Shown here: positions 1 to 64,000 of the stretch, in pieces | How positions within the stretch are numbered: the first letter of the stretch is position 1 | Layout of the letters: every line of letters begins with the position of its first letter | Source of the DNA: an uncultured Candidatus Saccharibacteria bacterium | GTDB lineage: Bacteria; Patescibacteriota; Minisyncoccia; Phycocordibacterales; CAIRYW01 | NCBI GenBank assembly: GCA_964487135.1 | Contig: CAZAOU010000001.1 | Span: forward strand, 8,542 to 72,541 | Length of the DNA: 64,000 nucleotides | Direction: 5' to 3' | Program-made: the position numbers and the translations under genes | The notes under the pieces: model-generated | What the model saw: only the letters and a program-made list of their open reading frames with translations | The model's database searches: none | What the model was told of the DNA's origin: nothing

Positions 1-150
1 ATTTTGGGCAGATTTTTTTTACAGATGCTTTTACTCTCATAATAAAAGCGGTTTATAACCGCGAAAAACTTTTTCTTATAACAAACGAAAAAGTAGGGAC
101 AATTGTACCAGAAGGCGCTTTTTAAGTCAAAGGCCCATTCTGGGGATTCT

Positions 151-366
151 CTACTTTCTTCTAATTATTCTTGCTTTTCCTCCGTAAGGATCCATTTCCA
201 TTTCAACTGTGTCACCAATGAGAACACGTATTCTATTTATTCTCATTTTGCCAGCTAGATACGCTAAAATTGGTTCTTCATTTCCTTCCACTTGAACTCT
301 AAAAAGAGTATTAGGCAGAGCTTCTATTACTAAACCAGATTTTATTTCTACTTCTTTATTTACCAT
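151..366 (-). CDS. infA: translation initiation factor IF-1
   Basis: 71 aa; S1-like motif ...LPNTLFRVQVEGNEEPILAYLAGKMR.NRIRVL.GD.V..E..PY... is typical of IF-1. Confidence 0.9.
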   Translation of the reverse strand: MVNKEVEIKSGLVIEALPNTLFRVQVEGNEEPILAYLAGKMRINRIRVLIGDTVEMEMDPYGGKARIIRRK

Positions 367-417
367 GTATCTTTAGGTGTACATTCAGAATACTAAAATA
401 AATAAACAAAATCAAGG

Positions 418-1710
418 TTATTTTATGTTTATCTCAATATCCGATGGCGAATCAGATACTTTTGATGACCAAAAAGGAGTAACTGTTATCTTTGCATTAT
501 TAACTGCTGCAATTTTTTTGATAGGTTCAAGAGCTTCAGACTTTCCTTTTCCAATTACAGACGAAAGGACTTTGTCTTTGTCTATATCAGCCGTTACTGT
601 AACAGTACCAGTTAAATCAATTTCTAAACCGTTGTCTGTTTCTGAAAAAGAGGTAGCTTTTAAATTTAATGATGATGCCTTAACGTTTCCTTCTCCTACA
701 GGCATTTTGTCTCTTGAAGAATAGAAAGAATAAATTGAACCAACATTTAGAGTAAATGCTTTTATTGAACCTTCAGCTTTTATTGTCGCACCCTCACTAT
801 TGTAGTCTGGTGGTAAGACTTCTACCGTTATTGTCCAAGCATTTTCTGGAACTATAAAGTTTTTAGGTGTTTCCTCTTTTATTTTTTTGATCAATATTTG
901 TTTTAAAGATTCTTCAATTTGTCCGTTGGCTTTTTTAAGATCCTCTTCTTTAACAACAGCGATTGTTCCCAATCCTCCACCTCCTATTGCGGTTTTTGAA
1001 CGAGCATATACAGAATTAAACTTATCTGTGCCTTTAAATCCAGGAATAGTGAAGTCTGTTAGACCCACATTGTATTGATTACCTGCTTTTTCAGCAAAGA
1101 TCGTTGCTTCAACACTTCCTGGAATTTTTTTGCCGTCCTTAGTTGTTTGTCCTGGAACCGTAACAGCTCTGTCTGTTTTAAATATCAAACCTTCTGGGGT
1201 TTCAAATCTCGTGCCAGCAACTAATTTTTGTGATGCTGTTCCGGAGTTGTTGTATATCACAATTTTGCCCGACGCTTTCTCAGAAATTTCTTTCTTTTCT
1301 CCTCCCTTTACTTGAATTTCAGTTTTATCTTTTAGAGTTATAGATGTATATAAAATTCCTTCACCATTTTTACCAGCATTTATTTTTCCAGTCATATCAA
1401 ATGGTATTTGTTTCGTCTCAATTGTTATGGTGGTTTTATTAAATAAAGCACTTCCTATAAGAAATAAAACAACTAAAGCCACGAAAGCAACTGCCCATAT
1501 TTTCCAGTTTCGGTTTCTATTTTTTTCGGTAAAAGAATAATCGGTAATATTATTTTCTTCTGGAGTTATTATTTTTCTTACCGGTATTGATGTTGATCCT
1601 CTTTCTCTGCGATCTTCTTTTTTTGAGGGTTCTTTTCCGGGTATAGGAATATTTCGTATCGTTCTTTCACTACTCTTATTAGTTACGATGTCTCTAACTT
1701 CTTTTTTCAT
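418..1710 (-). CDS. hypothetical membrane-anchored protein: basic N-terminus, one TM helix, large extracytoplasmic domain
   Basis: 430 aa ORF; hydrophobic segment WKIWAVAFVALVVLFLIGSALF; no recognisable catalytic motif. Confidence 0.4.
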   Translation of the reverse strand: MKKEVRDIVTNKSSERTIRNIPIPGKEPSKKEDRRERGSTSIPVRKIITPEENNITDYSFTEKNRNRNWKIWAVAFVALVVLFLIGSALFNKTTITIETKQIPFDMTGKINAGKNGEGILYTSITLKDKTEIQVKGGEKKEISEKASGKIVIYNNSGTASQKLVAGTRFETPEGLIFKTDRAVTVPGQTTKDGKKIPGSVEATIFAEKAGNQYNVGLTDFTIPGFKGTDKFNSVYARSKTAIGGGGLGTIAVVKEEDLKKANGQIEESLKQILIKKIKEETPKNFIVPENAWTITVEVLPPDYNSEGATIKAEGSIKAFTLNVGSIYSFYSSRDKMPVGEGNVKASSLNLKATSFSETDNGLEIDLTGTVTVTADIDKDKVLSSVIGKGKSEALEPIKKIAAVNNAKITVTPFWSSKVSDSPSDIEINIK

Positions 1711-1724
1711 TAAATCTAATTATA

Positions 1725-2894
1725 CTATATTTTTTTCAGTCCAACTTTTTCTAAACTGTTGATACCCATTATTGATAGTCCCATTTCTTCAGAAATTTCT
1801 TGGTCAGTTTCTTGTCTGGATATAAATTCCTTAAACATATTTGGTTCTATAAACACTAATTCGGGATCTTTTCCAAAACTTCCCTTACAATAAGGATCTT
1901 CAGCCACTACTTGCCACATTAATTGGGATTCAATACTGTTGCTCAAGACATATATACCCTCAACAGGCCCTTCTAAAAGACCTTCCCATATAACTTTTCT
2001 TATTGTTTCTATAAACGGGTCAATAGATTTAAGTAATTCATTTTTTATTTTGAGACTTTTTTCATCGTTCAATTTGTCATTAGCAAAGAGAGCAATAGCG
2101 CTTTTTGCATCCTCATATATCGGGCTTAGTGATTTATCCATGAGAATACGAATAAAATAATTTTTACCATAAGGAACCGAAGCGATCTTTTTTATTACTC
2201 CCTCTCTTATAAATAACATGTCTGCAACCTCGTGGTCAGGAATTAGCAGGAGGTAAGAATTTTTTTTGATTAGTTTTGATATTCCTAAAGATGAAAGACT
2301 TGTAATACTTTCGTAACGGATTTTGGTGTGAGGAAGGAATATCTCTATTATTTCACTGATTTTTTCTTTTAATTTTTTATCTACCACATTGGTTATGGCC
2401 TTAATTTCAACTTCTTGAGCTTTTTTGCCTTTAAGATCTTTGAGTTCATAACCGTTTGCAGTTACAGATATTATTGTCTGATCAACAATATCTGTGTTTT
2501 CGCTGTTTGGAACTTGGATAGAGATTGCTTCTAGTAATTCATTTTCTGAAATAATAAAAGGTTTGTCTTTTTTAATAACAGCATTAGTTTCTAGTGGTAT
2601 GTGCCATGGCGAACCAAGCACAAATCTAACGATGTCTGGTTTTAAGTCACTATCAGTTAGTTTTGTGGATATTATTTTTTCACCAACTCTTTTTAGAGTA
2701 GAAAGCATTCTTGTTTCTAGACGTTTAGCGTCTAGTTCTTCAAGAAAAACTGTTTCTTCATTCATTCCAAATATTATTTTTGGATTTTCACCCTCATAAA
2801 ATTTTACAAGAGATATATCAATTGCTCCACTTTCAGCAATTATTACTAACTCGTTTCTATTATTACTATTTTTTGAAGCAAAAAAAGACATCAC
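1725..2894 (-). CDS. hypothetical protein, possibly an actin-like ATPase fold (PilM/FtsA-like)
   Basis: 389 aa; N-terminal LVIIAESGAIDISLVKF resembles the first phosphate-binding strand of PilM/FtsA; weak. Confidence 0.3.
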   Translation of the reverse strand: MMSFFASKNSNNRNELVIIAESGAIDISLVKFYEGENPKIIFGMNEETVFLEELDAKRLETRMLSTLKRVGEKIISTKLTDSDLKPDIVRFVLGSPWHIPLETNAVIKKDKPFIISENELLEAISIQVPNSENTDIVDQTIISVTANGYELKDLKGKKAQEVEIKAITNVVDKKLKEKISEIIEIFLPHTKIRYESITSLSSLGISKLIKKNSYLLLIPDHEVADMLFIREGVIKKIASVPYGKNYFIRILMDKSLSPIYEDAKSAIALFANDKLNDEKSLKIKNELLKSIDPFIETIRKVIWEGLLEGPVEGIYVLSNSIESQLMWQVVAEDPYCKGSFGKDPELVFIEPNMFKEFISRQETDQEISEEMGLSIMGINSLEKVGLKKI

Positions 2895-2936
2895 CCATAT
2901 TTTAATATATGAGTGATAAAAACGATAGTCTTTTGT

Positions 2937-4694
2937 TTACTCTATTACAGCTTTAATTCGTCTAACTCCAGCCGAGACCGCTTCTTCTTTTTGGATTTTG
3001 AAAGTGCCCTTAAGCTCAGATGTATTTTTTACATGAGGACCACCACAAAATTCTTTTGAGTAAGCGTGGTCTAAATTTTCTCCTATAAAATAAACTGTAA
3101 CAGTATCGCCATATTTGTCTCCAAAAAAATGTAGAGCGCCAGTTTTCTCCGCTTCTTCTTTTGGTAGAGATTCAACTTGCACAGGCAGAGAATCTTTTAT
3201 TTTCTGATTGATTATCTCCTCAACCTTTTTCTTTTCTTCGTCAGTCATTTTGGCTGTGTGTGTAAAATCAAATCGCAGTCTTTCTGGAGTAATGTTGCTT
3301 CCCTTTTGGGTTACATGATTTCCCAAAACATCGCGGAGAGCTTGGTGAAGAAGGTGTGTTGCAGTGTGGTATTGAAGAGATTTTTCACTTGTGTCTCCCA
3401 GGCCTCCTTTAAATTTTTTTTCTGCGCCAGCGCGTGAAAGTTCTTGGTGTTTTTTAAATTCTTCCTCAAATTTTTGTTTATCAATTTTTTGTCCTCTTTC
3501 TATAGCAATTTCTTCTGTGAGTTCAATTGGAAAACCATAGCTGGTAAATAAAATAAAAGGATCAGTTCCTTTTTCAAACTCTCGTATTCCTTTTTCCAAG
3601 GTTTGTCTAAACTTCTGTTCCTCCTTATCGATCTCTGTTTTAATTGTTTCTTTTTTAGCTACCAATTCTCTATATACATCTTTGTATTTTTCTATAACCG
3701 TTTCTGCGATCCAAAAAAGCGCTCCGTGTTTCATGCCAAGCTTATCTGCGTGGCGCACCGCTCGCCTCAAAAGTCTTCTTAAAATGTATCCCTGATCTGT
3801 GTTAGATGGAGTTACGCCATCTCCTATCATAAAGACAGATGTTCTTATGTGATCTGCCACAATTCTTTTAGATTTTGTAAGAGAAGAATCTGTGCTTGAA
3901 GTAAATTCATCTATTTTTTCCATTATTGGCTTAAACAAATCCGTATCAAAAATATTATTTTTTTTCTGAAGCGCCATCGTAACTCTTTCAAGTCCTGATC
4001 CAGTATCAACATTTTTTGAACTTAATTTTCCAACAACTTTCCCATCTTTTTTTAGATACTCCATAAAGACATCGTTCCATATCTCAACTACCTGCTGTTT
4101 TTCGTCGGCAATCAAATATTCTTCTTTATTTAAATCACCCAAACCTTCTTCTGTTATGTCATAAAACATTTCTGTATCGGGTCCGCAAGGGCCATTGTCG
4201 CCAGCACTCCACCAATTGCTTTTTGCAGGCATAAAGTAAATTCGATTTTCAGGAATTCCAACTTTTTTCCAAATTTCAAAACTTTCTGTATCTTTTGGTG
4301 CGTTTTCATCTCCATCAAAACAAGTTATGTAAAGTCGTTTTGGATCAAGGGCAAAACCTTCTTTTGATGTAAGAAGTTCATAACTCCACTTAATCGCATC
4401 TTCTTTAAAATAATCTCCTAAAGACCAGTTTCCGAGCATTTCAAAAAAAGTATCGTGAGTGTTGTCGCCCACCTCATCTATATCCTGAGTTCTAACGCAT
4501 TTTTGAACATTCGCTATGCGTTTTCCTGCGGGATGTTTTTCGCCTAAAAGATATGGCACAAGAGGTTGCATGCCGGCAGTGTTAAAAAGTACAGAAGGAT
4601 CGTTTTCCGGCACAAGAGGAGCCGAAGGAATAATTGTGTGACCTCTTTTTGCAAAGAAATCTAAGAATTTTTGACGAATTTGTTCAGAATTCAT
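2937..4694 (-). CDS. alaS: alanyl-tRNA synthetase, short form lacking the C-terminal C-Ala domain
   Basis: N-terminal catalytic motifs FLDFFAKRGHTIIPSAPLVP.NDPSVLFNTAGM and VRTQDIDEVGDNTHDTFFEMLGNWSLGDYFK; editing-domain motif HTATHLLHQALR; start chosen at the internal MNSEQIRQKF, which matches AlaRS N-termini. Confidence 0.85.
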   Translation of the reverse strand: MNSEQIRQKFLDFFAKRGHTIIPSAPLVPENDPSVLFNTAGMQPLVPYLLGEKHPAGKRIANVQKCVRTQDIDEVGDNTHDTFFEMLGNWSLGDYFKEDAIKWSYELLTSKEGFALDPKRLYITCFDGDENAPKDTESFEIWKKVGIPENRIYFMPAKSNWWSAGDNGPCGPDTEMFYDITEEGLGDLNKEEYLIADEKQQVVEIWNDVFMEYLKKDGKVVGKLSSKNVDTGSGLERVTMALQKKNNIFDTDLFKPIMEKIDEFTSSTDSSLTKSKRIVADHIRTSVFMIGDGVTPSNTDQGYILRRLLRRAVRHADKLGMKHGALFWIAETVIEKYKDVYRELVAKKETIKTEIDKEEQKFRQTLEKGIREFEKGTDPFILFTSYGFPIELTEEIAIERGQKIDKQKFEEEFKKHQELSRAGAEKKFKGGLGDTSEKSLQYHTATHLLHQALRDVLGNHVTQKGSNITPERLRFDFTHTAKMTDEEKKKVEEIINQKIKDSLPVQVESLPKEEAEKTGALHFFGDKYGDTVTVYFIGENLDHAYSKEFCGGPHVKNTSELKGTFKIQKEEAVSAGVRRIKAVIE

Positions 4695-4702
4695 AGGTAA
4701 CA

Positions 4703-5053
4703 ATGTATCACAATTTATTGTATTATGTATACATGACAAACGAACTAGGAGCTTTGGGTTTTGATAGACCAAAACATGGTGACGGCATCAAACAAGAACA
4801 AATCGTTGAGGAATCTATTAAAGAATTAAAAGATTATCAAAAAATGCTTCTTACTAAGGGGGCTATCGCTAATTTAGGTGAGCCAGCTGACTCAAGTTCG
4901 ACTGAAAATTTATCTTACTTTGATATTCAAAAAAAGATTGAGGATTTGGTTATTTCAATTATAAATAAAGAAACTGTTCAGAGTTTATACGATCGCGCCG
5001 AGGTTTTAATAAAAAATTTGGAGAATAGTCGATCTATTGGAGATCAGGAATAG
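4703..5053 (+). CDS. hypothetical small protein
   Basis: 116 aa ORF in low-GC backbone; alternative start MTNELG at 4733. Confidence 0.3.
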   Translation: MYHNLLYYVYMTNELGALGFDRPKHGDGIKQEQIVEESIKELKDYQKMLLTKGAIANLGEPADSSSTENLSYFDIQKKIEDLVISIINKETVQSLYDRAEVLIKNLENSRSIGDQE

Positions 5054-5063
5054 CACGACTATA

Positions 5064-5561
5064 TTATTCAGTAAAATCGAAATTTATTGTCGGAGGAAGA
5101 ATAACTGTTGTTCCTGGAATTGTTGGTGTTGTGCCTGTTGCGTTAGTTACAGGTATCTCGTTTACACTTATTCCTGTATTTTGTCCCGAAATTTGAAAGC
5201 CTGTAATAGTTGTATTATTGGTTGAATTTTGTGAATTGTCGTTAATTGTTATTGGAGTGTTTGAAATAACGACACTACAGCTTTTGTTTTTTATAGATTC
5301 TCTGGTTTTTTTGTCCACCATTACAGAATTTCCAAGCCTATTATTTTTTTTAAAATTTGAAACAGCTACAGCGGTGTTTAGGTCAAATACTCCATTTATT
5401 CTAGAACCTAAAAATTTTTGAAGTTTTGTAACCTCACCTTTTGTTTTTTTGTCGCTAGTTCCGAGATTTAGATTATTTTTTAAGTCAGTGCAGGCAGCAA
5501 AAGAGGTTGCAGGTGCAAGCAAAACGAGTGTAAAAGCCAAAGATAATATTCTATTTTTCAT
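5064..5561 (-). CDS. secreted protein with a putative peptidoglycan-binding domain
   Basis: signal peptide MKNRILSLAFTLVLLAPATSFA; segment VTKLQKFLGSRINGVFDLNTAVAVSNFKKNNRL resembles a PG_binding_1 repeat. Confidence 0.45.
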   Translation of the reverse strand: MKNRILSLAFTLVLLAPATSFAACTDLKNNLNLGTSDKKTKGEVTKLQKFLGSRINGVFDLNTAVAVSNFKKNNRLGNSVMVDKKTRESIKNKSCSVVISNTPITINDNSQNSTNNTTITGFQISGQNTGISVNEIPVTNATGTTPTIPGTTVILPPTINFDFTE

Positions 5562-5584
5562 GTGTGCAATTATATCAAATTTAC

Positions 5585-5613
5585 TTGAAAAGTCAATATT
5601 ATTGTGCTATGGT
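5585..5613 (+). promoter_or_regulatory. sigma70-like promoter TTGAAA-17-TATGGT placed for a near-leaderless transcript of the 5622 ORF
   Basis: -35 at 5585-5590, 17-nt spacer, -10 at 5608-5613, ATG at 5622. Confidence 0.4.
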
Positions 5614-5621
5614 TTTGGGCG

Positions 5622-6044
5622 ATGCAAACAAAGCTCATTCAGCTCGTGATCGTGCTCGTCGCGATCTTCGCCCCTCTCTCTGGCCTCAATGCCCAGGAGG
5701 TGGAAAAACCAAAATCAACCCCACCCGTGAATCTTCTCAAGGACTCTGTCTCTGAGACAATACCTATCAGTGTTCTGTCTGAGGATGCCAACGGGTATGT
5801 CGTTCGTGAGATTTTTGTCATGCAAGGAAAGAGGTTGGCAGTTGTCCAGCGAATCGGTGTAATGAGCATCGATTTTTCGAGAAATAGTGTCTCGATTTCT
5901 CAGCTCGGCGAATGCCTCGTGGTCAAGGTTCCTTGGGGTATACCCGAAGAAGGCGAAAAAAAATTTACCGGCTTCATTAAGAAGGAAGGTGGAAAGATCG
6001 GAATGCTCTATCCGATTACAGGTGAAGTAACTTTCTACGAGTAG
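5622..6044 (+). CDS. secreted hypothetical protein encoded in GC-richer island A
   Basis: signal peptide MQTKLIQLVIVLVAIFAPLSGLNAQ; GC-rich codons unlike flanking genes; the track ORF begins at GTG 5604. Confidence 0.45.
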   Translation: MQTKLIQLVIVLVAIFAPLSGLNAQEVEKPKSTPPVNLLKDSVSETIPISVLSEDANGYVVREIFVMQGKRLAVVQRIGVMSIDFSRNSVSISQLGECLVVKVPWGIPEEGEKKFTGFIKKEGGKIGMLYPITGEVTFYE

Positions 6045-6048
6045 TTCC

Positions 6049-6071
6049 TCGGCTTCATGCCGATTTTTTTA
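6049..6071 (+). terminator. rho-independent terminator (cggc-ttcat-gccg followed by T7)
   Basis: hairpin immediately after stop codon 6042-6044, followed by a T-run. Confidence 0.4.
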
Positions 6072-6671
6072 TACAAAATTTTTTAAAACTTCAAAATCTT
6101 TTTTAAGAGTTTCTTTAAGGTGTTGGTTGTAGATTGCAGCGGCAGGATGATAAAAAGGAATTATTTTTATCTTTCCATAATTAGTGTTTGCTTCGTATTG
6201 TTTTCCGTGTGCAACAGAGATAGGTTCTATATCTAAAAACAGTCCAAATTTTTCCATGATGTATTGCATAGAAAATCTGCCTAATGTCGCAATAATTTTT
6301 GGTTGAATTATTTCTATTTGTTTATCTAAAAACGGTCCGTAAGAGGATATTTCTGTAGGGCTTGGATCACGATTTTCTGGGGGTCTGTCTTTTACAATAT
6401 TTGTTACATATACATCTTCTCGTTTTATTCCTGCATGTGCTAAAAGTTCATCTAAAAATTTTCCTGATGCGCCACAAAAAGGTTTTCCATTTTTAGCTTC
6501 GTTTTTGCCGGGAGCTTCGCCGATAAACATTATTTTAGAAAAATGACTTCCCTCGCCTATGACCGGAAAATAATTATTTTCTTTGCGAAATTTATATAAA
6601 GGCAAAAATTCTGCCACCAAAAGTTCATCGCGAATTTTTTTTAGTTCATTAAATCGCTCGTCTTTATTCAT
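6069..6671 (-). CDS. uracil-DNA glycosylase, family 4
   Basis: motifs FIGEAPGKNEAKNGKPFCGASGKFLDELL and HPAAAIYN are typical of the UDG family 4 / SPO1 pol-related group. Confidence 0.8.
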   Translation of the reverse strand: MNKDERFNELKKIRDELLVAEFLPLYKFRKENNYFPVIGEGSHFSKIMFIGEAPGKNEAKNGKPFCGASGKFLDELLAHAGIKREDVYVTNIVKDRPPENRDPSPTEISSYGPFLDKQIEIIQPKIIATLGRFSMQYIMEKFGLFLDIEPISVAHGKQYEANTNYGKIKIIPFYHPAAAIYNQHLKETLKKDFEVLKNFV

Positions 6672-6798
6672 CCCGTTAGAAATCAGAAATGTTAGACATT
6701 TCCAACCTTATACTAAGTTTTGCTAATAATACTTTATTTATACTCACTCTTATATTTTTTAACAAGTTCGTAACCGAACAATTTCTAACGGGATTCAT

Positions 6799-7233
6799 TT
6801 AAAATTTTTCGTAAACAATTTTTAAAACAGCATGACCATCTTTGATGATTGGAAGTTTGAGAGCTTCTTCTTTTGTAGCCCATTTGTATTCAGAATGTTT
6901 CTCATCTCGGAGTTTAATTTCTGGGATTTTATCTATTGGATATACAAAAATATCGTATTCAAAATCATATTCAGAATAACGCACATAAAAGCTTTCAATG
7001 AAAGACAACCTGTTTGATTCGAGATATAAACTTGTTTCTTCAAGCACTTCTCGTAACAATGCTTCTTCTTTCGACTCGCCTTCTTCTATTTTTCCTCCTG
7101 GCGCTTGCCACTTTTCTCCTTCAAATTTATTTTTGTTTCTTTTCAGTAATAAATGCTTATTTCCACAGACAATCAAGCATCCAACAGCTCTTAATTTAGG
7201 ATTAAAATCATCTGGTTTTTTATCTAGAATCAT
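6799..7233 (-). CDS. Nudix hydrolase
   Basis: Nudix box GGKIEEGESKEEALLREVLEETS. Confidence 0.8.
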   Translation of the reverse strand: MILDKKPDDFNPKLRAVGCLIVCGNKHLLLKRNKNKFEGEKWQAPGGKIEEGESKEEALLREVLEETSLYLESNRLSFIESFYVRYSEYDFEYDIFVYPIDKIPEIKLRDEKHSEYKWATKEEALKLPIIKDGHAVLKIVYEKF

Positions 7234-7748
7234 AAATAATTATTTTTATATTCTTTTATAAATGCAATATGCGCTCTCGTGTTAAAGCATGAGTGATAAG
7301 CATCAAAAGAGAGAGTGTGGAGTTGTTTCTCTAATATAGATAAAACCTCATCAATGTCATACCAAAAAACCTCTATTCCTTCCTCATCTTTTAATATTGT
7401 GGTTGGAGAGCCTTTATTACCAACAACCTTACAAACAAAGCCGTGAATTACTTGGTGGGTGCCATGCTTTGTTCTGAATTCGTCACTTACACCCAATTCT
7501 TGAAGTATTGAAACCTCACATCCAATTTCTTCTTTCATCTCTCTGTGTAATGCTTCTTCAAGCGATTCACCTTCCTCCACACCTCCTCCAGGAAGATGAA
7601 AGTTTTTTACACGGACTAAAGCTAATTTATTTTCTGAATCAAATACAAGAGCCTTAACCCTTGAAACCTCTTTATAGACTTCAGGTTCTGGTGTAAGAAG
7701 ATTTTCTGGAAAAATATCTTTATCGCTTTGCTGTAAGATTGTTTTCAT
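7230..7748 (-). CDS. Nudix hydrolase (second, adjacent)
   Basis: Nudix box GGGVEEGESLEEALHREMKEEIG; 4-nt overlap with the downstream Nudix gene. Confidence 0.8.
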   Translation of the reverse strand: MKTILQQSDKDIFPENLLTPEPEVYKEVSRVKALVFDSENKLALVRVKNFHLPGGGVEEGESLEEALHREMKEEIGCEVSILQELGVSDEFRTKHGTHQVIHGFVCKVVGNKGSPTTILKDEEGIEVFWYDIDEVLSILEKQLHTLSFDAYHSCFNTRAHIAFIKEYKNNYL

Positions 7749-8028
7749 GTTTTTTTTCTTGCAAAATAATCTGCTGTTTGTCTTTTCCTAGAAGACCGTT
7801 ATATTTTCCAATTTTTCCATTCCCTAGAATTACTCGGTGACACGGAATATTTTTGTCGGCATTATTTTTCATAATATTTCCAACGACTCTAAAGGCTTTT
7901 GGATTTTCGGCCTTCATTGCTACTTCTTTGTATGAAAGGGTTTTTCCTTTTGGAATTTTTGCAACAACTTTTAAAACTCTAGCCTTAAAAGAGTTTTCCT
8001 GGTTTTGGTTCTTTATTTTTTTTCTCAT
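7720..8028 (-). CDS. ogt: methylated-DNA--protein-cysteine methyltransferase (single-domain Ogt/MGMT-like)
   Basis: active-site motif IPCHRVI plus helix-turn-helix LSYKEVAMKAENPKAFRVVGNIMKNN; start taken at the internal MRKKIK; the longer ORF would overlap the upstream gene by 110 nt. Confidence 0.7.
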   Translation of the reverse strand: MRKKIKNQNQENSFKARVLKVVAKIPKGKTLSYKEVAMKAENPKAFRVVGNIMKNNADKNIPCHRVILGNGKIGKYNGLLGKDKQQIILQEKKHENNLTAKR

Positions 8029-8803
8029 CAATTTTTGCCTTAAAAATATTTTGTATTGATTTTCCAGCAAATTCTCTATATGCACAGAACTCACAACCTT
8101 CTCCAGATGCAGGCAATTCTTCGCTATCTAAGCAATTTTTTATATTTAAAAGAGTATCTTCTATCCAGTCTATCTTACCTTTATGTGCAATAAGAGTGAC
8201 GTCAAATTCTAATTTTCCGTCAAAAGCCTCCCTATCTGTTTGGCCGTTTACATAAACAAAATATCCTGTGTCGCTTACTTCAAAACCTTTTTGTCGCAGA
8301 AGCCACTGATAGATTTCCATCTGTCTTTGATACTGGTTTTGCCATTTTGTATCGCCCAAAGAATCCATTTTTCCGTCTTTGGCTGTGGCTTTGTAGTCAA
8401 CGACAATTAAATTATCATTTTTATCAATCCAAACATCATCAATCGCTCCGGTTATGAGCATGCCGGTCTTTTCATATTTATATTGAATTCCAACAAAATT
8501 TTCTCGCCATTTTTCTATTTCTTCATGATCAAACGGAACTGCATCAACTTTGTATTTTTGCATAAGAGGATGCTGGCTGTGTTTAGCTCGATGAATGTCA
8601 AATTCTTTTTTTAAGAGCGCATCAACAGCAATATTTAAAGTAAAAGCTGGACCTCTTGGACGAGACACTCCTAGTTTATTATCAAGATAAAAACATCTAG
8701 GACATTCCATAAAAAGGTCAATTTTCGATCTTGAGAGTTTCCAATTACTTCCGCCGTAATTCCAGTTAGCTCCTCTTATTTTTGGTTTTGATTCGTAGGC
8801 CAT
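7985..8803 (-). CDS. PD-(D/E)XK nuclease superfamily protein, Cas4/RecB-like, with a 4-Cys cluster
   Basis: nuclease core GAIDDVWIDKNDNLIVVDYKATAK (D...D-Y-K); N-terminal CPRC and C-terminal CEFC cysteines as in Cas4/AddB iron-sulfur nucleases; no CRISPR nearby. Confidence 0.5.
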   Translation of the reverse strand: MAYESKPKIRGANWNYGGSNWKLSRSKIDLFMECPRCFYLDNKLGVSRPRGPAFTLNIAVDALLKKEFDIHRAKHSQHPLMQKYKVDAVPFDHEEIEKWRENFVGIQYKYEKTGMLITGAIDDVWIDKNDNLIVVDYKATAKDGKMDSLGDTKWQNQYQRQMEIYQWLLRQKGFEVSDTGYFVYVNGQTDREAFDGKLEFDVTLIAHKGKIDWIEDTLLNIKNCLDSEELPASGEGCEFCAYREFAGKSIQNIFKAKIDEKKNKEPKPGKLF

Positions 8804-8809
8804 TGGGCT

Positions 8810-9898
8810 CTATTCTATCACGCCACCACCGAGGCAAACATCCTTGTCGTAAATAACAATTGACTGTCCGGAAGCAGAAGTTTGAGGCGTTTCAAAAGTA
8901 ACAAGCCATTTTGAACTCACCTTTTTTAATTTAACTTTTTGAAGTTTTTGGTGATACCTAATCTGAGCAGTATATATTTTATTTTCTTTTGGTTCTTCAT
9001 TAATCCAGTTTATCTTATCAATTAAAATTTCTTTTGATATATATTTTGATGTTTTGTTTAAGTTAGATTCATTACCAACAGTAATTGTGTTGTTTGTTAT
9101 ATCTTTTGAAATAACATAAAGACGCTCATCATTTGGACTTTTTTTGGTTACCGTAAAGCCATGTCTTTCACCTATTGTATAAAAAATGGCTCCGTCATGA
9201 TGACCAATTTCTTCGCCGTCAGAGTTGAACACTTTTCCAGATTTCGATTTTATCTGTTCTTTAAGAAATTTTTTCATATCAATATCGCCCAAAAAACAAA
9301 TTCCCTGACTATCTTTTTTTTCTGCGTTTGGAAGTTTTATTTTTTTAGCTATTTTTCTCACTTCAGATTTCTGTAAGTTTCCTATTGGAAATAGTATGTT
9401 TTTTAATTGCTCCTGAGTAAGAGTCCACAAAAAGTAACTTTGCTCCTTTTCTTTATCATCGGCTTTGCATAAAAAATATTGCCTGTTTTTTTCTATATTC
9501 TGCGCATAATGTCCCGTAGCAACAAAATCTGTCCCCATTTCTTTTGCCTTTTTAAGAAAACCTCCAAATTTTATTTCTTTATTGCACATTACATCTGGGT
9601 TTGGTGTTCTTCCAGCTTTATATTCTGAAATCATATAATCCGCGACATTTTTTTTGTATTCTTTTTCTAAATCAATTGTTACAAAAGGAATTTCTAAATG
9701 AGCCGCAACTCTCATAGCATCTCTCCTCTCCTCTTTCCAAGTACAAGGATATCCTTCAGGCATCCAAGTTTTTATAAAAGCCCCAACTACTTTGTAGCCA
9801 GCTTTTTTTAATAAATATGCAGATACAGCTGAATCAACACCTCCAGAGAGGCCAACAAAAACTGTTTTACTGCAGATATTTTCTTTTATTGGAAACAT
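8810..9898 (-). CDS. mnmA: tRNA-specific 2-thiouridylase MnmA
   Basis: PP-loop VFVGLSGGVDSAVSAYLL; C-terminal MnmA-like region; start chosen at MFPIKEN. Confidence 0.85.
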   Translation of the reverse strand: MFPIKENICSKTVFVGLSGGVDSAVSAYLLKKAGYKVVGAFIKTWMPEGYPCTWKEERRDAMRVAAHLEIPFVTIDLEKEYKKNVADYMISEYKAGRTPNPDVMCNKEIKFGGFLKKAKEMGTDFVATGHYAQNIEKNRQYFLCKADDKEKEQSYFLWTLTQEQLKNILFPIGNLQKSEVRKIAKKIKLPNAEKKDSQGICFLGDIDMKKFLKEQIKSKSGKVFNSDGEEIGHHDGAIFYTIGERHGFTVTKKSPNDERLYVISKDITNNTITVGNESNLNKTSKYISKEILIDKINWINEEPKENKIYTAQIRYHQKLQKVKLKKVSSKWLVTFETPQTSASGQSIVIYDKDVCLGGGVIE

Positions 9899-10841
9899 GT
9901 TCATCATGTGTCTTTGCATAATGCACGCTTCCATCCTTATCTGTCAAGAAATATAAATATGGAGTCCCAGTGCTTAAGAATAAAGCCTTATAGGAAGCGT
10001 CTAAAGCATCTTCTCCAGGATTTGAAATTGGAGTTGGAGGCAAGCCTTTTCTTGTGTAAGTGTTGTAAGGGGAGTCAGTTCTTAAGTCACTAACACTTAG
10101 GGTAAAAGAATTTCCACCTCTTTCGTATACCAAAGTAGAATCTGCTTGAAGAGGCATTCCAATTTTCATTCTTTTTACAAAAATTTCAGCAACTATCTCC
10201 TTGTCTTCTTTTCCTCTAACTTCTCTTTCTACAATTGACGCTAATTTTACAACATCATTTTTTTTATCATCGGGTAATGCGTGTATAAGTTCATTTTTTG
10301 ATGCAAATGTATCGGTAAAAAGTTTTATTATGTCTTCTTCGGTTTGATTGGGTCTTATTAAATAAGTATCAGGAAAAAGATACCCTTCCATTTTTTTTGT
10401 TTTTTCTAGAAAAATTTGCTCATCAAAATAGCTAAGATTTTTATTTAAGGCGGACGCAATCTGTTTTCTAGTAAAACCCTCGGGAATTGTAATTTTGGCA
10501 CTAACAATCCCGTACTCCCCTTTTCTTAGCCTTTTAATTACAGAAAATAAGCTTTCTTTTTTAGAGAAAAGATAGGGACCTTCAACAATATGACCTCCTA
10601 GGATTTTTTCGCTTATATAAAATAAGTTTTCTGAGTAAATAAGGTTTTTTGATTTTAAAGTATTTCCAACCTCCTTTGCACTTTGACCTTTTTTTATCAC
10701 AACGGTCGTTTTTTCTGAAAATGATTTAGGAACAAAAAAGATAATACAAACAGAAAATAATATAATTAAAAAAAATAAACCTAAAAAAATTAACTTGCAA
10801 GACCACTTTTTTGGTTGCTCTAAGATAATATCTTCTTGCAT
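9867..10841 (-). CDS. mltG: endolytic murein transglycosylase MltG/YceG family
   Basis: N-terminal TM helix; YceG motifs ...YLFPDTY... and SPYNTYTRKGLPPTPISNPGEDALDA. Confidence 0.8.
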   Translation of the reverse strand: MQEDIILEQPKKWSCKLIFLGLFFLIILFSVCIIFFVPKSFSEKTTVVIKKGQSAKEVGNTLKSKNLIYSENLFYISEKILGGHIVEGPYLFSKKESLFSVIKRLRKGEYGIVSAKITIPEGFTRKQIASALNKNLSYFDEQIFLEKTKKMEGYLFPDTYLIRPNQTEEDIIKLFTDTFASKNELIHALPDDKKNDVVKLASIVEREVRGKEDKEIVAEIFVKRMKIGMPLQADSTLVYERGGNSFTLSVSDLRTDSPYNTYTRKGLPPTPISNPGEDALDASYKALFLSTGTPYLYFLTDKDGSVHYAKTHDEHVSNKRKYLQ

Positions 10842-10846
10842 ATTTT

Positions 10847-12070
10847 TTAGATAGGAAGATTTGCTGGAGGTTCAGATTTTTTAGCCTCGATTCGTCCGAT
10901 TGTTGGGGTTTTAGCTACTTCTCCTGGGAAGTGATAAATAGTTGCTAATCCTTCTGTACTCATTGTAAAGAAATGTCCTGGATTAGGCTTATGAAAGAAT
11001 TCTCTTTCTCCGTAGGCATGAATAGTGTGCTCTTTTCTTCCAAGTAATCTTTTTCCAGTAAAATCTTGCCAAGGATAATCAAAACTTGTGGCGTGATCCG
11101 CTTCAAAACTATTTAGGTTGGCTGAGTTGTATTGTCTAAATGCTCCATTTAGTCCTGCAACATTTATCTCATTAAATTTATCTAGAGGAGCAAAATACAG
11201 CGCTCTAATACCAACATCAAAAGGAATTTTAGATATGTTGTGTTGAATGGCATCAATTATTTCTCTGTCGCCTTTAGAAAGACTAAAACCCTCAAGTTTT
11301 ACATCACCAATCGCACTCGTATCTTGCCCTTTAAGTTTTTTAATTTCTTCATTTGCTGCATATGTCCAGTCTACTTTTTCAAACCAAGTTCCGGGTTTTG
11401 TTTGTTCTTTTTTATGAGCTCTAATTAATATTTGTATCCAAGCTTGCTCACCTTCTCTTAAAGATCCCAAATATTCAAGAATGGGGGTCATTGGGTCAAC
11501 TTTTAGTTCCTCGTCAGGGTCTTTGTCGAGTTTGTATTTTTCATAGGTAAGAATCGGATAATGGCTTGCTTTTGAGAGTTTAAAATTACATCCCCACAAA
11601 TCCATATTGTGATGGTTAAAATGAACTTTAGATGTGTAGTCTTCGACTTCTTTTATTTCTATATCAGGAAATTGAGCGTACAGTTGCGACACGACTAAAT
11701 GTTTCCAAAATTTCCAGCACCAAATATAAAATCTAATGTTTCCTCCGTCAGAAATTAGTTCTAGAGAAAACCATGGGCGAACTTTTCCATATAAATATCT
11801 GTTTATCCACGTGCCCTCACCTTTTGTCTGATAAAGGGAAGTCAAAAATAATTCCATTGCCAAAGGAGATTTTGGAAATATTCTAGGTAACTTTATTTCT
11901 AGTACAACTTTTTCCTGAGCATGGATAAATTGTTGTCTTCGCAAAGTTACGAATGATTCAAAAAAGAACCACGCCAAAATAATTGGTGCACAAATAATAA
12001 CAAGCACCCAAGCAAAGCCCAGACCGTTTGTAAAAACATCGTTAAAGGGACTAAAAAAACTCGCTTCCAT
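10847..12070 (-). CDS. hypothetical membrane protein
   Basis: 407 aa; N-terminal TM helix (FAWVLVIICAPIILAWFFF); no recognisable motif. Confidence 0.35.
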   Translation of the reverse strand: MEASFFSPFNDVFTNGLGFAWVLVIICAPIILAWFFFESFVTLRRQQFIHAQEKVVLEIKLPRIFPKSPLAMELFLTSLYQTKGEGTWINRYLYGKVRPWFSLELISDGGNIRFYIWCWKFWKHLVVSQLYAQFPDIEIKEVEDYTSKVHFNHHNMDLWGCNFKLSKASHYPILTYEKYKLDKDPDEELKVDPMTPILEYLGSLREGEQAWIQILIRAHKKEQTKPGTWFEKVDWTYAANEEIKKLKGQDTSAIGDVKLEGFSLSKGDREIIDAIQHNISKIPFDVGIRALYFAPLDKFNEINVAGLNGAFRQYNSANLNSFEADHATSFDYPWQDFTGKRLLGRKEHTIHAYGEREFFHKPNPGHFFTMSTEGLATIYHFPGEVAKTPTIGRIEAKKSEPPANLPI

Positions 12071-12110
12071 GAGTTAATAATAACACTTTTTAGAATTAGA
12101 AAGTAGTAAA

Positions 12111-13145
12111 TTACTTGCTAAGAGAGTATCTTCCTTCTTTATCTTTTTTGAAATGTTTAGCGTTTTGTAAATTTACTAAAATTGTATTTTCTTTCACGTA
12201 CCTTTCCTTAAGAACTTTATCTATTATTTCGTCTTTAGTAAGAGGACCGTTTTTTTCTAGTATTTTTACAATCACATCCTTTACCACGCCGTTTAGGTAG
12301 CCCCATTCTGAAAGCGCATACAAACCTCTTCCAACAAGAACAAACCTAGGATCCTTTATGAGTTCATTGTGGGTTGTAGCTATATGAGCTTTTTTACTGA
12401 AAAGTTTTTCTATTGATTTTGCTACTTCTTTGAAATGAATTGGTGAGCCGTGTTTTCTGATTGCCAAATACGCGTAGTCTCTAATACCTTTAACTGAGAC
12501 ATTTTTTGAGTGAGCAACACCCCATTCCCCAAGAGGATTTCTATTAACCTTTTTTGATATAGAAAGCCATCTTTTTAGAATTTCTTCCGTTTTGTATTCC
12601 TGATTAACATCCTCTAGATGTTTTAAGAATTTTTCAAGCATTTCTGATTCAGGCAATAATTCATCGTCAGCAAGAGATTTATAGAGTTTTTTTATTGCTT
12701 CCTCTACTTTTTTTGCGTGCGCTTCGTTTGTATGCCATCTATGCTTAAAATCATCGTCCTCTTTAAATTTTTTGAAAGGTTCTCCTACGACGAGTAAAAA
12801 GTGGATAGCATTTTGAAGGGCTTTATCTTTCGGAGCAACATGATTTAAAAAATCTTCCTCAGAAATAAAACTTCCAAGCGCATCAACAATTTTTCTTACC
12901 TCATCAAAAATCACAACAGATTCTTTGTATGTTTTTGATTTTCTAATATTTGTTATAGATGCGTTTTCAATTTGTCTGACTCGCTCTCTTGTTATTCCAT
13001 ATGTGTCACCAATACCTTCAAGAGTCATCTTTGAAGAGCTTTTTCCTAAGCCGTATCTAGAAGAAAGAATATCTCTTCCGCGTGAAGGCAGTGCCTCAAG
13101 GAGTTTTTTTACAATTATTTTTGGTTTGAAGCTAAAATTTGCCAT
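12111..13145 (-). CDS. HTH protein with a sigma-70 region-4-like motif
   Basis: LEGIGDTYGITRERVRQIENASI resembles sigma70 region 4.2; the rest is uncharacterised. Confidence 0.4.
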   Translation of the reverse strand: MANFSFKPKIIVKKLLEALPSRGRDILSSRYGLGKSSSKMTLEGIGDTYGITRERVRQIENASITNIRKSKTYKESVVIFDEVRKIVDALGSFISEEDFLNHVAPKDKALQNAIHFLLVVGEPFKKFKEDDDFKHRWHTNEAHAKKVEEAIKKLYKSLADDELLPESEMLEKFLKHLEDVNQEYKTEEILKRWLSISKKVNRNPLGEWGVAHSKNVSVKGIRDYAYLAIRKHGSPIHFKEVAKSIEKLFSKKAHIATTHNELIKDPRFVLVGRGLYALSEWGYLNGVVKDVIVKILEKNGPLTKDEIIDKVLKERYVKENTILVNLQNAKHFKKDKEGRYSLSK

Positions 13146-13215
13146 TTGAGTCGCTATTTTTCTATATTTGCGTAGTTATTTCTATCACTTTTATTAAATA
13201 AAGTCAATATCTGCT

Positions 13216-16083
13216 CTAATTTACCACAAAATTAACAATTCGTCCTTTAACCACAATGGTTTTTAGGATATTTTTACCCAATAAATACTCCCTTATAGCT
13301 GGATTTTCTGATGCAATTTTGGATACTTTTTCGTCAGGAAGTTTTGGATCAATAGAAATAGTTCCTCTAGTTTTTCCATTAACCTGAATGGCTATGGTTA
13401 CTGTGTCTTTTTTCAGTAATTTTTGGTTAACTTTTGGCCATTTTGATGAATAAATGAAGTTTTTATTTCCTAATAAATGCCATATTTCATCTGTAATATG
13501 TGGAGCGAATGGTGAAAGAAGTTGTAAAAAACTCGTAAATGATTTTTTGGAAATAGAGTTTTGTTCGTAAACTTTATTAACAAAAATCATCATACTGGAT
13601 ATTGCAGTATTAAAAGAAAAATTTTCTATATCTTCTTCAACTTTTTTAATTGTTTTATTTAATTCCACAGTTAGTTCTTCAGATTCTTTTTTTGTAATAA
13701 AGTTTTGTATGTTCCAAACTTTATCTAAAAATCTTCTAGAGCCAATCATATTGTCTGTAGACCAAGCAATACCTGAACCAAAAGGCCCCATAAACATTTC
13801 GTATACTCTGAGTGTATCTGCGCCGTATTGATTTATCACATCATCTGGATTAACGACATTTCCATATCTTTTACTCATTTTTCTACCATCCTCAGCTGCA
13901 ATTAATCCTACAGAATGAAGTCTTTCAAAAGGTTCTTTTGTGGAAACAAGTTTCTCGTCATATAAAAATTTATGCCAAAAACGAGCATATATTAAATGTC
14001 TTGTTGCGTGCTCAGCACCTCCAACATAAAGAGATACTGGCATGAATTTTTTTTCTTTTTTTGCATCTACAAAAACTTTTTTATTTTTAGGATCAATAAA
14101 TCTTAAATAATACCAGCTACTTCCTGCCCATTGTGGCATTGTGTTTGTTTCGCGTTTTGCCTTACCTTTGCATTTGGGACATTTTGTATTAACCCATTTT
14201 TGAATTGCTGCCAAAGGAGACTCCCCTGTCCCTGTCGGTTCATAGTTTTTTACTTTTGGAAGTGTAACGGGTAAATCTTTTTCAGGCACAGGCACCACTC
14301 CACACTTTTCGCAATGAATTACAGGAATCGGTTCGCCCCAGTATCTTTGCCGTGAAAATACCCAATCACGAAGTTTATAATTTGCTTTTTTCTTTGCCAG
14401 ACCTTTTTCTTCAAGCCATGAAATTATTTTTTGCCGTGCTTCTTCTGAAGTTAAGCCATTAAATTGTTCTGAATTACACAAAATTCCCTCTCCGGTAAAA
14501 GGTTTTGGATTAATATGTTGCTCCCAAATAAATTTTAGATCCTCTACGTTCAAAAAATCTTTCACTTTTTCTTTTTCTATCCAATGGATATTGTGTATTT
14601 CTTTTTCTGTCTCAGAAATTTCGTCTTGCTCGCCGTTTTGAAGTGTAAAAACCAAAGATGGAAAATGCCCGAAGCGATTTATATTTTTTAGTGGATGATA
14701 AAATTTAGAATGAACAACACCAGACAATTCTTTAGACAACTGTATATTTTTGTATCCCGTTTCTTCTTTTATTTCTCTTATTGCCGCCTCAATAGCTGAC
14801 TCACCGTCATCAATTCCACCCATTACAAAACCTTTCCAATTTGTTTTTTTCCAAGCTAGACAAAGATATTTATCTTCTGCCCAGTGTTTTACAATGGCTA
14901 CCACTGCCGGTCTTTCAACAAAAGATAATTCTTCTCTGACAGCGTCCACACCAGTTTTTTGAATAAAAAGAGGTTCAATTGAAGTCTTGAGAGGAATATT
15001 ATATTTTTTGGCCATTTCATAATCTCTTTCATCATGAGCGTCAGCAAAAACCGCTCCCGTACCGTAGTGACCAAGGACAAAATCAGAAATCCACACCGAC
15101 ATTTCTTCATTTGTTGCAGGATTAATTGCAATAACACCTTTTAGTTCAACCCCTTCTTTATTATTTTTTTCAGTTCTTTCAATTTCTGTCCTATTTTTTA
15201 TTTTTGCTAAATATTTTTCAATTTCTGATTTGTTTGAAATCTCGGACTTAGAATTTAAAATTTCTTGTATCAATGGATGTTCTGGCGCAAGAACAATAAA
15301 GGTTCCTGAAAAAATAGTATCTATTCTTGTGGTGTAAACTTTTATTTCTTTTGTTTCTGTAAATTGGTTTGGCTTTATTTTAAAAATAACTTCAGCTCCT
15401 TCGCTTTTTCCAATCCAGTTTCTCTGAGATTCTTTTATTGAATCTGACCACTTAGGAAGTAATTTTAAATCATTGAGCAATTTCTCTGCGTAGTCGGTAA
15501 TACGAAGAGTCCACTGTCGCATTGGTTTTTTTTCTACAACACTTCCACATCGTTCACATTTTCCGTCCTCTAAATCTTCATTCGCAAGACCTGTTTTGCA
15601 ACTCGGACACCAGTTTATTGGTTCATATGCTTCATATGCCAGACCTTTTTTATACATCTGCAAAAAAATCCATTGTGTCCATCTATAGTATTCTGGATCA
15701 GAGGTAACAATTTCTCTATCCCAATCATAATTAAACCCAATAATAGATAGTTGATCTCTAAATCTTTTGATATTTTTCTTTACGGAAATATCTGGATGTA
15801 TTTTATTTTTTATTGCGTAATTTTCTGCTGGTAGACCAAATGAATCAAAACCCATTGGATGCAATACATTAAAACCAGACATTTTTTTGTATCTAGAATA
15901 TATGTCAGTTGCTATATATCCTTTAGGATGACCAACGTGAAGACCTTCTCCCGAAGGATATGGGAACATATCAAGAACGTAGCAGAATTTTTTTCCTTTG
16001 GCCTCAGTGGTTTTATATATTTTTTTTCTATCCCACTCTTTTTGCCATTTTTTTTCTATTTTTTTTGGATCGTAGCGTCTCAT
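13216..16083 (-). CDS. leuS: leucyl-tRNA synthetase with an inserted Nudix hydrolase domain
   Basis: HIGH (PYPSGEGLHVGHPKGY) and KMSKS (KMSKRYGN) motifs; editing motifs TTRIDT and GTGAVFADAHDERDYEMAKKY; the inserted segment at aa ~388-515 carries a perfect Nudix box GGIDDGESAIEAAIREIKEETGY. Confidence 0.9.
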   Translation of the reverse strand: MRRYDPKKIEKKWQKEWDRKKIYKTTEAKGKKFCYVLDMFPYPSGEGLHVGHPKGYIATDIYSRYKKMSGFNVLHPMGFDSFGLPAENYAIKNKIHPDISVKKNIKRFRDQLSIIGFNYDWDREIVTSDPEYYRWTQWIFLQMYKKGLAYEAYEPINWCPSCKTGLANEDLEDGKCERCGSVVEKKPMRQWTLRITDYAEKLLNDLKLLPKWSDSIKESQRNWIGKSEGAEVIFKIKPNQFTETKEIKVYTTRIDTIFSGTFIVLAPEHPLIQEILNSKSEISNKSEIEKYLAKIKNRTEIERTEKNNKEGVELKGVIAINPATNEEMSVWISDFVLGHYGTGAVFADAHDERDYEMAKKYNIPLKTSIEPLFIQKTGVDAVREELSFVERPAVVAIVKHWAEDKYLCLAWKKTNWKGFVMGGIDDGESAIEAAIREIKEETGYKNIQLSKELSGVVHSKFYHPLKNINRFGHFPSLVFTLQNGEQDEISETEKEIHNIHWIEKEKVKDFLNVEDLKFIWEQHINPKPFTGEGILCNSEQFNGLTSEEARQKIISWLEEKGLAKKKANYKLRDWVFSRQRYWGEPIPVIHCEKCGVVPVPEKDLPVTLPKVKNYEPTGTGESPLAAIQKWVNTKCPKCKGKAKRETNTMPQWAGSSWYYLRFIDPKNKKVFVDAKKEKKFMPVSLYVGGAEHATRHLIYARFWHKFLYDEKLVSTKEPFERLHSVGLIAAEDGRKMSKRYGNVVNPDDVINQYGADTLRVYEMFMGPFGSGIAWSTDNMIGSRRFLDKVWNIQNFITKKESEELTVELNKTIKKVEEDIENFSFNTAISSMMIFVNKVYEQNSISKKSFTSFLQLLSPFAPHITDEIWHLLGNKNFIYSSKWPKVNQKLLKKDTVTIAIQVNGKTRGTISIDPKLPDEKVSKIASENPAIREYLLGKNILKTIVVKGRIVNFVVN

Positions 16084-16105
16084 TGCTTACAGTTTCTATT
16101 TAAGT

Positions 16106-16660
16106 TTAGTCTTTAAATTTTTTGATTGCTAGATAAATAAGTGACGCCAGAGCAATAGCAAGTATTACAACTTTAAGCAACTGATCTGCTAAAGACCAAA
16201 ATCTTATTGAAGCAACAACAAAAGATAAGACTCCTCCTATAGATAAAGATAGAGATAAAACCTCAACACCTTTTATAAATACTCCTGCAACGATAGAAAG
16301 CACACCCAAAACTACTAACGTTATAAATACATTTTTTTCGTATTCTTTCTGTGCTTCTTGATAGTTTTTGCTACAAGTAAAATATTCGTCACAATATCCT
16401 TTTGGAACTGATTTTTCTCCAGGTAGAGGAGCGTAAGTATTTTCATTCCAAGAACCTCCCACAGCAAGACATTGAGCTTGATCTGTTATAGCTTCTCTAA
16501 CTTGTTTGGTAGGACAAAATCTTTCATATTCAGGAGCGCTATATATCAGTGAAAGTGAGTAATTAAAGAAAAGATTTAAAACAATAACTATTCCAATAAT
16601 CAAAGACCACTTAATAGTTTTAGATTTTTTATTTTGATTATTAACTTCTATATTTTCCAT
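16106..16660 (-). CDS. hypothetical membrane protein
   Basis: 184 aa; N-terminal TM helix and two C-terminal TM helices. Confidence 0.35.
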   Translation of the reverse strand: MENIEVNNQNKKSKTIKWSLIIGIVIVLNLFFNYSLSLIYSAPEYERFCPTKQVREAITDQAQCLAVGGSWNENTYAPLPGEKSVPKGYCDEYFTCSKNYQEAQKEYEKNVFITLVVLGVLSIVAGVFIKGVEVLSLSLSIGGVLSFVVASIRFWSLADQLLKVVILAIALASLIYLAIKKFKD

Positions 16661-16683
16661 TTTTTTAAAATTAGCTAATAAAT

Positions 16684-17781
16684 TTATACTCTAAATTCAA
16701 TAACGTCACCGTCTTTAACTATATATTCCTTTCCCTCAACTCTTAATTTTCCTGTTTCTCTTGCCTTAGCAAAAGAACCTAACCCTATAAGTGTATCAGA
16801 AGCAACAACTTCGGCACGAATAAATTTTTCGCGAAAGTCAGTGTGGATCGCCGCCCCTGCAACTGGCGCAGAAGAATTCTTTTTTATAGTCCATGCACGA
16901 GTTTCTTTTTCGCCTGTTGTAAAATAAGTTTCAAGTCCCAGAAGATCATAGGCGGTTCTTATAAGGTTATTTATTCCATCATCTTTAATTCCGAGCTCGG
17001 TTCTAAAGATGTTTTTCTCTTCCCCTTCCATATCTTTTAGATCGTGTTCGATTCCTGCATCTACCAATACCCACTTAGCGTTTTCGTTTTTTAGAAATTC
17101 TTGTAGTTTTTGCCATCTTTCATCATTTAATTCATCCAAGTTTTTTGCACCACTTTTTTTGTTGAGAATATACATCAGAGGTTTTAGCGTCAGAAGATTT
17201 AAACTTTTTATTACTTCTTTTTCTTCCTCTGTTACATTTGCTTTTGATGCTAAATTTCCTTTTTCGAGTTCAATAATTATTTTTTCTAAAATACCTTTTT
17301 CAATTAGGGCGTTTTTCTCGCCTTTTTTCATTTCTCTTTCAAGAGAACCTAGCCGTTTTTTTACTGTATCCATATCTGCCAAACCAAGTTCAATATTTAT
17401 TACAGAAATATCGTGCATCGGATCAACATTTCCAGCTACATGAATTACATCTGGATCATCAAAAATTCTAACCATTTCTGCAATGGCATTTACCTCTCTA
17501 ATATGAGAAAGGAATTTGTTGCCTAGTCCTTCGCCCTCTGAAGCTCCTTTTACGAGGCCAGCAATATCAACAAATTCAACGACCGCAGGGATTGTTTTTT
17601 GAGTTTTGCTTAGTTCTGAGAGTTTCCACAGTCTTTCATCAGGTACAGGGACAACACCGACAGAAGGATCTATTGTGCAAAAAGGATAATTTTCGGCAGG
17701 AACACTTTTTTTTGTTAAAGCATTAAAGAGTGTTGATTTGCCAACATTTGGGAGTCCAACAATTCCAATTTTTATTTCCAT
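16684..17781 (-). CDS. ychF: ribosome-binding ATPase YchF (Obg family GTPase)
   Basis: G1 motif [23 protein letters not shown]; C-terminal TGS-like domain. Confidence 0.9.
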
Positions 17782-17879
17782 GAGGTTTACAATATAGCAA
17801 ATAAGTGTTTGTATTACTAATGATTATGAAAAGAACCTTTATTTTGGTCACTTTTTTCGTCGTATGGCAAAAGAAAGAT

Positions 17880-18180
17880 GTCCAAAAAATTCCAAAGTCA
17901 AGGAGACCAAGAGTTGGAAGGCGATACATCCAGCACGCATTCCAATGCGAATCAGAGCTGGACCTTACCCAGGTCCCCTACCTCATGAAAATCTTGCGTG
18001 AGCTAGAGTCTTCTGAAGGCGAATCGTCCACAAGACTCGAGGGAGTGAGACTCATAAGGGCTAAGAACCCTCCACGCGAATGCCTCGGCATTTTCTGGAG
18101 CAGTCAGCTACCCCGACTCATGGACAAAGTCCATGAACTCAATCGACGCGGAGTCGAACTAGACTTCAAAAAATAATTTT
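17880..18180 (+). other. GC-rich structured island B, a candidate ncRNA or foreign small ORF; identity unresolved
   Basis: about 300 nt of clearly higher GC than the flanks; perfect internal hairpin catggac-aaa-gtccatg; gcgaat occurs three times; ends at an intrinsic terminator; the overlapping 123-aa ORF has no SD and an implausible composition. Confidence 0.25.
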
Positions 18181-18206
18181 AGGCCCGGTGGCCTATTTTT
18201 TATTTC
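18166..18206. terminator. bidirectional rho-independent terminator (aggcc-cggt-ggcct with T-runs on both strands)
   Basis: GC hairpin 18181-18194 followed by attttttat on the + strand; the reverse complement is followed by aaaattatttttt after the stop of the 18200 minus-strand gene. Confidence 0.5.
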
Positions 18207-18424
18207 AATAATTCCCTAAGTTCTGCTTCGTGCATCTTCATTACCTCCATCATCGCTGTCATCTGGTCTTTTCCAGCATCTGTTTTTGTTTTTACTTCGT
18301 TTGCAATTTGCATCAAAAATTCTGGCTTTTTTTCTACAATAGCCATTATTTTTTGTTTTTGATCCTCAGGAATATTTCCGAGCTTTGAGCCAATAAGTTT
18401 TTTTAAAAAAAATTCTTTAAACAT
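18200..18424 (-). CDS. hypothetical small protein
   Basis: start taken at MFKEFF to avoid overlap with the divergent mltG-like gene; no motif. Confidence 0.3.
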   Translation of the reverse strand: MFKEFFLKKLIGSKLGNIPEDQKQKIMAIVEKKPEFLMQIANEVKTKTDAGKDQMTAMMEVMKMHEAELRELLK

Positions 18425-18476
18425 AGATTGACACTTTATCAAAAAAGTGGAAAAAATCCAAAAAAATAGTATTATT

Positions 18477-19307
18477 ATGTGTGTGAAATTTAAAAAAATA
18501 CTCCTATACACCTTTCTCTTGGCGGTACTTATATTATTTTTTCTAGGTATAAATTCTGCTGTTGGATCTACCTTACTATCAAGAATAGAAACATCTTTAA
18601 ATATACTCGCTGATAAAGAATTTTATTTAGCTCTTGCAAACCCTGATGTAAAGTATGTTCGCTTTTCTGAAGGAATGCGAAAGGAGCAAATCGCAAGCAT
18701 TATTCACAAAAAATTAGCGTGGAGTGATTCTGATATTAAAGATTTTCTATCATCAGACGCATCCACACCTCTTGCAGAAGGAACTTATTTTCCTGATTCC
18801 TATGTAATACAGAAAGATATCTCTGGAGCAGATATGAGACAAAAAATGTTTGAGAGGTTTCAAGAAAAAGTGTCAGACGAATTTATTGATGAGATAACAT
18901 CCTCTCATATAAGTATGGAAAAAGTTTTAACCATTGCTTCAATAATTCAACGCGAAGCCGCGGGTAAAAATGATATGAATTTAATTTCCGGCATAATTTG
19001 GAATCGATTATTTTCTGGAATGAAGTTAGATATGGACGCCACCCTTCAATACGCAAAAGGAAGTTCCAAAAACGGTTGGTGGCCGAAAGTTGTTCCTAAA
19101 GACAAATCTATTGCTTCTCCTTACAATACTTATAAAAATAAAGGTTTGCCACCTGCACCGATTGCAAATCCGGGAATTGCAGCAATTGAGGCAGCACTAA
19201 ATCCTATTCAGACCGATTGTTTGTATTATTTTCATAAAAATAAAACGATATTTTGTTCCAAAGATTATAAGGAGCATGTTTTAAATATTGAGGAATATTT
19301 AAAATAA
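18477..19307 (+). CDS. MltG/YceG-like transglycosylase, second paralog
   Basis: N-terminal TM helix; SPYNTYKNKGLPPAPIANPGIAAIEAALNP matches the YceG C-terminal signature. Confidence 0.7.
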   Translation: MCVKFKKILLYTFLLAVLILFFLGINSAVGSTLLSRIETSLNILADKEFYLALANPDVKYVRFSEGMRKEQIASIIHKKLAWSDSDIKDFLSSDASTPLAEGTYFPDSYVIQKDISGADMRQKMFERFQEKVSDEFIDEITSSHISMEKVLTIASIIQREAAGKNDMNLISGIIWNRLFSGMKLDMDATLQYAKGSSKNGWWPKVVPKDKSIASPYNTYKNKGLPPAPIANPGIAAIEAALNPIQTDCLYYFHKNKTIFCSKDYKEHVLNIEEYLK

Positions 19308-19390
19308 CAATCTAAAACCCCTCACTAAATATGCCCTGACATATTTAGTGCGGGCTAAATTCGCAATTTTGTAGATTTTAAGATAGTATT

Positions 19391-20659
19391 TTGCTCATGA
19401 AAACACACGACATAAAAAATATTTCTTTAGCAGAAGAAGGTAAAAAAAGAATTGAATGGGCAATTAAAGAAATGCCTGTTTTAAAAACTCTTCGAGAGGA
19501 CTATAGAAAGAAAAAACCTCTGAAAGGCGAAATTCTTTCTGCTTGTCTTCATGTAACTGCAGAAACAGCCCATCTAATGATTGCCCTTAAAGAAGCTGGT
19601 GCGGAGGTTTTTTTGTGTGCATCAAATCCCCTTTCAACTCAAGATGATGTTGCTGCGTCTCTAGTAAAACATTATGGAATTAGCGTTTTTGCAATAAAGG
19701 GTGAGGACACAAAAACATACATGAAGCATGTTGATGAAGTTTTGGATAAAAAACCAACAATTGTAATGGATGACGGAGCCGATCTAGTTTCTGAACTTCA
19801 TAAAAAACGAGTTGCTCAAGCGAAAATTCTTAAAGGAAGCACAGAAGAAACAACCACGGGTGTTATCCGTCTTAAAGCTTTATCTGACAGCGGAAAATTA
19901 CTATTTCCTGTAGTTGCTGTAAATGAATCTAAAACAAAACACATGTTTGATAACCGTTATGGAACAGGCCAGTCTACACTTGATGGAATTATCAGGGCTA
20001 CCAATAAGCTTGTTGCGGGTTCAACTTTTGTTGTTGCGGGTTACGGATGGTGTGGAAAAGGACTTGCTTCAAGAGCAAGAGGGCTCGGTGCGAAAGTAAT
20101 TGTCACAGAAATTGATCCGATCAAAGCCTTGGAAGCGCGTATGGATGGTTTTGAAGTAATGCCAATGTCTAAAGCGGTAACTTCGGCAGATTTTGTTGTA
20201 ACAGTTACAGGCAACAAAGAGGTTGTTTCAGTTGATCATTTTAAAAAAATGAAAGATGGTTGTGTTGTTTCTAATTCCGGACATTTTGATGTTGAAATAG
20301 ACATGAAAGGTTTGAGACAGATTTCTAAAAAAGTATCTCTGGTTAGAAATAATGTAGAAAAATACGAATTACCTTCCGGAAAAAACATTTATGTTGTTGG
20401 AGAAGGGCGTCTGGTCAATTTGGCCGCAGCAGAAGGACACCCGTCAAGTGTTATGGATATGAGCTTTGCAAACCAATCGCTTGCAGCTATTTTCATAAAA
20501 GAAAATCACGGAAAACTTTCTTCAACAGTTTATACTTTGCCTCATAAAATAGATGAAAAAATAGCGAGTGAAAAACTAAAAACATTAGGTATTTCAATCG
20601 ACAAACTTACTCCATCACAAAAAAAATATCTTGGAAGTTGGGAGGAAGGAACAGAATAA
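19391..20659 (+). CDS. ahcY: adenosylhomocysteinase
   Basis: NAD-binding VVAGYGWCGKGLASRARGLGAKVIVTEIDPIKALEARMDGFEV and conserved N-terminal substrate domain. Confidence 0.9.
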   Translation: MLMKTHDIKNISLAEEGKKRIEWAIKEMPVLKTLREDYRKKKPLKGEILSACLHVTAETAHLMIALKEAGAEVFLCASNPLSTQDDVAASLVKHYGISVFAIKGEDTKTYMKHVDEVLDKKPTIVMDDGADLVSELHKKRVAQAKILKGSTEETTTGVIRLKALSDSGKLLFPVVAVNESKTKHMFDNRYGTGQSTLDGIIRATNKLVAGSTFVVAGYGWCGKGLASRARGLGAKVIVTEIDPIKALEARMDGFEVMPMSKAVTSADFVVTVTGNKEVVSVDHFKKMKDGCVVSNSGHFDVEIDMKGLRQISKKVSLVRNNVEKYELPSGKNIYVVGEGRLVNLAAAEGHPSSVMDMSFANQSLAAIFIKENHGKLSSTVYTLPHKIDEKIASEKLKTLGISIDKLTPSQKKYLGSWEEGTE

Positions 20660-20703
20660 ACTAGTGAATAGTTGAAAGTTGATAGTATGTAGCGAAAAAA
20701 CAA

Positions 20704-21636
20704 ATGCAAAAAATAAAAAACAAAATACTTGTTTCTGGTTCTGTTGTTATTGATACTCTCTTTGGAATAAATGGTGATATTAATAAATCAATCTCATTAA
20801 AAGACGGCAAACTTGGTGTCCAAAATTTAATGTTCACCGGCAAAGACAAGAAGGAGTTTTTTGGAGGAAACGCTGGAAATATTTGCTATGGATTGTCTCT
20901 TTTAGGTCAAAAACCAATATTATTTTCAATTGTCGGAAAAGATTTTAAAGATCGTTATGAACAGCATCTAAAAAATCGATGCACCCCTACCCTTTTTACT
21001 GATAAAGAGGGTTACTGTGCAACATTTTATGGTATGACTGATGAAAATGGTCAGCAAATAGGTATATTTCAACCAAACGCCTATTATAAGTATATTAATA
21101 AAATATCACTTTCTAAGGTGATCTCTAAACAAAATTTATCTCAAATTGAATATGCAATATTTTCTCCAGGAACCGGACCTAGTATTTTAAAAAATATAAA
21201 AGAATTAAGAAAAGTAAATAAAAAAGTTTTTATTATTTTAGACCCAGGTCAAACACTCCTTGCAACTTTTAACAAAAAAATATTGTTAGATTGTTTAAAA
21301 CTATCGAACATGATTATCGTTAATGATCACGAACTTTCTCAAATAAGAAAACATTTTGAAATAAATCTCGAAAATATTTTTGAAAGCGGGACAAAATATG
21401 TAATTGAAACAAAGGCCGAGATGGGTAGCGTTTTACACGAAAGTAACAAAAAAACTGAAATTAAAGCTTTAAAAGTAAAAAAACTTTTAGATCCAACGGG
21501 TGCGGGAGACGCTTACCGAGCTGGTCTTATTTCTACCCTATGTCAAGGCCGATCCTTGATTGAGGGAATGAAAATTGGATCCAAAATGGGGGCAAAATGT
21601 GTCCAAAATTTTGGTGGACAGACATATAGAATATAA
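20704..21636 (+). CDS. PfkB-family carbohydrate/nucleoside kinase (possibly adenosine kinase, given ahcY next to it)
   Basis: PfkB signature DPTGAGDAYRAGLI near the C-terminus; GG di-glycine motif near the N-terminus. Confidence 0.75.
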   Translation: MQKIKNKILVSGSVVIDTLFGINGDINKSISLKDGKLGVQNLMFTGKDKKEFFGGNAGNICYGLSLLGQKPILFSIVGKDFKDRYEQHLKNRCTPTLFTDKEGYCATFYGMTDENGQQIGIFQPNAYYKYINKISLSKVISKQNLSQIEYAIFSPGTGPSILKNIKELRKVNKKVFIILDPGQTLLATFNKKILLDCLKLSNMIIVNDHELSQIRKHFEINLENIFESGTKYVIETKAEMGSVLHESNKKTEIKALKVKKLLDPTGAGDAYRAGLISTLCQGRSLIEGMKIGSKMGAKCVQNFGGQTYRI

Positions 21637-21677
21637 TTTTTTGACAAATTAACAAAACTGTGTGAAAATTTAGATCT

Positions 21678-21902
21678 ATGGTTCATTTCACCGATCAACT
21701 CCCCTCCGGTATTCCCCTTACCGGCAACAGCAAAGTCATTCCTCGCTCCACTGCTCCCGGATATTTCCGTGGACTTGGTGCTGGAGGTCTTCCGGAAAAC
21801 CCTACGCCACTTGACAAAAGAGCTGTCAGGAGTGGCGACTACATTTGCATTGCCTCAGACTGCGGTGGTAATGCCGGAATGGAAGTTTTCCAAGTAGTCT
21901 GA
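21678..21902 (+). CDS. hypothetical small protein in GC-rich island C
   Basis: 74 aa GC-rich ORF; preceded by TTGACA (21641-21646)-17-TGTGAAAAT placed for a leaderless start. Confidence 0.25.
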   Translation: MVHFTDQLPSGIPLTGNSKVIPRSTAPGYFRGLGAGGLPENPTPLDKRAVRSGDYICIASDCGGNAGMEVFQVV

Positions 21903-21974
21903 GACGACGCGGGGTCATTAGATGGTTGTCAAGCTTCTGCTTTCTAAATACTGAGAGTGGAGCTATTTTTTTAC

Positions 21975-22460
21975 CTAAATCTGATTATCGTCAAAAACAC
22001 TAAGCATTTGAAGAAGTGCAAGAGTGGCCTCTACACCCTTATTTGCATTTCCACTTGAACGAGCCTCGGCTTGCTCTAAGTCATTAACTGTTATTATTCC
22101 AAATCCGATAGGTATACCTGTTTCAAGCATTACATTCATAATTCCTCGCGAAGCTTCACCTGCAACATAAAAATAATGATCTGTATCACCTTTTATAACA
22201 CAACCTATCGCAATAATACCGTCATATTTTTTTGATTTTGCTAGTCTAAGTGAGGCCAGTGGTATTTCAAAAGAACCTGGAACAACAACAGTTGTTATAT
22301 CATTGTCGGTAGCACCAAATCTCTTCAGTGTTTCTATGGCACCGTCTTTCATTTTGAAAGTTATATCGTAATTAAAAGCAGAAACTGCAACAGCAAACTT
22401 TTTGCCTTTCACATTAAAATTAAAATCATCTGTATTATTGTTTGGTATGTCCCTTTGCAT
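21975..22460 (-). CDS. ribH: 6,7-dimethyl-8-ribityllumazine synthase
   Basis: KFAVAVSAFNYDIT...GVIKGDTDHYFYVAGE...GFGIITVNDLEQAEARS matches lumazine synthase throughout. Confidence 0.85.
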   Translation of the reverse strand: MQRDIPNNNTDDFNFNVKGKKFAVAVSAFNYDITFKMKDGAIETLKRFGATDNDITTVVVPGSFEIPLASLRLAKSKKYDGIIAIGCVIKGDTDHYFYVAGEASRGIMNVMLETGIPIGFGIITVNDLEQAEARSSGNANKGVEATLALLQMLSVFDDNQI

Positions 22461-23022
22461 TTGAATATTTAGTGAGAATATCTGTCTCAATATTTATAAT
22501 ATCACCTACTTTTAAAACCCCTAAATTTGTTTCTTTGAGAGTATGAGGAATAAGAGATACTTCAAAAGTCGCCCTGTTTTTTGAAGAAATAGTTAAAGAT
22601 ACTCCATTTATCGCAACACTACCCTTATAAACAACATAAGACATAAATTCTTTTGGAATTGAAACTTCAAAAACCTTTGATTCTCCTTCAGCTCTTATTT
22701 TTTTTATAATTCCTGTGCAATCAACATGACCCATCACAAAGTGTCCCGAATTTTTTTCTCCCATCCTTAAACTTTCTTCAAAATTTAAAAAGTCTCCGGC
22801 TTTAATTAAATTGGCACGAGTTTTAGAAAGGGTTTCTTTCATGTAATAAACCTCTAAATATTTTTTATAAGAGATAACAGTCGAGCATACTCCATCCAAA
22901 GACACACTCTCACCCTTTTTTAGAGATATTTTCTTTGGTTTCTCTAAAAAAATATTTAAATAATCTTTGTTTTTGTCTACTTTAGAAACTTTAATCTGTC
23001 TTGAAATAATTCCACTAAACAT
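22435..23022 (-). CDS. ribE: riboflavin synthase alpha subunit
   Basis: MFSGIISRQ N-terminus; duplicated lumazine-binding repeats with GESVSLDGVCSTV and GSVAINGVSLTI. Confidence 0.85.
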   Translation of the reverse strand: MFSGIISRQIKVSKVDKNKDYLNIFLEKPKKISLKKGESVSLDGVCSTVISYKKYLEVYYMKETLSKTRANLIKAGDFLNFEESLRMGEKNSGHFVMGHVDCTGIIKKIRAEGESKVFEVSIPKEFMSYVVYKGSVAINGVSLTISSKNRATFEVSLIPHTLKETNLGVLKVGDIINIETDILTKYSNAKGHTKQ

Positions 23023-23380
23023 TGACGCGAACTGAGAAGTGTCTAATAACATTTTTTACATCATTTTCAATAAGTTCCATAATTTCTTCGTCAGTTAGGT
23101 TATCTTTTTCTTCTCTAAGTTTTTTATCTATCACCACCATAATACTTTCTCCATAAAAATCTTCCCCGGCATAACCCACTAAGTGAGCCTCAATCATTTT
23201 TGGATTTTTTTTACCAACATAAAGAGCTGCCAGAAATTCTCCTTTCGGCATTTTGACCTTGCCTGCATAAATACCAGACTCGAGTTCCTCTTCAACATCT
23301 ATGTTAGCCGTTGGAAATCCATATGTAGTACCTATTCTTTGTCCTTTTTTAACTTCTCCTTCTATTACTTTATTTTGCAT
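23015..23380 (-). CDS. riboflavin kinase (monofunctional flavokinase domain)
   Basis: GQRIGTTYGFPTANI...GIYAGKV...EAHLVGYAGEDFYGESIMVVIDKKLREE is the RibF C-terminal flavokinase pattern. Confidence 0.7.
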   Translation of the reverse strand: MQNKVIEGEVKKGQRIGTTYGFPTANIDVEEELESGIYAGKVKMPKGEFLAALYVGKKNPKMIEAHLVGYAGEDFYGESIMVVIDKKLREEKDNLTDEEIMELIENDVKNVIRHFSVRVNV

Positions 23381-23807
23381 TATTTTTATTTTTTGATTTT
23401 GATGTTTTTAATTTTTCTATATCTTTCAATAGTTCTCCCAAATTATGTTGAATGTTTTTTAGTAGTTCAGTGTGTTCGTCATCTCTTTGGACCTCTTCTA
23501 CTTCTCCTTTTTCAATAACATCCACATCTTCCTGAATTTCGTCTATGTCTTCTTGAATTTCATCCACATCTTCCTGAATTTCGTCTATGTCTTCTTGAAT
23601 TTCATCCAGATCTTTCCCAACTTCTTTAAGTTCCTCAGTATTTTTGTTAACCGTAAACTGTATTAATATGGCCAAATATATAGCTTCCAGAGAAACAGCG
23701 GTTGTGAGAATCAAAAGCATTGTTTGAAGAGAAACACCCAAAATCACAAGCACAAAAGATCCTATAAATAGTATGGTGTGTATCACTAAAGATGTTATCG
23801 AACCCAC
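23370..23807 (-). CDS. membrane protein with acidic heptad repeats (DEIQEDI/V, four copies)
   Basis: two N-terminal TM helices; DEIQEDIDEIQEDVDEIQEDIDEIQEDVD encoded by tandem 21-bp repeats. Confidence 0.45.
   Translation of the reverse strand: MGSITSLVIHTILFIGSFVLVILGVSLQTMLLILTTAVSLEAIYLAILIQFTVNKNTEELKEVGKDLDEIQEDIDEIQEDVDEIQEDIDEIQEDVDVIEKGEVEEVQRDDEHTELLKNIQHNLGELLKDIEKLKTSKSKNKNNAK
23520..23609. repeat. tandem 21-bp (42-bp super-unit) coding repeat
   Basis: cttcctgaatttcgtctatgtcttcttgaatttcatccacat repeated almost perfectly. Confidence 0.6.
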
Positions 23808-23981
23808 AGATTTGGTTATTTTAAGGGCTATATCCTCAGCACCTTTTTATTTTTATAGAAATGTGGAATGTTTTTATCCATAACAATTAATGAACAATAA
23901 GTTTCGACATTTTAATCCATAAAAAAACAAAAAGCTAATTTTGGTTGCGGATAAGTCTTTTTTTTCATATACTCTGCCTTA

Positions 23982-24221
23982 GTGAAAGAAGAAAATAACA
24001 ATAAAGAAAAAGGTGTATTGTCTCGAAACGAGCTGATAGCTTTTGCCTTTGATGTTGGTTATTCGATAATTGTGCCTTTAGTGTTGCTTGGACTCGGAGG
24101 AAGGCTGTTGGATAAAAAATTAGAAACCTCACCTTGGTTTTTTATAGGAGGAATACTTTTTTCACTAGTTATAACATCAATATCAATATATAAAAAAGTT
24201 AAAAAGATAGCAGAATTCTAA
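23982..24221 (+). CDS. AtpZ/AtpI-like small membrane protein at the head of the ATP synthase operon
   Basis: 79 aa, 2 TM helices, LLGLGGRLLDKKLETSPWF resembles the AtpZ GxxLD motif; position directly upstream of atpB. Confidence 0.45.
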   Translation: MKEENNNKEKGVLSRNELIAFAFDVGYSIIVPLVLLGLGGRLLDKKLETSPWFFIGGILFSLVITSISIYKKVKKIAEF

Positions 24222-24228
24222 AAGTAGT

Positions 24229-24978
24229 ATGACAATATCAATAAAACCTGAACCACTTTTTCATATTGGATCCTTAGATGTAACAAATACATTATTTACA
24301 TCTTGGATTGTTGTTTTGGGCATAGTCTTAATTTCAGTATTTTGTTACAAAAAACTTCAAGGAAAAACTTCTAAGGGAAAAATTTTCATTGAAACGATCT
24401 TTGAGCAATTCATGGGTTTTATGCAAACTTTTGCAGGAAGTAGAGAAAAAGTTATTACCTTTTTACCCTTAGTTGCGACGGTGTTTTTTTATATTTTAAT
24501 TGCAAATTGGTTTGGAACTTTTCCAGGTGTTGAAAGTATTGGCTTACATACAGAACATGAAGGAAAAGAGGTTTTTTTACCCCTTCTTAGAACAGTCAAT
24601 TCTGATATTAACATGACCCTCGCGATCGCGTTTTTGGTGGTCATAACCTCACACATTGTTGGATTTAGCTCAATTGGAGCAAAACATCATATCGGAAAAT
24701 TTATTGTAAATCCCCTAAAAAAACCAATAGGTTTTTTTGTTGGTATTTTGGAACTCATAGGAGAAGTATCAAGGGTTATATCTCTCACTTTCCGACTTTT
24801 TGGAAACATATTCGCAGGAAGTGTTTTGATGCTGATAATCTCTTCACTTGTATCATTTATTATTCCTATTCCATTTCTTGCAATGGAACTGTTTGTTGGT
24901 TTTATTCAGGCCCTTGTTTTCGCCACCCTAACAATGATGTTTATGACGAGTGCTACAGCACTGCACGAAGAGGACTAG
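24229..24978 (+). CDS. atpB: F0F1 ATP synthase subunit a
   Basis: FRLFGNIFAGSVLM essential-Arg motif; multiple TM helices. Confidence 0.9.
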   Translation: MTISIKPEPLFHIGSLDVTNTLFTSWIVVLGIVLISVFCYKKLQGKTSKGKIFIETIFEQFMGFMQTFAGSREKVITFLPLVATVFFYILIANWFGTFPGVESIGLHTEHEGKEVFLPLLRTVNSDINMTLAIAFLVVITSHIVGFSSIGAKHHIGKFIVNPLKKPIGFFVGILELIGEVSRVISLTFRLFGNIFAGSVLMLIISSLVSFIIPIPFLAMELFVGFIQALVFATLTMMFMTSATALHEED

Positions 24979-25120
24979 CCGATTTTGCCTGCAGGCAAAA
25001 TCGGCACTATCCTCAAAAGCAAGCTCTCTGGAGCGTCCCCTTGAAAAAGAGCTCGAAACTCTATATAATTCCTCCGCTTGAGACACGTGTCTCTTTTTGT
25101 TTGATTATAAGAATTATTAA

Positions 25121-25360
<240 letters not shown>

Positions 25361-25379
25361 AGTAGTTTAGAAAAGATAC

Positions 25380-25898
25380 ATGGAGTCTCTACTTCACACA
25401 TTTGGAATAGAATGGAAAATGCTTATTGCCCAGCTTGTAAACTTCGGCATTCTATTTTTTGTTCTTACCAAATTGGTTTACAAACCTCTTCTAAAAAACT
25501 TAGCTGAAAAAGAAAAATCCGCTAAAGAATCAGAAGAAAAAACATCTTCTATAGAAAATCTTTTAAAAGAAACTGAAGAAAAGCAGAAGCAAGTAATTGC
25601 CGAAGCTCGCCTCCATGGGGAAAAAATAATAAAAGATGCTGAATCCAATGCCCAATTATTAAAAAACACGATAGTTGAAGATGCTAAGAAAGAGGCCTCA
25701 AAGATAATTGAGATTGGAGAAAAAAATATAAAAGAAGATCAGGAAAGGTTTAGAAAAGAGTTTAAATCAGAAGCTTTAAACCTTATCGCTGAAGCTCTTG
25801 AAAAAACAGTCGGAAAGCACATGAACGAAGCCTCAAAAAATTCTATTAAGGAAGAATCTCTTAAAGAAATTCTTAAAGCTAAAGAACTTGTTTCTTAA
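25380..25898 (+). CDS. atpF: F0F1 ATP synthase subunit b
   Basis: single N-terminal TM helix then a long charged helix; position in the operon. Confidence 0.75.
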   Translation: MESLLHTFGIEWKMLIAQLVNFGILFFVLTKLVYKPLLKNLAEKEKSAKESEEKTSSIENLLKETEEKQKQVIAEARLHGEKIIKDAESNAQLLKNTIVEDAKKEASKIIEIGEKNIKEDQERFRKEFKSEALNLIAEALEKTVGKHMNEASKNSIKEESLKEILKAKELVS

Positions 25899-25900
25899 AA

Positions 25901-26266
25901 ATGAAACTAACACCTAAAAAACTTGGAACTTTTCTTGCGCGTAAGCTTGCGCATGCTCACAAGGACACCGTTCAGAGTTTTTTAAAAGATTTTGTAGAAA
26001 TTTTAAGATCCAAGAGACTTCTCTCAAAAAAAAGTGAGATAATTCGTTTTTTTACTAAAGAATGGAATACAATTCACAATACAGTTGATGTAGAAATTCT
26101 TACAGCAAGTCACAAAGAAGCTCCCCATATAGAGAGTGTGGGCAAAAAGAAAGCCGAAGTAATTATTAAAGAAGATGCAAAACTTATCGCAGGTTCAAAA
26201 ATTACTGTTGGAGATTATCTTTTTGACACATCGTTGCAATCAAAAATTTCAAATTTAAAAAAATAA
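25901..26266 (+). CDS. atpH: F0F1 ATP synthase subunit delta, short 121-aa form
   Basis: position between atpF and atpA; weak OSCP-like helices; shorter than the canonical ~180 aa. Confidence 0.55.
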
Positions 26267-26300
26267 TCAATTTATTAGCCATCTTATTAACGCCAAAGAT

Positions 26301-27830
26301 ATGAATAAAGGAAGCATTATTGAAGAACTCAAAAAAGAAATACAAGGTATCAACACCGATACAAAAGTTGAACACGTAGGAGTCGTAACAAGAATCTCCG
26401 ACGGAGTAGCCCTTGTTTCAGGAATTTCCAAAACAGAATACTCTGAAATGCTTCAGTTTGAAGACACTTTAGGCAAAAAAGTGCTTGGCGTTGCACTTAA
26501 CCTCGAGGAAGATGGCGTTGGGGCGATAATTCTTGGTGATTCAGATAAAATTTCTGAAGGCTGTAAAGTAACAACAACAGGTCAAATTCTTTCTATAGCG
26601 GTAGGTGATGAACTTATTGGAAAAGTTCTTGGAGGCTTGGGTGCACCTAAAGACGGTAGCGCTCCGCTTGATCCTAAAAAATCTTCCTACTACCCTCTTG
26701 AAAAAATTGCTCCAGGAGTTATCACAAGACAAGGAGTCGGTGTTCCACTACATACAGGAATAAAAGCAATTGATGCGATGATTCCGATTGGTCGTGGACA
26801 GCGACAACTCATCATTGGAGACCGTCAAACAGGAAAAACCGCTATTGCTATTGACGCAATTATTCATCAGAAAAATGAAAAGAAATTTGGAACTCCAATT
26901 TGTATTTATGTTGCAATCGGCCAAAAAGAATCAAAAATCGCTCAAATTGTAGAAAGACTCAAAAAAAGCGGCGCGATGGAATACACAATTGTTGTTTCCG
27001 CATCAGCTTCCGACCCCGCTTCTCTTCAATATTTGGCGCCGTTTACAGGATGCGCTATCGGCGAATATTTTATGGACAAAGGAAAAGATGTCTTGATTGT
27101 CTATGATGATCTTTCAAAACATGCTTGGGCATACAGGCAAATTTCTTTGCTTTTGAGAAGACCACCAGGCCGTGAAGCTTATCCTGGAGACGTATTTTAT
27201 CTTCACTCAAGGCTCTTAGAGCGAGCAGGAAGACTAAATAAAGACTACGGGGGAGGATCAATCACCGCTCTTCCATTCATTGAAACTCAACTTAACGATA
27301 TTTCTGCATATATCCCAACAAACGTTATCTCAATTACAGACGGACAAATTTTCTTGGAACCAGAACTTTTCTACAAAGGAATTCGTCCTGCGGTAAACGT
27401 TGGGCTTTCTGTTTCTCGAGTAGGATCTGCCGCTCAAACAAAAGCTATGAAAAAAGTTGCAGGAAGAATGCGACTCGATCTTGCTCAGTTTAGAAGTCTT
27501 GAAGCATTTGCGCAGTTTGGTTCAGATTTGGATCCTGCAACAAAAATGCAAATCGAAAGAGGAAGAAGGCTTACAGAAATTTTGAAACAACCTCAATATG
27601 CAGGAGCACCTTTTGAAGAACAGGTTGCAATTATTTTCGCAGCTGGAGCCGGACTTCTTGATGGTATAGAAGTTTCAAAAATAAAAGATTATGAAGCAAA
27701 ATCTATTGATTTCTTGAAGAAAAATCACCCAAAAACAATTGGTGCGATTGCAGAATCTGGAGAATTAAAAGACGAAACAATTGAAGAATTAAAGAAAGCT
27801 TTTGCTGAATTTAATGAAATTTACAAATAA
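26301..27830 (+). CDS. atpA: F0F1 ATP synthase subunit alpha
   Basis: Walker [14 protein letters not shown]; alpha-specific C-terminal region. Confidence 0.95.
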
Positions 27831-27832
27831 AA

Positions 27833-28765
27833 ATGGCTTCAGGTAGAGCAATTAAAAACAGAATAAAATCAACAAAAAGCATCCAGCAAATTACAAAAGC
27901 GATGGAAGCTGTTTCTGCTGTGAAAATGCGAAAGAGCGAACAAGCGGCACTTAAAGGTAGACCCTTTGCTCTTTATGCTTTAGATATATTGCGAAAAATT
28001 GAGAAAAATATTTCTGGAGAATCTGTAAGAAATGTTTCAGCACTTTTACGACAAGACAAAGTAAATAAGTTGGCACTGGTGGTTATTTCTTCTGACAAAG
28101 GGTTGGCGGGTGCTTTTAACTCAAATGTTTTAAGAAAAGCTGATGAGTTAATAAAAAATAGTAGTTACGAGATAGATATTGTGGCTGTTGGAAAAAGAGC
28201 CAAAGAATATTTTGAAAGAAAAGGAAAGAAAATAATAAAATCTTACGAAGGAATTGGAGATATTGTCTCTCAAAATGAAGCAAAACACATATCAGAAGAT
28301 ATTATTTCCCTATTTTGTGACAAAGATTATGACGCCGTAGATGTTGTTTATACAAATTTCGTGTCGGCACTTAAACAAGAAGTTATTCATCGCCCACTAC
28401 TTCCACTTACTTCAAAAAATATAGAGGAGGTAATAAAAAATATAATTCCAGAAACTGGAAAATTTTCAGATATTAAAGAAAATTTAAATGAAGTAAACGC
28501 TGAATACAAATTTGAACCGAATCCAGAAATCGCCGTAAAAGAATTGATCCCCCTTCTCGTCGAAATTGAGGTATTTCATAGTATTTTGGAAGCAAACGCT
28601 TCGGAACACGCAGCTCGAATGGTTGCGATGCGAAACGCTTCCGATAATGCAAAAGAAGTTATTGTTGATCTTACGATTTACTATAACAAAACTCGACAAG
28701 CTCAAATTACAAAAGAGCTTATCGAGATTACAAGTGGAAAAGAAGCATTAGAAGCCCAAGGATAA
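27833..28765 (+). CDS. atpG: F0F1 ATP synthase subunit gamma
   Basis: N-terminal IKNRIKSTKSIQQITKAMEAVSAVKMRK and C-terminal ...RQAQITKELIEI are typical of gamma. Confidence 0.85.
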   Translation: MASGRAIKNRIKSTKSIQQITKAMEAVSAVKMRKSEQAALKGRPFALYALDILRKIEKNISGESVRNVSALLRQDKVNKLALVVISSDKGLAGAFNSNVLRKADELIKNSSYEIDIVAVGKRAKEYFERKGKKIIKSYEGIGDIVSQNEAKHISEDIISLFCDKDYDAVDVVYTNFVSALKQEVIHRPLLPLTSKNIEEVIKNIIPETGKFSDIKENLNEVNAEYKFEPNPEIAVKELIPLLVEIEVFHSILEANASEHAARMVAMRNASDNAKEVIVDLTIYYNKTRQAQITKELIEITSGKEALEAQG

Positions 28766-28786
28766 TAATTACAAGAAATTTATTAA

Positions 28787-30157
<1,371 letters not shown>

Positions 30158-30162
30158 ATGAT

Positions 30163-30218
30163 ACCAATATACTAATGAATACTAATTATACAAATTTAAC
30201 ACCGGAATTCATTAGTAT
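30163..30218. other. inverted repeat / hairpin in the atpD-atpC intergenic spacer
   Basis: atactaatgaat ... attcattagtat arms separated by about 32 nt. Confidence 0.3.
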
Positions 30219-30245
30219 TATTAGTAAGATTCGTATATTAGCATC

Positions 30246-30476
30246 GTGTCATATATGAGAATACAAATACTTTCATTAGACGGAATACTTTACGAAGGCG
30301 ATGTATCGCAAGCATCTTTGCCCACAAAGGACGGTGAAATTACTGTGCTTAAAAATCATATTCCACTGATAACCTTGCTAAAAAAGGGTGAAATAAAAAC
30401 TTCTGATAAAAATATTACTATCGAAGGTGGTTTCGCAGAAATAACTGGAGAAAAAGTTGTAGTACTCGTCAATTAA
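30246..30476 (+). CDS. atpC: F0F1 ATP synthase subunit epsilon, N-terminal beta-sandwich only (76 aa)
   Basis: ILSLDGILYEGDVSQASLPTKDGEITVLKNHIPLIT pattern; last gene of the operon; lacks the C-terminal helical hairpin. Confidence 0.75.
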   Translation: MSYMRIQILSLDGILYEGDVSQASLPTKDGEITVLKNHIPLITLLKKGEIKTSDKNITIEGGFAEITGEKVVVLVN

Positions 30477-30481
30477 ATTTG

Positions 30482-30801
30482 TTACATCAACACTGAACCG
30501 ATAGTAAAAAATAAAATTACTATAACAAAAATTATTATAAATATTCTTGTTATAAATTTTTTTAAAGGTATATTTAAACCAGCTCTAATAATAATCGCTA
30601 GTATACCCGTATTCACTATTGATGAAACTATAGAAAGAAAAAATAAATCACTATCACCAAAATACAAAGAGTAAGGTAATGAGGCAATTACAATCATCCC
30701 CCCTCCAAATCCTCTCGGATCAATATTAAAAAAACAATAGTTGTATAAATATAAAGAGGAAACAATCCTATAAGAGGTGCAAAAAAATATCTTCTATTCA
30801 T
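30482..30801 (-). pseudogene. small membrane protein ORF interrupted at a G6/C6 homopolymer (frameshift or phase-variable)
   Basis: upstream frame MNRRYFFAPLIGLFPLYIYTTIVFLILIREDLEGG* stops at TGA; the downstream frame MIVIASLPYS... starts inside the same cccccc run (30698-30703); one G indel fuses them into a ~106 aa protein. Confidence 0.3.
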
Positions 30802-30824
30802 CCTCTAATCATATAATATTAGTA

Positions 30825-31517
30825 TTACCTTATCAATGTTCCCTCAAAACTCTCACCTTCTATACATCTTTTAAGCTCAGTAACATTTTTTCCATTCATT
30901 ATTGCAACTTCAATTTTTTGTTTTTCTGCTTCCCTACTAGCAATGGGGTCAAATGGTGATGAGAGGCCCGGATCCCATTTTTTGGGAATTATTTTTCTAA
31001 ATTCTTTCCAGTTTATTTTTTCTATCTTTTTTGCATCAGTATTTGTTCGTGGATCTTTGTCATATACATAATCAATATTTGAAAGATTTATCATTTTTTT
31101 TGCACCAAATCTTTTAGCGAGAAGCACCGCATCATAATCTGTGCTCCACCCTGGTTTCCAACCGGCTGCAACAAGCACTCGTTTTTTAAAAGAAATTTTC
31201 TCGTAAGGATCTTTTACAATAACCTCTTCAGCATGCGGAACTAAAAGGGTTTTTACCAAATGGGCGTTAAGCCTAGTTGCATGAATTCCAATCCAATCAA
31301 TGTCACTTGATCGCAGTTTTGTAACAGCCGAAGCAGACTCTTGATATCGTCTAGCAGTTTTTCCACCTCCACATATAACAATAAATCGCTTTCCTTTGGC
31401 AACTTCTTTTTTTATTAACTCGGTAAATTTTTTAAGAAAATCAGTGTCAATTTGATCTGGAACTATAAGAGATCCTCCAACAGAAATTACTATCGGTGCC
31501 TGTTTAGTGTTTTTCAT
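30825..31517 (-). CDS. pyrH: amino-acid-kinase family protein, putative archaeal-type UMP kinase
   Basis: IVISVGGSLI ... FIVICGGGKTARRY carbamate-kinase-fold motifs; 230 aa. Confidence 0.5.
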   Translation of the reverse strand: MKNTKQAPIVISVGGSLIVPDQIDTDFLKKFTELIKKEVAKGKRFIVICGGGKTARRYQESASAVTKLRSSDIDWIGIHATRLNAHLVKTLLVPHAEEVIVKDPYEKISFKKRVLVAAGWKPGWSTDYDAVLLAKRFGAKKMINLSNIDYVYDKDPRTNTDAKKIEKINWKEFRKIIPKKWDPGLSSPFDPIASREAEKQKIEVAIMNGKNVTELKRCIEGESFEGTLIR

Positions 31518-31525
31518 TTATACCC

Positions 31526-32104
31526 TTATTTTATCAGCTTTAAACGTCGTAGTCTAGAAATATTAATAGTGCCTTCTCTCTCAACCCTAAAGCCAATTTT
31601 TGGGTTATGGGAGAGAATTGTTGAAGGGGTGGTCTTTGTTCTTCCTGAAGTATAAAAATCAACCTGTGAGCCAAAATAAGCCTTTGCCGCAAGAACTCCC
31701 CTGGCAGGTGGCATTCCTTCAATATTAGCGCTTGGTGCTACCAACGGACCCGTTTTCGCAATAAGACTCTTTAATTTCTTGTTTTTAGGAAGACGAAAAC
31801 ACAAAGTTTTAGTTCCTCGGTGTAAATATTCAAATTTCTTAGATTGAACAGGAAAAATAATTGATACTGGCCCTGGCCATAATTTTGAAAGCTCTTTTGG
31901 AACATTTTTTACTCCAAATTTTTTAATGTCATCAATTTTAGAAATAAGAATAATAAATGGCTTAAGGGGATTTCTTTTTCTTACTTTATATATTTTCTCA
32001 ACTGTTTTTTTATTTTCTGCCTTCCCCACTAAACCAAAAATAGTGTCGGTCGGCATAACACCAATTCCCCCTTTTTTAATAATAGAAATTATTTCTTTTT
32101 TCAC
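31526..32104 (-). CDS. tsaC: L-threonylcarbamoyladenylate synthase (YrdC/Sua5 domain)
   Basis: GGIGVMPTDTIFGLVGKAENKKTVEKIYKVRKRNPLKPFIIL is the YrdC signature. Confidence 0.8.
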   Translation of the reverse strand: MKKEIISIIKKGGIGVMPTDTIFGLVGKAENKKTVEKIYKVRKRNPLKPFIILISKIDDIKKFGVKNVPKELSKLWPGPVSIIFPVQSKKFEYLHRGTKTLCFRLPKNKKLKSLIAKTGPLVAPSANIEGMPPARGVLAAKAYFGSQVDFYTSGRTKTTPSTILSHNPKIGFRVEREGTINISRLRRLKLIK

Positions 32105-34320
32105 ACCCTCATAATACGGAAAGTTCCAAATCCTGCAAGAATAAGACCTATAATAATTAATAATTTGGAATACAATTCTTTCGGTAGGGCTACAGAGGAA
32201 ACCCCAGCAACAAGTTCAGTATTTTTTATTGGTAAAGTAGTGCTAGCTGTTAAAGAGTCTTCTATTTTTTTTGAGTCCTCTGCGCCCAATACATCTCCAA
32301 CAAATTCATCCTCCTCAGTATTATTAGAAATAATATTTTTAATTTCTGGTGTAGTTGTTGAAGCAAAAGAAATTATAGTTGAAGTGGCTGATGTAGAGCT
32401 TGCAACACCAACAATTTCGCCACCCACTGTATTATTAATTACAGTATTCTGCTTAGAAACATTCTGCAAAATAGTGTCCCAAGTTTTTCCTGAAACAGCA
32501 GGAACAGCATAAGAAGTAGCCCAGATTCTATTGTCAGTTGTTTCTGTAGCATCCTTCATTCCACCATCTGATTGTTGTTTACTCCACAGATAGTCAAACG
32601 AATTATTTCCACTTTTCAAAATAGTTTCAGGATTATTTTCTAAAGCATAAAGACCCAAAACAAACCAAGCCGTTGAAGAAACAGGATCGACATTTCCAAA
32701 AGATCCGTCGTTATTTTGACTAGCTATCACCGCCTGAGAAAGATTTGCTTTTGCAGAATCTGCACCAGAATTTGAAATAAGTGATAACGCCTGCAAAGTA
32801 GCCCCAGCAGTATCAGGATCATTAATATTAGATATATTATTTAGAACGACTTCACCGGCCTTTTTTATAATATCTTCATCAGCCTCAAAGCCAACATTTC
32901 TTAAAACCAAAATTCCAAAAACATCATCATTAAACAGTCCTGCCTCGCCTATTTGATTACCGTCAAAGGAAGAAACTGTTTTGGAAATGTAATCTATAGG
33001 ACCATCAGAATAAGGATTTAAACCGAGTGCAAGCATTGCCATGACTCGTCTTTCATAATCAGTCACCGCACTTCCATCAAGAGAATCTGTTTTTAGAAAT
33101 TCTCTTAATTTATTTTTTGCATCATCATGCCCAGTTGATGCTCCGTATGCAATTGACGCCCAGTCGGTATACAAATCTGCCCCAAAACTTCCGTCAGTTT
33201 TTTGTTTTGAATCAAGAAAAGTGAGTAAAGTTTCAAGGTTGGGTTTATTGTGCGAAATTCCCCCTCCACCACCACCTGAATTATTTGTATTAGATTCTGT
33301 AGTTGTAGAAGTAGAATCTGTAGATGTTGCAGAAGAAGTTGCAACAAAATCAACAATATCGTAAGACCAAGTTGGATAATAATAATCATCCTTAAAACCA
33401 AAATAATAAGTACTTGTTGCTATCAAAGAAAACGATGACTGACCCAAAGAATCTGTTGTTGATGTAGCAACTTCAATTGGAGACCAAGGATTACTTGGAT
33501 CAGGTAAAGTTGCCCCTACAACACTTCCATCAATAGGTATCCAAGTATTGTCACTGTAACTGTATCTTTGAGCTTCAATTTTAAAAGTTGTATTAGTGGT
33601 TGTAGCAACATCAGGAACAACTATCCTTTTTGAATAACCAAAATAAAGATAAATTGTATCTCCGTTAGAAACAGAAACATCATCAACACCAACGTATGGA
33701 TAAGTGTCATTTACAACATACTGCCAGTTATAACATTCATTAGATCCCAAAGAAGCTATGTTGATACAATTTATAATAAATGAATCAAATGATGAATAAT
33801 ATGCTAAGTCAGAAATATTTAATTCTTCACTTAAAGCATCGGCTATAGACACTAAAGAAAGAACACTGCTAGAAGGAATGGATCGGGCTGTTCCAGTATT
33901 ATCCGTAACATCAATGTTTGGTGTCTCGGGCAAATCAACCACATCATCAAAAACAATATTTTCTCCATGTCTAACGATCACCCTAACACCTTGAGTGGTT
34001 GAAGAAGTTGATTCAGAAGAAAATGAGCTTGTTTCAGTTAATTCTTCAGTAGTTGTCGCTAAATTTATTTCTGGCTCTGTAATAATTTCTTCTGTAGTGG
34101 TTGAATTATCATTTTCTTCAATAATCCCTTGAGTCTCGGTGTTGTCTTCAACGGTTGAAGTTTCTAACCCTGAATCATTACTGTCAGTAACCACTTCTTC
34201 TGAGGAATTAGTTGTGTCAGTTTCAATAACAATCTCTTCATCAGCAAAAACAAATATTGGATTTAAAATCAAAATACCAACAACAGTAATTCCTATAAAT
34301 TTTTTAATAATTTTTTTCAT
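32101..34320 (-). CDS. large secreted, C-terminally anchored surface protein with Thr/Ser-rich linkers and prenyltransferase/squalene-oxidase-like repeats
   Basis: signal peptide MKKIIKKFIGITVVGILILNPIFVFA; acidic T/S-rich stretches and a poly-Gly run; repeated DGSFG/DGGM alpha-toroid-like motifs; C-terminal hydrophobic anchor. Confidence 0.5.
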   Translation of the reverse strand: MKKIIKKFIGITVVGILILNPIFVFADEEIVIETDTTNSSEEVVTDSNDSGLETSTVEDNTETQGIIEENDNSTTTEEIITEPEINLATTTEELTETSSFSSESTSSTTQGVRVIVRHGENIVFDDVVDLPETPNIDVTDNTGTARSIPSSSVLSLVSIADALSEELNISDLAYYSSFDSFIINCINIASLGSNECYNWQYVVNDTYPYVGVDDVSVSNGDTIYLYFGYSKRIVVPDVATTTNTTFKIEAQRYSYSDNTWIPIDGSVVGATLPDPSNPWSPIEVATSTTDSLGQSSFSLIATSTYYFGFKDDYYYPTWSYDIVDFVATSSATSTDSTSTTTESNTNNSGGGGGGISHNKPNLETLLTFLDSKQKTDGSFGADLYTDWASIAYGASTGHDDAKNKLREFLKTDSLDGSAVTDYERRVMAMLALGLNPYSDGPIDYISKTVSSFDGNQIGEAGLFNDDVFGILVLRNVGFEADEDIIKKAGEVVLNNISNINDPDTAGATLQALSLISNSGADSAKANLSQAVIASQNNDGSFGNVDPVSSTAWFVLGLYALENNPETILKSGNNSFDYLWSKQQSDGGMKDATETTDNRIWATSYAVPAVSGKTWDTILQNVSKQNTVINNTVGGEIVGVASSTSATSTIISFASTTTPEIKNIISNNTEEDEFVGDVLGAEDSKKIEDSLTASTTLPIKNTELVAGVSSVALPKELYSKLLIIIGLILAGFGTFRIMRV

Positions 34321-34807
34321 ATTTCCACTCAATAACATCACCCTCTTTTAATATGTAAGAAGAAACTCCGACAGTCGCCTCCTTTCCATTTATGTAATAA
34401 ATCCACGAATAACCGTTTTCTGCTTTTTTACCGTTTATTTCTTCCACCATAGTTCCTAAACCACTAAATTCTTTACCCCTAAAAAACAAAATTCCTTCAT
34501 TTTTTGCTATTGTGAGTGAATCAAGTAATGTATCTCCTGCTGTAAATTTTAAAGAAATTGTTTTTCCTTCGATAATAGTGTCTGCGTGAAGATAATTTAT
34601 TTTTTTGTCAGAAGCTTTTTTTATTTCTGTAGGTTTTGGGGTATTTTTAAAATCCTCATACGTTTCCTCATAATTGGAATTAACTTCTACGGATTGAGCA
34701 ACTTCATCTTTTTTAAAAAACAAAAATCCACCCCAAACAATCAAAATAATTCCAATAATAATTGAAGTTTTTTCTATTAATTTTTCTTTTTTGATTACTA
34801 TTTTCAT
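34304..34807 (-). CDS. DUF4430-domain protein (membrane-anchored)
   Basis: N-terminal TM helix; C-terminal GYSWIYYINGKEATVGVSSYILKEGDVIEWKY matches the DUF4430 beta-grasp signature; start at MKIVIKK. Confidence 0.6.
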   Translation of the reverse strand: MKIVIKKEKLIEKTSIIIGIILIVWGGFLFFKKDEVAQSVEVNSNYEETYEDFKNTPKPTEIKKASDKKINYLHADTIIEGKTISLKFTAGDTLLDSLTIAKNEGILFFRGKEFSGLGTMVEEINGKKAENGYSWIYYINGKEATVGVSSYILKEGDVIEWKYEKNY

Positions 34808-35018
34808 ACAACAAAAAAAACCGCCCGTCCAAAGCAGTTTCAAAATTTATTTTGCTATAAAAATTATTAGCAAAATATTTTCCTGCTCGGGATAATAAAG
34901 ATTTTCTAAAGATCGGACTTGTTTTGCTAAATTGCAAACTTTACCGTTGCGGCACAGCGGAGGAATCAAACCTCACTTCCATAGAAAACCTATTTACGAA
35001 TCAATGAACAATAATACT

Positions 35019-35555
35019 TTATGCCCTTATCTTAGACTTTGCAACTTCCAAACCATACTGCGAAACAGGAACACTAACTCTGGCAAGAGCTTTTTCTATT
35101 AAAGGACTAAGAATAAGAGTGAATAATACTCCGCCCATCAAGTGCATTGCTGTAAAAGGAATTTGCCCAACAAACGCAACCGCAATCGAGCCACCAGAAA
35201 TCATTGGCCCCAAAACAATACCGGTCATAAAATCATAAAAAATAATTGAAATTACGGAAAAAGAAACATAAGAGGTTCTAGAAAATGGTTTTTTAGCAAA
35301 ATATAAGTGACTAAAAAGACCCAAAACAGCATACATGCCTCCAGTAGTCCAAGTGTATCCACCAATTCCAGCAGTTAGTAAATCGTGAAGGAATATACTT
35401 AAAAACCCAAAGAAAGCCATTTCCAGAGCACTAATTTTTTTAGAAAAAGGCATCATTACAGAAAGTAACGGCTCAACATTAGGTGGTCTAAAAGGCACAA
35501 GCCGATAAATAGCTGCAAAAATAAATCCAGTAACAAGTAATATTCTTTCTTTCAT
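35019..35555 (-). CDS. polytopic membrane protein, possibly an ECF-transporter S component
   Basis: 178 aa, ~5-6 TM segments, G-rich TM motifs; sits directly upstream of the DUF4430 gene, as commonly seen with vitamin ECF-S / DUF4430 pairs. Confidence 0.3.
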   Translation of the reverse strand: MKERILLVTGFIFAAIYRLVPFRPPNVEPLLSVMMPFSKKISALEMAFFGFLSIFLHDLLTAGIGGYTWTTGGMYAVLGLFSHLYFAKKPFSRTSYVSFSVISIIFYDFMTGIVLGPMISGGSIAVAFVGQIPFTAMHLMGGVLFTLILSPLIEKALARVSVPVSQYGLEVAKSKIRA

Positions 35556-35604
35556 AATTTTTAACTAGACCATTCTACAAGACTTGCCAACACTTGCGCA
35601 AGTT

Positions 35605-36162
35605 TTATATCTCTGTCATTTTTATAATTTCAGATAATACTTCAGGAAGAGTTGTAAAACCACTTCTTCCATTGAGATGACCTCCATTTTTTATTATTGT
35701 AAGTGAAGCGCCAAGATTTTTAGACAGAAATTCTGCGTCAGAAAGAGGAACAAGTGGATCATTATCTCCATGAATAACTGCAAATTTGTTCACCTTTGAT
35801 TTTATTGCTTCAAAATCAAAATCTTTTTCTAGAAAAACATTTACTTTTTCATTATCTGTTTTATGTGCTGGCCCAGAAACCAAAACAACCCCTTTCACAT
35901 TCTTAGCAGATGTTTTTTCAAGAAATCGAAGAATTGCAGGCACACCAAGACTATGCCCTACTAGAAAAATCTCATCATTTTGATTTCTTTCAACGTGTCT
36001 TTCAATCTCTTCTACCCATTCGCTACAAACTGGAGTTTCAGGACTTGGCATTGATAGAGCGCAAGCATAAACATCTTTTTTCTCAAGCTCACCCATAAGA
36101 TAAGGGCGCCATCCCCCATTTGGACTCCCTTCAAAACCATGAACAATAAAAACTTTTTTCAT
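35605..36162 (-). CDS. alpha/beta-hydrolase, YdeN/RBBP9-like serine hydrolase
   Basis: MKKVFIVHGFEGSP...; nucleophile elbow GHSLG; ...HGDNDPLVP...GGHLN. Confidence 0.6.
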   Translation of the reverse strand: MKKVFIVHGFEGSPNGGWRPYLMGELEKKDVYACALSMPSPETPVCSEWVEEIERHVERNQNDEIFLVGHSLGVPAILRFLEKTSAKNVKGVVLVSGPAHKTDNEKVNVFLEKDFDFEAIKSKVNKFAVIHGDNDPLVPLSDAEFLSKNLGASLTIIKNGGHLNGRSGFTTLPEVLSEIIKMTEI

Positions 36163-36179
36163 GGGAATAATATAACATA

Positions 36180-36965
36180 GTGGCTTACCAAAATCTCTTT
36201 TGGTATGATGTCTTTATTATGAAAAGACGAATATACATAAGTTTATTAGTGCTTGTTGTAGCGATAGTTGTTTTATTAACTATTTTTCCTAAAACCACCT
36301 CCCATATTGAATTAACAACTCCAAATAATAAAGAAAATATATCTGAAAATAATTCCAACACTTCATCTACAACAGATTCTGCAACAAAATTAGTTTTATC
36401 AAAACCTCAGAGCCCTGAATGGGAAGTTTTTCAAAAATATATTACTTTTGCTAAAAACCATGATTTGGAAGGAATAAAAACACTTTCATACCAAATTTCA
36501 GAAACTTGCAAAGATAAAAATTTAGAAAAACAGTGTTTTGCTTTGATGGACAATGTGTATCAGATCGGCTCAAATCTCAAAGAATCAAACTATGTAAACA
36601 AATGGTCTGATGGCAAACAAATAATAATCTCAACAAATCCTGTTAAAAAAACTGAGGGAGATAATGTTGGATATCAGCAAGGTTTTATTATTTTCACAAA
36701 AGATAACTCGGGAAATTTAAAACTTTTAGGGTTAGATCCATACAAAAGTGTTTATTTGTCTAAAAAAGATTTCTCGGCAACGGAATTAGAAACAAGACTA
36801 AAAGCAATGCTTGCCGATAGTGATAAAGATGGACTGTATGACGAAGAAGAAAATTGTTCTGGAATATATTCAAATCCTAAATGCATAAAAACTAATCCAA
36901 ACAAAAGAGATTCTGATGGCGATGGTTGGTGGGATAGAATAAATTCTCTGTTTTATAAAAATTAA
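36180..36965 (+). CDS. secreted hypothetical protein with C-terminal DxDxDG calcium-binding-like repeats
   Basis: TM/signal segment RIYISLLVLVVAIVVLLTIF; DSDKDGLYDEE and DSDGDGWWD motifs. Confidence 0.4.
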   Translation: MAYQNLFWYDVFIMKRRIYISLLVLVVAIVVLLTIFPKTTSHIELTTPNNKENISENNSNTSSTTDSATKLVLSKPQSPEWEVFQKYITFAKNHDLEGIKTLSYQISETCKDKNLEKQCFALMDNVYQIGSNLKESNYVNKWSDGKQIIISTNPVKKTEGDNVGYQQGFIIFTKDNSGNLKLLGLDPYKSVYLSKKDFSATELETRLKAMLADSDKDGLYDEEENCSGIYSNPKCIKTNPNKRDSDGDGWWDRINSLFYKN

Positions 36966-36988
36966 ATAGAGGTTAGATAAAAAAATGC

Positions 36989-37024
36989 GCGCCAGCCGGA
37001 CTTGCGTTCGGCTGGCGCTTTTTT
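36989..37024. terminator. GC-rich bidirectional intrinsic terminator (gcgccagccg-10 nt-cggctggcgc, T6)
   Basis: 10-bp perfect stem followed by tttttt on + and attttttta on the reverse complement; marks the left edge of GC-rich island D. Confidence 0.55.
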
Positions 37025-37046
37025 ACATAGGCGATTTTGGTTGGTC

Positions 37047-38159
37047 TTAACCCCGACGATCCTTCCCGAGGAACACGACTCTCGGGCAAACCACTGTGGG
37101 ATTCTGGAAGTAAACGTTCGGCTGAATTAGCGCGTCCGTTGCATCTTTCCAGATCCAGTTTTGCGGTGAAAACTTCATCGTAACCGTCGGCGGATTCTTC
37201 AGGTTGTAGTAGCTGAAGGTTCCAGTAATTCCGAAGGATGTTACCCCTTCTTCGTAGTAGAGTTTTACCCCAGGAAACGTCACCTTGATACGATCGCCGG
37301 CGAGTTTAAACTGGGGCTTCACAGGTTTTGTTCCGGGAATAATTACCCCGTTACTGTCGGTAATCGCGACGTTAGTCAGCCCACTGAGGAGCTTCGAGTC
37401 GGCGACACTGAACCACAACTCAAACTCCATGTTCTCGCTGTGCACCTGCATATTCTCAACATTGACGGAAATCACCCCGAGCGTAACTCGGCGACCACCA
37501 ACCTTGAGGTAGTCAACCATCGGCGGAACGATACTTTGCCCTGCCTTGACCTGAACTCTCCCGCGCGGATAGTAGCCTGATACCACAGTGTGATAATTCC
37601 CCACCGTGCTCGCGTTATACATCCACCAGATCTCTGTGTTGTCGTCAGCGTCGAGGTAGTTCAAACTGACTCGAATTGTCTCACCGCCGTGTTGATATGC
37701 ACGACCACCCACGAGTCCGTAGACGACGTAGGATTGGTAAGCACCGTTCGGACGAATGAGATCATCCTGAATCGGCAGGACGAATTCGCCTTGCTGACCG
37801 GAAATAATCGGGAGTCGCCCCACGACTTTTTCTTTGATGTCGTGAACTTCCTGAACCTCGCCGTTTTTGTCGACAACTGCTTTTACGGTGTCATCTTGAG
37901 CGACAGCGACCAGGGCATCGAAAACTTCCGCGGGCCCACTGATGTTGAGGTGGAGAGCCGAGACGTCGCTCGGCCCAGTTCCGATTCCGTGATGAATCCG
38001 GAGAACCTCACCGAGGGTTCCGGGAACGAGATTGGTGCTCGGCAATTGAGCCCCCTCAAGGATTTCGATGTGGACTTTCGCCAACACCTGGTTGGGCGTG
38101 GCGATTAGGGCGAAGATCGTCGCGAAGGCGACGATCATAACAGACTTCAGTTGCTTCAT
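37047..38159 (-). CDS. secreted hypothetical protein of GC-rich island D
   Basis: GC-rich codons; signal peptide MKQLKSVMIVAFATIFALIATPNQVLA (start at 38159; the longer ORF runs to 38231); beta-rich, no known motif. Confidence 0.45.
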   Translation of the reverse strand: MKQLKSVMIVAFATIFALIATPNQVLAKVHIEILEGAQLPSTNLVPGTLGEVLRIHHGIGTGPSDVSALHLNISGPAEVFDALVAVAQDDTVKAVVDKNGEVQEVHDIKEKVVGRLPIISGQQGEFVLPIQDDLIRPNGAYQSYVVYGLVGGRAYQHGGETIRVSLNYLDADDNTEIWWMYNASTVGNYHTVVSGYYPRGRVQVKAGQSIVPPMVDYLKVGGRRVTLGVISVNVENMQVHSENMEFELWFSVADSKLLSGLTNVAITDSNGVIIPGTKPVKPQFKLAGDRIKVTFPGVKLYYEEGVTSFGITGTFSYYNLKNPPTVTMKFSPQNWIWKDATDALIQPNVYFQNPTVVCPRVVFLGKDRRG

Positions 38160-38377
38160 AGGAAAAACCGGCTTGTTAGCCGGCGTAGTTTTTTTTGCTT
38201 TGGGTTTTTCGTTTAACCTAAGGCTGTCCATTCGCAGGCAACAAGCTTTCGCTTATGCTTTTGTAAAGTACAACAAAAAACTGCCATTCAGCAGTTTTCC
38301 TAGGTTGTTGCGATTATAGCATACTTTTATAAATATGTAAATACTTAACTCTCCAACCCTTAGGTTAATTAAAATAA

Positions 38378-38406
38378 TTGACAAAACCTAATATAAATTT
38401 TATAGT
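38378..38406 (+). promoter_or_regulatory. near-consensus sigma70 promoter TTGACA-17-TATAGT in the AT-rich divergent spacer of island D
   Basis: -35 at 38378-38383, exact 17-nt spacer, -10 at 38401-38406; drives the 38514 gene. Confidence 0.5.
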
Positions 38407-38513
38407 ACACAAACGTTCTTTCCAGATTAAGACCAAAAGCCGAGTGGCCAAGGTTATCATCCTGCAAAGACCAAACAAGACCGAAAACAAACAGAAACCA
38501 CCGTATCAACCGT

Positions 38514-39095
38514 ATGAAAAACCTCACTGCCCTCGTCGCCCAATTTCCGGTCGCCGAGTTCAAATCACCAACAAACAAAGTCCAAGAAGGCGAAACCGTC
38601 CTCGGGGTTCTCCCCGACGATCTCAAACGTCTCTGGGGCTTCCTCCAGTCGCTTCGAGAGAAGCACAAACCTGAACTGAAGCGTCTCTCCGATGAGCACA
38701 TGAAACTGAACGCGGCCTTCTTGGCCGACCACATGACCGGAAGTCTCGACAAATCGGGCAAGCACAACCACGCGGCTTGCGAAGCCAGGCAACGCGAAAT
38801 CATGGACCTCGCAACCCAATACAAGGGCCTTACCGACGAGATCGACGCGATCGCGCGCATCTTCTGGGACTCGGTGCGTGTGGAGTTCAACGCCTTTGAC
38901 GCCGACCAGATCGGTCTCCGTGAGAAGGGTCAAGTCGTCGCCATGAAGAGCAAGAAATACGAGACGATCGAATTCGAGGGAAATTTCGCCGACCTCGGCG
39001 AACTACTCGAAACCATCAGTCGCGGTTTCCGCACGCCTCCGCGTCGCGGTCGTCGCACGGGCTTCTTCAGTCAAATCTTCGGCAACGGTCACTAG
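38514..39095 (+). CDS. hypothetical protein of GC-rich island D
   Basis: 193 aa GC-rich ORF MKNLTALVAQFPVAEFKS...; no recognisable family. Confidence 0.4.
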   Translation: MKNLTALVAQFPVAEFKSPTNKVQEGETVLGVLPDDLKRLWGFLQSLREKHKPELKRLSDEHMKLNAAFLADHMTGSLDKSGKHNHAACEARQREIMDLATQYKGLTDEIDAIARIFWDSVRVEFNAFDADQIGLREKGQVVAMKSKKYETIEFEGNFADLGELLETISRGFRTPPRRGRRTGFFSQIFGNGH

Positions 39096-39120
39096 ACCGT
39101 CCTCAAGTCTATCTGACATC

Positions 39121-39154
39121 TACCCAAGCCCCTAAAGCTTGGGTAGAATTTTTA
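39121..39154 (+). terminator. intrinsic terminator after the island D gene (tacccaagc-ccctaaa-gcttgggta, then gaattttta)
   Basis: 9-bp stem followed by a T-run 25 nt after the stop. Confidence 0.4.
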
Positions 39155-39170
39155 TACTAAAAAGTATTTA

Positions 39171-41498
39171 CTAAACAATCTCACAAACTCCGGCAACACA
39201 CGCAAGCTCCTTCTTTACTTCTGTTTCGTCCTGCTTCTCGTAAGTAATTATTTTTGAGTAATCAATTTTAGGGAATTTTTTGAGAAGTTCTTCATATCGC
39301 TCTTTAGTAATTGTTTCGTAGGGTGCAAGCTGGTATACATGGTTTGATCGAGGCAAAAATGAAAGTCCTCCAATAATATCCCAGTTTTCGTAAAGCCAGT
39401 GTGCCACTGCAATCCATTCATCATCACCTATAGAAATAGTTACTGAAGGATTGTGTTCTGTAAAATTATTTTTAACAACTTTCCAATGCTCTAACTGTTC
39501 TATTGCAGTAACATCATCCTTAAAAATTGCTCCTTCAGGTGACTTCATTGGAAACTCAACCACATATGTAGTCGCTGTTTCTTTTGCTTGACCAACTTCT
39601 GGATGATATGGAACACCTTGGTCTTTAAGCATTTTAAAGAGTGCGTCAGTTGCAGAAATTCTAATTCGCTGGATGTAGAAAGGCGCATGTCGTGGATGCA
39701 TTCCAGAACCTGTATCAAAAGTTTTTGAAACTGTTCCCGAAGGCTTAACACAAGTAATACACGTAGAAGCACTTATACCAAATCTTTTTGCAAATTCTTT
39801 GTTTACTTTAATTGCTTCGTCTTTAAGAGCTTTCAAAACTTCTGGCTTTCTTACAACTGGCGAATCCCACTGTCCTGTAAGAGATACTCCAAGAAGTCTT
39901 TCTTGCTCGCAGTGTTCTTTCCATTCTTTAGAAAGATAAGGAAACTGCGTAAGAGATGACTGATATGTTCCAAGGATTGTTGCGATTCTTGTTTTTTTGA
40001 GAAGAGTTTCTTTTGTATCATTTTCTCTACAAATTACTTCTGAAAGATTACAAAATTGTTTTGATTGCAAAATAATTTCTCCACAAGGATTTGTTCCTAT
40101 TGATCCAACAATGTTTGTTCCTGTTGAATCAAAATATCCTTCAGTCTTTAGGAGTTTAAGTCGTCGCTCAGGAAGAGTTTGTGCAAGAGATCCTCTGTTA
40201 AATATTCCTCTTTCTCCTGTTCCACTCTTCATAAGAGCAGTCCACTCATCCAAAAACTCTGTTGCTGATGGTTTTGAAAGATACACAGCTGAGTTGTTTG
40301 CAAGACTTCGGTGAGGATCTGTGAGGAAAAATTGTCCTTTTTTACAATCTCTAATCTCATTATCATCCAAATCGGATAGAGAAATCATCGCACTTCTTCT
40401 TACCCCTCCAGAAACAACACAGTCGCCAATCATACAAATAATGTCGTGAACATCTAGGTTTGAAAGTCTTCTACCCTGCTTTTTTAGCATTTTTTCTCTT
40501 GTAAAAGAAAGAAGTCTTCGCAAAGGATCAGGACCTGATGATTTTCCACCCATAGTGTTTAGCCTTGCCCCTGCTGGACGAAGAAGAGAGTAGTCAAACT
40601 CTACATCTTTTCCCTCAGCCCAAGTTTTTAGTCCAAGCGCCAAAGAATCAGCCCAACCCTCTTTACTATCTGGAATGACAAACGATGGGAGTTTGTGTCC
40701 GCTCTGAACTTTTATTTGTGGAAGTTTTTGAACATTCTGACTTTCAACAGACCATCCTACTCCTGTTCCACACATTGATAGATACATAATTTCTGCAATA
40801 TCTTGAAAACTTGCTGGAGCTGTAAAAGAACAGTTATATACACAAACATTTGTCGCTCTCGCTGCTTTGCCAGCAAATTGAAGAAGTCTCATTGACGGCA
40901 TTGATTTGTTTTCTAGAATATATTGTCGAATTTCTGCATACTCTGAATCTTTTAATTTCTTTCCGAGATTTTCTTTCATGAAATCAATGTATCGTCCAAC
41001 AGTTTCAATCCATGTTTCTCTTCTTCCTTCTTCTGCAATCCATTTTGAATATGTTCTGTAGTATACAAATTCACCAAGCTCTGTTCTAAAATATTTTTTA
41101 CTATCTGTTGCAAGTTTTTTTACTCGCTCAGGAACCTGAACTCCTTTCTCACGAAGCTTTGAACGCTTCTCTCTATACAAAATATAACCCTTGGCTGTCT
41201 TTACATACTCACTAAGAATGAGTTCCTTCTCAACTGTGTCCTGAAGACCCTCAACCGTAGGTATAAAATTCTTGTATTTCTTAGAAATCCTTACAACATC
41301 AGCAAAAACCTTGTTAGCAACCATCTCCGCTTCCTTTAAAGAGCCCTCACCGTTTGCAACCATAGATTTATAGATTGCATTAACGATTTTTTTTGTATCA
41401 AATGGCACAATTGTTCCGTCTCGTTTTTGAATTTTTGAAACAAAAACTTGTTCTTCAACCTTTTTTGACTCTTTCTTACTTTTTTTGGAAGGGCCCAT
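39171..41498 (-). CDS. nrdJ: adenosylcobalamin-dependent (class II) ribonucleotide reductase with an N-terminal ATP-cone
   Basis: ATP-cone VFVSKIQKRDGTIVPFDTKKIVNAIYKS; active-site NPCGEIIL; C-terminal redox cysteines CVAGVCEIV; 775 aa monomeric architecture. Confidence 0.8.
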   Translation of the reverse strand: MGPSKKSKKESKKVEEQVFVSKIQKRDGTIVPFDTKKIVNAIYKSMVANGEGSLKEAEMVANKVFADVVRISKKYKNFIPTVEGLQDTVEKELILSEYVKTAKGYILYREKRSKLREKGVQVPERVKKLATDSKKYFRTELGEFVYYRTYSKWIAEEGRRETWIETVGRYIDFMKENLGKKLKDSEYAEIRQYILENKSMPSMRLLQFAGKAARATNVCVYNCSFTAPASFQDIAEIMYLSMCGTGVGWSVESQNVQKLPQIKVQSGHKLPSFVIPDSKEGWADSLALGLKTWAEGKDVEFDYSLLRPAGARLNTMGGKSSGPDPLRRLLSFTREKMLKKQGRRLSNLDVHDIICMIGDCVVSGGVRRSAMISLSDLDDNEIRDCKKGQFFLTDPHRSLANNSAVYLSKPSATEFLDEWTALMKSGTGERGIFNRGSLAQTLPERRLKLLKTEGYFDSTGTNIVGSIGTNPCGEIILQSKQFCNLSEVICRENDTKETLLKKTRIATILGTYQSSLTQFPYLSKEWKEHCEQERLLGVSLTGQWDSPVVRKPEVLKALKDEAIKVNKEFAKRFGISASTCITCVKPSGTVSKTFDTGSGMHPRHAPFYIQRIRISATDALFKMLKDQGVPYHPEVGQAKETATTYVVEFPMKSPEGAIFKDDVTAIEQLEHWKVVKNNFTEHNPSVTISIGDDEWIAVAHWLYENWDIIGGLSFLPRSNHVYQLAPYETITKERYEELLKKFPKIDYSKIITYEKQDETEVKKELACVAGVCEIV

Positions 41499-41689
41499 AA
41501 TGTTCTTCAGATTTATTTATTAATAATTAAATTTACAGATAGTATTTTACCTTATTTTTTTATCAAAAACACAGTGGATAAAAGTTTTTTACTCATCCCA
41601 AAACATTTTTATTGCTGTGTGAATATCACTAGCCAAAAACATAACAATAGGGCTATTAAATGGGGTAGGATTTTATAAATTCAATCGGG

Positions 41690-41762
41690 TGGACCTGATC
41701 GGACTTGAACCGACGACCTCTGCTATGCCATAGCAGCGCTCTACCAGCTAAGCTACAGGCCC
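41690..41762 (-). tRNA. tRNA-Ala (anticodon GGC), CCA not encoded
   Basis: GGGCCTGTAGCTTAGCTGGTAGAGCGCTGCTATGGCATAGCAGAGGTCGTCGGTTCAAGTCCGATCAGGTCCA; G3:U70 identity pair; anticodon loop AT-GGC-AT. Confidence 0.8.
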
Positions 41763-41767
41763 AAAAA

Positions 41768-43111
41768 TTAATTCATAAATTTTGGATCAAAAATTGATGG
41801 TGGAAATTTTTCTCCAGCAATAATTTTAGAAACTTTCCAACCTCCAAAAATAGAAGTTAAAATTCCAACACCATTACAACCCAAATTATACAAAAGTCTT
41901 TTGTTTCTAGGTTCATTACCAATTAAACGCATCATATTTGAGGTATAACCCATGAGCCCATGCCAGTTAAAACCCTGTTCAAAGTCTTTTTCTGGATCGA
42001 GTTTATAAGTTTTTCGAAGAAACTCACTGACTTTTTCTTTTGCATCTTCTGGATATTCATAATCTCTATCGTATTCTTTCCTATCATCTAAATCTATCTC
42101 CGGACCACCAATAGAAACCATATCCACTTTTGAGTTTTTATCGAAGTCGTATTTTCTACGAGTAATATAAAAATATGGATCTTCAGAAAAATATCCTCCC
42201 GAAAATGGCTCGGCAACTTTTTTCTGAATATAAGAAGACATATATCCCACTGTTCCTTTTACATACCTATGAAACTTTGTGTCTATATCTAAATTATTTC
42301 TATAGATGATGTCAAAATTTTCAAAACCATTAGTCGCAAGAACAACATCATCACAAACAATTTCATGAGTCTCAGCATCCAAGAGAACCTGATCTTCTTT
42401 TAAGATTATTTTTTTTATAAAAGTATTTTCATAAAAATGAAACCGATCTGAATACTTCTGCTCCAAATATTCAACAATATTTTCACAAAACAGTGCAGAA
42501 TTTATTGTTCCGCTCCTTAATTGATCACAAGCAATATATTGATCGTCCTTACTTTCAATAATTTCTAAAATTTCTTTATGTGGTTTAAGTTCATAAAAAC
42601 CCTCATATTGTTTTATGGCATCCAAAAAAGGTAAGTGATCTGCGATTAAAAGATTCTCACAATGAATTCCTCCCTCCCTCATTAATCTTTTTTCTTCAAG
42701 CAACTCAATTATCTGTTCTTTTGAAATATAGCCCCAATTCCCCATTAACCTATTAAAAGGGATGGATAATCCAGCAGAGTTATACATATGATCAATTAGT
42801 TCCCATCCATACTCAGTGTTTTTTTGAGCTTCCAGAGTAAGTTTTAACCCATATTCCTTTACCAAATCCAAAAAAGGTCTTTCAAAATAAGCTTCAACAT
42901 GCCCTGCATTGTGCCCCGTTGCTCCATGAGCCAGTTTATACTTATCTACTATAATTATTTTTTTGTTTGTTTCTTGAAGCAAGAAAAATGCCGTGGAAAC
43001 CCCAGCAATTCCTGCACCCACAACAACAACATCGGTCTTTTCGTCGCGTTCGAGTTGATAACTTTTCCGTGTATTTTTTAATTCAAAAATCCAAGGTGAT
43101 CTATTTTTCAT
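41768..43111 (-). CDS. FAD-dependent oxidoreductase (DAO/glycine-oxidase-like)
   Basis: dinucleotide-binding VVVVGAGIAGVSTAFFL; 447 aa. Confidence 0.7.
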   Translation of the reverse strand: MKNRSPWIFELKNTRKSYQLERDEKTDVVVVGAGIAGVSTAFFLLQETNKKIIIVDKYKLAHGATGHNAGHVEAYFERPFLDLVKEYGLKLTLEAQKNTEYGWELIDHMYNSAGLSIPFNRLMGNWGYISKEQIIELLEEKRLMREGGIHCENLLIADHLPFLDAIKQYEGFYELKPHKEILEIIESKDDQYIACDQLRSGTINSALFCENIVEYLEQKYSDRFHFYENTFIKKIILKEDQVLLDAETHEIVCDDVVLATNGFENFDIIYRNNLDIDTKFHRYVKGTVGYMSSYIQKKVAEPFSGGYFSEDPYFYITRRKYDFDKNSKVDMVSIGGPEIDLDDRKEYDRDYEYPEDAKEKVSEFLRKTYKLDPEKDFEQGFNWHGLMGYTSNMMRLIGNEPRNKRLLYNLGCNGVGILTSIFGGWKVSKIIAGEKFPPSIFDPKFMN

Positions 43112-43228
43112 CGCATAAAATTATAACACGAAAAACTAAAAATTTATTTCAAAAATCTTAAATTCACCCTCTTTTAAAAATAGTGGGGGCAAATCACCAC
43201 CTACTAATTAAATATATCTTTTTATTTA

Positions 43229-43301
43229 TGGACCCTAGCGGATTCGAACCGCTGACCTCCTCAGTGCAAATGAGGCGCTCTACCAACTAAGCTAAGGGCC
43301 C
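43229..43301 (-). tRNA. tRNA-Ala (anticodon UGC), CCA not encoded
   Basis: GGGCCCTTAGCTTAGTTGGTAGAGCGCCTCATTTGCACTGAGGAGGTCAGCGGTTCGAATCCGCTAGGGTCCA; G3:U70; anticodon loop TT-TGC-AC. Confidence 0.8.
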
Positions 43302-43387
43302 GTGTATTTACTTAACTAAAAATTCTGTTGTAACTCAACAGGCCTATATTCTACACAAAAAAGACGTTTGGGCAAATTAAAACTATT

Positions 43388-44575
43388 CTAATTCATAGCC
43401 TTTAAATACAATATACTTGCCTTCAAATCAGACACTAAGGCACTCAAATCCTTTATCTTTTTAATCTGAATTGGCGTTAAACCCTCTCTTTCCAATTCTT
43501 CGTCTTTAATAATTCCAGAAGCCAATTCTTCATAAAAAGAAATGTCGTCTGTAGACAACCCCTGAACAATATCTCTAACATCGGCAAAACTTCTTAGATG
43601 CACAAGATAGTATCTTATTTCGTAAGCTATCACTTTTTTCATACTAAATTCTGGAGTATTTTTAGTAGTGTCATCAAATCTTTTTGTTCTGTAACCATTT
43701 ATAAAAGAATTTATAAGATAAACTTCTTGATTTTCCATACCCAAACTTCTAACCCAAAACCGGAGACTTGCCAGCACCCTACCAACATCAGCCATAGGAT
43801 CCCCAATCCTCATTACATCATAATCAACAATGGTTATAAGAGAATTATCTGGTGAAACAAAAAACTGATCGAGATGAGCGTCTGCGTGAATAATAGAAGC
43901 AAAATTAGGTCTAGCAATATTTAAAATATCCTCACTCACTCTATTAATTTCTTCCTTTGAAAGAATTTGTTTTATAAGACTTGAAGCTGGTTCACTCTCT
44001 AAACCTTCTTTTATTCTTTTAATATCATAGAGTAATAAATTTTTGTCATCATCAATATCTGGTAATTCTTCTACAGGAGACTCTGATGCTTCATGTATTT
44101 CTCCGAGTAATTCTCCAAGCATTGCCAAAACTTTCTTAGCTTCTTCTATTTTGGATGGATCTTCAGATGCATTTTTTAGAAAATAACTAATTGGCTCACC
44201 CTCTACTTTTTCTGCTAGCAACACCGGGTGATCATCGTGATGTGAAAGCCAAGCAAGTTCTTTTGGAATATAAGAACTTTCTGCCCTATCAATCCTAGAT
44301 ATTAATCCTCTAGCTTTTTTATTTCTCTGCGCTAGTTTTGGGTCCACAAATCCCTTTGCAACAAAACTTCTACTCTCTGCAGGATGAATCATAACAACAG
44401 GGTTTATAAATCCCCCACCAAGTTTATTCATACCGTTCAAAACAACACCCTCATTTTGAGCCCAGTGAGTAACACTTTCTACCACCTTTCTACAAAAATC
44501 GATAACCTCTTCTCTTTGATGTTCTGGATGACTTTCCGCTATCTGATCAAGAAAGTGTTGATCTTGTTTAGACAT
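43388..44575 (-). CDS. phosphotransferase-family kinase (APH/choline-kinase-like fold)
   Basis: catalytic-loop-like IIHADAHLDQFFV and IVDYDVMRIGDPMADVGR (Brenner and DFG-equivalent motifs). Confidence 0.55.
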   Translation of the reverse strand: MSKQDQHFLDQIAESHPEHQREEVIDFCRKVVESVTHWAQNEGVVLNGMNKLGGGFINPVVMIHPAESRSFVAKGFVDPKLAQRNKKARGLISRIDRAESSYIPKELAWLSHHDDHPVLLAEKVEGEPISYFLKNASEDPSKIEEAKKVLAMLGELLGEIHEASESPVEELPDIDDDKNLLLYDIKRIKEGLESEPASSLIKQILSKEEINRVSEDILNIARPNFASIIHADAHLDQFFVSPDNSLITIVDYDVMRIGDPMADVGRVLASLRFWVRSLGMENQEVYLINSFINGYRTKRFDDTTKNTPEFSMKKVIAYEIRYYLVHLRSFADVRDIVQGLSTDDISFYEELASGIIKDEELEREGLTPIQIKKIKDLSALVSDLKASILYLKAMN

Positions 44576-44577
44576 TT

Positions 44578-45549
44578 TTATTTTTTATTTTCTAAAGCCA
44601 ATTCAACCAAATGTTTCAAAAGCTCTTTAAATGAAGAACCTACAGCTGAAACAGACTTTGGAATAAGAGACTGGTCGGTAAGACCAGGCAAAGTATTTAT
44701 TTCTAATATATAAATTCCCCTCTTTGGATGAATAATAAAGTCAGAACGAGAATAATGTTTAGCACCGATTGCTTTGTGAGCAATTATTGCCATTTTCTGC
44801 AAAGCTTCACTTTCCTCTTTAGTAAAATTTCCAGGACACAATTCTTGTGTTTCTCCATTATATTTAACATCGAGAGAGAAAAATCCTGCGCTTGGAGGAG
44901 GAATTATTTCAATTGGAAGTAAGGGGTAGATTTTCTGTCCTCTAAAGTTTTCTAACACACCAGCCGTAGCCTCTTTTCCTTTTATATATTCTTCAATTAT
45001 CACTTCTTCAGTCTGCTCAAAAGCCTTATCAAGTGATTCTTTTAACTCTACAAGAGTTTTAGCTATGAAGGTAGCAACCGATGAGCCTCCGATAGTTGGC
45101 TTTATTACTGCAGGCATCGGAAAAGTATGAAATATATGTCGTGCAACCTCTTCATTGTAATCCTCTTTTTTTAGGACAATTGCGTAAGGAGTTTTTAATC
45201 CATGCTGAATGAAGAGTTTTTTTGCCAATGGTTTGCTCATCCCCAAAGCAGACGCCAAGGAACCTGAGCCAGTAAAAGGAATTTTAAAAGTTTCTAAAAT
45301 TTTCTGAACTTTTCCATCCTCTCCAAACTCACCATGAAGAGCATTAAAAACAACATCTACTTTTGAGTGAAGATCTTTTGGATCAAAAGGGATTCCGTGC
45401 ATGTGCCAAACACCCTCTCTGTCTATATAAATATCAATAGCGTTATATTCTTCGGGCAAATGCTTTAAAACACTTCCACCTGTTTTAATGGAAACCTCGT
45501 GTTCCGATGAAGGACCCCCTCTTAATACTCCTACACGCTTTTTGTGCAT
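44578..45549 (-). CDS. ddl: D-alanine--D-alanine ligase
   Basis: N-terminal RVGVLRGGPSSEHEVSIKTG; ATP-grasp motifs; C-terminal ...EINTLPGLT. Confidence 0.9.
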   Translation of the reverse strand: MHKKRVGVLRGGPSSEHEVSIKTGGSVLKHLPEEYNAIDIYIDREGVWHMHGIPFDPKDLHSKVDVVFNALHGEFGEDGKVQKILETFKIPFTGSGSLASALGMSKPLAKKLFIQHGLKTPYAIVLKKEDYNEEVARHIFHTFPMPAVIKPTIGGSSVATFIAKTLVELKESLDKAFEQTEEVIIEEYIKGKEATAGVLENFRGQKIYPLLPIEIIPPPSAGFFSLDVKYNGETQELCPGNFTKEESEALQKMAIIAHKAIGAKHYSRSDFIIHPKRGIYILEINTLPGLTDQSLIPKSVSAVGSSFKELLKHLVELALENKK

Positions 45550-45567
45550 GAAAAAATAATATCACAA

Positions 45568-46455
45568 TTATGTCTTATTTTCTGTGGGTAAAGGTCTTGT
45601 GAGGAGATACAAACCAATTATCATGAAAGGGACAGAAAGTAATTGCATCAGAGTCAGTTTTTCTTTCAAATATAAAAAAGAAAAAAATATTGCTATTAAA
45701 AGTGAAAGTATGTTTATTGCGTTCGCCTTAGCGACTCCAATCCTATAAATTCCTTCAAGCCAAAGAATCTTTGAAAGCCCAAAAGCAACCGCGCCGTTTA
45801 AAAACAAAAACATCCATTCTCTTAGAGAAAAATAAAAAGAACCTATGCCGCTAATATATAAAGCAACAGAAAGACAGCACACACTTGCGACAAAAGATCT
45901 GACCAAAAGCACTGCTTCTGCTGAAGCAACACCCCTCGCCCTTCTTTGAAAAAAATTACCGAGAGGAGCCAAACAAATAGCGACCAATATAGATATGTCT
46001 CCTATTCTAATACCGGTAAAATTGGGCGAGAGAATAAAAAACCCACCAGCAAGCATGAGAAAAATTCCGTAGACATATTTTTTGCTTATATATTCTTTAT
46101 TGATCAGATTAAAGAAAATCAGACTTGTTACAACCTCAAGCTGGCCAATAATAGCTGCGCTACTTGCGCTAGTTTGCTGAATTCCATAAAACATAAAAAA
46201 ATAATAACCAAAACCAATAAAAATTCCTGAGAGTGTTGCATCTTTCAATACTTGTGGATTAAAAATTTCTTTAGATTTGCCTCTATATAAAAGCAAAAAA
46301 ATAAAAAGTGGCAAAGTAAAAATAGTTGTCATCGCTAAAGATACAAACAAAGGAATACTCTCTGTCGTGACCTTTGTAAAAATAGGAAAAGAACCCCACA
46401 AAAAAGCTTGAACCAAAATAAGAAGCTCACCTTTTCTTTCGTTTTTCATAAACAT
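45568..46455 (-). CDS. EamA/DMT-family transporter (10 TM)
   Basis: duplicated EamA domains; LLILVQAFLWGSFPIFTK. Confidence 0.7.
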   Translation of the reverse strand: MFMKNERKGELLILVQAFLWGSFPIFTKVTTESIPLFVSLAMTTIFTLPLFIFLLLYRGKSKEIFNPQVLKDATLSGIFIGFGYYFFMFYGIQQTSASSAAIIGQLEVVTSLIFFNLINKEYISKKYVYGIFLMLAGGFFILSPNFTGIRIGDISILVAICLAPLGNFFQRRARGVASAEAVLLVRSFVASVCCLSVALYISGIGSFYFSLREWMFLFLNGAVAFGLSKILWLEGIYRIGVAKANAINILSLLIAIFFSFLYLKEKLTLMQLLSVPFMIIGLYLLTRPLPTENKT

Positions 46456-46456
46456 A

Positions 46457-47698
46457 TTATACCAAGAAATTCCTTCTTCTTTTTTTCTTATGAAAACCTA
46501 TAGCAAACCTATGGGATTCAGAGTTTGCAAGCAAAATTTCTTTTTTATATTTTTTGGCGAAAATTTGCTCACCTAAAATATCTTTTGGCTTGTGCTGTTC
46601 ATCTTTAACAACAGAAACTACTGGAATTTCTATATTATTTTGAACTAAAACTTCTTTGATGGCGTTAAGCTGGGCAATTCCACCGTCTACAACAATAAGA
46701 TTCGGCATTGGCCATTCTGTATGCTTTAAACGGCGCTCTAAAATATGAGAGAGTGATTTTGTGTCGTCGGGATTTTTGGAATTTATATTAAATTTTCTGT
46801 AAGAAGATTTATCGGCTACCCCATCCAAAACAACAGTCATTACACCTACCATTGAAGAACCCTGTAAATGTGCAATGTCATATGCCTCTATTCGAGGTAA
46901 AGTGGTTAGTGAATGGTGTATAGTGGATAGTTGATCGGATTTAATAAGAGAAACATCGTTAATGTGCTGGAGGGCGAAAATTTTGTCACGCAAAATTTTC
47001 GCCGGCTCAAACTTTTCTTCCTTTGCCAACTTTTTCATCTCTTTCTCGAGATCTTTCACAACATCACCAACTTTTCCAGAAAGAAGTTTTTCAATTCTTT
47101 TTACCCTAACCGCATAACATTTTTTATCGAGTAGTCCAATACAAGTTCCCGGGCAAAGACCAATAGAATAATTAAAACAGGGTCTCTTTGAGTTTAATTT
47201 ACATTTTTCGTCTCTGTAAGGAAAAATTTTACGGATAATTTTGAGAGCCTCTTTTAATTGTGAACCGTTAGCAAAAGGGCCAAAGATAGTGGACAGTTTG
47301 TAGTAGTTAGTGGTTAGTGAAGAAAAATCAATATTCTTTTTTCGGATAATTATTAACTGCGGAAAATCTTCTTTTGTAAAAGCGACACAATTAAAACTTT
47401 TATCGTCTTTTTCTTTAGTGTTATACGTTGGTTTAAATTTGCGAATTAAATCTGCTTCAAGCAAAAGTGCCTCTAAAACAGACTGTGTTTCTTTAAATTC
47501 AATCGTTTTTGCTTCCTCAACCATTTTTTTGATAAGAGGACTTCTCACAAAATCAATGTCTTTAGCAAAATAGCTCTTTACCCTGTCTTTTAGGGATGTT
47601 GCTTTACCTATATAAATAGGCTTTTTTTGCTTATTTAGAAAAAAGTATACTCCCGAGGAATCTGGCAGTTTTTTTCTATTTATCTGGATTTTTTCCAT
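46457..47698 (-). CDS. uvrC: excinuclease ABC subunit C, short form without the C-terminal (HhH)2
   Basis: GIY-YIG LPDSSGVYFFLNKQKKPIYIGKATSLKDRVKSYF; Cys-rich CFNYSIGLCPGTC; RNase-H-like region IEAYDIAHLQGSSMVGVMTV; 413 aa. Confidence 0.75.
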   Translation of the reverse strand: MEKIQINRKKLPDSSGVYFFLNKQKKPIYIGKATSLKDRVKSYFAKDIDFVRSPLIKKMVEEAKTIEFKETQSVLEALLLEADLIRKFKPTYNTKEKDDKSFNCVAFTKEDFPQLIIIRKKNIDFSSLTTNYYKLSTIFGPFANGSQLKEALKIIRKIFPYRDEKCKLNSKRPCFNYSIGLCPGTCIGLLDKKCYAVRVKRIEKLLSGKVGDVVKDLEKEMKKLAKEEKFEPAKILRDKIFALQHINDVSLIKSDQLSTIHHSLTTLPRIEAYDIAHLQGSSMVGVMTVVLDGVADKSSYRKFNINSKNPDDTKSLSHILERRLKHTEWPMPNLIVVDGGIAQLNAIKEVLVQNNIEIPVVSVVKDEQHKPKDILGEQIFAKKYKKEILLANSESHRFAIGFHKKKRRRNFLV

Positions 47699-47704
47699 AT
47701 TGTG

Positions 47705-47713
47705 TGTTATAAT
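47705..47713 (+). promoter_or_regulatory. extended -10 promoter element TGTTATAAT (island E)
   Basis: TGn plus perfect TATAAT at 47708-47713; ATG of the small ORF at 47723, so the mRNA is near-leaderless. Confidence 0.35.
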
Positions 47714-47722
47714 AGCACCCTA

Positions 47723-47989
47723 ATGTCCTTTCCGCCAAATAACCGTCTCATCGTGATTGAATGCCCGAAACAAAAAGCTGCGCTGGACTCACAAATTGTG
47801 AGAGATCTAGCTGATCGTAAGTGGGAACGCTCGGCTCCGAGAGCTCTCATATTGCTAGCAGAGTCAGTTGGAATCACTATTCCAACCCCAACAAGACTTT
47901 CTGCTTTGGACACTCATTCAAGAGCAGAAATTCGCGAATTTCGCCATCAAATTCGAAAACTGGCCCAAGCCCACCTCAGGACTTCCTGA
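47723..47989 (+). CDS. hypothetical 88-aa protein in GC-rich island E between uvrA and uvrC
   Basis: GC-rich ORF MSFPPNNRLIVIECPKQKAALD...; followed by a hairpin (ccacctcagg...cctgacggtgtgg) plus T-run at about 47968-48012. Confidence 0.3.
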   Translation: MSFPPNNRLIVIECPKQKAALDSQIVRDLADRKWERSAPRALILLAESVGITIPTPTRLSALDTHSRAEIREFRHQIRKLAQAHLRTS

Positions 47990-48003
47990 CGGTGTGGCTA
48001 TTT

Positions 48004-50634
48004 TTATTTTCGCTTTCTATGTCTAAGAATTTTTGAAAGATACTCTCCTGTATAAGATTTTGGATTTTTAGCAACTTCTTCAGGAGTTCCTCTAGCAACA
48101 ATATTTCCCCCGCCCTCACCTCCATCTGGACCAATATCAATAATATAATCTGCTGATTTTATTAAATCCATATTATGTTCAATAACAACGACGGTATTTC
48201 CGTGATTTACAAGTCGTTGCAATATTTCAATTAATTTTTTTACATCCTCATAGTGAAGACCAATTGTTGGTTCATCTAAAAGATAAATTGTTTTTTCACG
48301 ATGTGTTCTATAAAGTTCAGAAGAAATTTTTACTCTCTGTGCTTCTCCACCCGAGAGAGTTGTCGCAGATTGTCCGAGCTCCAAATATGAAAGCCCTACT
48401 TCTTCTAAAACTTTTAATCTATCGTAGATTGCGGGAATATCTTCAAAAAACTTTATTGCTTCTTCAACAGTCATTTTTAAAACATCGTGAATATTTTTTT
48501 TCTTATATTTTATTTCAAGAGTCTCTTTCATAAATCTTTTACCGTTACAGACATCACAGGTTACATAAACAGTTGGCAAAAAATGCATTTCAACTTCTAT
48601 CATTCCGTTTCCTTGGCAAGTTTCGCATCGTCCCCCTTTTACATTGAAAGAAAAACGATTTGCTTTCCACCCCCTCACCTTTGCTTCAGATGTTGCCGCA
48701 AACATATCTCTAATATGTGTCCACGCTCCTGTATATGTTGCAGGATTTGATCTTGGAGTTCGTCCAATTGGAGATTGATCGATCAAAATAACACGAGAAA
48801 GATACTCGGCACCAGAAAAAGATGAAGCATTATGGGTTTGTGCTGTGCGATGTCTTCTCTCTAATCTTGCAAGAAGATTTTTATGCAAAATTTCATATAC
48901 AAAAGAAGATTTTCCACTCCCTGAAACTCCCGTAACACAAACAAGCTTCCCAAGAGGAACCTCAACATTCATATTTTTAATATTGAAAACTTTTCCTCCA
49001 GCAATTTTTAGCACACCTTTATTGTCTATGCGTCTTTTTTCTGGAATTTCTATTTGATCTTCTCCACGCAAATATGAAAGTGTTTTTGAATCTGAATCAT
49101 TTGTTTTAGATGTAAGTAATCTCTCTAAATTTCCCGAGACAACAATATCACCTCCATGAACCCCGGCCCCCGGCCCAATATCAACTATAAAATCAGAAGC
49201 AAACATTGTATCTTCGTCGTGTTCAACAACAAGAATTGTGTTTCCTAAATCACGAAGATTTAAAAGGGTTTTTATAAGTCTTGCATTGTCTTTTTGATGA
49301 AGACCGATGGTTGGCTCATCCAGCACATAAAGAGCTCCCACTAGAGAACTTCCAAGCTGAGTTGCAAGACGAATTCTTTGTGCTTCTCCGCCAGAAAGGG
49401 TATTTGCCTTTCTATCAAGCGAAAGATAGTCAATTCCAACATCAACCATAAATTGGAGTCGCGCAAGAATTTCTTTTATTACAACTTTTGAAATTTCTTT
49501 TTCGGTTGAAGTAAGGGGTAGGTTTTCAAAAAAAGTTTTAGCGTCTTTTACAGAAAAAGAAGTTACATTTACAATGTTAGTTTTTTCTTGGCCCAGAAAA
49601 ACGTTTAGAGCTTCATCACGAAGTCTTGCGCCATGACATTTCTCACAAGGTTCATATGCAAAAAAATGTCTGGTTCCTAATCCATTACATTCTGAACACG
49701 CTCCATACGGAGAATTAAATGAAAAAAGTCTAGGCTCAACTTCTGGATATGAAAATCCGTCGTAAGGACACATAAACTTCGAAGAAATAAGCTGGGAATG
49801 CTCTGGGGTAACAACCCGAAGAAGTCCATCCGACTCATGAAGTGCTTGCTCAATTGCCTCGCTCAATCTTTCTTCAAAACTTTGTGTTTTGTCTTTTAAC
49901 TCAGAAAGATAGAATTCGTCTACCAAAACTTCTATATCATGTTTTTTGGTTTTTGAAAGTTCAACTCGCTCTCGCAAACTTACTTCCTTTCCATCTACAA
50001 GCGCCTTTTCATAACCCTTGCCGAGCATATCGTATAAAAGCTGGTAGTACTCACCTTTTCTTCCTACAACAATCGGCGAATAAATTTTAAAAGATAAATC
50101 GCTTACTGAAACACCCATTACCTTTTTAGAATTCTTGTCATCATCAATTGATTCGACAATTTCTTTTATTGTTGAAACTATTTCTTCTTTAGAAAGTTTT
50201 TTTATTTCTCTCCCACAAACCAAACAATGAGGTTTTCCAATTCTCGCAAAAAGAATTCTAAGATAATCGTAAATTTCTGTAATTGTTGCAACAGTTGAAC
50301 GAGGATTGTTAGAGCGTGACTTTTGATCAATAGAAATTGCCGGCGAAAGCCCAGTTATTTCATCCACATCTGGTTTTTGCATCTGGCGCAAAAATTGGCG
50401 CGCATAAGAAGAAAGAGACTCAACATATCTTCTTTGACCTTCTGCAAAAATGGTATCAAAAGCAAAAGAACTCTTTCCGCTTCCAGACAGCCCTGTAACA
50501 GCAATCATTTTATTGCGAGGCATTTCAAGACTAATATTCTTAAGATTATGAGTCCTAGCCCCTTTTACAACAATTTTCTCTTGATCTGCCAAGAGTTTTT
50601 CTATTCTGTTTTCTTTATTTTTTGACATAAACAC
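48004..50634 (-). CDS. uvrA: excinuclease ABC subunit A
   Basis: two ABC ATPase modules (GLSGSGKSS, GVSGSGKSS), zinc-finger cysteines, signature LSGGEAQR twice. Confidence 0.95.
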   Translation of the reverse strand: MFMSKNKENRIEKLLADQEKIVVKGARTHNLKNISLEMPRNKMIAVTGLSGSGKSSFAFDTIFAEGQRRYVESLSSYARQFLRQMQKPDVDEITGLSPAISIDQKSRSNNPRSTVATITEIYDYLRILFARIGKPHCLVCGREIKKLSKEEIVSTIKEIVESIDDDKNSKKVMGVSVSDLSFKIYSPIVVGRKGEYYQLLYDMLGKGYEKALVDGKEVSLRERVELSKTKKHDIEVLVDEFYLSELKDKTQSFEERLSEAIEQALHESDGLLRVVTPEHSQLISSKFMCPYDGFSYPEVEPRLFSFNSPYGACSECNGLGTRHFFAYEPCEKCHGARLRDEALNVFLGQEKTNIVNVTSFSVKDAKTFFENLPLTSTEKEISKVVIKEILARLQFMVDVGIDYLSLDRKANTLSGGEAQRIRLATQLGSSLVGALYVLDEPTIGLHQKDNARLIKTLLNLRDLGNTILVVEHDEDTMFASDFIVDIGPGAGVHGGDIVVSGNLERLLTSKTNDSDSKTLSYLRGEDQIEIPEKRRIDNKGVLKIAGGKVFNIKNMNVEVPLGKLVCVTGVSGSGKSSFVYEILHKNLLARLERRHRTAQTHNASSFSGAEYLSRVILIDQSPIGRTPRSNPATYTGAWTHIRDMFAATSEAKVRGWKANRFSFNVKGGRCETCQGNGMIEVEMHFLPTVYVTCDVCNGKRFMKETLEIKYKKKNIHDVLKMTVEEAIKFFEDIPAIYDRLKVLEEVGLSYLELGQSATTLSGGEAQRVKISSELYRTHREKTIYLLDEPTIGLHYEDVKKLIEILQRLVNHGNTVVVIEHNMDLIKSADYIIDIGPDGGEGGGNIVARGTPEEVAKNPKSYTGEYLSKILRHRKRK

Positions 50635-50722
50635 GAAACAGAGCCCCTAAGAGCCCTAGGGGTATATAGTAGCAGAAAGTATTCTTAAAAGTAAAATATG
50701 ATTAAATCAAAGAAAAAAACAT

Positions 50723-51640
50723 TTATTCGAATCTTTCTAGAGACCTTAACATTCTCGCCTCTACATCCGATTCTTCCAAAATCTCAACCCAATCATTTAA
50801 AGCGACTAAATCTTCCTCAAGAATACCCGTAGATTTATATTTCAAATCTCTTGGGTTAAGTAGAGGTAAATCTTTAGGTGCCCCTTTTAATTTTTTTAAA
50901 CGAAAAGATCCTAAACACATTCCATCAGTATCAATAAATCCTGGAAAGTATTGCAACTCGATAGTGTCTTTATATTCTTCCATTAATTCACCCCATTTTT
51001 TTAAAATCGAGGAAAATTTTGCTGGAACTTGGACAAACATTACACCCCCTTCATTCAAAATTTGATACCAAATATTAAGAATTTTAGCTACATAATACGG
51101 TTCATCTGGAACAAGCTCAAGTCCTCGTCCCATTCTTTCCATAATTAAATTTGCTTTTTTTCCACCGGTTGCTTCATTTAAAGCATCATAAGTATCTGGT
51201 GAAAGAATATCTCCTTCGATAACTTCATGATTTCTCCTTCCATCGCCACTAAGAAGTTTTCCCATCTTACTTCTATGATCAATCAAAGTTACACCCACAG
51301 TATTTTTAAAAAATCCTGGGGTAAATTCAGAAAAAACCCTTGATCCAGTTCCACCAAACTCCACACCAACAGCTTTTCCTTTTCTTTCAGAAAGTTCAAC
51401 TTCTATATATTCTTTAAGAGAATGTTGAAATTTTTCTGGTAGCACAGGATAAAAAGCTGTTCTAAAACTAACCTGCCTTTCTTCATCTTCATCTAAAGGG
51501 GAATCTTTCCAAGTATAATAATTGTTTTCTATGAGATCTTGTGCGTTCTCTCTAAAACGTTTAACCTGCTCAGCGTTTGCGGCTAATTCCATTTCTCTAT
51601 CTTTACCAGACGGAAAACCTCCTTCATATTGAATAGACAT
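50723..51640 (-). CDS. putative class I SAM-dependent methyltransferase-like protein embedded in the uvr cluster
   Basis: Rossmann-like motif I AVGVEFGGTGSRV, acidic beta2 end VTLID, EGDIL, ANLIMERM; weak. Confidence 0.35.
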   Translation of the reverse strand: MSIQYEGGFPSGKDREMELAANAEQVKRFRENAQDLIENNYYTWKDSPLDEDEERQVSFRTAFYPVLPEKFQHSLKEYIEVELSERKGKAVGVEFGGTGSRVFSEFTPGFFKNTVGVTLIDHRSKMGKLLSGDGRRNHEVIEGDILSPDTYDALNEATGGKKANLIMERMGRGLELVPDEPYYVAKILNIWYQILNEGGVMFVQVPAKFSSILKKWGELMEEYKDTIELQYFPGFIDTDGMCLGSFRLKKLKGAPKDLPLLNPRDLKYKSTGILEEDLVALNDWVEILEESDVEARMLRSLERFE

Positions 51641-51665
51641 AAAAATATTGTAACAAATATAAGAA

Positions 51666-53708
51666 TTATTTTCTTCTTTTACTTTTTTTATCAGACAACT
51701 CAGGATGTTTAGCTAAAACAGCTTGGATTTCATCCCTAACAATTGCCGCTGTTTCAAAATCCAAAACCTTCACAGCATCCTCCATTTCTTCTTTTTTGAG
51801 TTTTATAAATAATGCCGGATTTTTTTCTATCAAATCTTTTTGGATAGTTAAGATTCCTTCAACGGTTTTTTCGTGTTCACTTTCCATCATGTCGCGAATA
51901 TCTTTTATCTGTTTTTTGATTGTAACAGGAGTAATATTATGTTTTTTATTATATTCCATCTGGATAGCACGCCTACGCTCCGTTTCTTTTATCGAGCGAT
52001 CAAGAGATCCAGTAATTTTGTCAGCATAAAGAATAACCCTACCTTCAGAATTTCTCGCGGCGCGGCCAATAATTTGAATAAGTGATGTATCGGAACGTAA
52101 AAAACCTTCTTTATCTGCATCAAAAATTCCAATAAGAGTCACTTCTGGCAAGTCCAAACCTTCTCTAAGCAAATTTACTCCAATAAGAACATCAAAAGTT
52201 CCTTTTCTTAAATCTGTAAGAATTCTAATCCTATCTATCGTGTCTATATCACTATGCAAATACTCGGCCTTTATTCCCCTATCTTTCAAATATTCTGAAA
52301 GATCTTCGGCCATTTTTTTAGTAAGAGTTGTGCCAATAACACGATTTCCTTTTTTAACTTCTTTTTCTGCCTCAATAATAAAATCTTGAATTTGGCCTTT
52401 GTAACCAGTTTTTTCGTTTACTGGTTTTACTTCTATTACTGGATCAACAAGACCTGTCGGCCTAATAACTTGTTCAACAATTTGAGAGCTATTTGTTTTT
52501 TCATAATTTCCTGGCGTTGCAGAAGTATAAATTGTCTGCCCAACTTTTTTTTCAAACTCTTCAAATTTTAATGGGCGATTATCTTTGGCAGATGGAAGTC
52601 TAAAACCATGTTCAACAAGAGTCGTTTTTCTAGATGCATCACCTGCATACATACCACCAAGCTGAGGAACTGTAACATGAGACTCATCAATGATAGTCAA
52701 AAAATCAGGTTCGCCTTTTTCATTTTTTGGAAAATAGGCAAGCAAAGAATCAGGTGCCTCGCCCGGAAGTTTGCCAGAAAAATGTCTTGAATAATTTTCT
52801 ATACCATTGCAATATCCGACCTCCCTAATAAGAGCGAGATCATAATTTGTTCTTCTTTTAATTCTCTCTGCCTCAAGAAGCTTTCCCTCTTTTTCAAATT
52901 TCTTAAGTTGTTCTTGCAACTCGCTTTTTATAGTTTGAACGCCTCTATCTCTATCCTCTTCTGGCGTAACGAAATGTTTTGCAGGAAAAATAAAAAATGC
53001 TTCGGGAGTATCTTTTATAGCTCTTGTTACCGGATCAATTTTTTCTATTTTAGAAATAGTGTCACCAACAAAGTGTATTCGCCAGACAATTCGCTCACTT
53101 TGCGGCATTATCTCAAGAGTATTTCCTAAAGCTCTGAAAAATCCGGGATTCAAATCAGAATTTGTTCGATCAAAATAAATTTTTATAAGTTTTCGCGCTA
53201 AATCGTTTCTAGATATTTTTTCCCCAATTTTTATTTTTATATTTACTTTTTCATATTCCTCGGGAGAACCTAAACCATAAATACAAGAAACGGAAGCTAC
53301 TATTATTACATCTTTGCGAGTAAGAAGTGCCTCAGTAGAAGCGTGACGAAGACGGTCAATTTCTTCATTTATTTGTGCCTCTTTTTCTATGTAAGTATCT
53401 GAGTGAGGCAAATATGCTTCTGGCTGATAGTAATCGTAATAAGAGACAAAATAATGAACCGCGTTTTCAGGAAAAAAATCGCGATATTCTTGCGCAAGTT
53501 GCGCAGCAAGAGTTTTGTTGTGAGCAATAACAAGAGTTGGTTTTTGTGTTTTTTCTATAATATTTGCAACAGTAAAAGTTTTACCAGAACCAGTTACTCC
53601 CAAAAGAGTTTGGTGTCTAAAACCTTTTTTTAAGCCAGAAACAAGATCTTTTATAGCTTTTGGCTGGTCGCCTGCTGGCGCAAATTGTGTTGAAAGTTTA
53701 AATTTCAT
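51666..53708 (-). CDS. uvrB: excinuclease ABC subunit B
   Basis: Walker A LLGVTGSGKTFT; DEAH-like helicase motifs; beta-hairpin region YFVSYYDYYQPEAY; C-terminal UvrC-interaction helix. Confidence 0.95.
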   Translation of the reverse strand: MKFKLSTQFAPAGDQPKAIKDLVSGLKKGFRHQTLLGVTGSGKTFTVANIIEKTQKPTLVIAHNKTLAAQLAQEYRDFFPENAVHYFVSYYDYYQPEAYLPHSDTYIEKEAQINEEIDRLRHASTEALLTRKDVIIVASVSCIYGLGSPEEYEKVNIKIKIGEKISRNDLARKLIKIYFDRTNSDLNPGFFRALGNTLEIMPQSERIVWRIHFVGDTISKIEKIDPVTRAIKDTPEAFFIFPAKHFVTPEEDRDRGVQTIKSELQEQLKKFEKEGKLLEAERIKRRTNYDLALIREVGYCNGIENYSRHFSGKLPGEAPDSLLAYFPKNEKGEPDFLTIIDESHVTVPQLGGMYAGDASRKTTLVEHGFRLPSAKDNRPLKFEEFEKKVGQTIYTSATPGNYEKTNSSQIVEQVIRPTGLVDPVIEVKPVNEKTGYKGQIQDFIIEAEKEVKKGNRVIGTTLTKKMAEDLSEYLKDRGIKAEYLHSDIDTIDRIRILTDLRKGTFDVLIGVNLLREGLDLPEVTLIGIFDADKEGFLRSDTSLIQIIGRAARNSEGRVILYADKITGSLDRSIKETERRRAIQMEYNKKHNITPVTIKKQIKDIRDMMESEHEKTVEGILTIQKDLIEKNPALFIKLKKEEMEDAVKVLDFETAAIVRDEIQAVLAKHPELSDKKSKRRK

Positions 53709-53798
53709 GAAAACTCACTATATCAAAAAAGAACTATTTAAGCATTAAAAATAGCGCTCAACTCCGTGAGCGCTTGTCCATCTGACTTTTTGCCACCC

Positions 53799-54059
53799 TT
53801 AAGCGGCATTTGGTAAGTCGGTCGTGGTCGTATCAATCCTTGTGATTTCCGCGGATGCCGGATCGTGTTTTTGGAGCCAGTCATAGCTTCCAGAACCAAC
53901 CCAGCCATTTACCACCCTGGAAAAGACAACACCGAACGCTGAGCCGTATTTTGTTAAGGCCCAGCCGGAAACTCCGTCCCGTTTTTCGGCTAGTTGTCCA
54001 CCTTTGTCACTCACAAAGGCCTGATCGAAGACTTGGATCTGTCTTGGTGTGTTGTTCAT
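53799..54059 (-). CDS. hypothetical small protein in GC-rich island F
   Basis: 86 aa from ATG (MNNTPRQIQVF...; the track ORF starts at TTG 54068); GC-rich and Gly/Trp-rich; no family recognised. Confidence 0.3.
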   Translation of the reverse strand: MNNTPRQIQVFDQAFVSDKGGQLAEKRDGVSGWALTKYGSAFGVVFSRVVNGWVGSGSYDWLQKHDPASAEITRIDTTTTDLPNAA

Positions 54060-54122
54060 GATGGTCAACGAACTTTTTGTCTTTTTTTATGGCCCATCCG
54101 CACTCACGGTAGGTCTTTGACA

Positions 54123-54155
54123 AAACGAGCTCCCTAAGTTGAGAGCTCGTTTTTG
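54123..54155. terminator. perfect 11-bp hairpin terminator (aaaacgagctc-10 nt-gagctcgtttt)
   Basis: palindromic arms with T-runs on both strands, about 120 nt downstream of the tgt stop. Confidence 0.45.
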
Positions 54156-54276
54156 ATATCAATTTAGTTAAAAAAGTAGAATATCAAGAACCAACCCTCA
54201 ATAGATTTCCGAGGACTCTTTTCATATATGTTCTTGTAATCCAAAAATTCATATTCTTATTATACCAAACAAAACA

Positions 54277-55473
54277 TTATCTATTTTTAAGATATGTGGA
54301 TAAAAAATCCTTTTTATATTGATCAAAATTATCATTCAAAATAGAGTCTCTGATATTTTTAACAAGAGAAATAATAAAATATAGATTATGAATTGTAGCC
54401 AAAGTATTAGATAAAATTTCTTTTGCCCTAAAAAGATGTGACAAATAACCTTTTGTAAAATTTTTACATGTATAACACCCGCAATCTTTCTCTATAGGGG
54501 TCATATCTTCTCTAAATTTGGAATTTAAAATATTTATCTTGCCTTCTTTTGTATACAAACTTCCATTGCGAGCACTACGAGTCGGAGCTACACAATCAAA
54601 AGTGTCGCATCCCGCTTCTACTCCCAAAAATAAATCTTCAGGTTCACCTATTCCAAGAAGATGCTTCGGCTTCTCTTCTGGCAAAATATTATTTACTAAA
54701 GCGACAACCTGAGAAATATTATCTTTTGTATATGAGCCACCAATTCCAAAGCCATCAAAATTCATAGAGCCAATTATTTCGGCACTTTCTTTTCTTAAAT
54801 CCTCAAACTGTCCCCCTTGCACTATTCCAAAAAGCGCCTGTGGTCCGCCAAGTCTTTTATGTTCATCTAGACTTCTCTTTGCCCAACGGTGAGTCCTATC
54901 CATTGCTTCTTTTTGATATTGTTTTGTTTCTGTTGGCGCTGTCGCTTCATCAAAAGCAAAAATAATATCCGCACCAATAGAATGCTGAATTTGAATTGAT
55001 TTTTCTGGTGTAAAAAAATGTTCACTTCCATCAATATGAGATTTGAAAGACACTCCGTCCTCAGTGATTTTAGCTATAGGTTCAATATCTTCTTTACTCT
55101 CGTCTACCAAACTTGCTTCACCTTTTGCAATTTTAGATACACCTTTACCAAAGGCTTTTCCCAAAGAAAATACTTGAAACCCTCCAGAATCTGTAAACAT
55201 TGGCTCACTCCAACCAGAAAAATTATGTAGTCCCCCAGCTTTTTCCAAAATATCTGTTCCCGGCTGAAGATAAAGATGATAAGTATTAGAAAGAACTGTT
55301 TGCGCCCCAAGCTCTTTTATTTGCTCTGGGGTAAGAGATTTTACTGTTGCTTTTGTGCCAACACACACAAAACAAGGGGTTTGAATGATCCCATGAGATG
55401 TTTCAATGAAGCCGGCTCTTCCGAGCCGGCCATCAAGTTTTTTTTCAATTTTAAAGTTGAAATTTTCCACCAA
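54277..55473 (-). CDS. tgt: queuine tRNA-ribosyltransferase
   Basis: N-terminal GRLGRAGFIETSHGIIQTPCF; zinc site CGCYTCKNFTKGYLSHL. Confidence 0.9.
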   Translation of the reverse strand: MVENFNFKIEKKLDGRLGRAGFIETSHGIIQTPCFVCVGTKATVKSLTPEQIKELGAQTVLSNTYHLYLQPGTDILEKAGGLHNFSGWSEPMFTDSGGFQVFSLGKAFGKGVSKIAKGEASLVDESKEDIEPIAKITEDGVSFKSHIDGSEHFFTPEKSIQIQHSIGADIIFAFDEATAPTETKQYQKEAMDRTHRWAKRSLDEHKRLGGPQALFGIVQGGQFEDLRKESAEIIGSMNFDGFGIGGSYTKDNISQVVALVNNILPEEKPKHLLGIGEPEDLFLGVEAGCDTFDCVAPTRSARNGSLYTKEGKINILNSKFREDMTPIEKDCGCYTCKNFTKGYLSHLFRAKEILSNTLATIHNLYFIISLVKNIRDSILNDNFDQYKKDFLSTYLKNR

Positions 55474-55475
55474 AA

Positions 55476-55940
55476 TTATTTTTGTTTTTCTATTTTTACA
55501 ATCTCCACATCAAATATAAGAGTTGACTTAGGAGGAATTACAAATCCACCTCTACCATCTGGAACTCCAGCATCACCATATCCAAACGAAGAAGGGATTG
55601 TTAGTTTTAATTTTTCACCGACTTTTGTTCCAGCAAGACCTTGATCCCACCCTTTAATAACCTGTCCTGCACCTAATACAAATGTAAATGGTGTTCCTCT
55701 ATCAACAGAACTATCAAATTTTTGACCATCCTCAAATGTTCCTGTGTAATGGACTGTCAGTTTATCTCCTGACATAACAGCATCACCTGATCCCTCATTT
55801 AAAACTTCTACTTTTACATTATCTTCCATTTGTGTTGTTTGATTACTTTTAAAAACTCCAGCTATGCCCCCAATTCCGAAAAAAAATAATCCGGCAATTA
55901 AGAGAGCAATAACTATACCTATATATTGTTCTTTTTTCAT
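55476..55940 (-). CDS. FKBP-type peptidyl-prolyl cis-trans isomerase, membrane-anchored
   Basis: FKBP core [42 protein letters not shown]...[10 protein letters not shown]; N-terminal TM helix. Confidence 0.85.
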
Positions 55941-55992
55941 AGTTTATACATTATATCAAAATTACAAATAAAAATAGAGGCGAGATGCCTCT

Positions 55993-56214
55993 TTACCAAC
56001 CTTTTCTGATTCGCGACACACCACAGAGATTGCTTAGTCGACTAATCACATGATCAACCAAAACTTTCTCATATCCCTCATCAAGAAGCTCACGCTCAAT
56101 GTCATCTAGTCTTGATGAGTCAAGCTTGCCATGATGATTTCTTTCTTTGCGTGATATTGCCAAAGCCATACTTAGAGATTTTACTGAAATCTCTACCGTT
56201 ACGGGATTATCCAT
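55993..56214 (-). CDS. hypothetical 73-aa protein (island G, second gene under the T-box leader)
   Basis: starts at ATG 2 nt after the stop of the upstream ORF (operon-like); MDNPVTVEISVKSLSMALAISRKERN... Confidence 0.3.
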   Translation of the reverse strand: MDNPVTVEISVKSLSMALAISRKERNHHGKLDSSRLDDIERELLDEGYEKVLVDHVISRLSNLCGVSRIRKGW

Positions 56215-56216
56215 AA

Positions 56217-56450
56217 CTATGACCAAGCTCCTGTGTCGTAAGTTAGCTTTACCACTTCCAGATGGGTTCCAACCAAAGTGTGCGCAATTGCTATCACCTT
56301 TCTTCTTGTTCTTGAATCAAGCTCAAGGCGACGTGCAGAACTTTCAATTTGTTCCGACATTTTGGAAGTATTGTTGGTTGGCTTCAGGGTCTCCACAACT
56401 TTGAGAGACAGAGAGACAATCTTGTTTACCTTTTTGGGGTTTAGTTTCAT
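56217..56450 (-). CDS. hypothetical 77-aa protein (island G, first gene under the T-box leader)
   Basis: begins 38 nt after the T-box terminator; ...RKVIAIAHTLVGTHLEVVKLTYDTGAWS; no family recognised. Confidence 0.3.
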   Translation of the reverse strand: MKLNPKKVNKIVSLSLKVVETLKPTNNTSKMSEQIESSARRLELDSRTRRKVIAIAHTLVGTHLEVVKLTYDTGAWS

Positions 56451-56480
56451 GTATTGTTGGTTGTTAAATGTTCAATTGCA

Positions 56481-56805
56481 AAATAAAAAACCGCCCTTAT
56501 ACACCTACAAAAAATGTAAGTGAATAAGGGCGGTTTTCTTTCCGCGGTGCCACCTTAGTTTAGAAACGCAAAATCCGCCAGAGGCGGAAATACATTCCTC
56601 TTTCATCAGCTTTTTTCCGCCTGAGGTCGGACAATACTGATTATCTCTATTACGGGAGAACCCGAATTTTCACGCTCCGCCTAAGCAGATTGCAAAAATC
56701 ATCCTTTTGTCATTTTTTATTTTTTGACAAAAAATCTGGACCCAACCCCGAAAGCTTTTGCCTCGGGATCCAAATGGATTTTTTAAGTTTTAAGGAAGGA
56801 ATCTG
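56481..56805 (-). promoter_or_regulatory. T-box riboswitch leader: promoter, Stem III, T-box sequence, antiterminator and intrinsic terminator
   Basis: minus-strand promoter TTGATT-16-TATAAT (+ coordinates 56812-56841). T-box sequence AACUAAGGUGGCACCGCGG (RC of 56542-56560) against consensus AAUUAGGGUGGNACCGCGG. Canonical antiterminator: A1 UAAGG / 7-nt bulge UGGCACC / A2 GCGG, pairing with CCGC-CCUUA. That CCGC-CCUUA is the 5' arm of the competing terminator AAAACCGCCCUUAU-23 nt-AUAAGGGCGGUUUU followed by a U-run (RC of 56481-56537). Stem III-like hairpin aggcggaaa...tttccgcct lies immediately upstream. Confidence 0.6.
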
Positions 56806-56852
56806 GCATGAATTATATCAAATTTAGCAAAAAAATCAAGTATAAAAAATGC

Positions 56853-56868
56853 GAGGTTTTTTGACCTC
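56853..56868 (-). terminator. hairpin gaggt-tttttg-acctc overlapping the stop codon of the chorismate-mutase-like gene, followed by a U-rich tract
   Basis: stem overlaps TGA at 56867-56869; RC downstream gcattttttatacttgattttttt. Confidence 0.35.
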
Positions 56869-57157
56869 ACTTTGATGCAAACCCCTCCTCTGCATGAACA
56901 GACTCGTCCATAATTGCTTGAAAGATCCTTTCCACCATACTCCAAGGTAATCCCAGACGCTCCGCTTCCTGCTTGAGAAATTCAAGCTTGAGTTTTTCTT
57001 GTTCTTCGTCGCGCATCGGACGATCGTCGGCTCGCTTAATCAAAGCAACTTTTTTAAGAAGAGGAATTCTCGCTTGCCACATTCTTGCCAAATGTTCGAG
57101 AATACCCTGATCAAGCTTGAGGATGAGTTCGCGAGTATCACCGAGTTCAGTTTTCAT
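56867..57157 (-). CDS. chorismate mutase-like protein (AroQ class, 96 aa)
   Basis: helical pattern LRELILKLDQGILEHLARMWQARIPLLKKVALIKRADDRPMRDEEQEKL...VERIFQAIMDESV matches the AroQ LR..I..LD..LL.LL..R.......K......P..D..RE.......ii..S. pattern. Confidence 0.45.
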   Translation of the reverse strand: MKTELGDTRELILKLDQGILEHLARMWQARIPLLKKVALIKRADDRPMRDEEQEKLKLEFLKQEAERLGLPWSMVERIFQAIMDESVHAEEGFASK

Positions 57158-57212
57158 GGTGTTTTATTACACCATATACTCTCAAAAAGAATTTGTCTAG
57201 AGTTTTTATGTC

Positions 57213-57641
57213 TTAAATCATCAAAATTGCACCGATTGAAATTAAAAGCGCTCCAACTCCTGCCTTCAAACTCCATTTGCTTCCTAAAAACAAAATTGAA
57301 AATATAAAAACAAAAACAACAGAAAGTTTATCAAGTGATGCAACAGAAGAAACTTTATCGACTGGGGCAATTTTTAGCGCATAAAAATACACAAGCCACG
57401 AAAGAGCCCCAGAAATTCCAGAAAGAATTATATAAAAAAGTGGTTTACCAGAAATACTTTGCCAATTATCAAATTTCCCCAAACCAAATGCTACAAAAAA
57501 TAAAAACACCGCCATAACAACTGCTCGGACAGAAGTTGCAAGAGTTGAATCCACTTGTGAAAGTCCAATCTTTCCAAAAATTGCCACAGCACTCGCAAAA
57601 ACCGCAGAAAGTATCGCCAATAATTGCCATGAGATTATCAT
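57213..57641 (-). CDS. small EamA-like (single-domain DMT) membrane transporter
   Basis: 142 aa, 4-5 TM helices, EamA-like glycine pattern. Confidence 0.5.
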   Translation of the reverse strand: MIISWQLLAILSAVFASAVAIFGKIGLSQVDSTLATSVRAVVMAVFLFFVAFGLGKFDNWQSISGKPLFYIILSGISGALSWLVYFYALKIAPVDKVSSVASLDKLSVVFVFIFSILFLGSKWSLKAGVGALLISIGAILMI

Positions 57642-57642
57642 T

Positions 57643-58872
57643 TTATTTTTTATTTTTAGCTTCTAAAACTTTTTGAATTGCAATAATAAACGCACTTTTT
57701 CTAAGACTAGTTTTTTTGTCTTCATAAACACTCCAAACAGAATTGAAAGCATCCTTCATTTTTTTATTTAATTCCGCCAAAACTTTTTCTTTATTCCACT
57801 TTTCGTTTTGCATATTCTGATACCACTCAAAATATGAAACCGTAACACCTCCACTATTTGCTAAAATATCAGGTGCAGACAAAATCTCTCTACTTTCCAA
57901 TATTTCATCGGCCTCAGGAGTTACCGGACCATTTGCCATTTCAATAATTATTTTTGCCTTTATATTTCGTGCATTTTCTTTAGTAATAACATTTTCAGAA
58001 GCAGCCGGCACCAATATATCGACCGGCAAAAGCAATAATTCTTCATTTGAAATTTCTTTCACACCCTCAAAACCTTTGAGGGTACTTTTTTCTTTTTTAT
58101 ACAACAAAACAGATTCAACAGATAATCCTTCGGGATTATAAATTCCACCTTTTGAATCCGAGAGTGCAACTATTTTATATCCACCCTGCTCTGCCTTACG
58201 AGCAAAATATTCCCCCACATTTCCAATTCCCTGAACCGCAACGGAAGTATTTTGTGGTTGTATTCCTTTTTTTTCTGAAATTAATTTCAAAACCTCAACA
58301 CCACCATAACCCGTTGCTTCTGTGCGTCCTTCTGATCCACCATAATCAAGTGGTTTTCCTGTAAAAGTTGCAAAACTTTTTTCTCCTGTTACCTTCTGAT
58401 ATTCATCATTCATCCATTTCATAACCTTTCCATCTGTATACATATCAGGAGCTGGAACATCTTTTTCTGGACCAATTACATCCGCAATCGCTCGTGCAAA
58501 AGCACGGGACAGTTTTTCTAATTCATTTTCTGAAAGTTTTTTTGTATCAACAACAACACCACCCTTTCCTCCGCCGTATGGAATATCAGCAACCGCACAC
58601 TTCCATGTCATCCAAGAAGAAAGTGCTTTAACTTCTTCAATATCCACCTGAGGAGCAAATCGGAGTCCTCCTTTAAAAGGCCCTCGAGCGTTGTTGTGTT
58701 GTGATCTAAAACCTTTAAAAAGTTTATTTTCGCCATTATCCATCTCCACCTCAAAATTTACTTCAACAACTCTCGAGGGAGAAAAAAGGTATTCCAAAGT
58801 TGGCGCAGAAAGTTCAAGATGCTTTGATGCCTCTGTTATTTGTTTAATAGAATTTTCAAATGGATTGCTCAT
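57643..58872 (-). CDS. gdhA: Glu/Leu/Phe/Val-family dehydrogenase (glutamate dehydrogenase)
   Basis: catalytic Lys motif PYGGGKGGVVVD; NAD(P)-binding GIGNVGEYFA. Confidence 0.9.
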   Translation of the reverse strand: MSNPFENSIKQITEASKHLELSAPTLEYLFSPSRVVEVNFEVEMDNGENKLFKGFRSQHNNARGPFKGGLRFAPQVDIEEVKALSSWMTWKCAVADIPYGGGKGGVVVDTKKLSENELEKLSRAFARAIADVIGPEKDVPAPDMYTDGKVMKWMNDEYQKVTGEKSFATFTGKPLDYGGSEGRTEATGYGGVEVLKLISEKKGIQPQNTSVAVQGIGNVGEYFARKAEQGGYKIVALSDSKGGIYNPEGLSVESVLLYKKEKSTLKGFEGVKEISNEELLLLPVDILVPAASENVITKENARNIKAKIIIEMANGPVTPEADEILESREILSAPDILANSGGVTVSYFEWYQNMQNEKWNKEKVLAELNKKMKDAFNSVWSVYEDKKTSLRKSAFIIAIQKVLEAKNKK

Positions 58873-58942
58873 TTTTTCTTTAATTACAGAGAATTATTTT
58901 ACCTTTTTAAATAATTAATGAAAGCCGAGAATACACACACCT

Positions 58943-59048
58943 CTCCCTTAACAACATAATTTTGAGCACGGATATCCTCCTACTGGCAGGATTCCTCGTG
59001 CTCGCGTCGGTCACGCTCGCAAGTCTCAAAATTATGTTGTTAAGGGAG
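58943..59048. repeat. perfect 24-bp inverted repeat with a 58-nt structured spacer
   Basis: ctcccttaacaacataattttgag (58943-58966) and its exact reverse complement (59025-59048); spacer contains its own sub-hairpin ggatatcct...aggattcc. Confidence 0.6.
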
Positions 59049-59147
59049 ACTTATTAGAATTACACACCTATCCTTTGACACCAAAAAATATAGGAGTAGT
59101 CTTTTATATTAAGAAACCCGAAACTCCAAACCAACTCCAAATACACC

Positions 59148-59801
59148 ATGAACATTCAAAACTGGCTGACCGTCCTCGGCTTGCTGTTTGCCGGCACCAT
59201 CGTGCTGGCGTGGCTTAGTGGCTACCACCGGCGGATGAATCTCTATTCGTCCTGCTCGAACGATCCGGACCCTCGCTCAAGATGGATCCACTTCGGATTC
59301 GCGCTCTGCGCCGTCGCGTTCGTCTCAACTGCTCTGGTGGCGCTGAGCCACAGATCGTCCGAGGCAACGACCTTCGAAAAAAAAGTGGAACGCTTGGGGC
59401 TGGCACTCCAAAAAGAGATCCGCCGAGGCGAAAAACTGGAAGCAGAAAACGCTTCGCTCCTGCAGCTGGCAAAAATCAACTTCCTCGCAATCAAGGAGAG
59501 CGAGGTTTTGAGCATTCAAGCTCAGGAGGAGTTGCTCGCGATCATTCGCGACATGCAAGAATCCAAAACTCGTCTGAAAGCTCTGTGCGACTTCCATCAC
59601 AACTCCTACGCCGACCTTTGGCAAAAGAACACCAAGGTCCAAGAGGATCTCAAAGAGGTGATTGATGTCCTGCGGGAACTCCACGAAGAGAACGAGGCAC
59701 TCCACGAGCAAAACGATGCTCTGCGAAACTTCATCACAGGCGATGAGCAGAACATCCCAACAAGGGATCCACTCACAGTCTCCGGGAAAATCAGCCTCTA
59801 G
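59148..59801 (+). CDS. membrane-anchored coiled-coil protein of GC-rich island H
   Basis: TM helix WLTVLGLLFAGTIVLAWL; second hydrophobic segment; long Glu/Leu/Lys heptad region; GC-rich codons. Confidence 0.4.
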   Translation: MNIQNWLTVLGLLFAGTIVLAWLSGYHRRMNLYSSCSNDPDPRSRWIHFGFALCAVAFVSTALVALSHRSSEATTFEKKVERLGLALQKEIRRGEKLEAENASLLQLAKINFLAIKESEVLSIQAQEELLAIIRDMQESKTRLKALCDFHHNSYADLWQKNTKVQEDLKEVIDVLRELHEENEALHEQNDALRNFITGDEQNIPTRDPLTVSGKISL

Positions 59802-59805
59802 CAAC

Positions 59806-59835
59806 GCTCCCAATCAAATGGGGCGATTTTTTTAT
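59806..59835 (+). terminator. intrinsic terminator after the island H gene (cgctcc-caatcaaat-ggggcg, T7)
   Basis: 6-bp stem with a G-U pair, followed by attttttt. Confidence 0.35.
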
Positions 59836-60344
59836 ATTTTTCTACTATCATACGCCCAATGCAAAAGTGCTTGCCTTTGTTTTGTATGACAACTAAAATC
59901 TCCTTTTTTACAATTATTTGTAATTTGAGTAATATGTCTTACCATTGCTTTCCATCTTTTTATTTGCCTTTTATCTTCTTCTGGAATTCTTCTTCCTAAA
60001 TAATACCTACAATACCACCCAAACCATCCCCTTGGATCATCTTTATATATCCATCCTTTTTTCTGCCACACAGAAAGAGGTTGACTTGCATCAACTTTAA
60101 AATAATTAAGATTAATATCTTTTGTTTTTGAAAGCTTTGCTTTTGCTAGCCAACTTTTTGGAAGCTCTTTACTCCTATCATTAAAATAGAGTCCCCCAAA
60201 AATACCAAGTTCAAGCATTTCTTTGGGAGTAAGATCTGGTTTAAATTCAGAATCAAAATTTTTGCCCTCTGGCTCTGTCAAAAAATAAATATAATTTTTC
60301 TGATATTGATCGTTTACAATAATCTTTTGTTTTCTTTTAGACAT
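59832..60344 (-). CDS. conserved hypothetical protein with a Trp/Tyr-rich basic motif (GWFGWYCRYYLGRR...DKRQIKRW)
   Basis: 170 aa; the motif looks like a conserved domain but I cannot assign a family. Confidence 0.35.
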   Translation of the reverse strand: MSKRKQKIIVNDQYQKNYIYFLTEPEGKNFDSEFKPDLTPKEMLELGIFGGLYFNDRSKELPKSWLAKAKLSKTKDINLNYFKVDASQPLSVWQKKGWIYKDDPRGWFGWYCRYYLGRRIPEEDKRQIKRWKAMVRHITQITNNCKKGDFSCHTKQRQALLHWAYDSRKI

Positions 60345-60382
60345 GAATATATTTTAGTATCTATATATTCAAAATCAAAAAA

Positions 60383-61636
60383 TTAAGAAACAAAAGTAAG
60401 AGCTTTACCTTTTTTTACACCTCTTCCAGTTCTTCCAATTCTATGAACATAATCTTCATGGCTTTCTGGAATGTCGTAATTAATAACATGAGTAATGTCG
60501 TTTATATCAAGTCCACGAGCCGCAACATCCGTTGCAATCAAAACCTTGATTTCGTCTCTCTTAAACATATTAAGTGTTTTTTGTCGTCTTGATTGAGTTT
60601 TATTTCCATGAATTGCATCTGCCTTAAATCCTTTTGCTTGAAGCATTTGAGAAATTTTTTCTACACCATGTTTTGTCTGACCGAAAACCAACACTTTTCC
60701 AAATTCTTCTTTTGAAAGAAGTTTTGTAAGCTCTTCAAATCTTTTATCTTTTGCAACCCTCACAATATCTTGCTCAATATTCTGCGCAACTTCTCTTGTT
60801 TTAACAGAAATTGTTAGAGGTTCACGCAAAAAATCTTTGATAAGGGCTTCAATTTCTCTAGATAGAGTAGCTGAGAAGAAAAGTCCGTGCCTGTTTTCTG
60901 GCATTTGTTTAATAACAAACTTCATATCGTGAATAAATCCCATATCAAGCATTCTGTCTGCTTCGTCCAAAACAACAGTGTTGAAAGTTTTAAGATCAAT
61001 TTGCTTTCTTTCAATTAAATCTTTCAATCTTCCGGGAGTTCCAATAACAAAGTTTTGAAATCTTTTTAATTCCCTAATTTGAAAAGAAATATTTGCACCG
61101 CCAACACACACAACAGAAAAGATAGGCATGCCTTTTACAAAAGCTCTGAGTTCATCATTTATTTGCATCGCAAGTTCACGAGTAGGAACAATAACCAAAA
61201 CTTTTTGATGTTTGTCTTGCATTACTTTGTTTATAAGCGGAATAAGAAAAGCCGCAGTTTTTCCTGTTCCTGTATTTGCCATACCAACAACGTCCTTTCC
61301 TTGCAATATATAAGGAATAATTTTGTCTTGAATTGGAGTTGGCGCAGAAAAACCTCTATTTGCAATAGATTTTTTTAATCTTTCATCAATATGAAAGTCA
61401 GCAAAAGCATGCGCTGGCACAAACACCTCCGCTTCTTCAGTTACTGTAACTTTATTGATAAATTTAGAAACATCGATTTGCTTTCTACCTCTACCTCCTC
61501 CACGAGAAAAGCGAGATCCTCCACCAAATCCTCTTTTTTTAAACCCTCCGGAAGAGTTAGCTCCTCGTGAATTTCCAAACGAATTCCCGAATTTTCTTCG
61601 CGGATGCGAAAAATTACTTTTATTATTTTGATACAT
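60383..61636 (-). CDS. DEAD-box ATP-dependent RNA helicase with an N-terminal RGG/Gly-Arg-rich tail
   Basis: Q-motif/PTPIQ, AQTGTGKTAAF-like GTGKTAAF, DEAD, SAT, ARGLD, HRIGRTGR; N-terminal FGGGSRFSRGGGRGRK. Confidence 0.9.
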   Translation of the reverse strand: MYQNNKSNFSHPRRKFGNSFGNSRGANSSGGFKKRGFGGGSRFSRGGGRGRKQIDVSKFINKVTVTEEAEVFVPAHAFADFHIDERLKKSIANRGFSAPTPIQDKIIPYILQGKDVVGMANTGTGKTAAFLIPLINKVMQDKHQKVLVIVPTRELAMQINDELRAFVKGMPIFSVVCVGGANISFQIRELKRFQNFVIGTPGRLKDLIERKQIDLKTFNTVVLDEADRMLDMGFIHDMKFVIKQMPENRHGLFFSATLSREIEALIKDFLREPLTISVKTREVAQNIEQDIVRVAKDKRFEELTKLLSKEEFGKVLVFGQTKHGVEKISQMLQAKGFKADAIHGNKTQSRRQKTLNMFKRDEIKVLIATDVAARGLDINDITHVINYDIPESHEDYVHRIGRTGRGVKKGKALTFVS

Positions 61637-62184
61637 AGATAAAACGAAATCTAATCTTTAAGATAAACGTAAGGCGATTAGTTAATCCCCTTTAGTTCTT
61701 TAGATTCCGAGAATTGGGCTTAAAAAGCCTAAAACCAATGAGAATTTCTTACCTTCTAATAATATTACAAAAAATGTTTATTGTCAAATAGGTGACATCG
61801 GCCCTATTTAAGGGCTATTTTGCCAAATTGGCTTTTATATAACTTCTGGTTATTGGCCCAAACAAACCTTTATAAGGTCTTATACCCGAAGCTTTTTGAA
61901 ACTAGGAGATTTTCAAAATCAGTTCTATAACCCATTTCACTTGTTTGTGGGTCACGAAACTTAACACCAATTTTATGGACAAAAAGCCGATCTACCGAAA
62001 TTAGATTTTGATCAAAGACAATACGTGATTTATGTTTTAACCCAAGGAACAATCATAGAAAAAAGAGAATTTTTGGGATCGTTGAAAAATAAAATTATCT
62101 TAAAACAAAAAAATATAACAACAGAAAAAAAGCAAAAAGAAAACCTTTGTAACAAGGTGTTTTTGCCTATATAATCATTATTCA

Positions 62185-63456
62185 ATGCCAAAACAAATAC
62201 CTAAAAAAACTGATTGGGACTTCAAAGGACATGATACGCAGTATATGACCCACGGAATTCACAAGTACCCAGCAAGAATGATACCCCAAATAGCAAAAAG
62301 ATTAATTCTAGACCTTTCTAAAACAGGTGACCTAATTGTAGACCCATTTTCTGGATCAGGAACGGTTATAACTGAAGCATTAATTAATAAAAGGAGAGCA
62401 ATAGGAAATGATTTAAATCCTCTTGCAATACTTATAAGTAAAGTAAGAACTAGTCCAATTAATTATAAAAAATTAGAAACTATTCTCATTGACATCCAAA
62501 AGGAATGGCACAAAAACAAGAAATATAAAGATTTAAAAATATCTGAAGATATTAATATTGATTATTGGTTCAAGGACTATGTTATTAATGATCTGAGTAA
62601 ATTGAAAGGTATCATTAACTCATTAAATCTATCGAAAGATGAGAGAGATTTTATAAATGTATGTTTTTCTTATACAACAAGAATTGTTTCTAACTTAAGA
62701 CAGGGGGAATACAAAATATACAGAATCTCTGCCAACAAACTAGAATCCCATAATCCAAAAGTTTTAGATACCTTTCTAAAAACATCTAAAAAATATATAG
62801 AAAAAATGGCCGATTTTTACAATCATATTTATTCTGAGAAAATAAAAAGGGATATAAAAATCACCAAAGCTGACGCAAGATTTTTACCGAAAGAAATTTA
62901 TAAAGATAACTCAGTTGATTTGATTGTTACATCGCCACCATACGGTGATAGCCAAACAACTGTTGCATACGGGCAATTTTCTAGATACTCACTAACATGG
63001 CTTGGTTTTACAAAAAAAGAAGTCTACGAGATTGATAAAATTTTATTAGGAGGAAAACCTGTGAATTTTATGAATGAGATAAAATCACCAACTCTGCAAA
63101 GAATATTAAAAGAGATAGAAAAAAGAGACCCCAAAAGAGCTGACGATACCTTGTGGTTTATGGTAGATCTTTATATGACGATAAAGGAAATGGGACGAAT
63201 TTTGAAGAAGGGATCTCATACTTGTATTGTGATTGGTAACAGAGCGGTTAGAAGAATTAGAATTCCAACAAGTAAAATAATTGAGGAAATGGCAGTTAAC
63301 ATGAAGGATTATAATTTCGAACATGTTATTACAATGGGTAGAAATATACCAACCAAGAATAATCCTATATCTTCAAAATTTAAATTGACTGATGGTAGTG
63401 AGGAGTGGATAAAAACAATGAGTACAGAAGATATAATTATTCTTAAGAAAAAATAA
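62185..63456 (+). CDS. DNA N6-adenine/N4-cytosine methyltransferase (PF01555-like, motif I before motif IV)
   Basis: SAM motif I DPFSGSGTVITEA near the N-terminus; catalytic motif IV IVTSPPYGD centrally. Confidence 0.8.
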   Translation: MPKQIPKKTDWDFKGHDTQYMTHGIHKYPARMIPQIAKRLILDLSKTGDLIVDPFSGSGTVITEALINKRRAIGNDLNPLAILISKVRTSPINYKKLETILIDIQKEWHKNKKYKDLKISEDINIDYWFKDYVINDLSKLKGIINSLNLSKDERDFINVCFSYTTRIVSNLRQGEYKIYRISANKLESHNPKVLDTFLKTSKKYIEKMADFYNHIYSEKIKRDIKITKADARFLPKEIYKDNSVDLIVTSPPYGDSQTTVAYGQFSRYSLTWLGFTKKEVYEIDKILLGGKPVNFMNEIKSPTLQRILKEIEKRDPKRADDTLWFMVDLYMTIKEMGRILKKGSHTCIVIGNRAVRRIRIPTSKIIEEMAVNMKDYNFEHVITMGRNIPTKNNPISSKFKLTDGSEEWIKTMSTEDIIILKKK

Positions 63457-63459
63457 TTG

Positions 63460-63969
63460 TTATAAAATCCTAATATGTTCGTTGAAGATCTCTAGAAAAT
63501 CATTTTTACTTATTCTTATTGCTGTGCCGTGATCATGATATTTGCCAATTTGACCACCTGTTCTATCTGCTCCAATTCTTATATCAAATTTTAATTTACC
63601 ATCAATAATAGCTTTTTTAAACTTTTCAATACTCAACCCAGATAGTAAGAATGCCTCTTGATAAGAAAAAGATTCTTCGGGTTTTTTTCCTTTAGTGTTT
63701 GCATATATAAGCAAAGTTTTGTTTGCTTTACTTTTAAGTTTGTTAAACAAAGATTCTGTTGACCAATATGCTTCAATCCCATTTTTATTAATAATTGTGA
63801 TTTTGTCATCATCCAGCTCAAGCTTGAAACCTTGTGGGTTAACCCTAGAGCCATAAATAGTCGTATAGAGTTTCTGTATTCCATCATCTTCTGCAATATG
63901 GCTGTATTCTGTAAACAACTTTCTATTTACACCACGTGGAAGTGGGGATTTTGACATCAAGGTTAGCAT
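63460..63969 (-). CDS. putative type II restriction endonuclease partner of the adjacent methyltransferase (MvaI/BcnI-like?)
   Basis: convergent, 3 nt from the MTase stop; C-terminal DIRIGADRTGGQIGKYHDHGTAIRISKNDFLEIF; the ORF may continue upstream beyond the window end. Confidence 0.4.
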   Translation of the reverse strand: MLTLMSKSPLPRGVNRKLFTEYSHIAEDDGIQKLYTTIYGSRVNPQGFKLELDDDKITIINKNGIEAYWSTESLFNKLKSKANKTLLIYANTKGKKPEESFSYQEAFLLSGLSIEKFKKAIIDGKLKFDIRIGADRTGGQIGKYHDHGTAIRISKNDFLEIFNEHIRIL

Positions 63970-64000
63970 AGAAGCTGAATCTACCCGCTTTGCCTTAATT

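Follow-up and report, generated by a model that had tools for sequence, protein, structure and literature searches.

A probable tRNA-Trp-responsive T-box with a truncated Stem I in a Patescibacteria genome

Introduction

The minus strand of the window (the whole stretch of DNA analysed here, 64,000 nucleotides from a Saccharibacteria genome) contains what looks like a T-box leader, placed in front of two small open reading frames. A first, sequence-only reading described it as a canonical T-box. Two questions arise. Is this a real T-box, and if so, which tRNA does it respond to? Our analysis indicates that the element, judged by its sequence, is a real but non-canonical T-box, of the transcriptional type and with its Stem I truncated. 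Most of the evidence comes from a family of related leaders found in other genomes of the Candidate Phyla Radiation (CPR).

The expression platform

The T-box sequence, the antiterminator and the mutually exclusive terminator claimed by the sequence-only reading are all present on the minus strand. The T-box sequence, AAACUAAGGUGGCACCGCGG (56561-56542), is part of the antiterminator (56525-56561), which has a 5 bp helix A1 (UAAGG/CCUUA), the 7-nt bulge UGGCACC (56552-56546), a 4 bp helix A2 (GCGG/CCGC) and the loop AAAGAAAA. The UGGC of the bulge is complementary to the tRNA 3′ end GCCA. The intrinsic terminator (56480-56537, minus strand) has AAAACCGCCCUUAUUCACUUACA as its 5′ arm and UGUAGGUGUAUAAGGGCGGUUUU as its 3′ arm, followed by a U-run. 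It overlaps the antiterminator and takes up CCGC and CCUUA, the 3′ strands of A2 and A1, so the two structures are mutually exclusive. The proposed competition between them agrees with these shared strands and with the calculated energies, -8.0 kcal/mol for the antiterminator vs -35.3 kcal/mol for the terminator (AAAACCGCCCUUAU...AUAAGGGCGGUUUU plus U6). The 3′ arm and the U-run of the terminator are found in 52 of 56 relatives. No Shine-Dalgarno sequestrator is present in the platform of the window: the stem is followed by U6, and the helix contains no Shine-Dalgarno sequence. The first downstream reading frame, ORF1, starts about 30 nt downstream of the terminator stem.

A scan with the Rfam model RF00230, suggested as a check by the sequence-only reading, gives a significant match on the minus strand, with 39.8 bits and an E value of 2.5e-05 over the whole 64-kb window. 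The match exceeds chance. The gathering score of the model is 93, and no T-box is reported in the window at this threshold. The alignment deletes 87 Stem I model positions; when the upstream leader is scanned alone, neither a T-box match nor a Stem I is found. The relatives described below give 47-55 bits or are missed altogether, and canonical-looking leaders from the same metagenomes give 68-75 bits. The lack of a significant RF00230 match had been proposed as a refutation of the element. Read as a failure to attain the gathering score, this criterion would have been misleading. We have not taken the sub-gathering score as a refutation, since the permissive scan is significant and the whole CPR subclass scores low. 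Nevertheless, the terms canonical and textbook have to be abandoned, considering the 39.8 bits obtained vs 93 and a Stem I of 42 nt which lacks a platform for the tRNA elbow.

A family of related leaders

We have detected 79 loci with the same antiterminator in metagenomes, using a pattern which fixed UGGC and both antiterminator helices, so that the sample is biased to G73 tRNAs. Most of these loci also have the whole leader. The groups represented among the relatives are Taylorbacteria, Paceibacterota, Parcubacteria and Magasanikbacteria. For the 5′ decoding domain, we obtained a covariance model, R1, from 28 relatives, leaving out the window. It matches the window at 56636-56784 (minus strand) with 73.7 bits and an E value of 3e-15, covering model positions 1-123 of 123. 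This is the only match in 64 kb, and other members of the family give 51-124 bits. In the alignment of the 5′ domain, 96.8% of cells are paired, vs 35-55% in slid controls, and in 29 of 36 pairs both partners have changed; none of 500 shuffles attains the observed values. The window leader belongs to this CPR subclass of T-boxes with a short Stem I. In a literature search, none of the papers found dealt with T-boxes of Patescibacteria, CPR or Parcubacteria.

The genes controlled in the subclass are mostly not synthetases. Genes preceded by Trp-type leaders include trpE, trpD-like genes and a small ORF with trpB after it.

Stem I and the specifier

The 5′ domain is closed by helix P0 (56701-56779, minus strand), formed by AUCC (56779-56776) and GGAU (56704-56701). 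It was detected with RNAalifold on the 28 relatives, and the window aligns to it in R1; all four pairs covary across the family. Together with Stem I and hairpin 2, which it encloses, P0 forms a three-way junction. Stem I (56734-56775, minus strand), which is part of the 73.7-bit R1 match, is truncated to 42 nt; the family median is 38 nt. It has an outer helix, AUUUGGA/UCCAGAU, an inner helix, UCCCGAGGC/GCUUUCGGGG, and a 4-nt AAAA loop. In these helices (helices 2 and 3 of the family), 12 of 14 pairs show changes on both sides. Neither an AG bulge nor a distal-loop platform, which binds the tRNA elbow, is found in the Stem I of the window.

Hairpin 2 (56705-56732, minus strand) consists of UUUUGUCA, a 12-nt A-rich loop and UGACAAAA. 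This hairpin, inserted after Stem I and before Stem II in "type A" family members, has three pairs (helix 4), all of which covary. The window and other type A members have the P0-closed three-way junction at the base of Stem I; type B relatives have, by inspection, a K-turn-like CC-AUU-GA...GA-GG.

Stem I contains a 5-nt bulge, UUGGG (56741-56745, minus strand), and the predicted specifier is its UGG codon (Trp) at 56744-56742, followed by a purine, G. This places UGG in the standard specifier frame, according to the rule used in TBDB (PMC7778990). Nearly all relatives have N-UGG-G in the bulge, a near-invariance which comes in part from sampling bias, as the UGGC fixed in the collection pattern favours G73 tRNAs. 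Three relatives (L119, L157 and L138) have U-UCG/UCA-G, and one of them, L138, precedes the gene of a SerA-like dehydrogenase.

Genes for tRNA-Trp(CCA) are found in five related loci. All of them have G73, which fits UGGC and supports the earlier suggestion that this motif implies a G73 tRNA. In one of these leaders' loci, L104, the gene order is trpS, tRNA-Trp, leader and regulated gene. No tRNA-Trp gene is found within the 64-kb window, so the G73 of the cognate tRNA is deduced from other CPR genomes. Together with the leader elements, their covariation and the family membership, the complementarity of both codon and discriminator with the tRNA-Trp genes of CPR is a direct observation.

Stem II, pseudoknot and Stem III

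Stem II (56665-56700, minus strand), formed by GAUUUUUGC...GUGAAAAUU, is aligned as such both by Rfam and by R1. It carries a conserved UGC...GUG, and 6 of its 9 pairs (helix 5) show changes on both sides. A hairpin inserted in it, UCUGC-UUAG-GCGGA (56689-56676), is specific to the window. Stem IIA (CGG/CCG), the F-box-like CCCGUAAU and the IIB pseudoknot occupy 56643-56664 (minus strand). In the pseudoknot, the loop UCUC pairs with the GAGA of AGAGAU (56648-56643), and all four pairs covary, with combinations such as UCCC/GGGA, UCUC/GAGA, UCCU/AGGA and CUUC/GAAG. Conservation of the segment CGGGUUCUCCCGUAAUAGAGAUAA extends to more than 25 relatives. Rfam aligns Stem II, the Stem IIA/B pseudoknot and the F-box with high posterior probability.

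A linker stem (56605-56641, minus strand) follows, in which AUCAGU (56641-56636) pairs with GCUGAU (56610-56605), with a variable hairpin inside. It shows changes on both sides in 5 of 6 pairs across 45 leaders. Stem III (56562-56599, minus strand), as predicted by the Rfam alignment and the MFE fold, is formed by AGGAAUG/CGUUUCU, with the nested hairpin UCCGCC-UCU-GGCGGA. We have also considered a Stem I within 56700-56600, with the K-turn-like GAUGA at 56702 and 56607, and have rejected it: in this region, the homologous leaders show Stem II and Stem III.

Promoter and flanking genes

A likely promoter is found at 56812-56839 on the minus strand, with TTGATT (56839-56834) as -35 box, a 16-nt spacer and the extended -10 box TGaTATAAT (56820-56812), which contains the TATAAT noted in the sequence-only reading. 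It matches 10 of 12 consensus positions, with the additional TG. Three homologous leaders (L105, L142 and L146) have TTGACA-17-TATACT promoters at the corresponding position, 5-7 nt ahead of a shared CCAGAU motif.

Upstream of the leader lies a chorismate mutase type II gene (57157-56867; Pfam CM_2, E 3e-12), as had been suggested. The leader block had also been described as a GC-rich island of deviant base composition; with a GC content of 0.40 vs a background of about 0.35, it is a composition island of no note. The CPR-like nature of the host genome is supported by the closest matches of the TGT and FKBP proteins, which are found in MAGs of Taylorbacteria, Nomurabacteria and Paceibacterota. 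No closer relative of the organism has been found: the best FKBP match is at most 68% identical, and none of the neighbour proteins clusters with another one at 90% identity. The FKBP-TGT synteny is conserved in CPR genomes, with TGT relatives in 80 genomes. A mobile-element origin was discarded: there is no phage or plasmid DNA match and no PHROGs match, and PADLOC gives only noise, including one Cas10b match for ORF1 (E 0.018).

Two small ORFs are located downstream on the minus strand, ORF1 with 77 aa (56217-56450) and ORF2 with 73 aa (55993-56214), followed by a terminator (55992-55976). The leader does precede two small orphan ORFs and not a synthetase, biosynthesis or transporter gene. 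Their description as overlapping depends on the start codon of ORF2: they overlap with TTG at 56226, and with ATG at 56214 there is a gap of 2 nt. ORF1 has no obvious Shine-Dalgarno sequence and no Pfam, NCBIfam, PHROGs or PADLOC match beyond noise; among 5.8 billion proteins it matches only itself. Its coding score, -0.8 bits per 100 nt, is the highest of the six frames and yet falls below the 5th percentile of real genes. ORF2 has a coding-like score of +4.6, to be compared with 5.5 for the chorismate mutase gene and at most 1.2 for shadow ORFs. Pfam and NCBIfam give nothing usable for ORF2, and neither a word-index search nor exhaustive HMMER finds a homologue, apart from spurious TPR/LRR matches. 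Single-sequence AF2 models have three helices in both cases, with a pLDDT of 69 for ORF1 and 57 for ORF2. A profile search with both ORFs fused as a product of about 150 aa, for which an ACT-like domain had been proposed, finds neither ACT nor any other domain. As both ORFs are orphans, no regulatory logic can be derived from their function.

Alternative readings

The properties of these ORFs raise the possibility of a stranded or decaying T-box, an intact leader parted from its original target, with ORFs which are non-coding or remnants and with no present regulatory role. The lack of homologues of ORF1 and ORF2 anywhere searched, together with the poor coding score of ORF1 and its missing Shine-Dalgarno sequence, would fit this explanation. 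It would also agree with the survey of 80 genomes with TGT relatives, in which the leader, the chorismate mutase gene and ORF1/ORF2 are missing from the CPR relatives sharing the FKBP-TGT synteny. On the other hand, all helices of the family model are intact in the window, the promoter, the terminator and a further terminator behind ORF2 delimit a well-ordered transcription unit, and ORF2 is coding-like. A search of 55900-56520 for pseudogene remnants of the usual target genes of the family gives only noise. Moreover, two close relatives, L105 and L146, likewise control small lineage-specific ORFs. We consider this reading unlikely.

Another feature of the window is the U6 which follows Stem I, and which could cause some premature termination. 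The hairpin at 56775-56734 is stable, lies between an A-run and U6 and resembles a bidirectional terminator. It might then be an independent terminator producing a small RNA of about 75 nt, the T-box being driven in some other way or unrelated. This is very improbable: the hairpin is homologous to the Stem I of about 70 leaders in which no U-run follows, it covaries within the P0-closed junction (56779-56776 with 56704-56701) and it holds the conserved UUGGG bulge. In addition, the promoter search has found no second good promoter.

The sequence-only reading amounts to a canonical T-box of class I whose long Stem I would lie somewhere in 56700-56600, with Asn AAU or Ser UCA as specifier in GAU-AAU-CAG. 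This is scarcely credible: the 3′ half of the leader looks textbook and the Asn and Ser tRNAs are also G73, but GAUAAUCAGU combines the 3′ strand of the IIB pseudoknot with the 5′ strand of the covarying linker stem, which includes the proposed AAU-CAG, it is conserved across leaders irrespective of the downstream gene, Rfam finds no Stem I, and codon identity varies with the downstream gene at the bulge in 56745-56741. The predicted specifier site is this UGG bulge, about 95 nt further upstream, within the apparent terminator-like hairpin.

Proposed mechanism and significance

We conclude that the element is very probably a tRNA-Trp-responsive T-box riboswitch which acts by transcription attenuation, and that it represents a subclass widespread in Patescibacteria (CPR). 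Transcription of the minus strand would start at about 56805. The 5′ decoding module would fold into the three-way junction, and the bulge of the 42-nt Stem I would present UGG, which would pair with the CCA anticodon of tRNA-Trp. With no distal platform, no contact with the tRNA elbow is expected; binding would presumably be strengthened by Stem II and IIA/B, by analogy with actinobacterial ileS T-boxes. In an uncharged tRNA, the free G73-C-C-A end could pair with the UGGC of the 7-nt bulge and stabilise the weak antiterminator vs the much stronger terminator, and RNA polymerase would read through into ORF1-ORF2. With charged tRNA-Trp, the terminator would form and transcription would stop at the U-run near 56485. 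We infer tRNA binding and the direction of regulation from the features of the leader. By inference too, ORF1 and ORF2 would be expressed proteins with a role tied to Trp limitation.

On balance, we are inclined to regard these leaders as a large, so far undescribed CPR subclass of terminator T-boxes without elbow platform, forming, in symbionts with reduced genomes, a tRNA-Trp (and tRNA-Ser) starvation regulon of largely non-canonical or unknown genes. Besides the two orphan ORFs of the window, this regulon would comprise GCS2-like ligases, amino-acid-dehydrogenase-like enzymes and Cys-rich small proteins. Gene regulation in CPR ultrasmall symbionts has been described as virtually unknown (PMC11665869). 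A regulon sensing tRNA-Trp may offer a handle on how CPR bacteria sense the amino acid supply of their hosts, and may point to candidate genes for Trp salvage or starvation, including the orphan ORFs of the window. T-boxes are probably under-counted in CPR genomes, because leaders of this subclass escape the Rfam model at its gathering score.

According to reviews, transcriptional T-boxes require the elbow-docking platform of Stem I for fast co-transcriptional tRNA capture, and only translational ones can dispense with it (PMC7583486). About 70 terminator-type leaders backed by covariation, whose Stem I has about 38 nt, would challenge this rule. These sequences suggest that a transcriptional T-box may function without the elbow platform. 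The family would also provide structural and kinetic studies with a minimal decoding module of natural origin.

Comparison with known T-boxes

The leader shares several features with the class I T-boxes of Firmicutes (RF00230), such as those of B. subtilis tyrS and glyQS: the T-box sequence, a UGGN bulge of 7 nt in the antiterminator, a terminator with a U-run which excludes the antiterminator, Stem II, the IIA/B pseudoknot, an F-box-like CCGUAA, Stem III, and, at the 3′ end of the Stem I bulge, a specifier with a purine after it. There are also several differences. Stem I has roughly 85-100 nt in class I T-boxes of Firmicutes, compared with 42 nt in the window, where the AG bulge/distal-loop platform which docks the tRNA elbow is lacking. 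The predicted specifier lies in a plain 5-nt 3′ bulge and not in an S-turn internal loop, and a three-way junction with an extra hairpin appears to take the place of the K-turn base. The targets in the window are also different, as they are orphan small ORFs.

A comparable target is that of a tRNA-Trp T-box with a canonical long Stem I, the rtpA-ycbK (anti-TRAP) leader of B. subtilis, which controls a small protein. Both would be Trp-specific T-boxes whose target is a small protein and neither a synthetase nor an enzyme of biosynthesis. Anti-TRAP, a zinc protein rich in Cys, acts on TRAP. To our knowledge, the ORFs of the window lack a Cys motif and do not resemble anti-TRAP, and we know of no TRAP context in CPR.

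The translational class II T-boxes of actinobacterial ileS genes (M. tuberculosis and M. smegmatis) differ in their platform, which is a Shine-Dalgarno sequestrator; the window has a terminator with a U-run at least 30 nt before the start codon. Their specifier is Ile, not the Trp UGG predicted here, the host phylum of the window is Patescibacteria, and the targets of our subclass are mostly non-synthetase genes. Nevertheless, the 5′ domains are similar: both have a truncated Stem I without the elbow motif, and both retain Stem II and the IIA/B pseudoknot. In class II T-boxes, the short Stem I is offset by Stem II and IIA/B (PMC11297988, PMC7583486).

Transcription Unit and Leader

The unit lies on the minus strand, after a chorismate mutase gene (57157-56867; Pfam CM_2, E 3e-12) which has its own terminator (56870-56841). 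A strong extended -10 promoter, TTGATT-16 nt-TGaTATAAT (56839-56812), is followed by a T-box leader of ~320 nt, two small ORFs, ORF1 (77 aa, 56450-56217) and ORF2 (73 aa, 56214-55993), and a terminator after ORF2 (55992-55976). The extended -10 motif AATTTGATATAAT is found on this strand both before the leader (56824-56812) and before the FKBP gene (55962-55950), which suggests that it is the promoter form typical of this genome. The sequence-only reading placed the leader in a GC-rich island, but the GC of this block is only 0.40, compared with a background of ~0.35. GC is clearly raised at 37001-39000 (0.49–0.53) and 59001-60000 (0.47) versus ~0.35. Pfam gives no match for ORFs 37047-38231(-) and 38514-39095(+); the second high-GC stretch contains ORF 59148-59801(+).

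The same reading described the 3' end of the leader accurately: The T-box sequence AAACUAAGGUGGCACCGCGG (56561-56542, minus strand), the antiterminator and the overlapping terminator are all present. The antiterminator (-8.0 kcal/mol) contains helix A1 (UAAGG/CCUUA), a 7-nt bulge UGGCACC and helix A2 (GCGG/CCGC). The terminator (-35.3 kcal/mol) shares CCGC and CCUUA with it and is followed by U6.

At its gathering threshold, the Rfam model RF00230 reports no T-box anywhere in the window. With permissive filters it matches 56523-56719(-) with 39.8 bits, below the gathering score of 93 (E 2.7e-07 locally, 2.5e-05 window-wide). Stem II, the Stem IIA and Stem IIB pseudoknot (IIA/B), Stem III and the antiterminator account for this score; the alignment deletes 87 positions of the model's Stem I. 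An Rfam scan of the leader without its antiterminator gave no T-box match. The T-box proposed earlier is thus present, but the term canonical, which had been applied to it, has to be dropped.

Relatives of the Leader

Relatives were collected by an exact-pattern metagenome scan for the same antiterminator helices, TAAGGTGGCACCGCGG-N4-14-CCGCCCTTA, which yielded 79 loci (L081–L159), many of them from groundwater small-cell fractions. The family sample is biased, since the pattern fixes UGGC; it also fixes the antiterminator helices, which therefore carry no covariation information. Resemblance to the window leader goes well beyond the pattern. The window's CGGGUUCUCCCGUAAUAGAGAUAAUCAGU is nearly unchanged in more than 25 of the 79 loci, and in three low-GC loci (L105, L142, and L146) the alignment to the window extends from the -10 region as far as the T-box (nhmmer E ~1e-13 to 1e-14).

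The leaders share a common plan: AAAUCC; the 5' strand of an outer helix; UCCC with a short variable hairpin, ending GGGR; a UUGGG bulge; the 3' strand of the outer helix; an optional hairpin 2; Stem II, GGAUGRYUUCUGC...GUGGAARY; IIA/B, CGGNNUCYCCCGUAAY...GRGAUAA; a linker stem; Stem III; the T-box with the antiterminator; and a long terminator. According to this plan, the first hairpin of the window leader, 56775-56734(-), is Stem I. It looks like a terminator because of the U6 after it, a reading we have rejected: Homologous leaders place Stem I there. This U6 (56733-56728(-)) is directly 3' of Stem I, where relatives have no U-run, and arises because hairpin 2 starts UUUUGUCA. It might cause some early termination independent of tRNA.

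The RNAalifold consensus of 28 relatives, aligned with the window excluded, has 36 pairs, and compensatory changes occur in 29 of these. R1, a covariance model of the 5' decoding domain built from this alignment, matches the window over its full length at 56636-56784(-) (73.7 bits, E 3e-15), with no second match in the 64 kb. This match is an independent test of the window's membership in the family. R1 also finds 73 further places within the 79 loci. In the R1 alignment, 96.8% of cells are paired, versus 35–55% with slid partners, and both sides change in 29 of the 36 pairs; none of 500 shuffles equals any of these measures. In the 3' half, with the window included, all four pairs of the IIB pseudoknot covary (UCCC/GGGA, UCUC/GAGA, UCCU/AGGA, and CUUC/GAAG), as do five of the six linker stem pairs. 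The stretch GAU-AAU-CAG, in which the specifier had been sought as Asn AAU or Ser UCA, falls exactly within this pseudoknot and the linker stem, so it is not the specifier.

Two loci contain two family leaders each: L157 (5430-5604 and 6208-6312) and L125 (4482-4561 and 6232-6354). The order in L157 is a Ser-type leader (UCG), a small ORF (5695-6111) and a Trp-type leader. Many of the 79 loci also have a conserved sequence between terminator and start codon, 5–60 nt after the terminator, for example CCGGAACAG(G/A)AAGC...CCCGCA or CCGCA...GUUCUU. This sequence may serve as a further regulatory element or as a context for ribosome binding.

Specifier and tRNA

Essentially all members have a 5-nt bulge N-UGG-G, in which the first base is U, C or A and UGG is invariant. 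A published rule takes nucleotides 2–4 of the specifier bulge, numbered from its 3' end, as the specifier (PMC7778990); here this gives UGG, Trp. Three leaders carry U-UCG-G or U-UCA-G, among them L138, where the gene downstream codes for a SerA-like 2-hydroxyacid dehydrogenase. Both tRNA-Trp and tRNA-Ser have the discriminator base G73, as required by the UGGC fixed in the search. The alternative frames UUG (Leu) and GGG (Gly) are rejected, since their discriminators, A73 and U73, are incompatible with UGGC.

Downstream of Trp-type leaders we have found trpE in four loci (L084, L086, L103, and L145) and trpD-like genes in three (L085, L111, and L112); in L114 a small ORF stands between the leader and trpB. 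Genes for tRNA-Trp(CCA) are present within five of the 79 loci, and all five, which come from related loci and not from the window's own genome, have G73. These gene contexts and tRNA genes are independent support for Trp specificity. In L104, trpS, tRNA-Trp, the leader and the regulated gene follow each other on one strand, with tRNA-Trp directly after trpS. The tRNA-Trp genes of L093 (4204-4279(-)) and L104 (3103-3178(-)) are ~110–120 nt upstream of a Trp-type leader on the same strand; given this closeness, the sensed tRNA and its sensor may be co-transcribed.

Distribution of the Subclass

The window's TGT (63%) and FKBP (<=68%) are closest to Taylorbacteria, Nomurabacteria, Paceibacterota and other Patescibacteria MAGs, and all neighbouring proteins are singletons at 90% identity. 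Several genomes of the candidate phyla radiation (CPR) which keep the FKBP-TGT synteny lack the chorismate mutase gene, the leader and ORF1/ORF2. No match to phage or plasmid DNA was found. Exact look-up of proteins next to the leaders assigns relatives to Candidatus Taylorbacteria (L104), Paceibacterota (L101), the Parcubacteria group (L123), Magasanikbacteria (L114) and the Patescibacteria group (L107), so the subclass is widespread in CPR. RF00230 gives 47–55 bits to these CPR relatives or misses them; canonical-looking leaders found with the same pattern (L150 and L139) reach 68–75 bits. On sequence evidence, the window leader is very likely a true T-box with Trp specificity, acting by transcription attenuation and belonging to the truncated-Stem-I subclass seen across CPR.

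Putatively Regulated Genes

Searches of Pfam, NCBIfam, PHROGs and PADLOC assigned neither ORF1 nor ORF2 to a family, and neither has a homologue among 5.8 billion proteins or a relative in the 79 loci. An exhaustive HMMER search with ORF2 gave only spurious TPR/LRR matches, and a profile search with both ORFs fused as one product, as had been proposed, was again without any match. Under a codon-position Markov model for which the long genes of the window were the training set (in bits per 100 nt: chorismate mutase 5.5; real genes, mean 9.6 and 5th percentile 3.0; shadow ORFs <=1.2), ORF2 scores +4.6 and ORF1 -0.8, the top of its six frames yet ambiguous. Single-sequence AF2 predicts three-helix bundles with low confidence (pLDDT 69 for ORF1 and 57 for ORF2). 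We infer that this operon would be induced when tRNA-Trp is uncharged.

The closest leaders, L105 and L146, also precede lineage-specific genes of unassigned role, including a conserved ~75-aa ORF. Small ORFs recur in Trp-type operons (L105 1983-2207 and L146 1369-1602; also L092, L101, L114, L135, L136, and L140). Among them is the conserved ~75-aa protein, with a YEWW motif; others are Cys-rich (zinc-ribbon-like, 80–138 aa), and in L114 one of these precedes trpB. They recall the anti-TRAP of B. subtilis, which is under T-box control.

The commonest gene under a Trp-type leader codes for a GCS2/YbdK-like carboxylate-amine ligase (24 loci, including L081, L082, L096, and L098), followed by ELFV-type amino-acid-dehydrogenase-like genes (5 loci). 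Further targets are GNAT, a PPDK-like protein and an aminotransferase. Since the two commonest types are not classical Trp genes, they hint that CPR possess a Trp-related pathway which has not been recognised so far.

Other Features of the Window

No T-box was found for the AlaRS and LeuRS genes in the window. The leucyl-tRNA synthetase (13216-16083(-)) has a NUDIX domain inserted at residues 393–512 (Pfam E 8.8e-14), an unusual fusion. At 34873-35001(-) there is an AdoCbl (B12) riboswitch, RF01482, whose 54.7 bits just exceed the gathering score (50); ORFs 34304-34843 and 32101-34341 (DUF4430) are downstream of it. The window also encodes a B12-type ribonucleotide reductase (39171-41498).

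Comparison with Known T-Boxes

In an incomplete coverage of the literature, no publication dealing with T-boxes of Patescibacteria, CPR or Parcubacteria came up, and TBDB mentions class I T-box matches with a predicted truncated Stem I (PMC7778990), so this variant may already be known in part.

Stem I of the window has 42 nt (family median 38 nt, 33–50 nt in 55 of 58 members) and no conserved distal motif; it is too short to contact the tRNA elbow. According to the review literature, transcriptional T-boxes need the elbow platform and translational ones can dispense with it (PMC7583486). In the translational ileS T-boxes of Actinobacteria, a truncated Stem I is backed by Stem II and IIA/B (PMC11297988). 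The window leader resembles these in combining a truncated Stem I with Stem II and IIA/B. Unlike them, it has a transcriptional expression platform: The terminator 3' arm and U-run are present in the window and in 52 of 56 relatives, and the start codon is ~30 nt or more further 3'. The combination of a truncated Stem I with a transcriptional platform sets it apart as a variant T-box.
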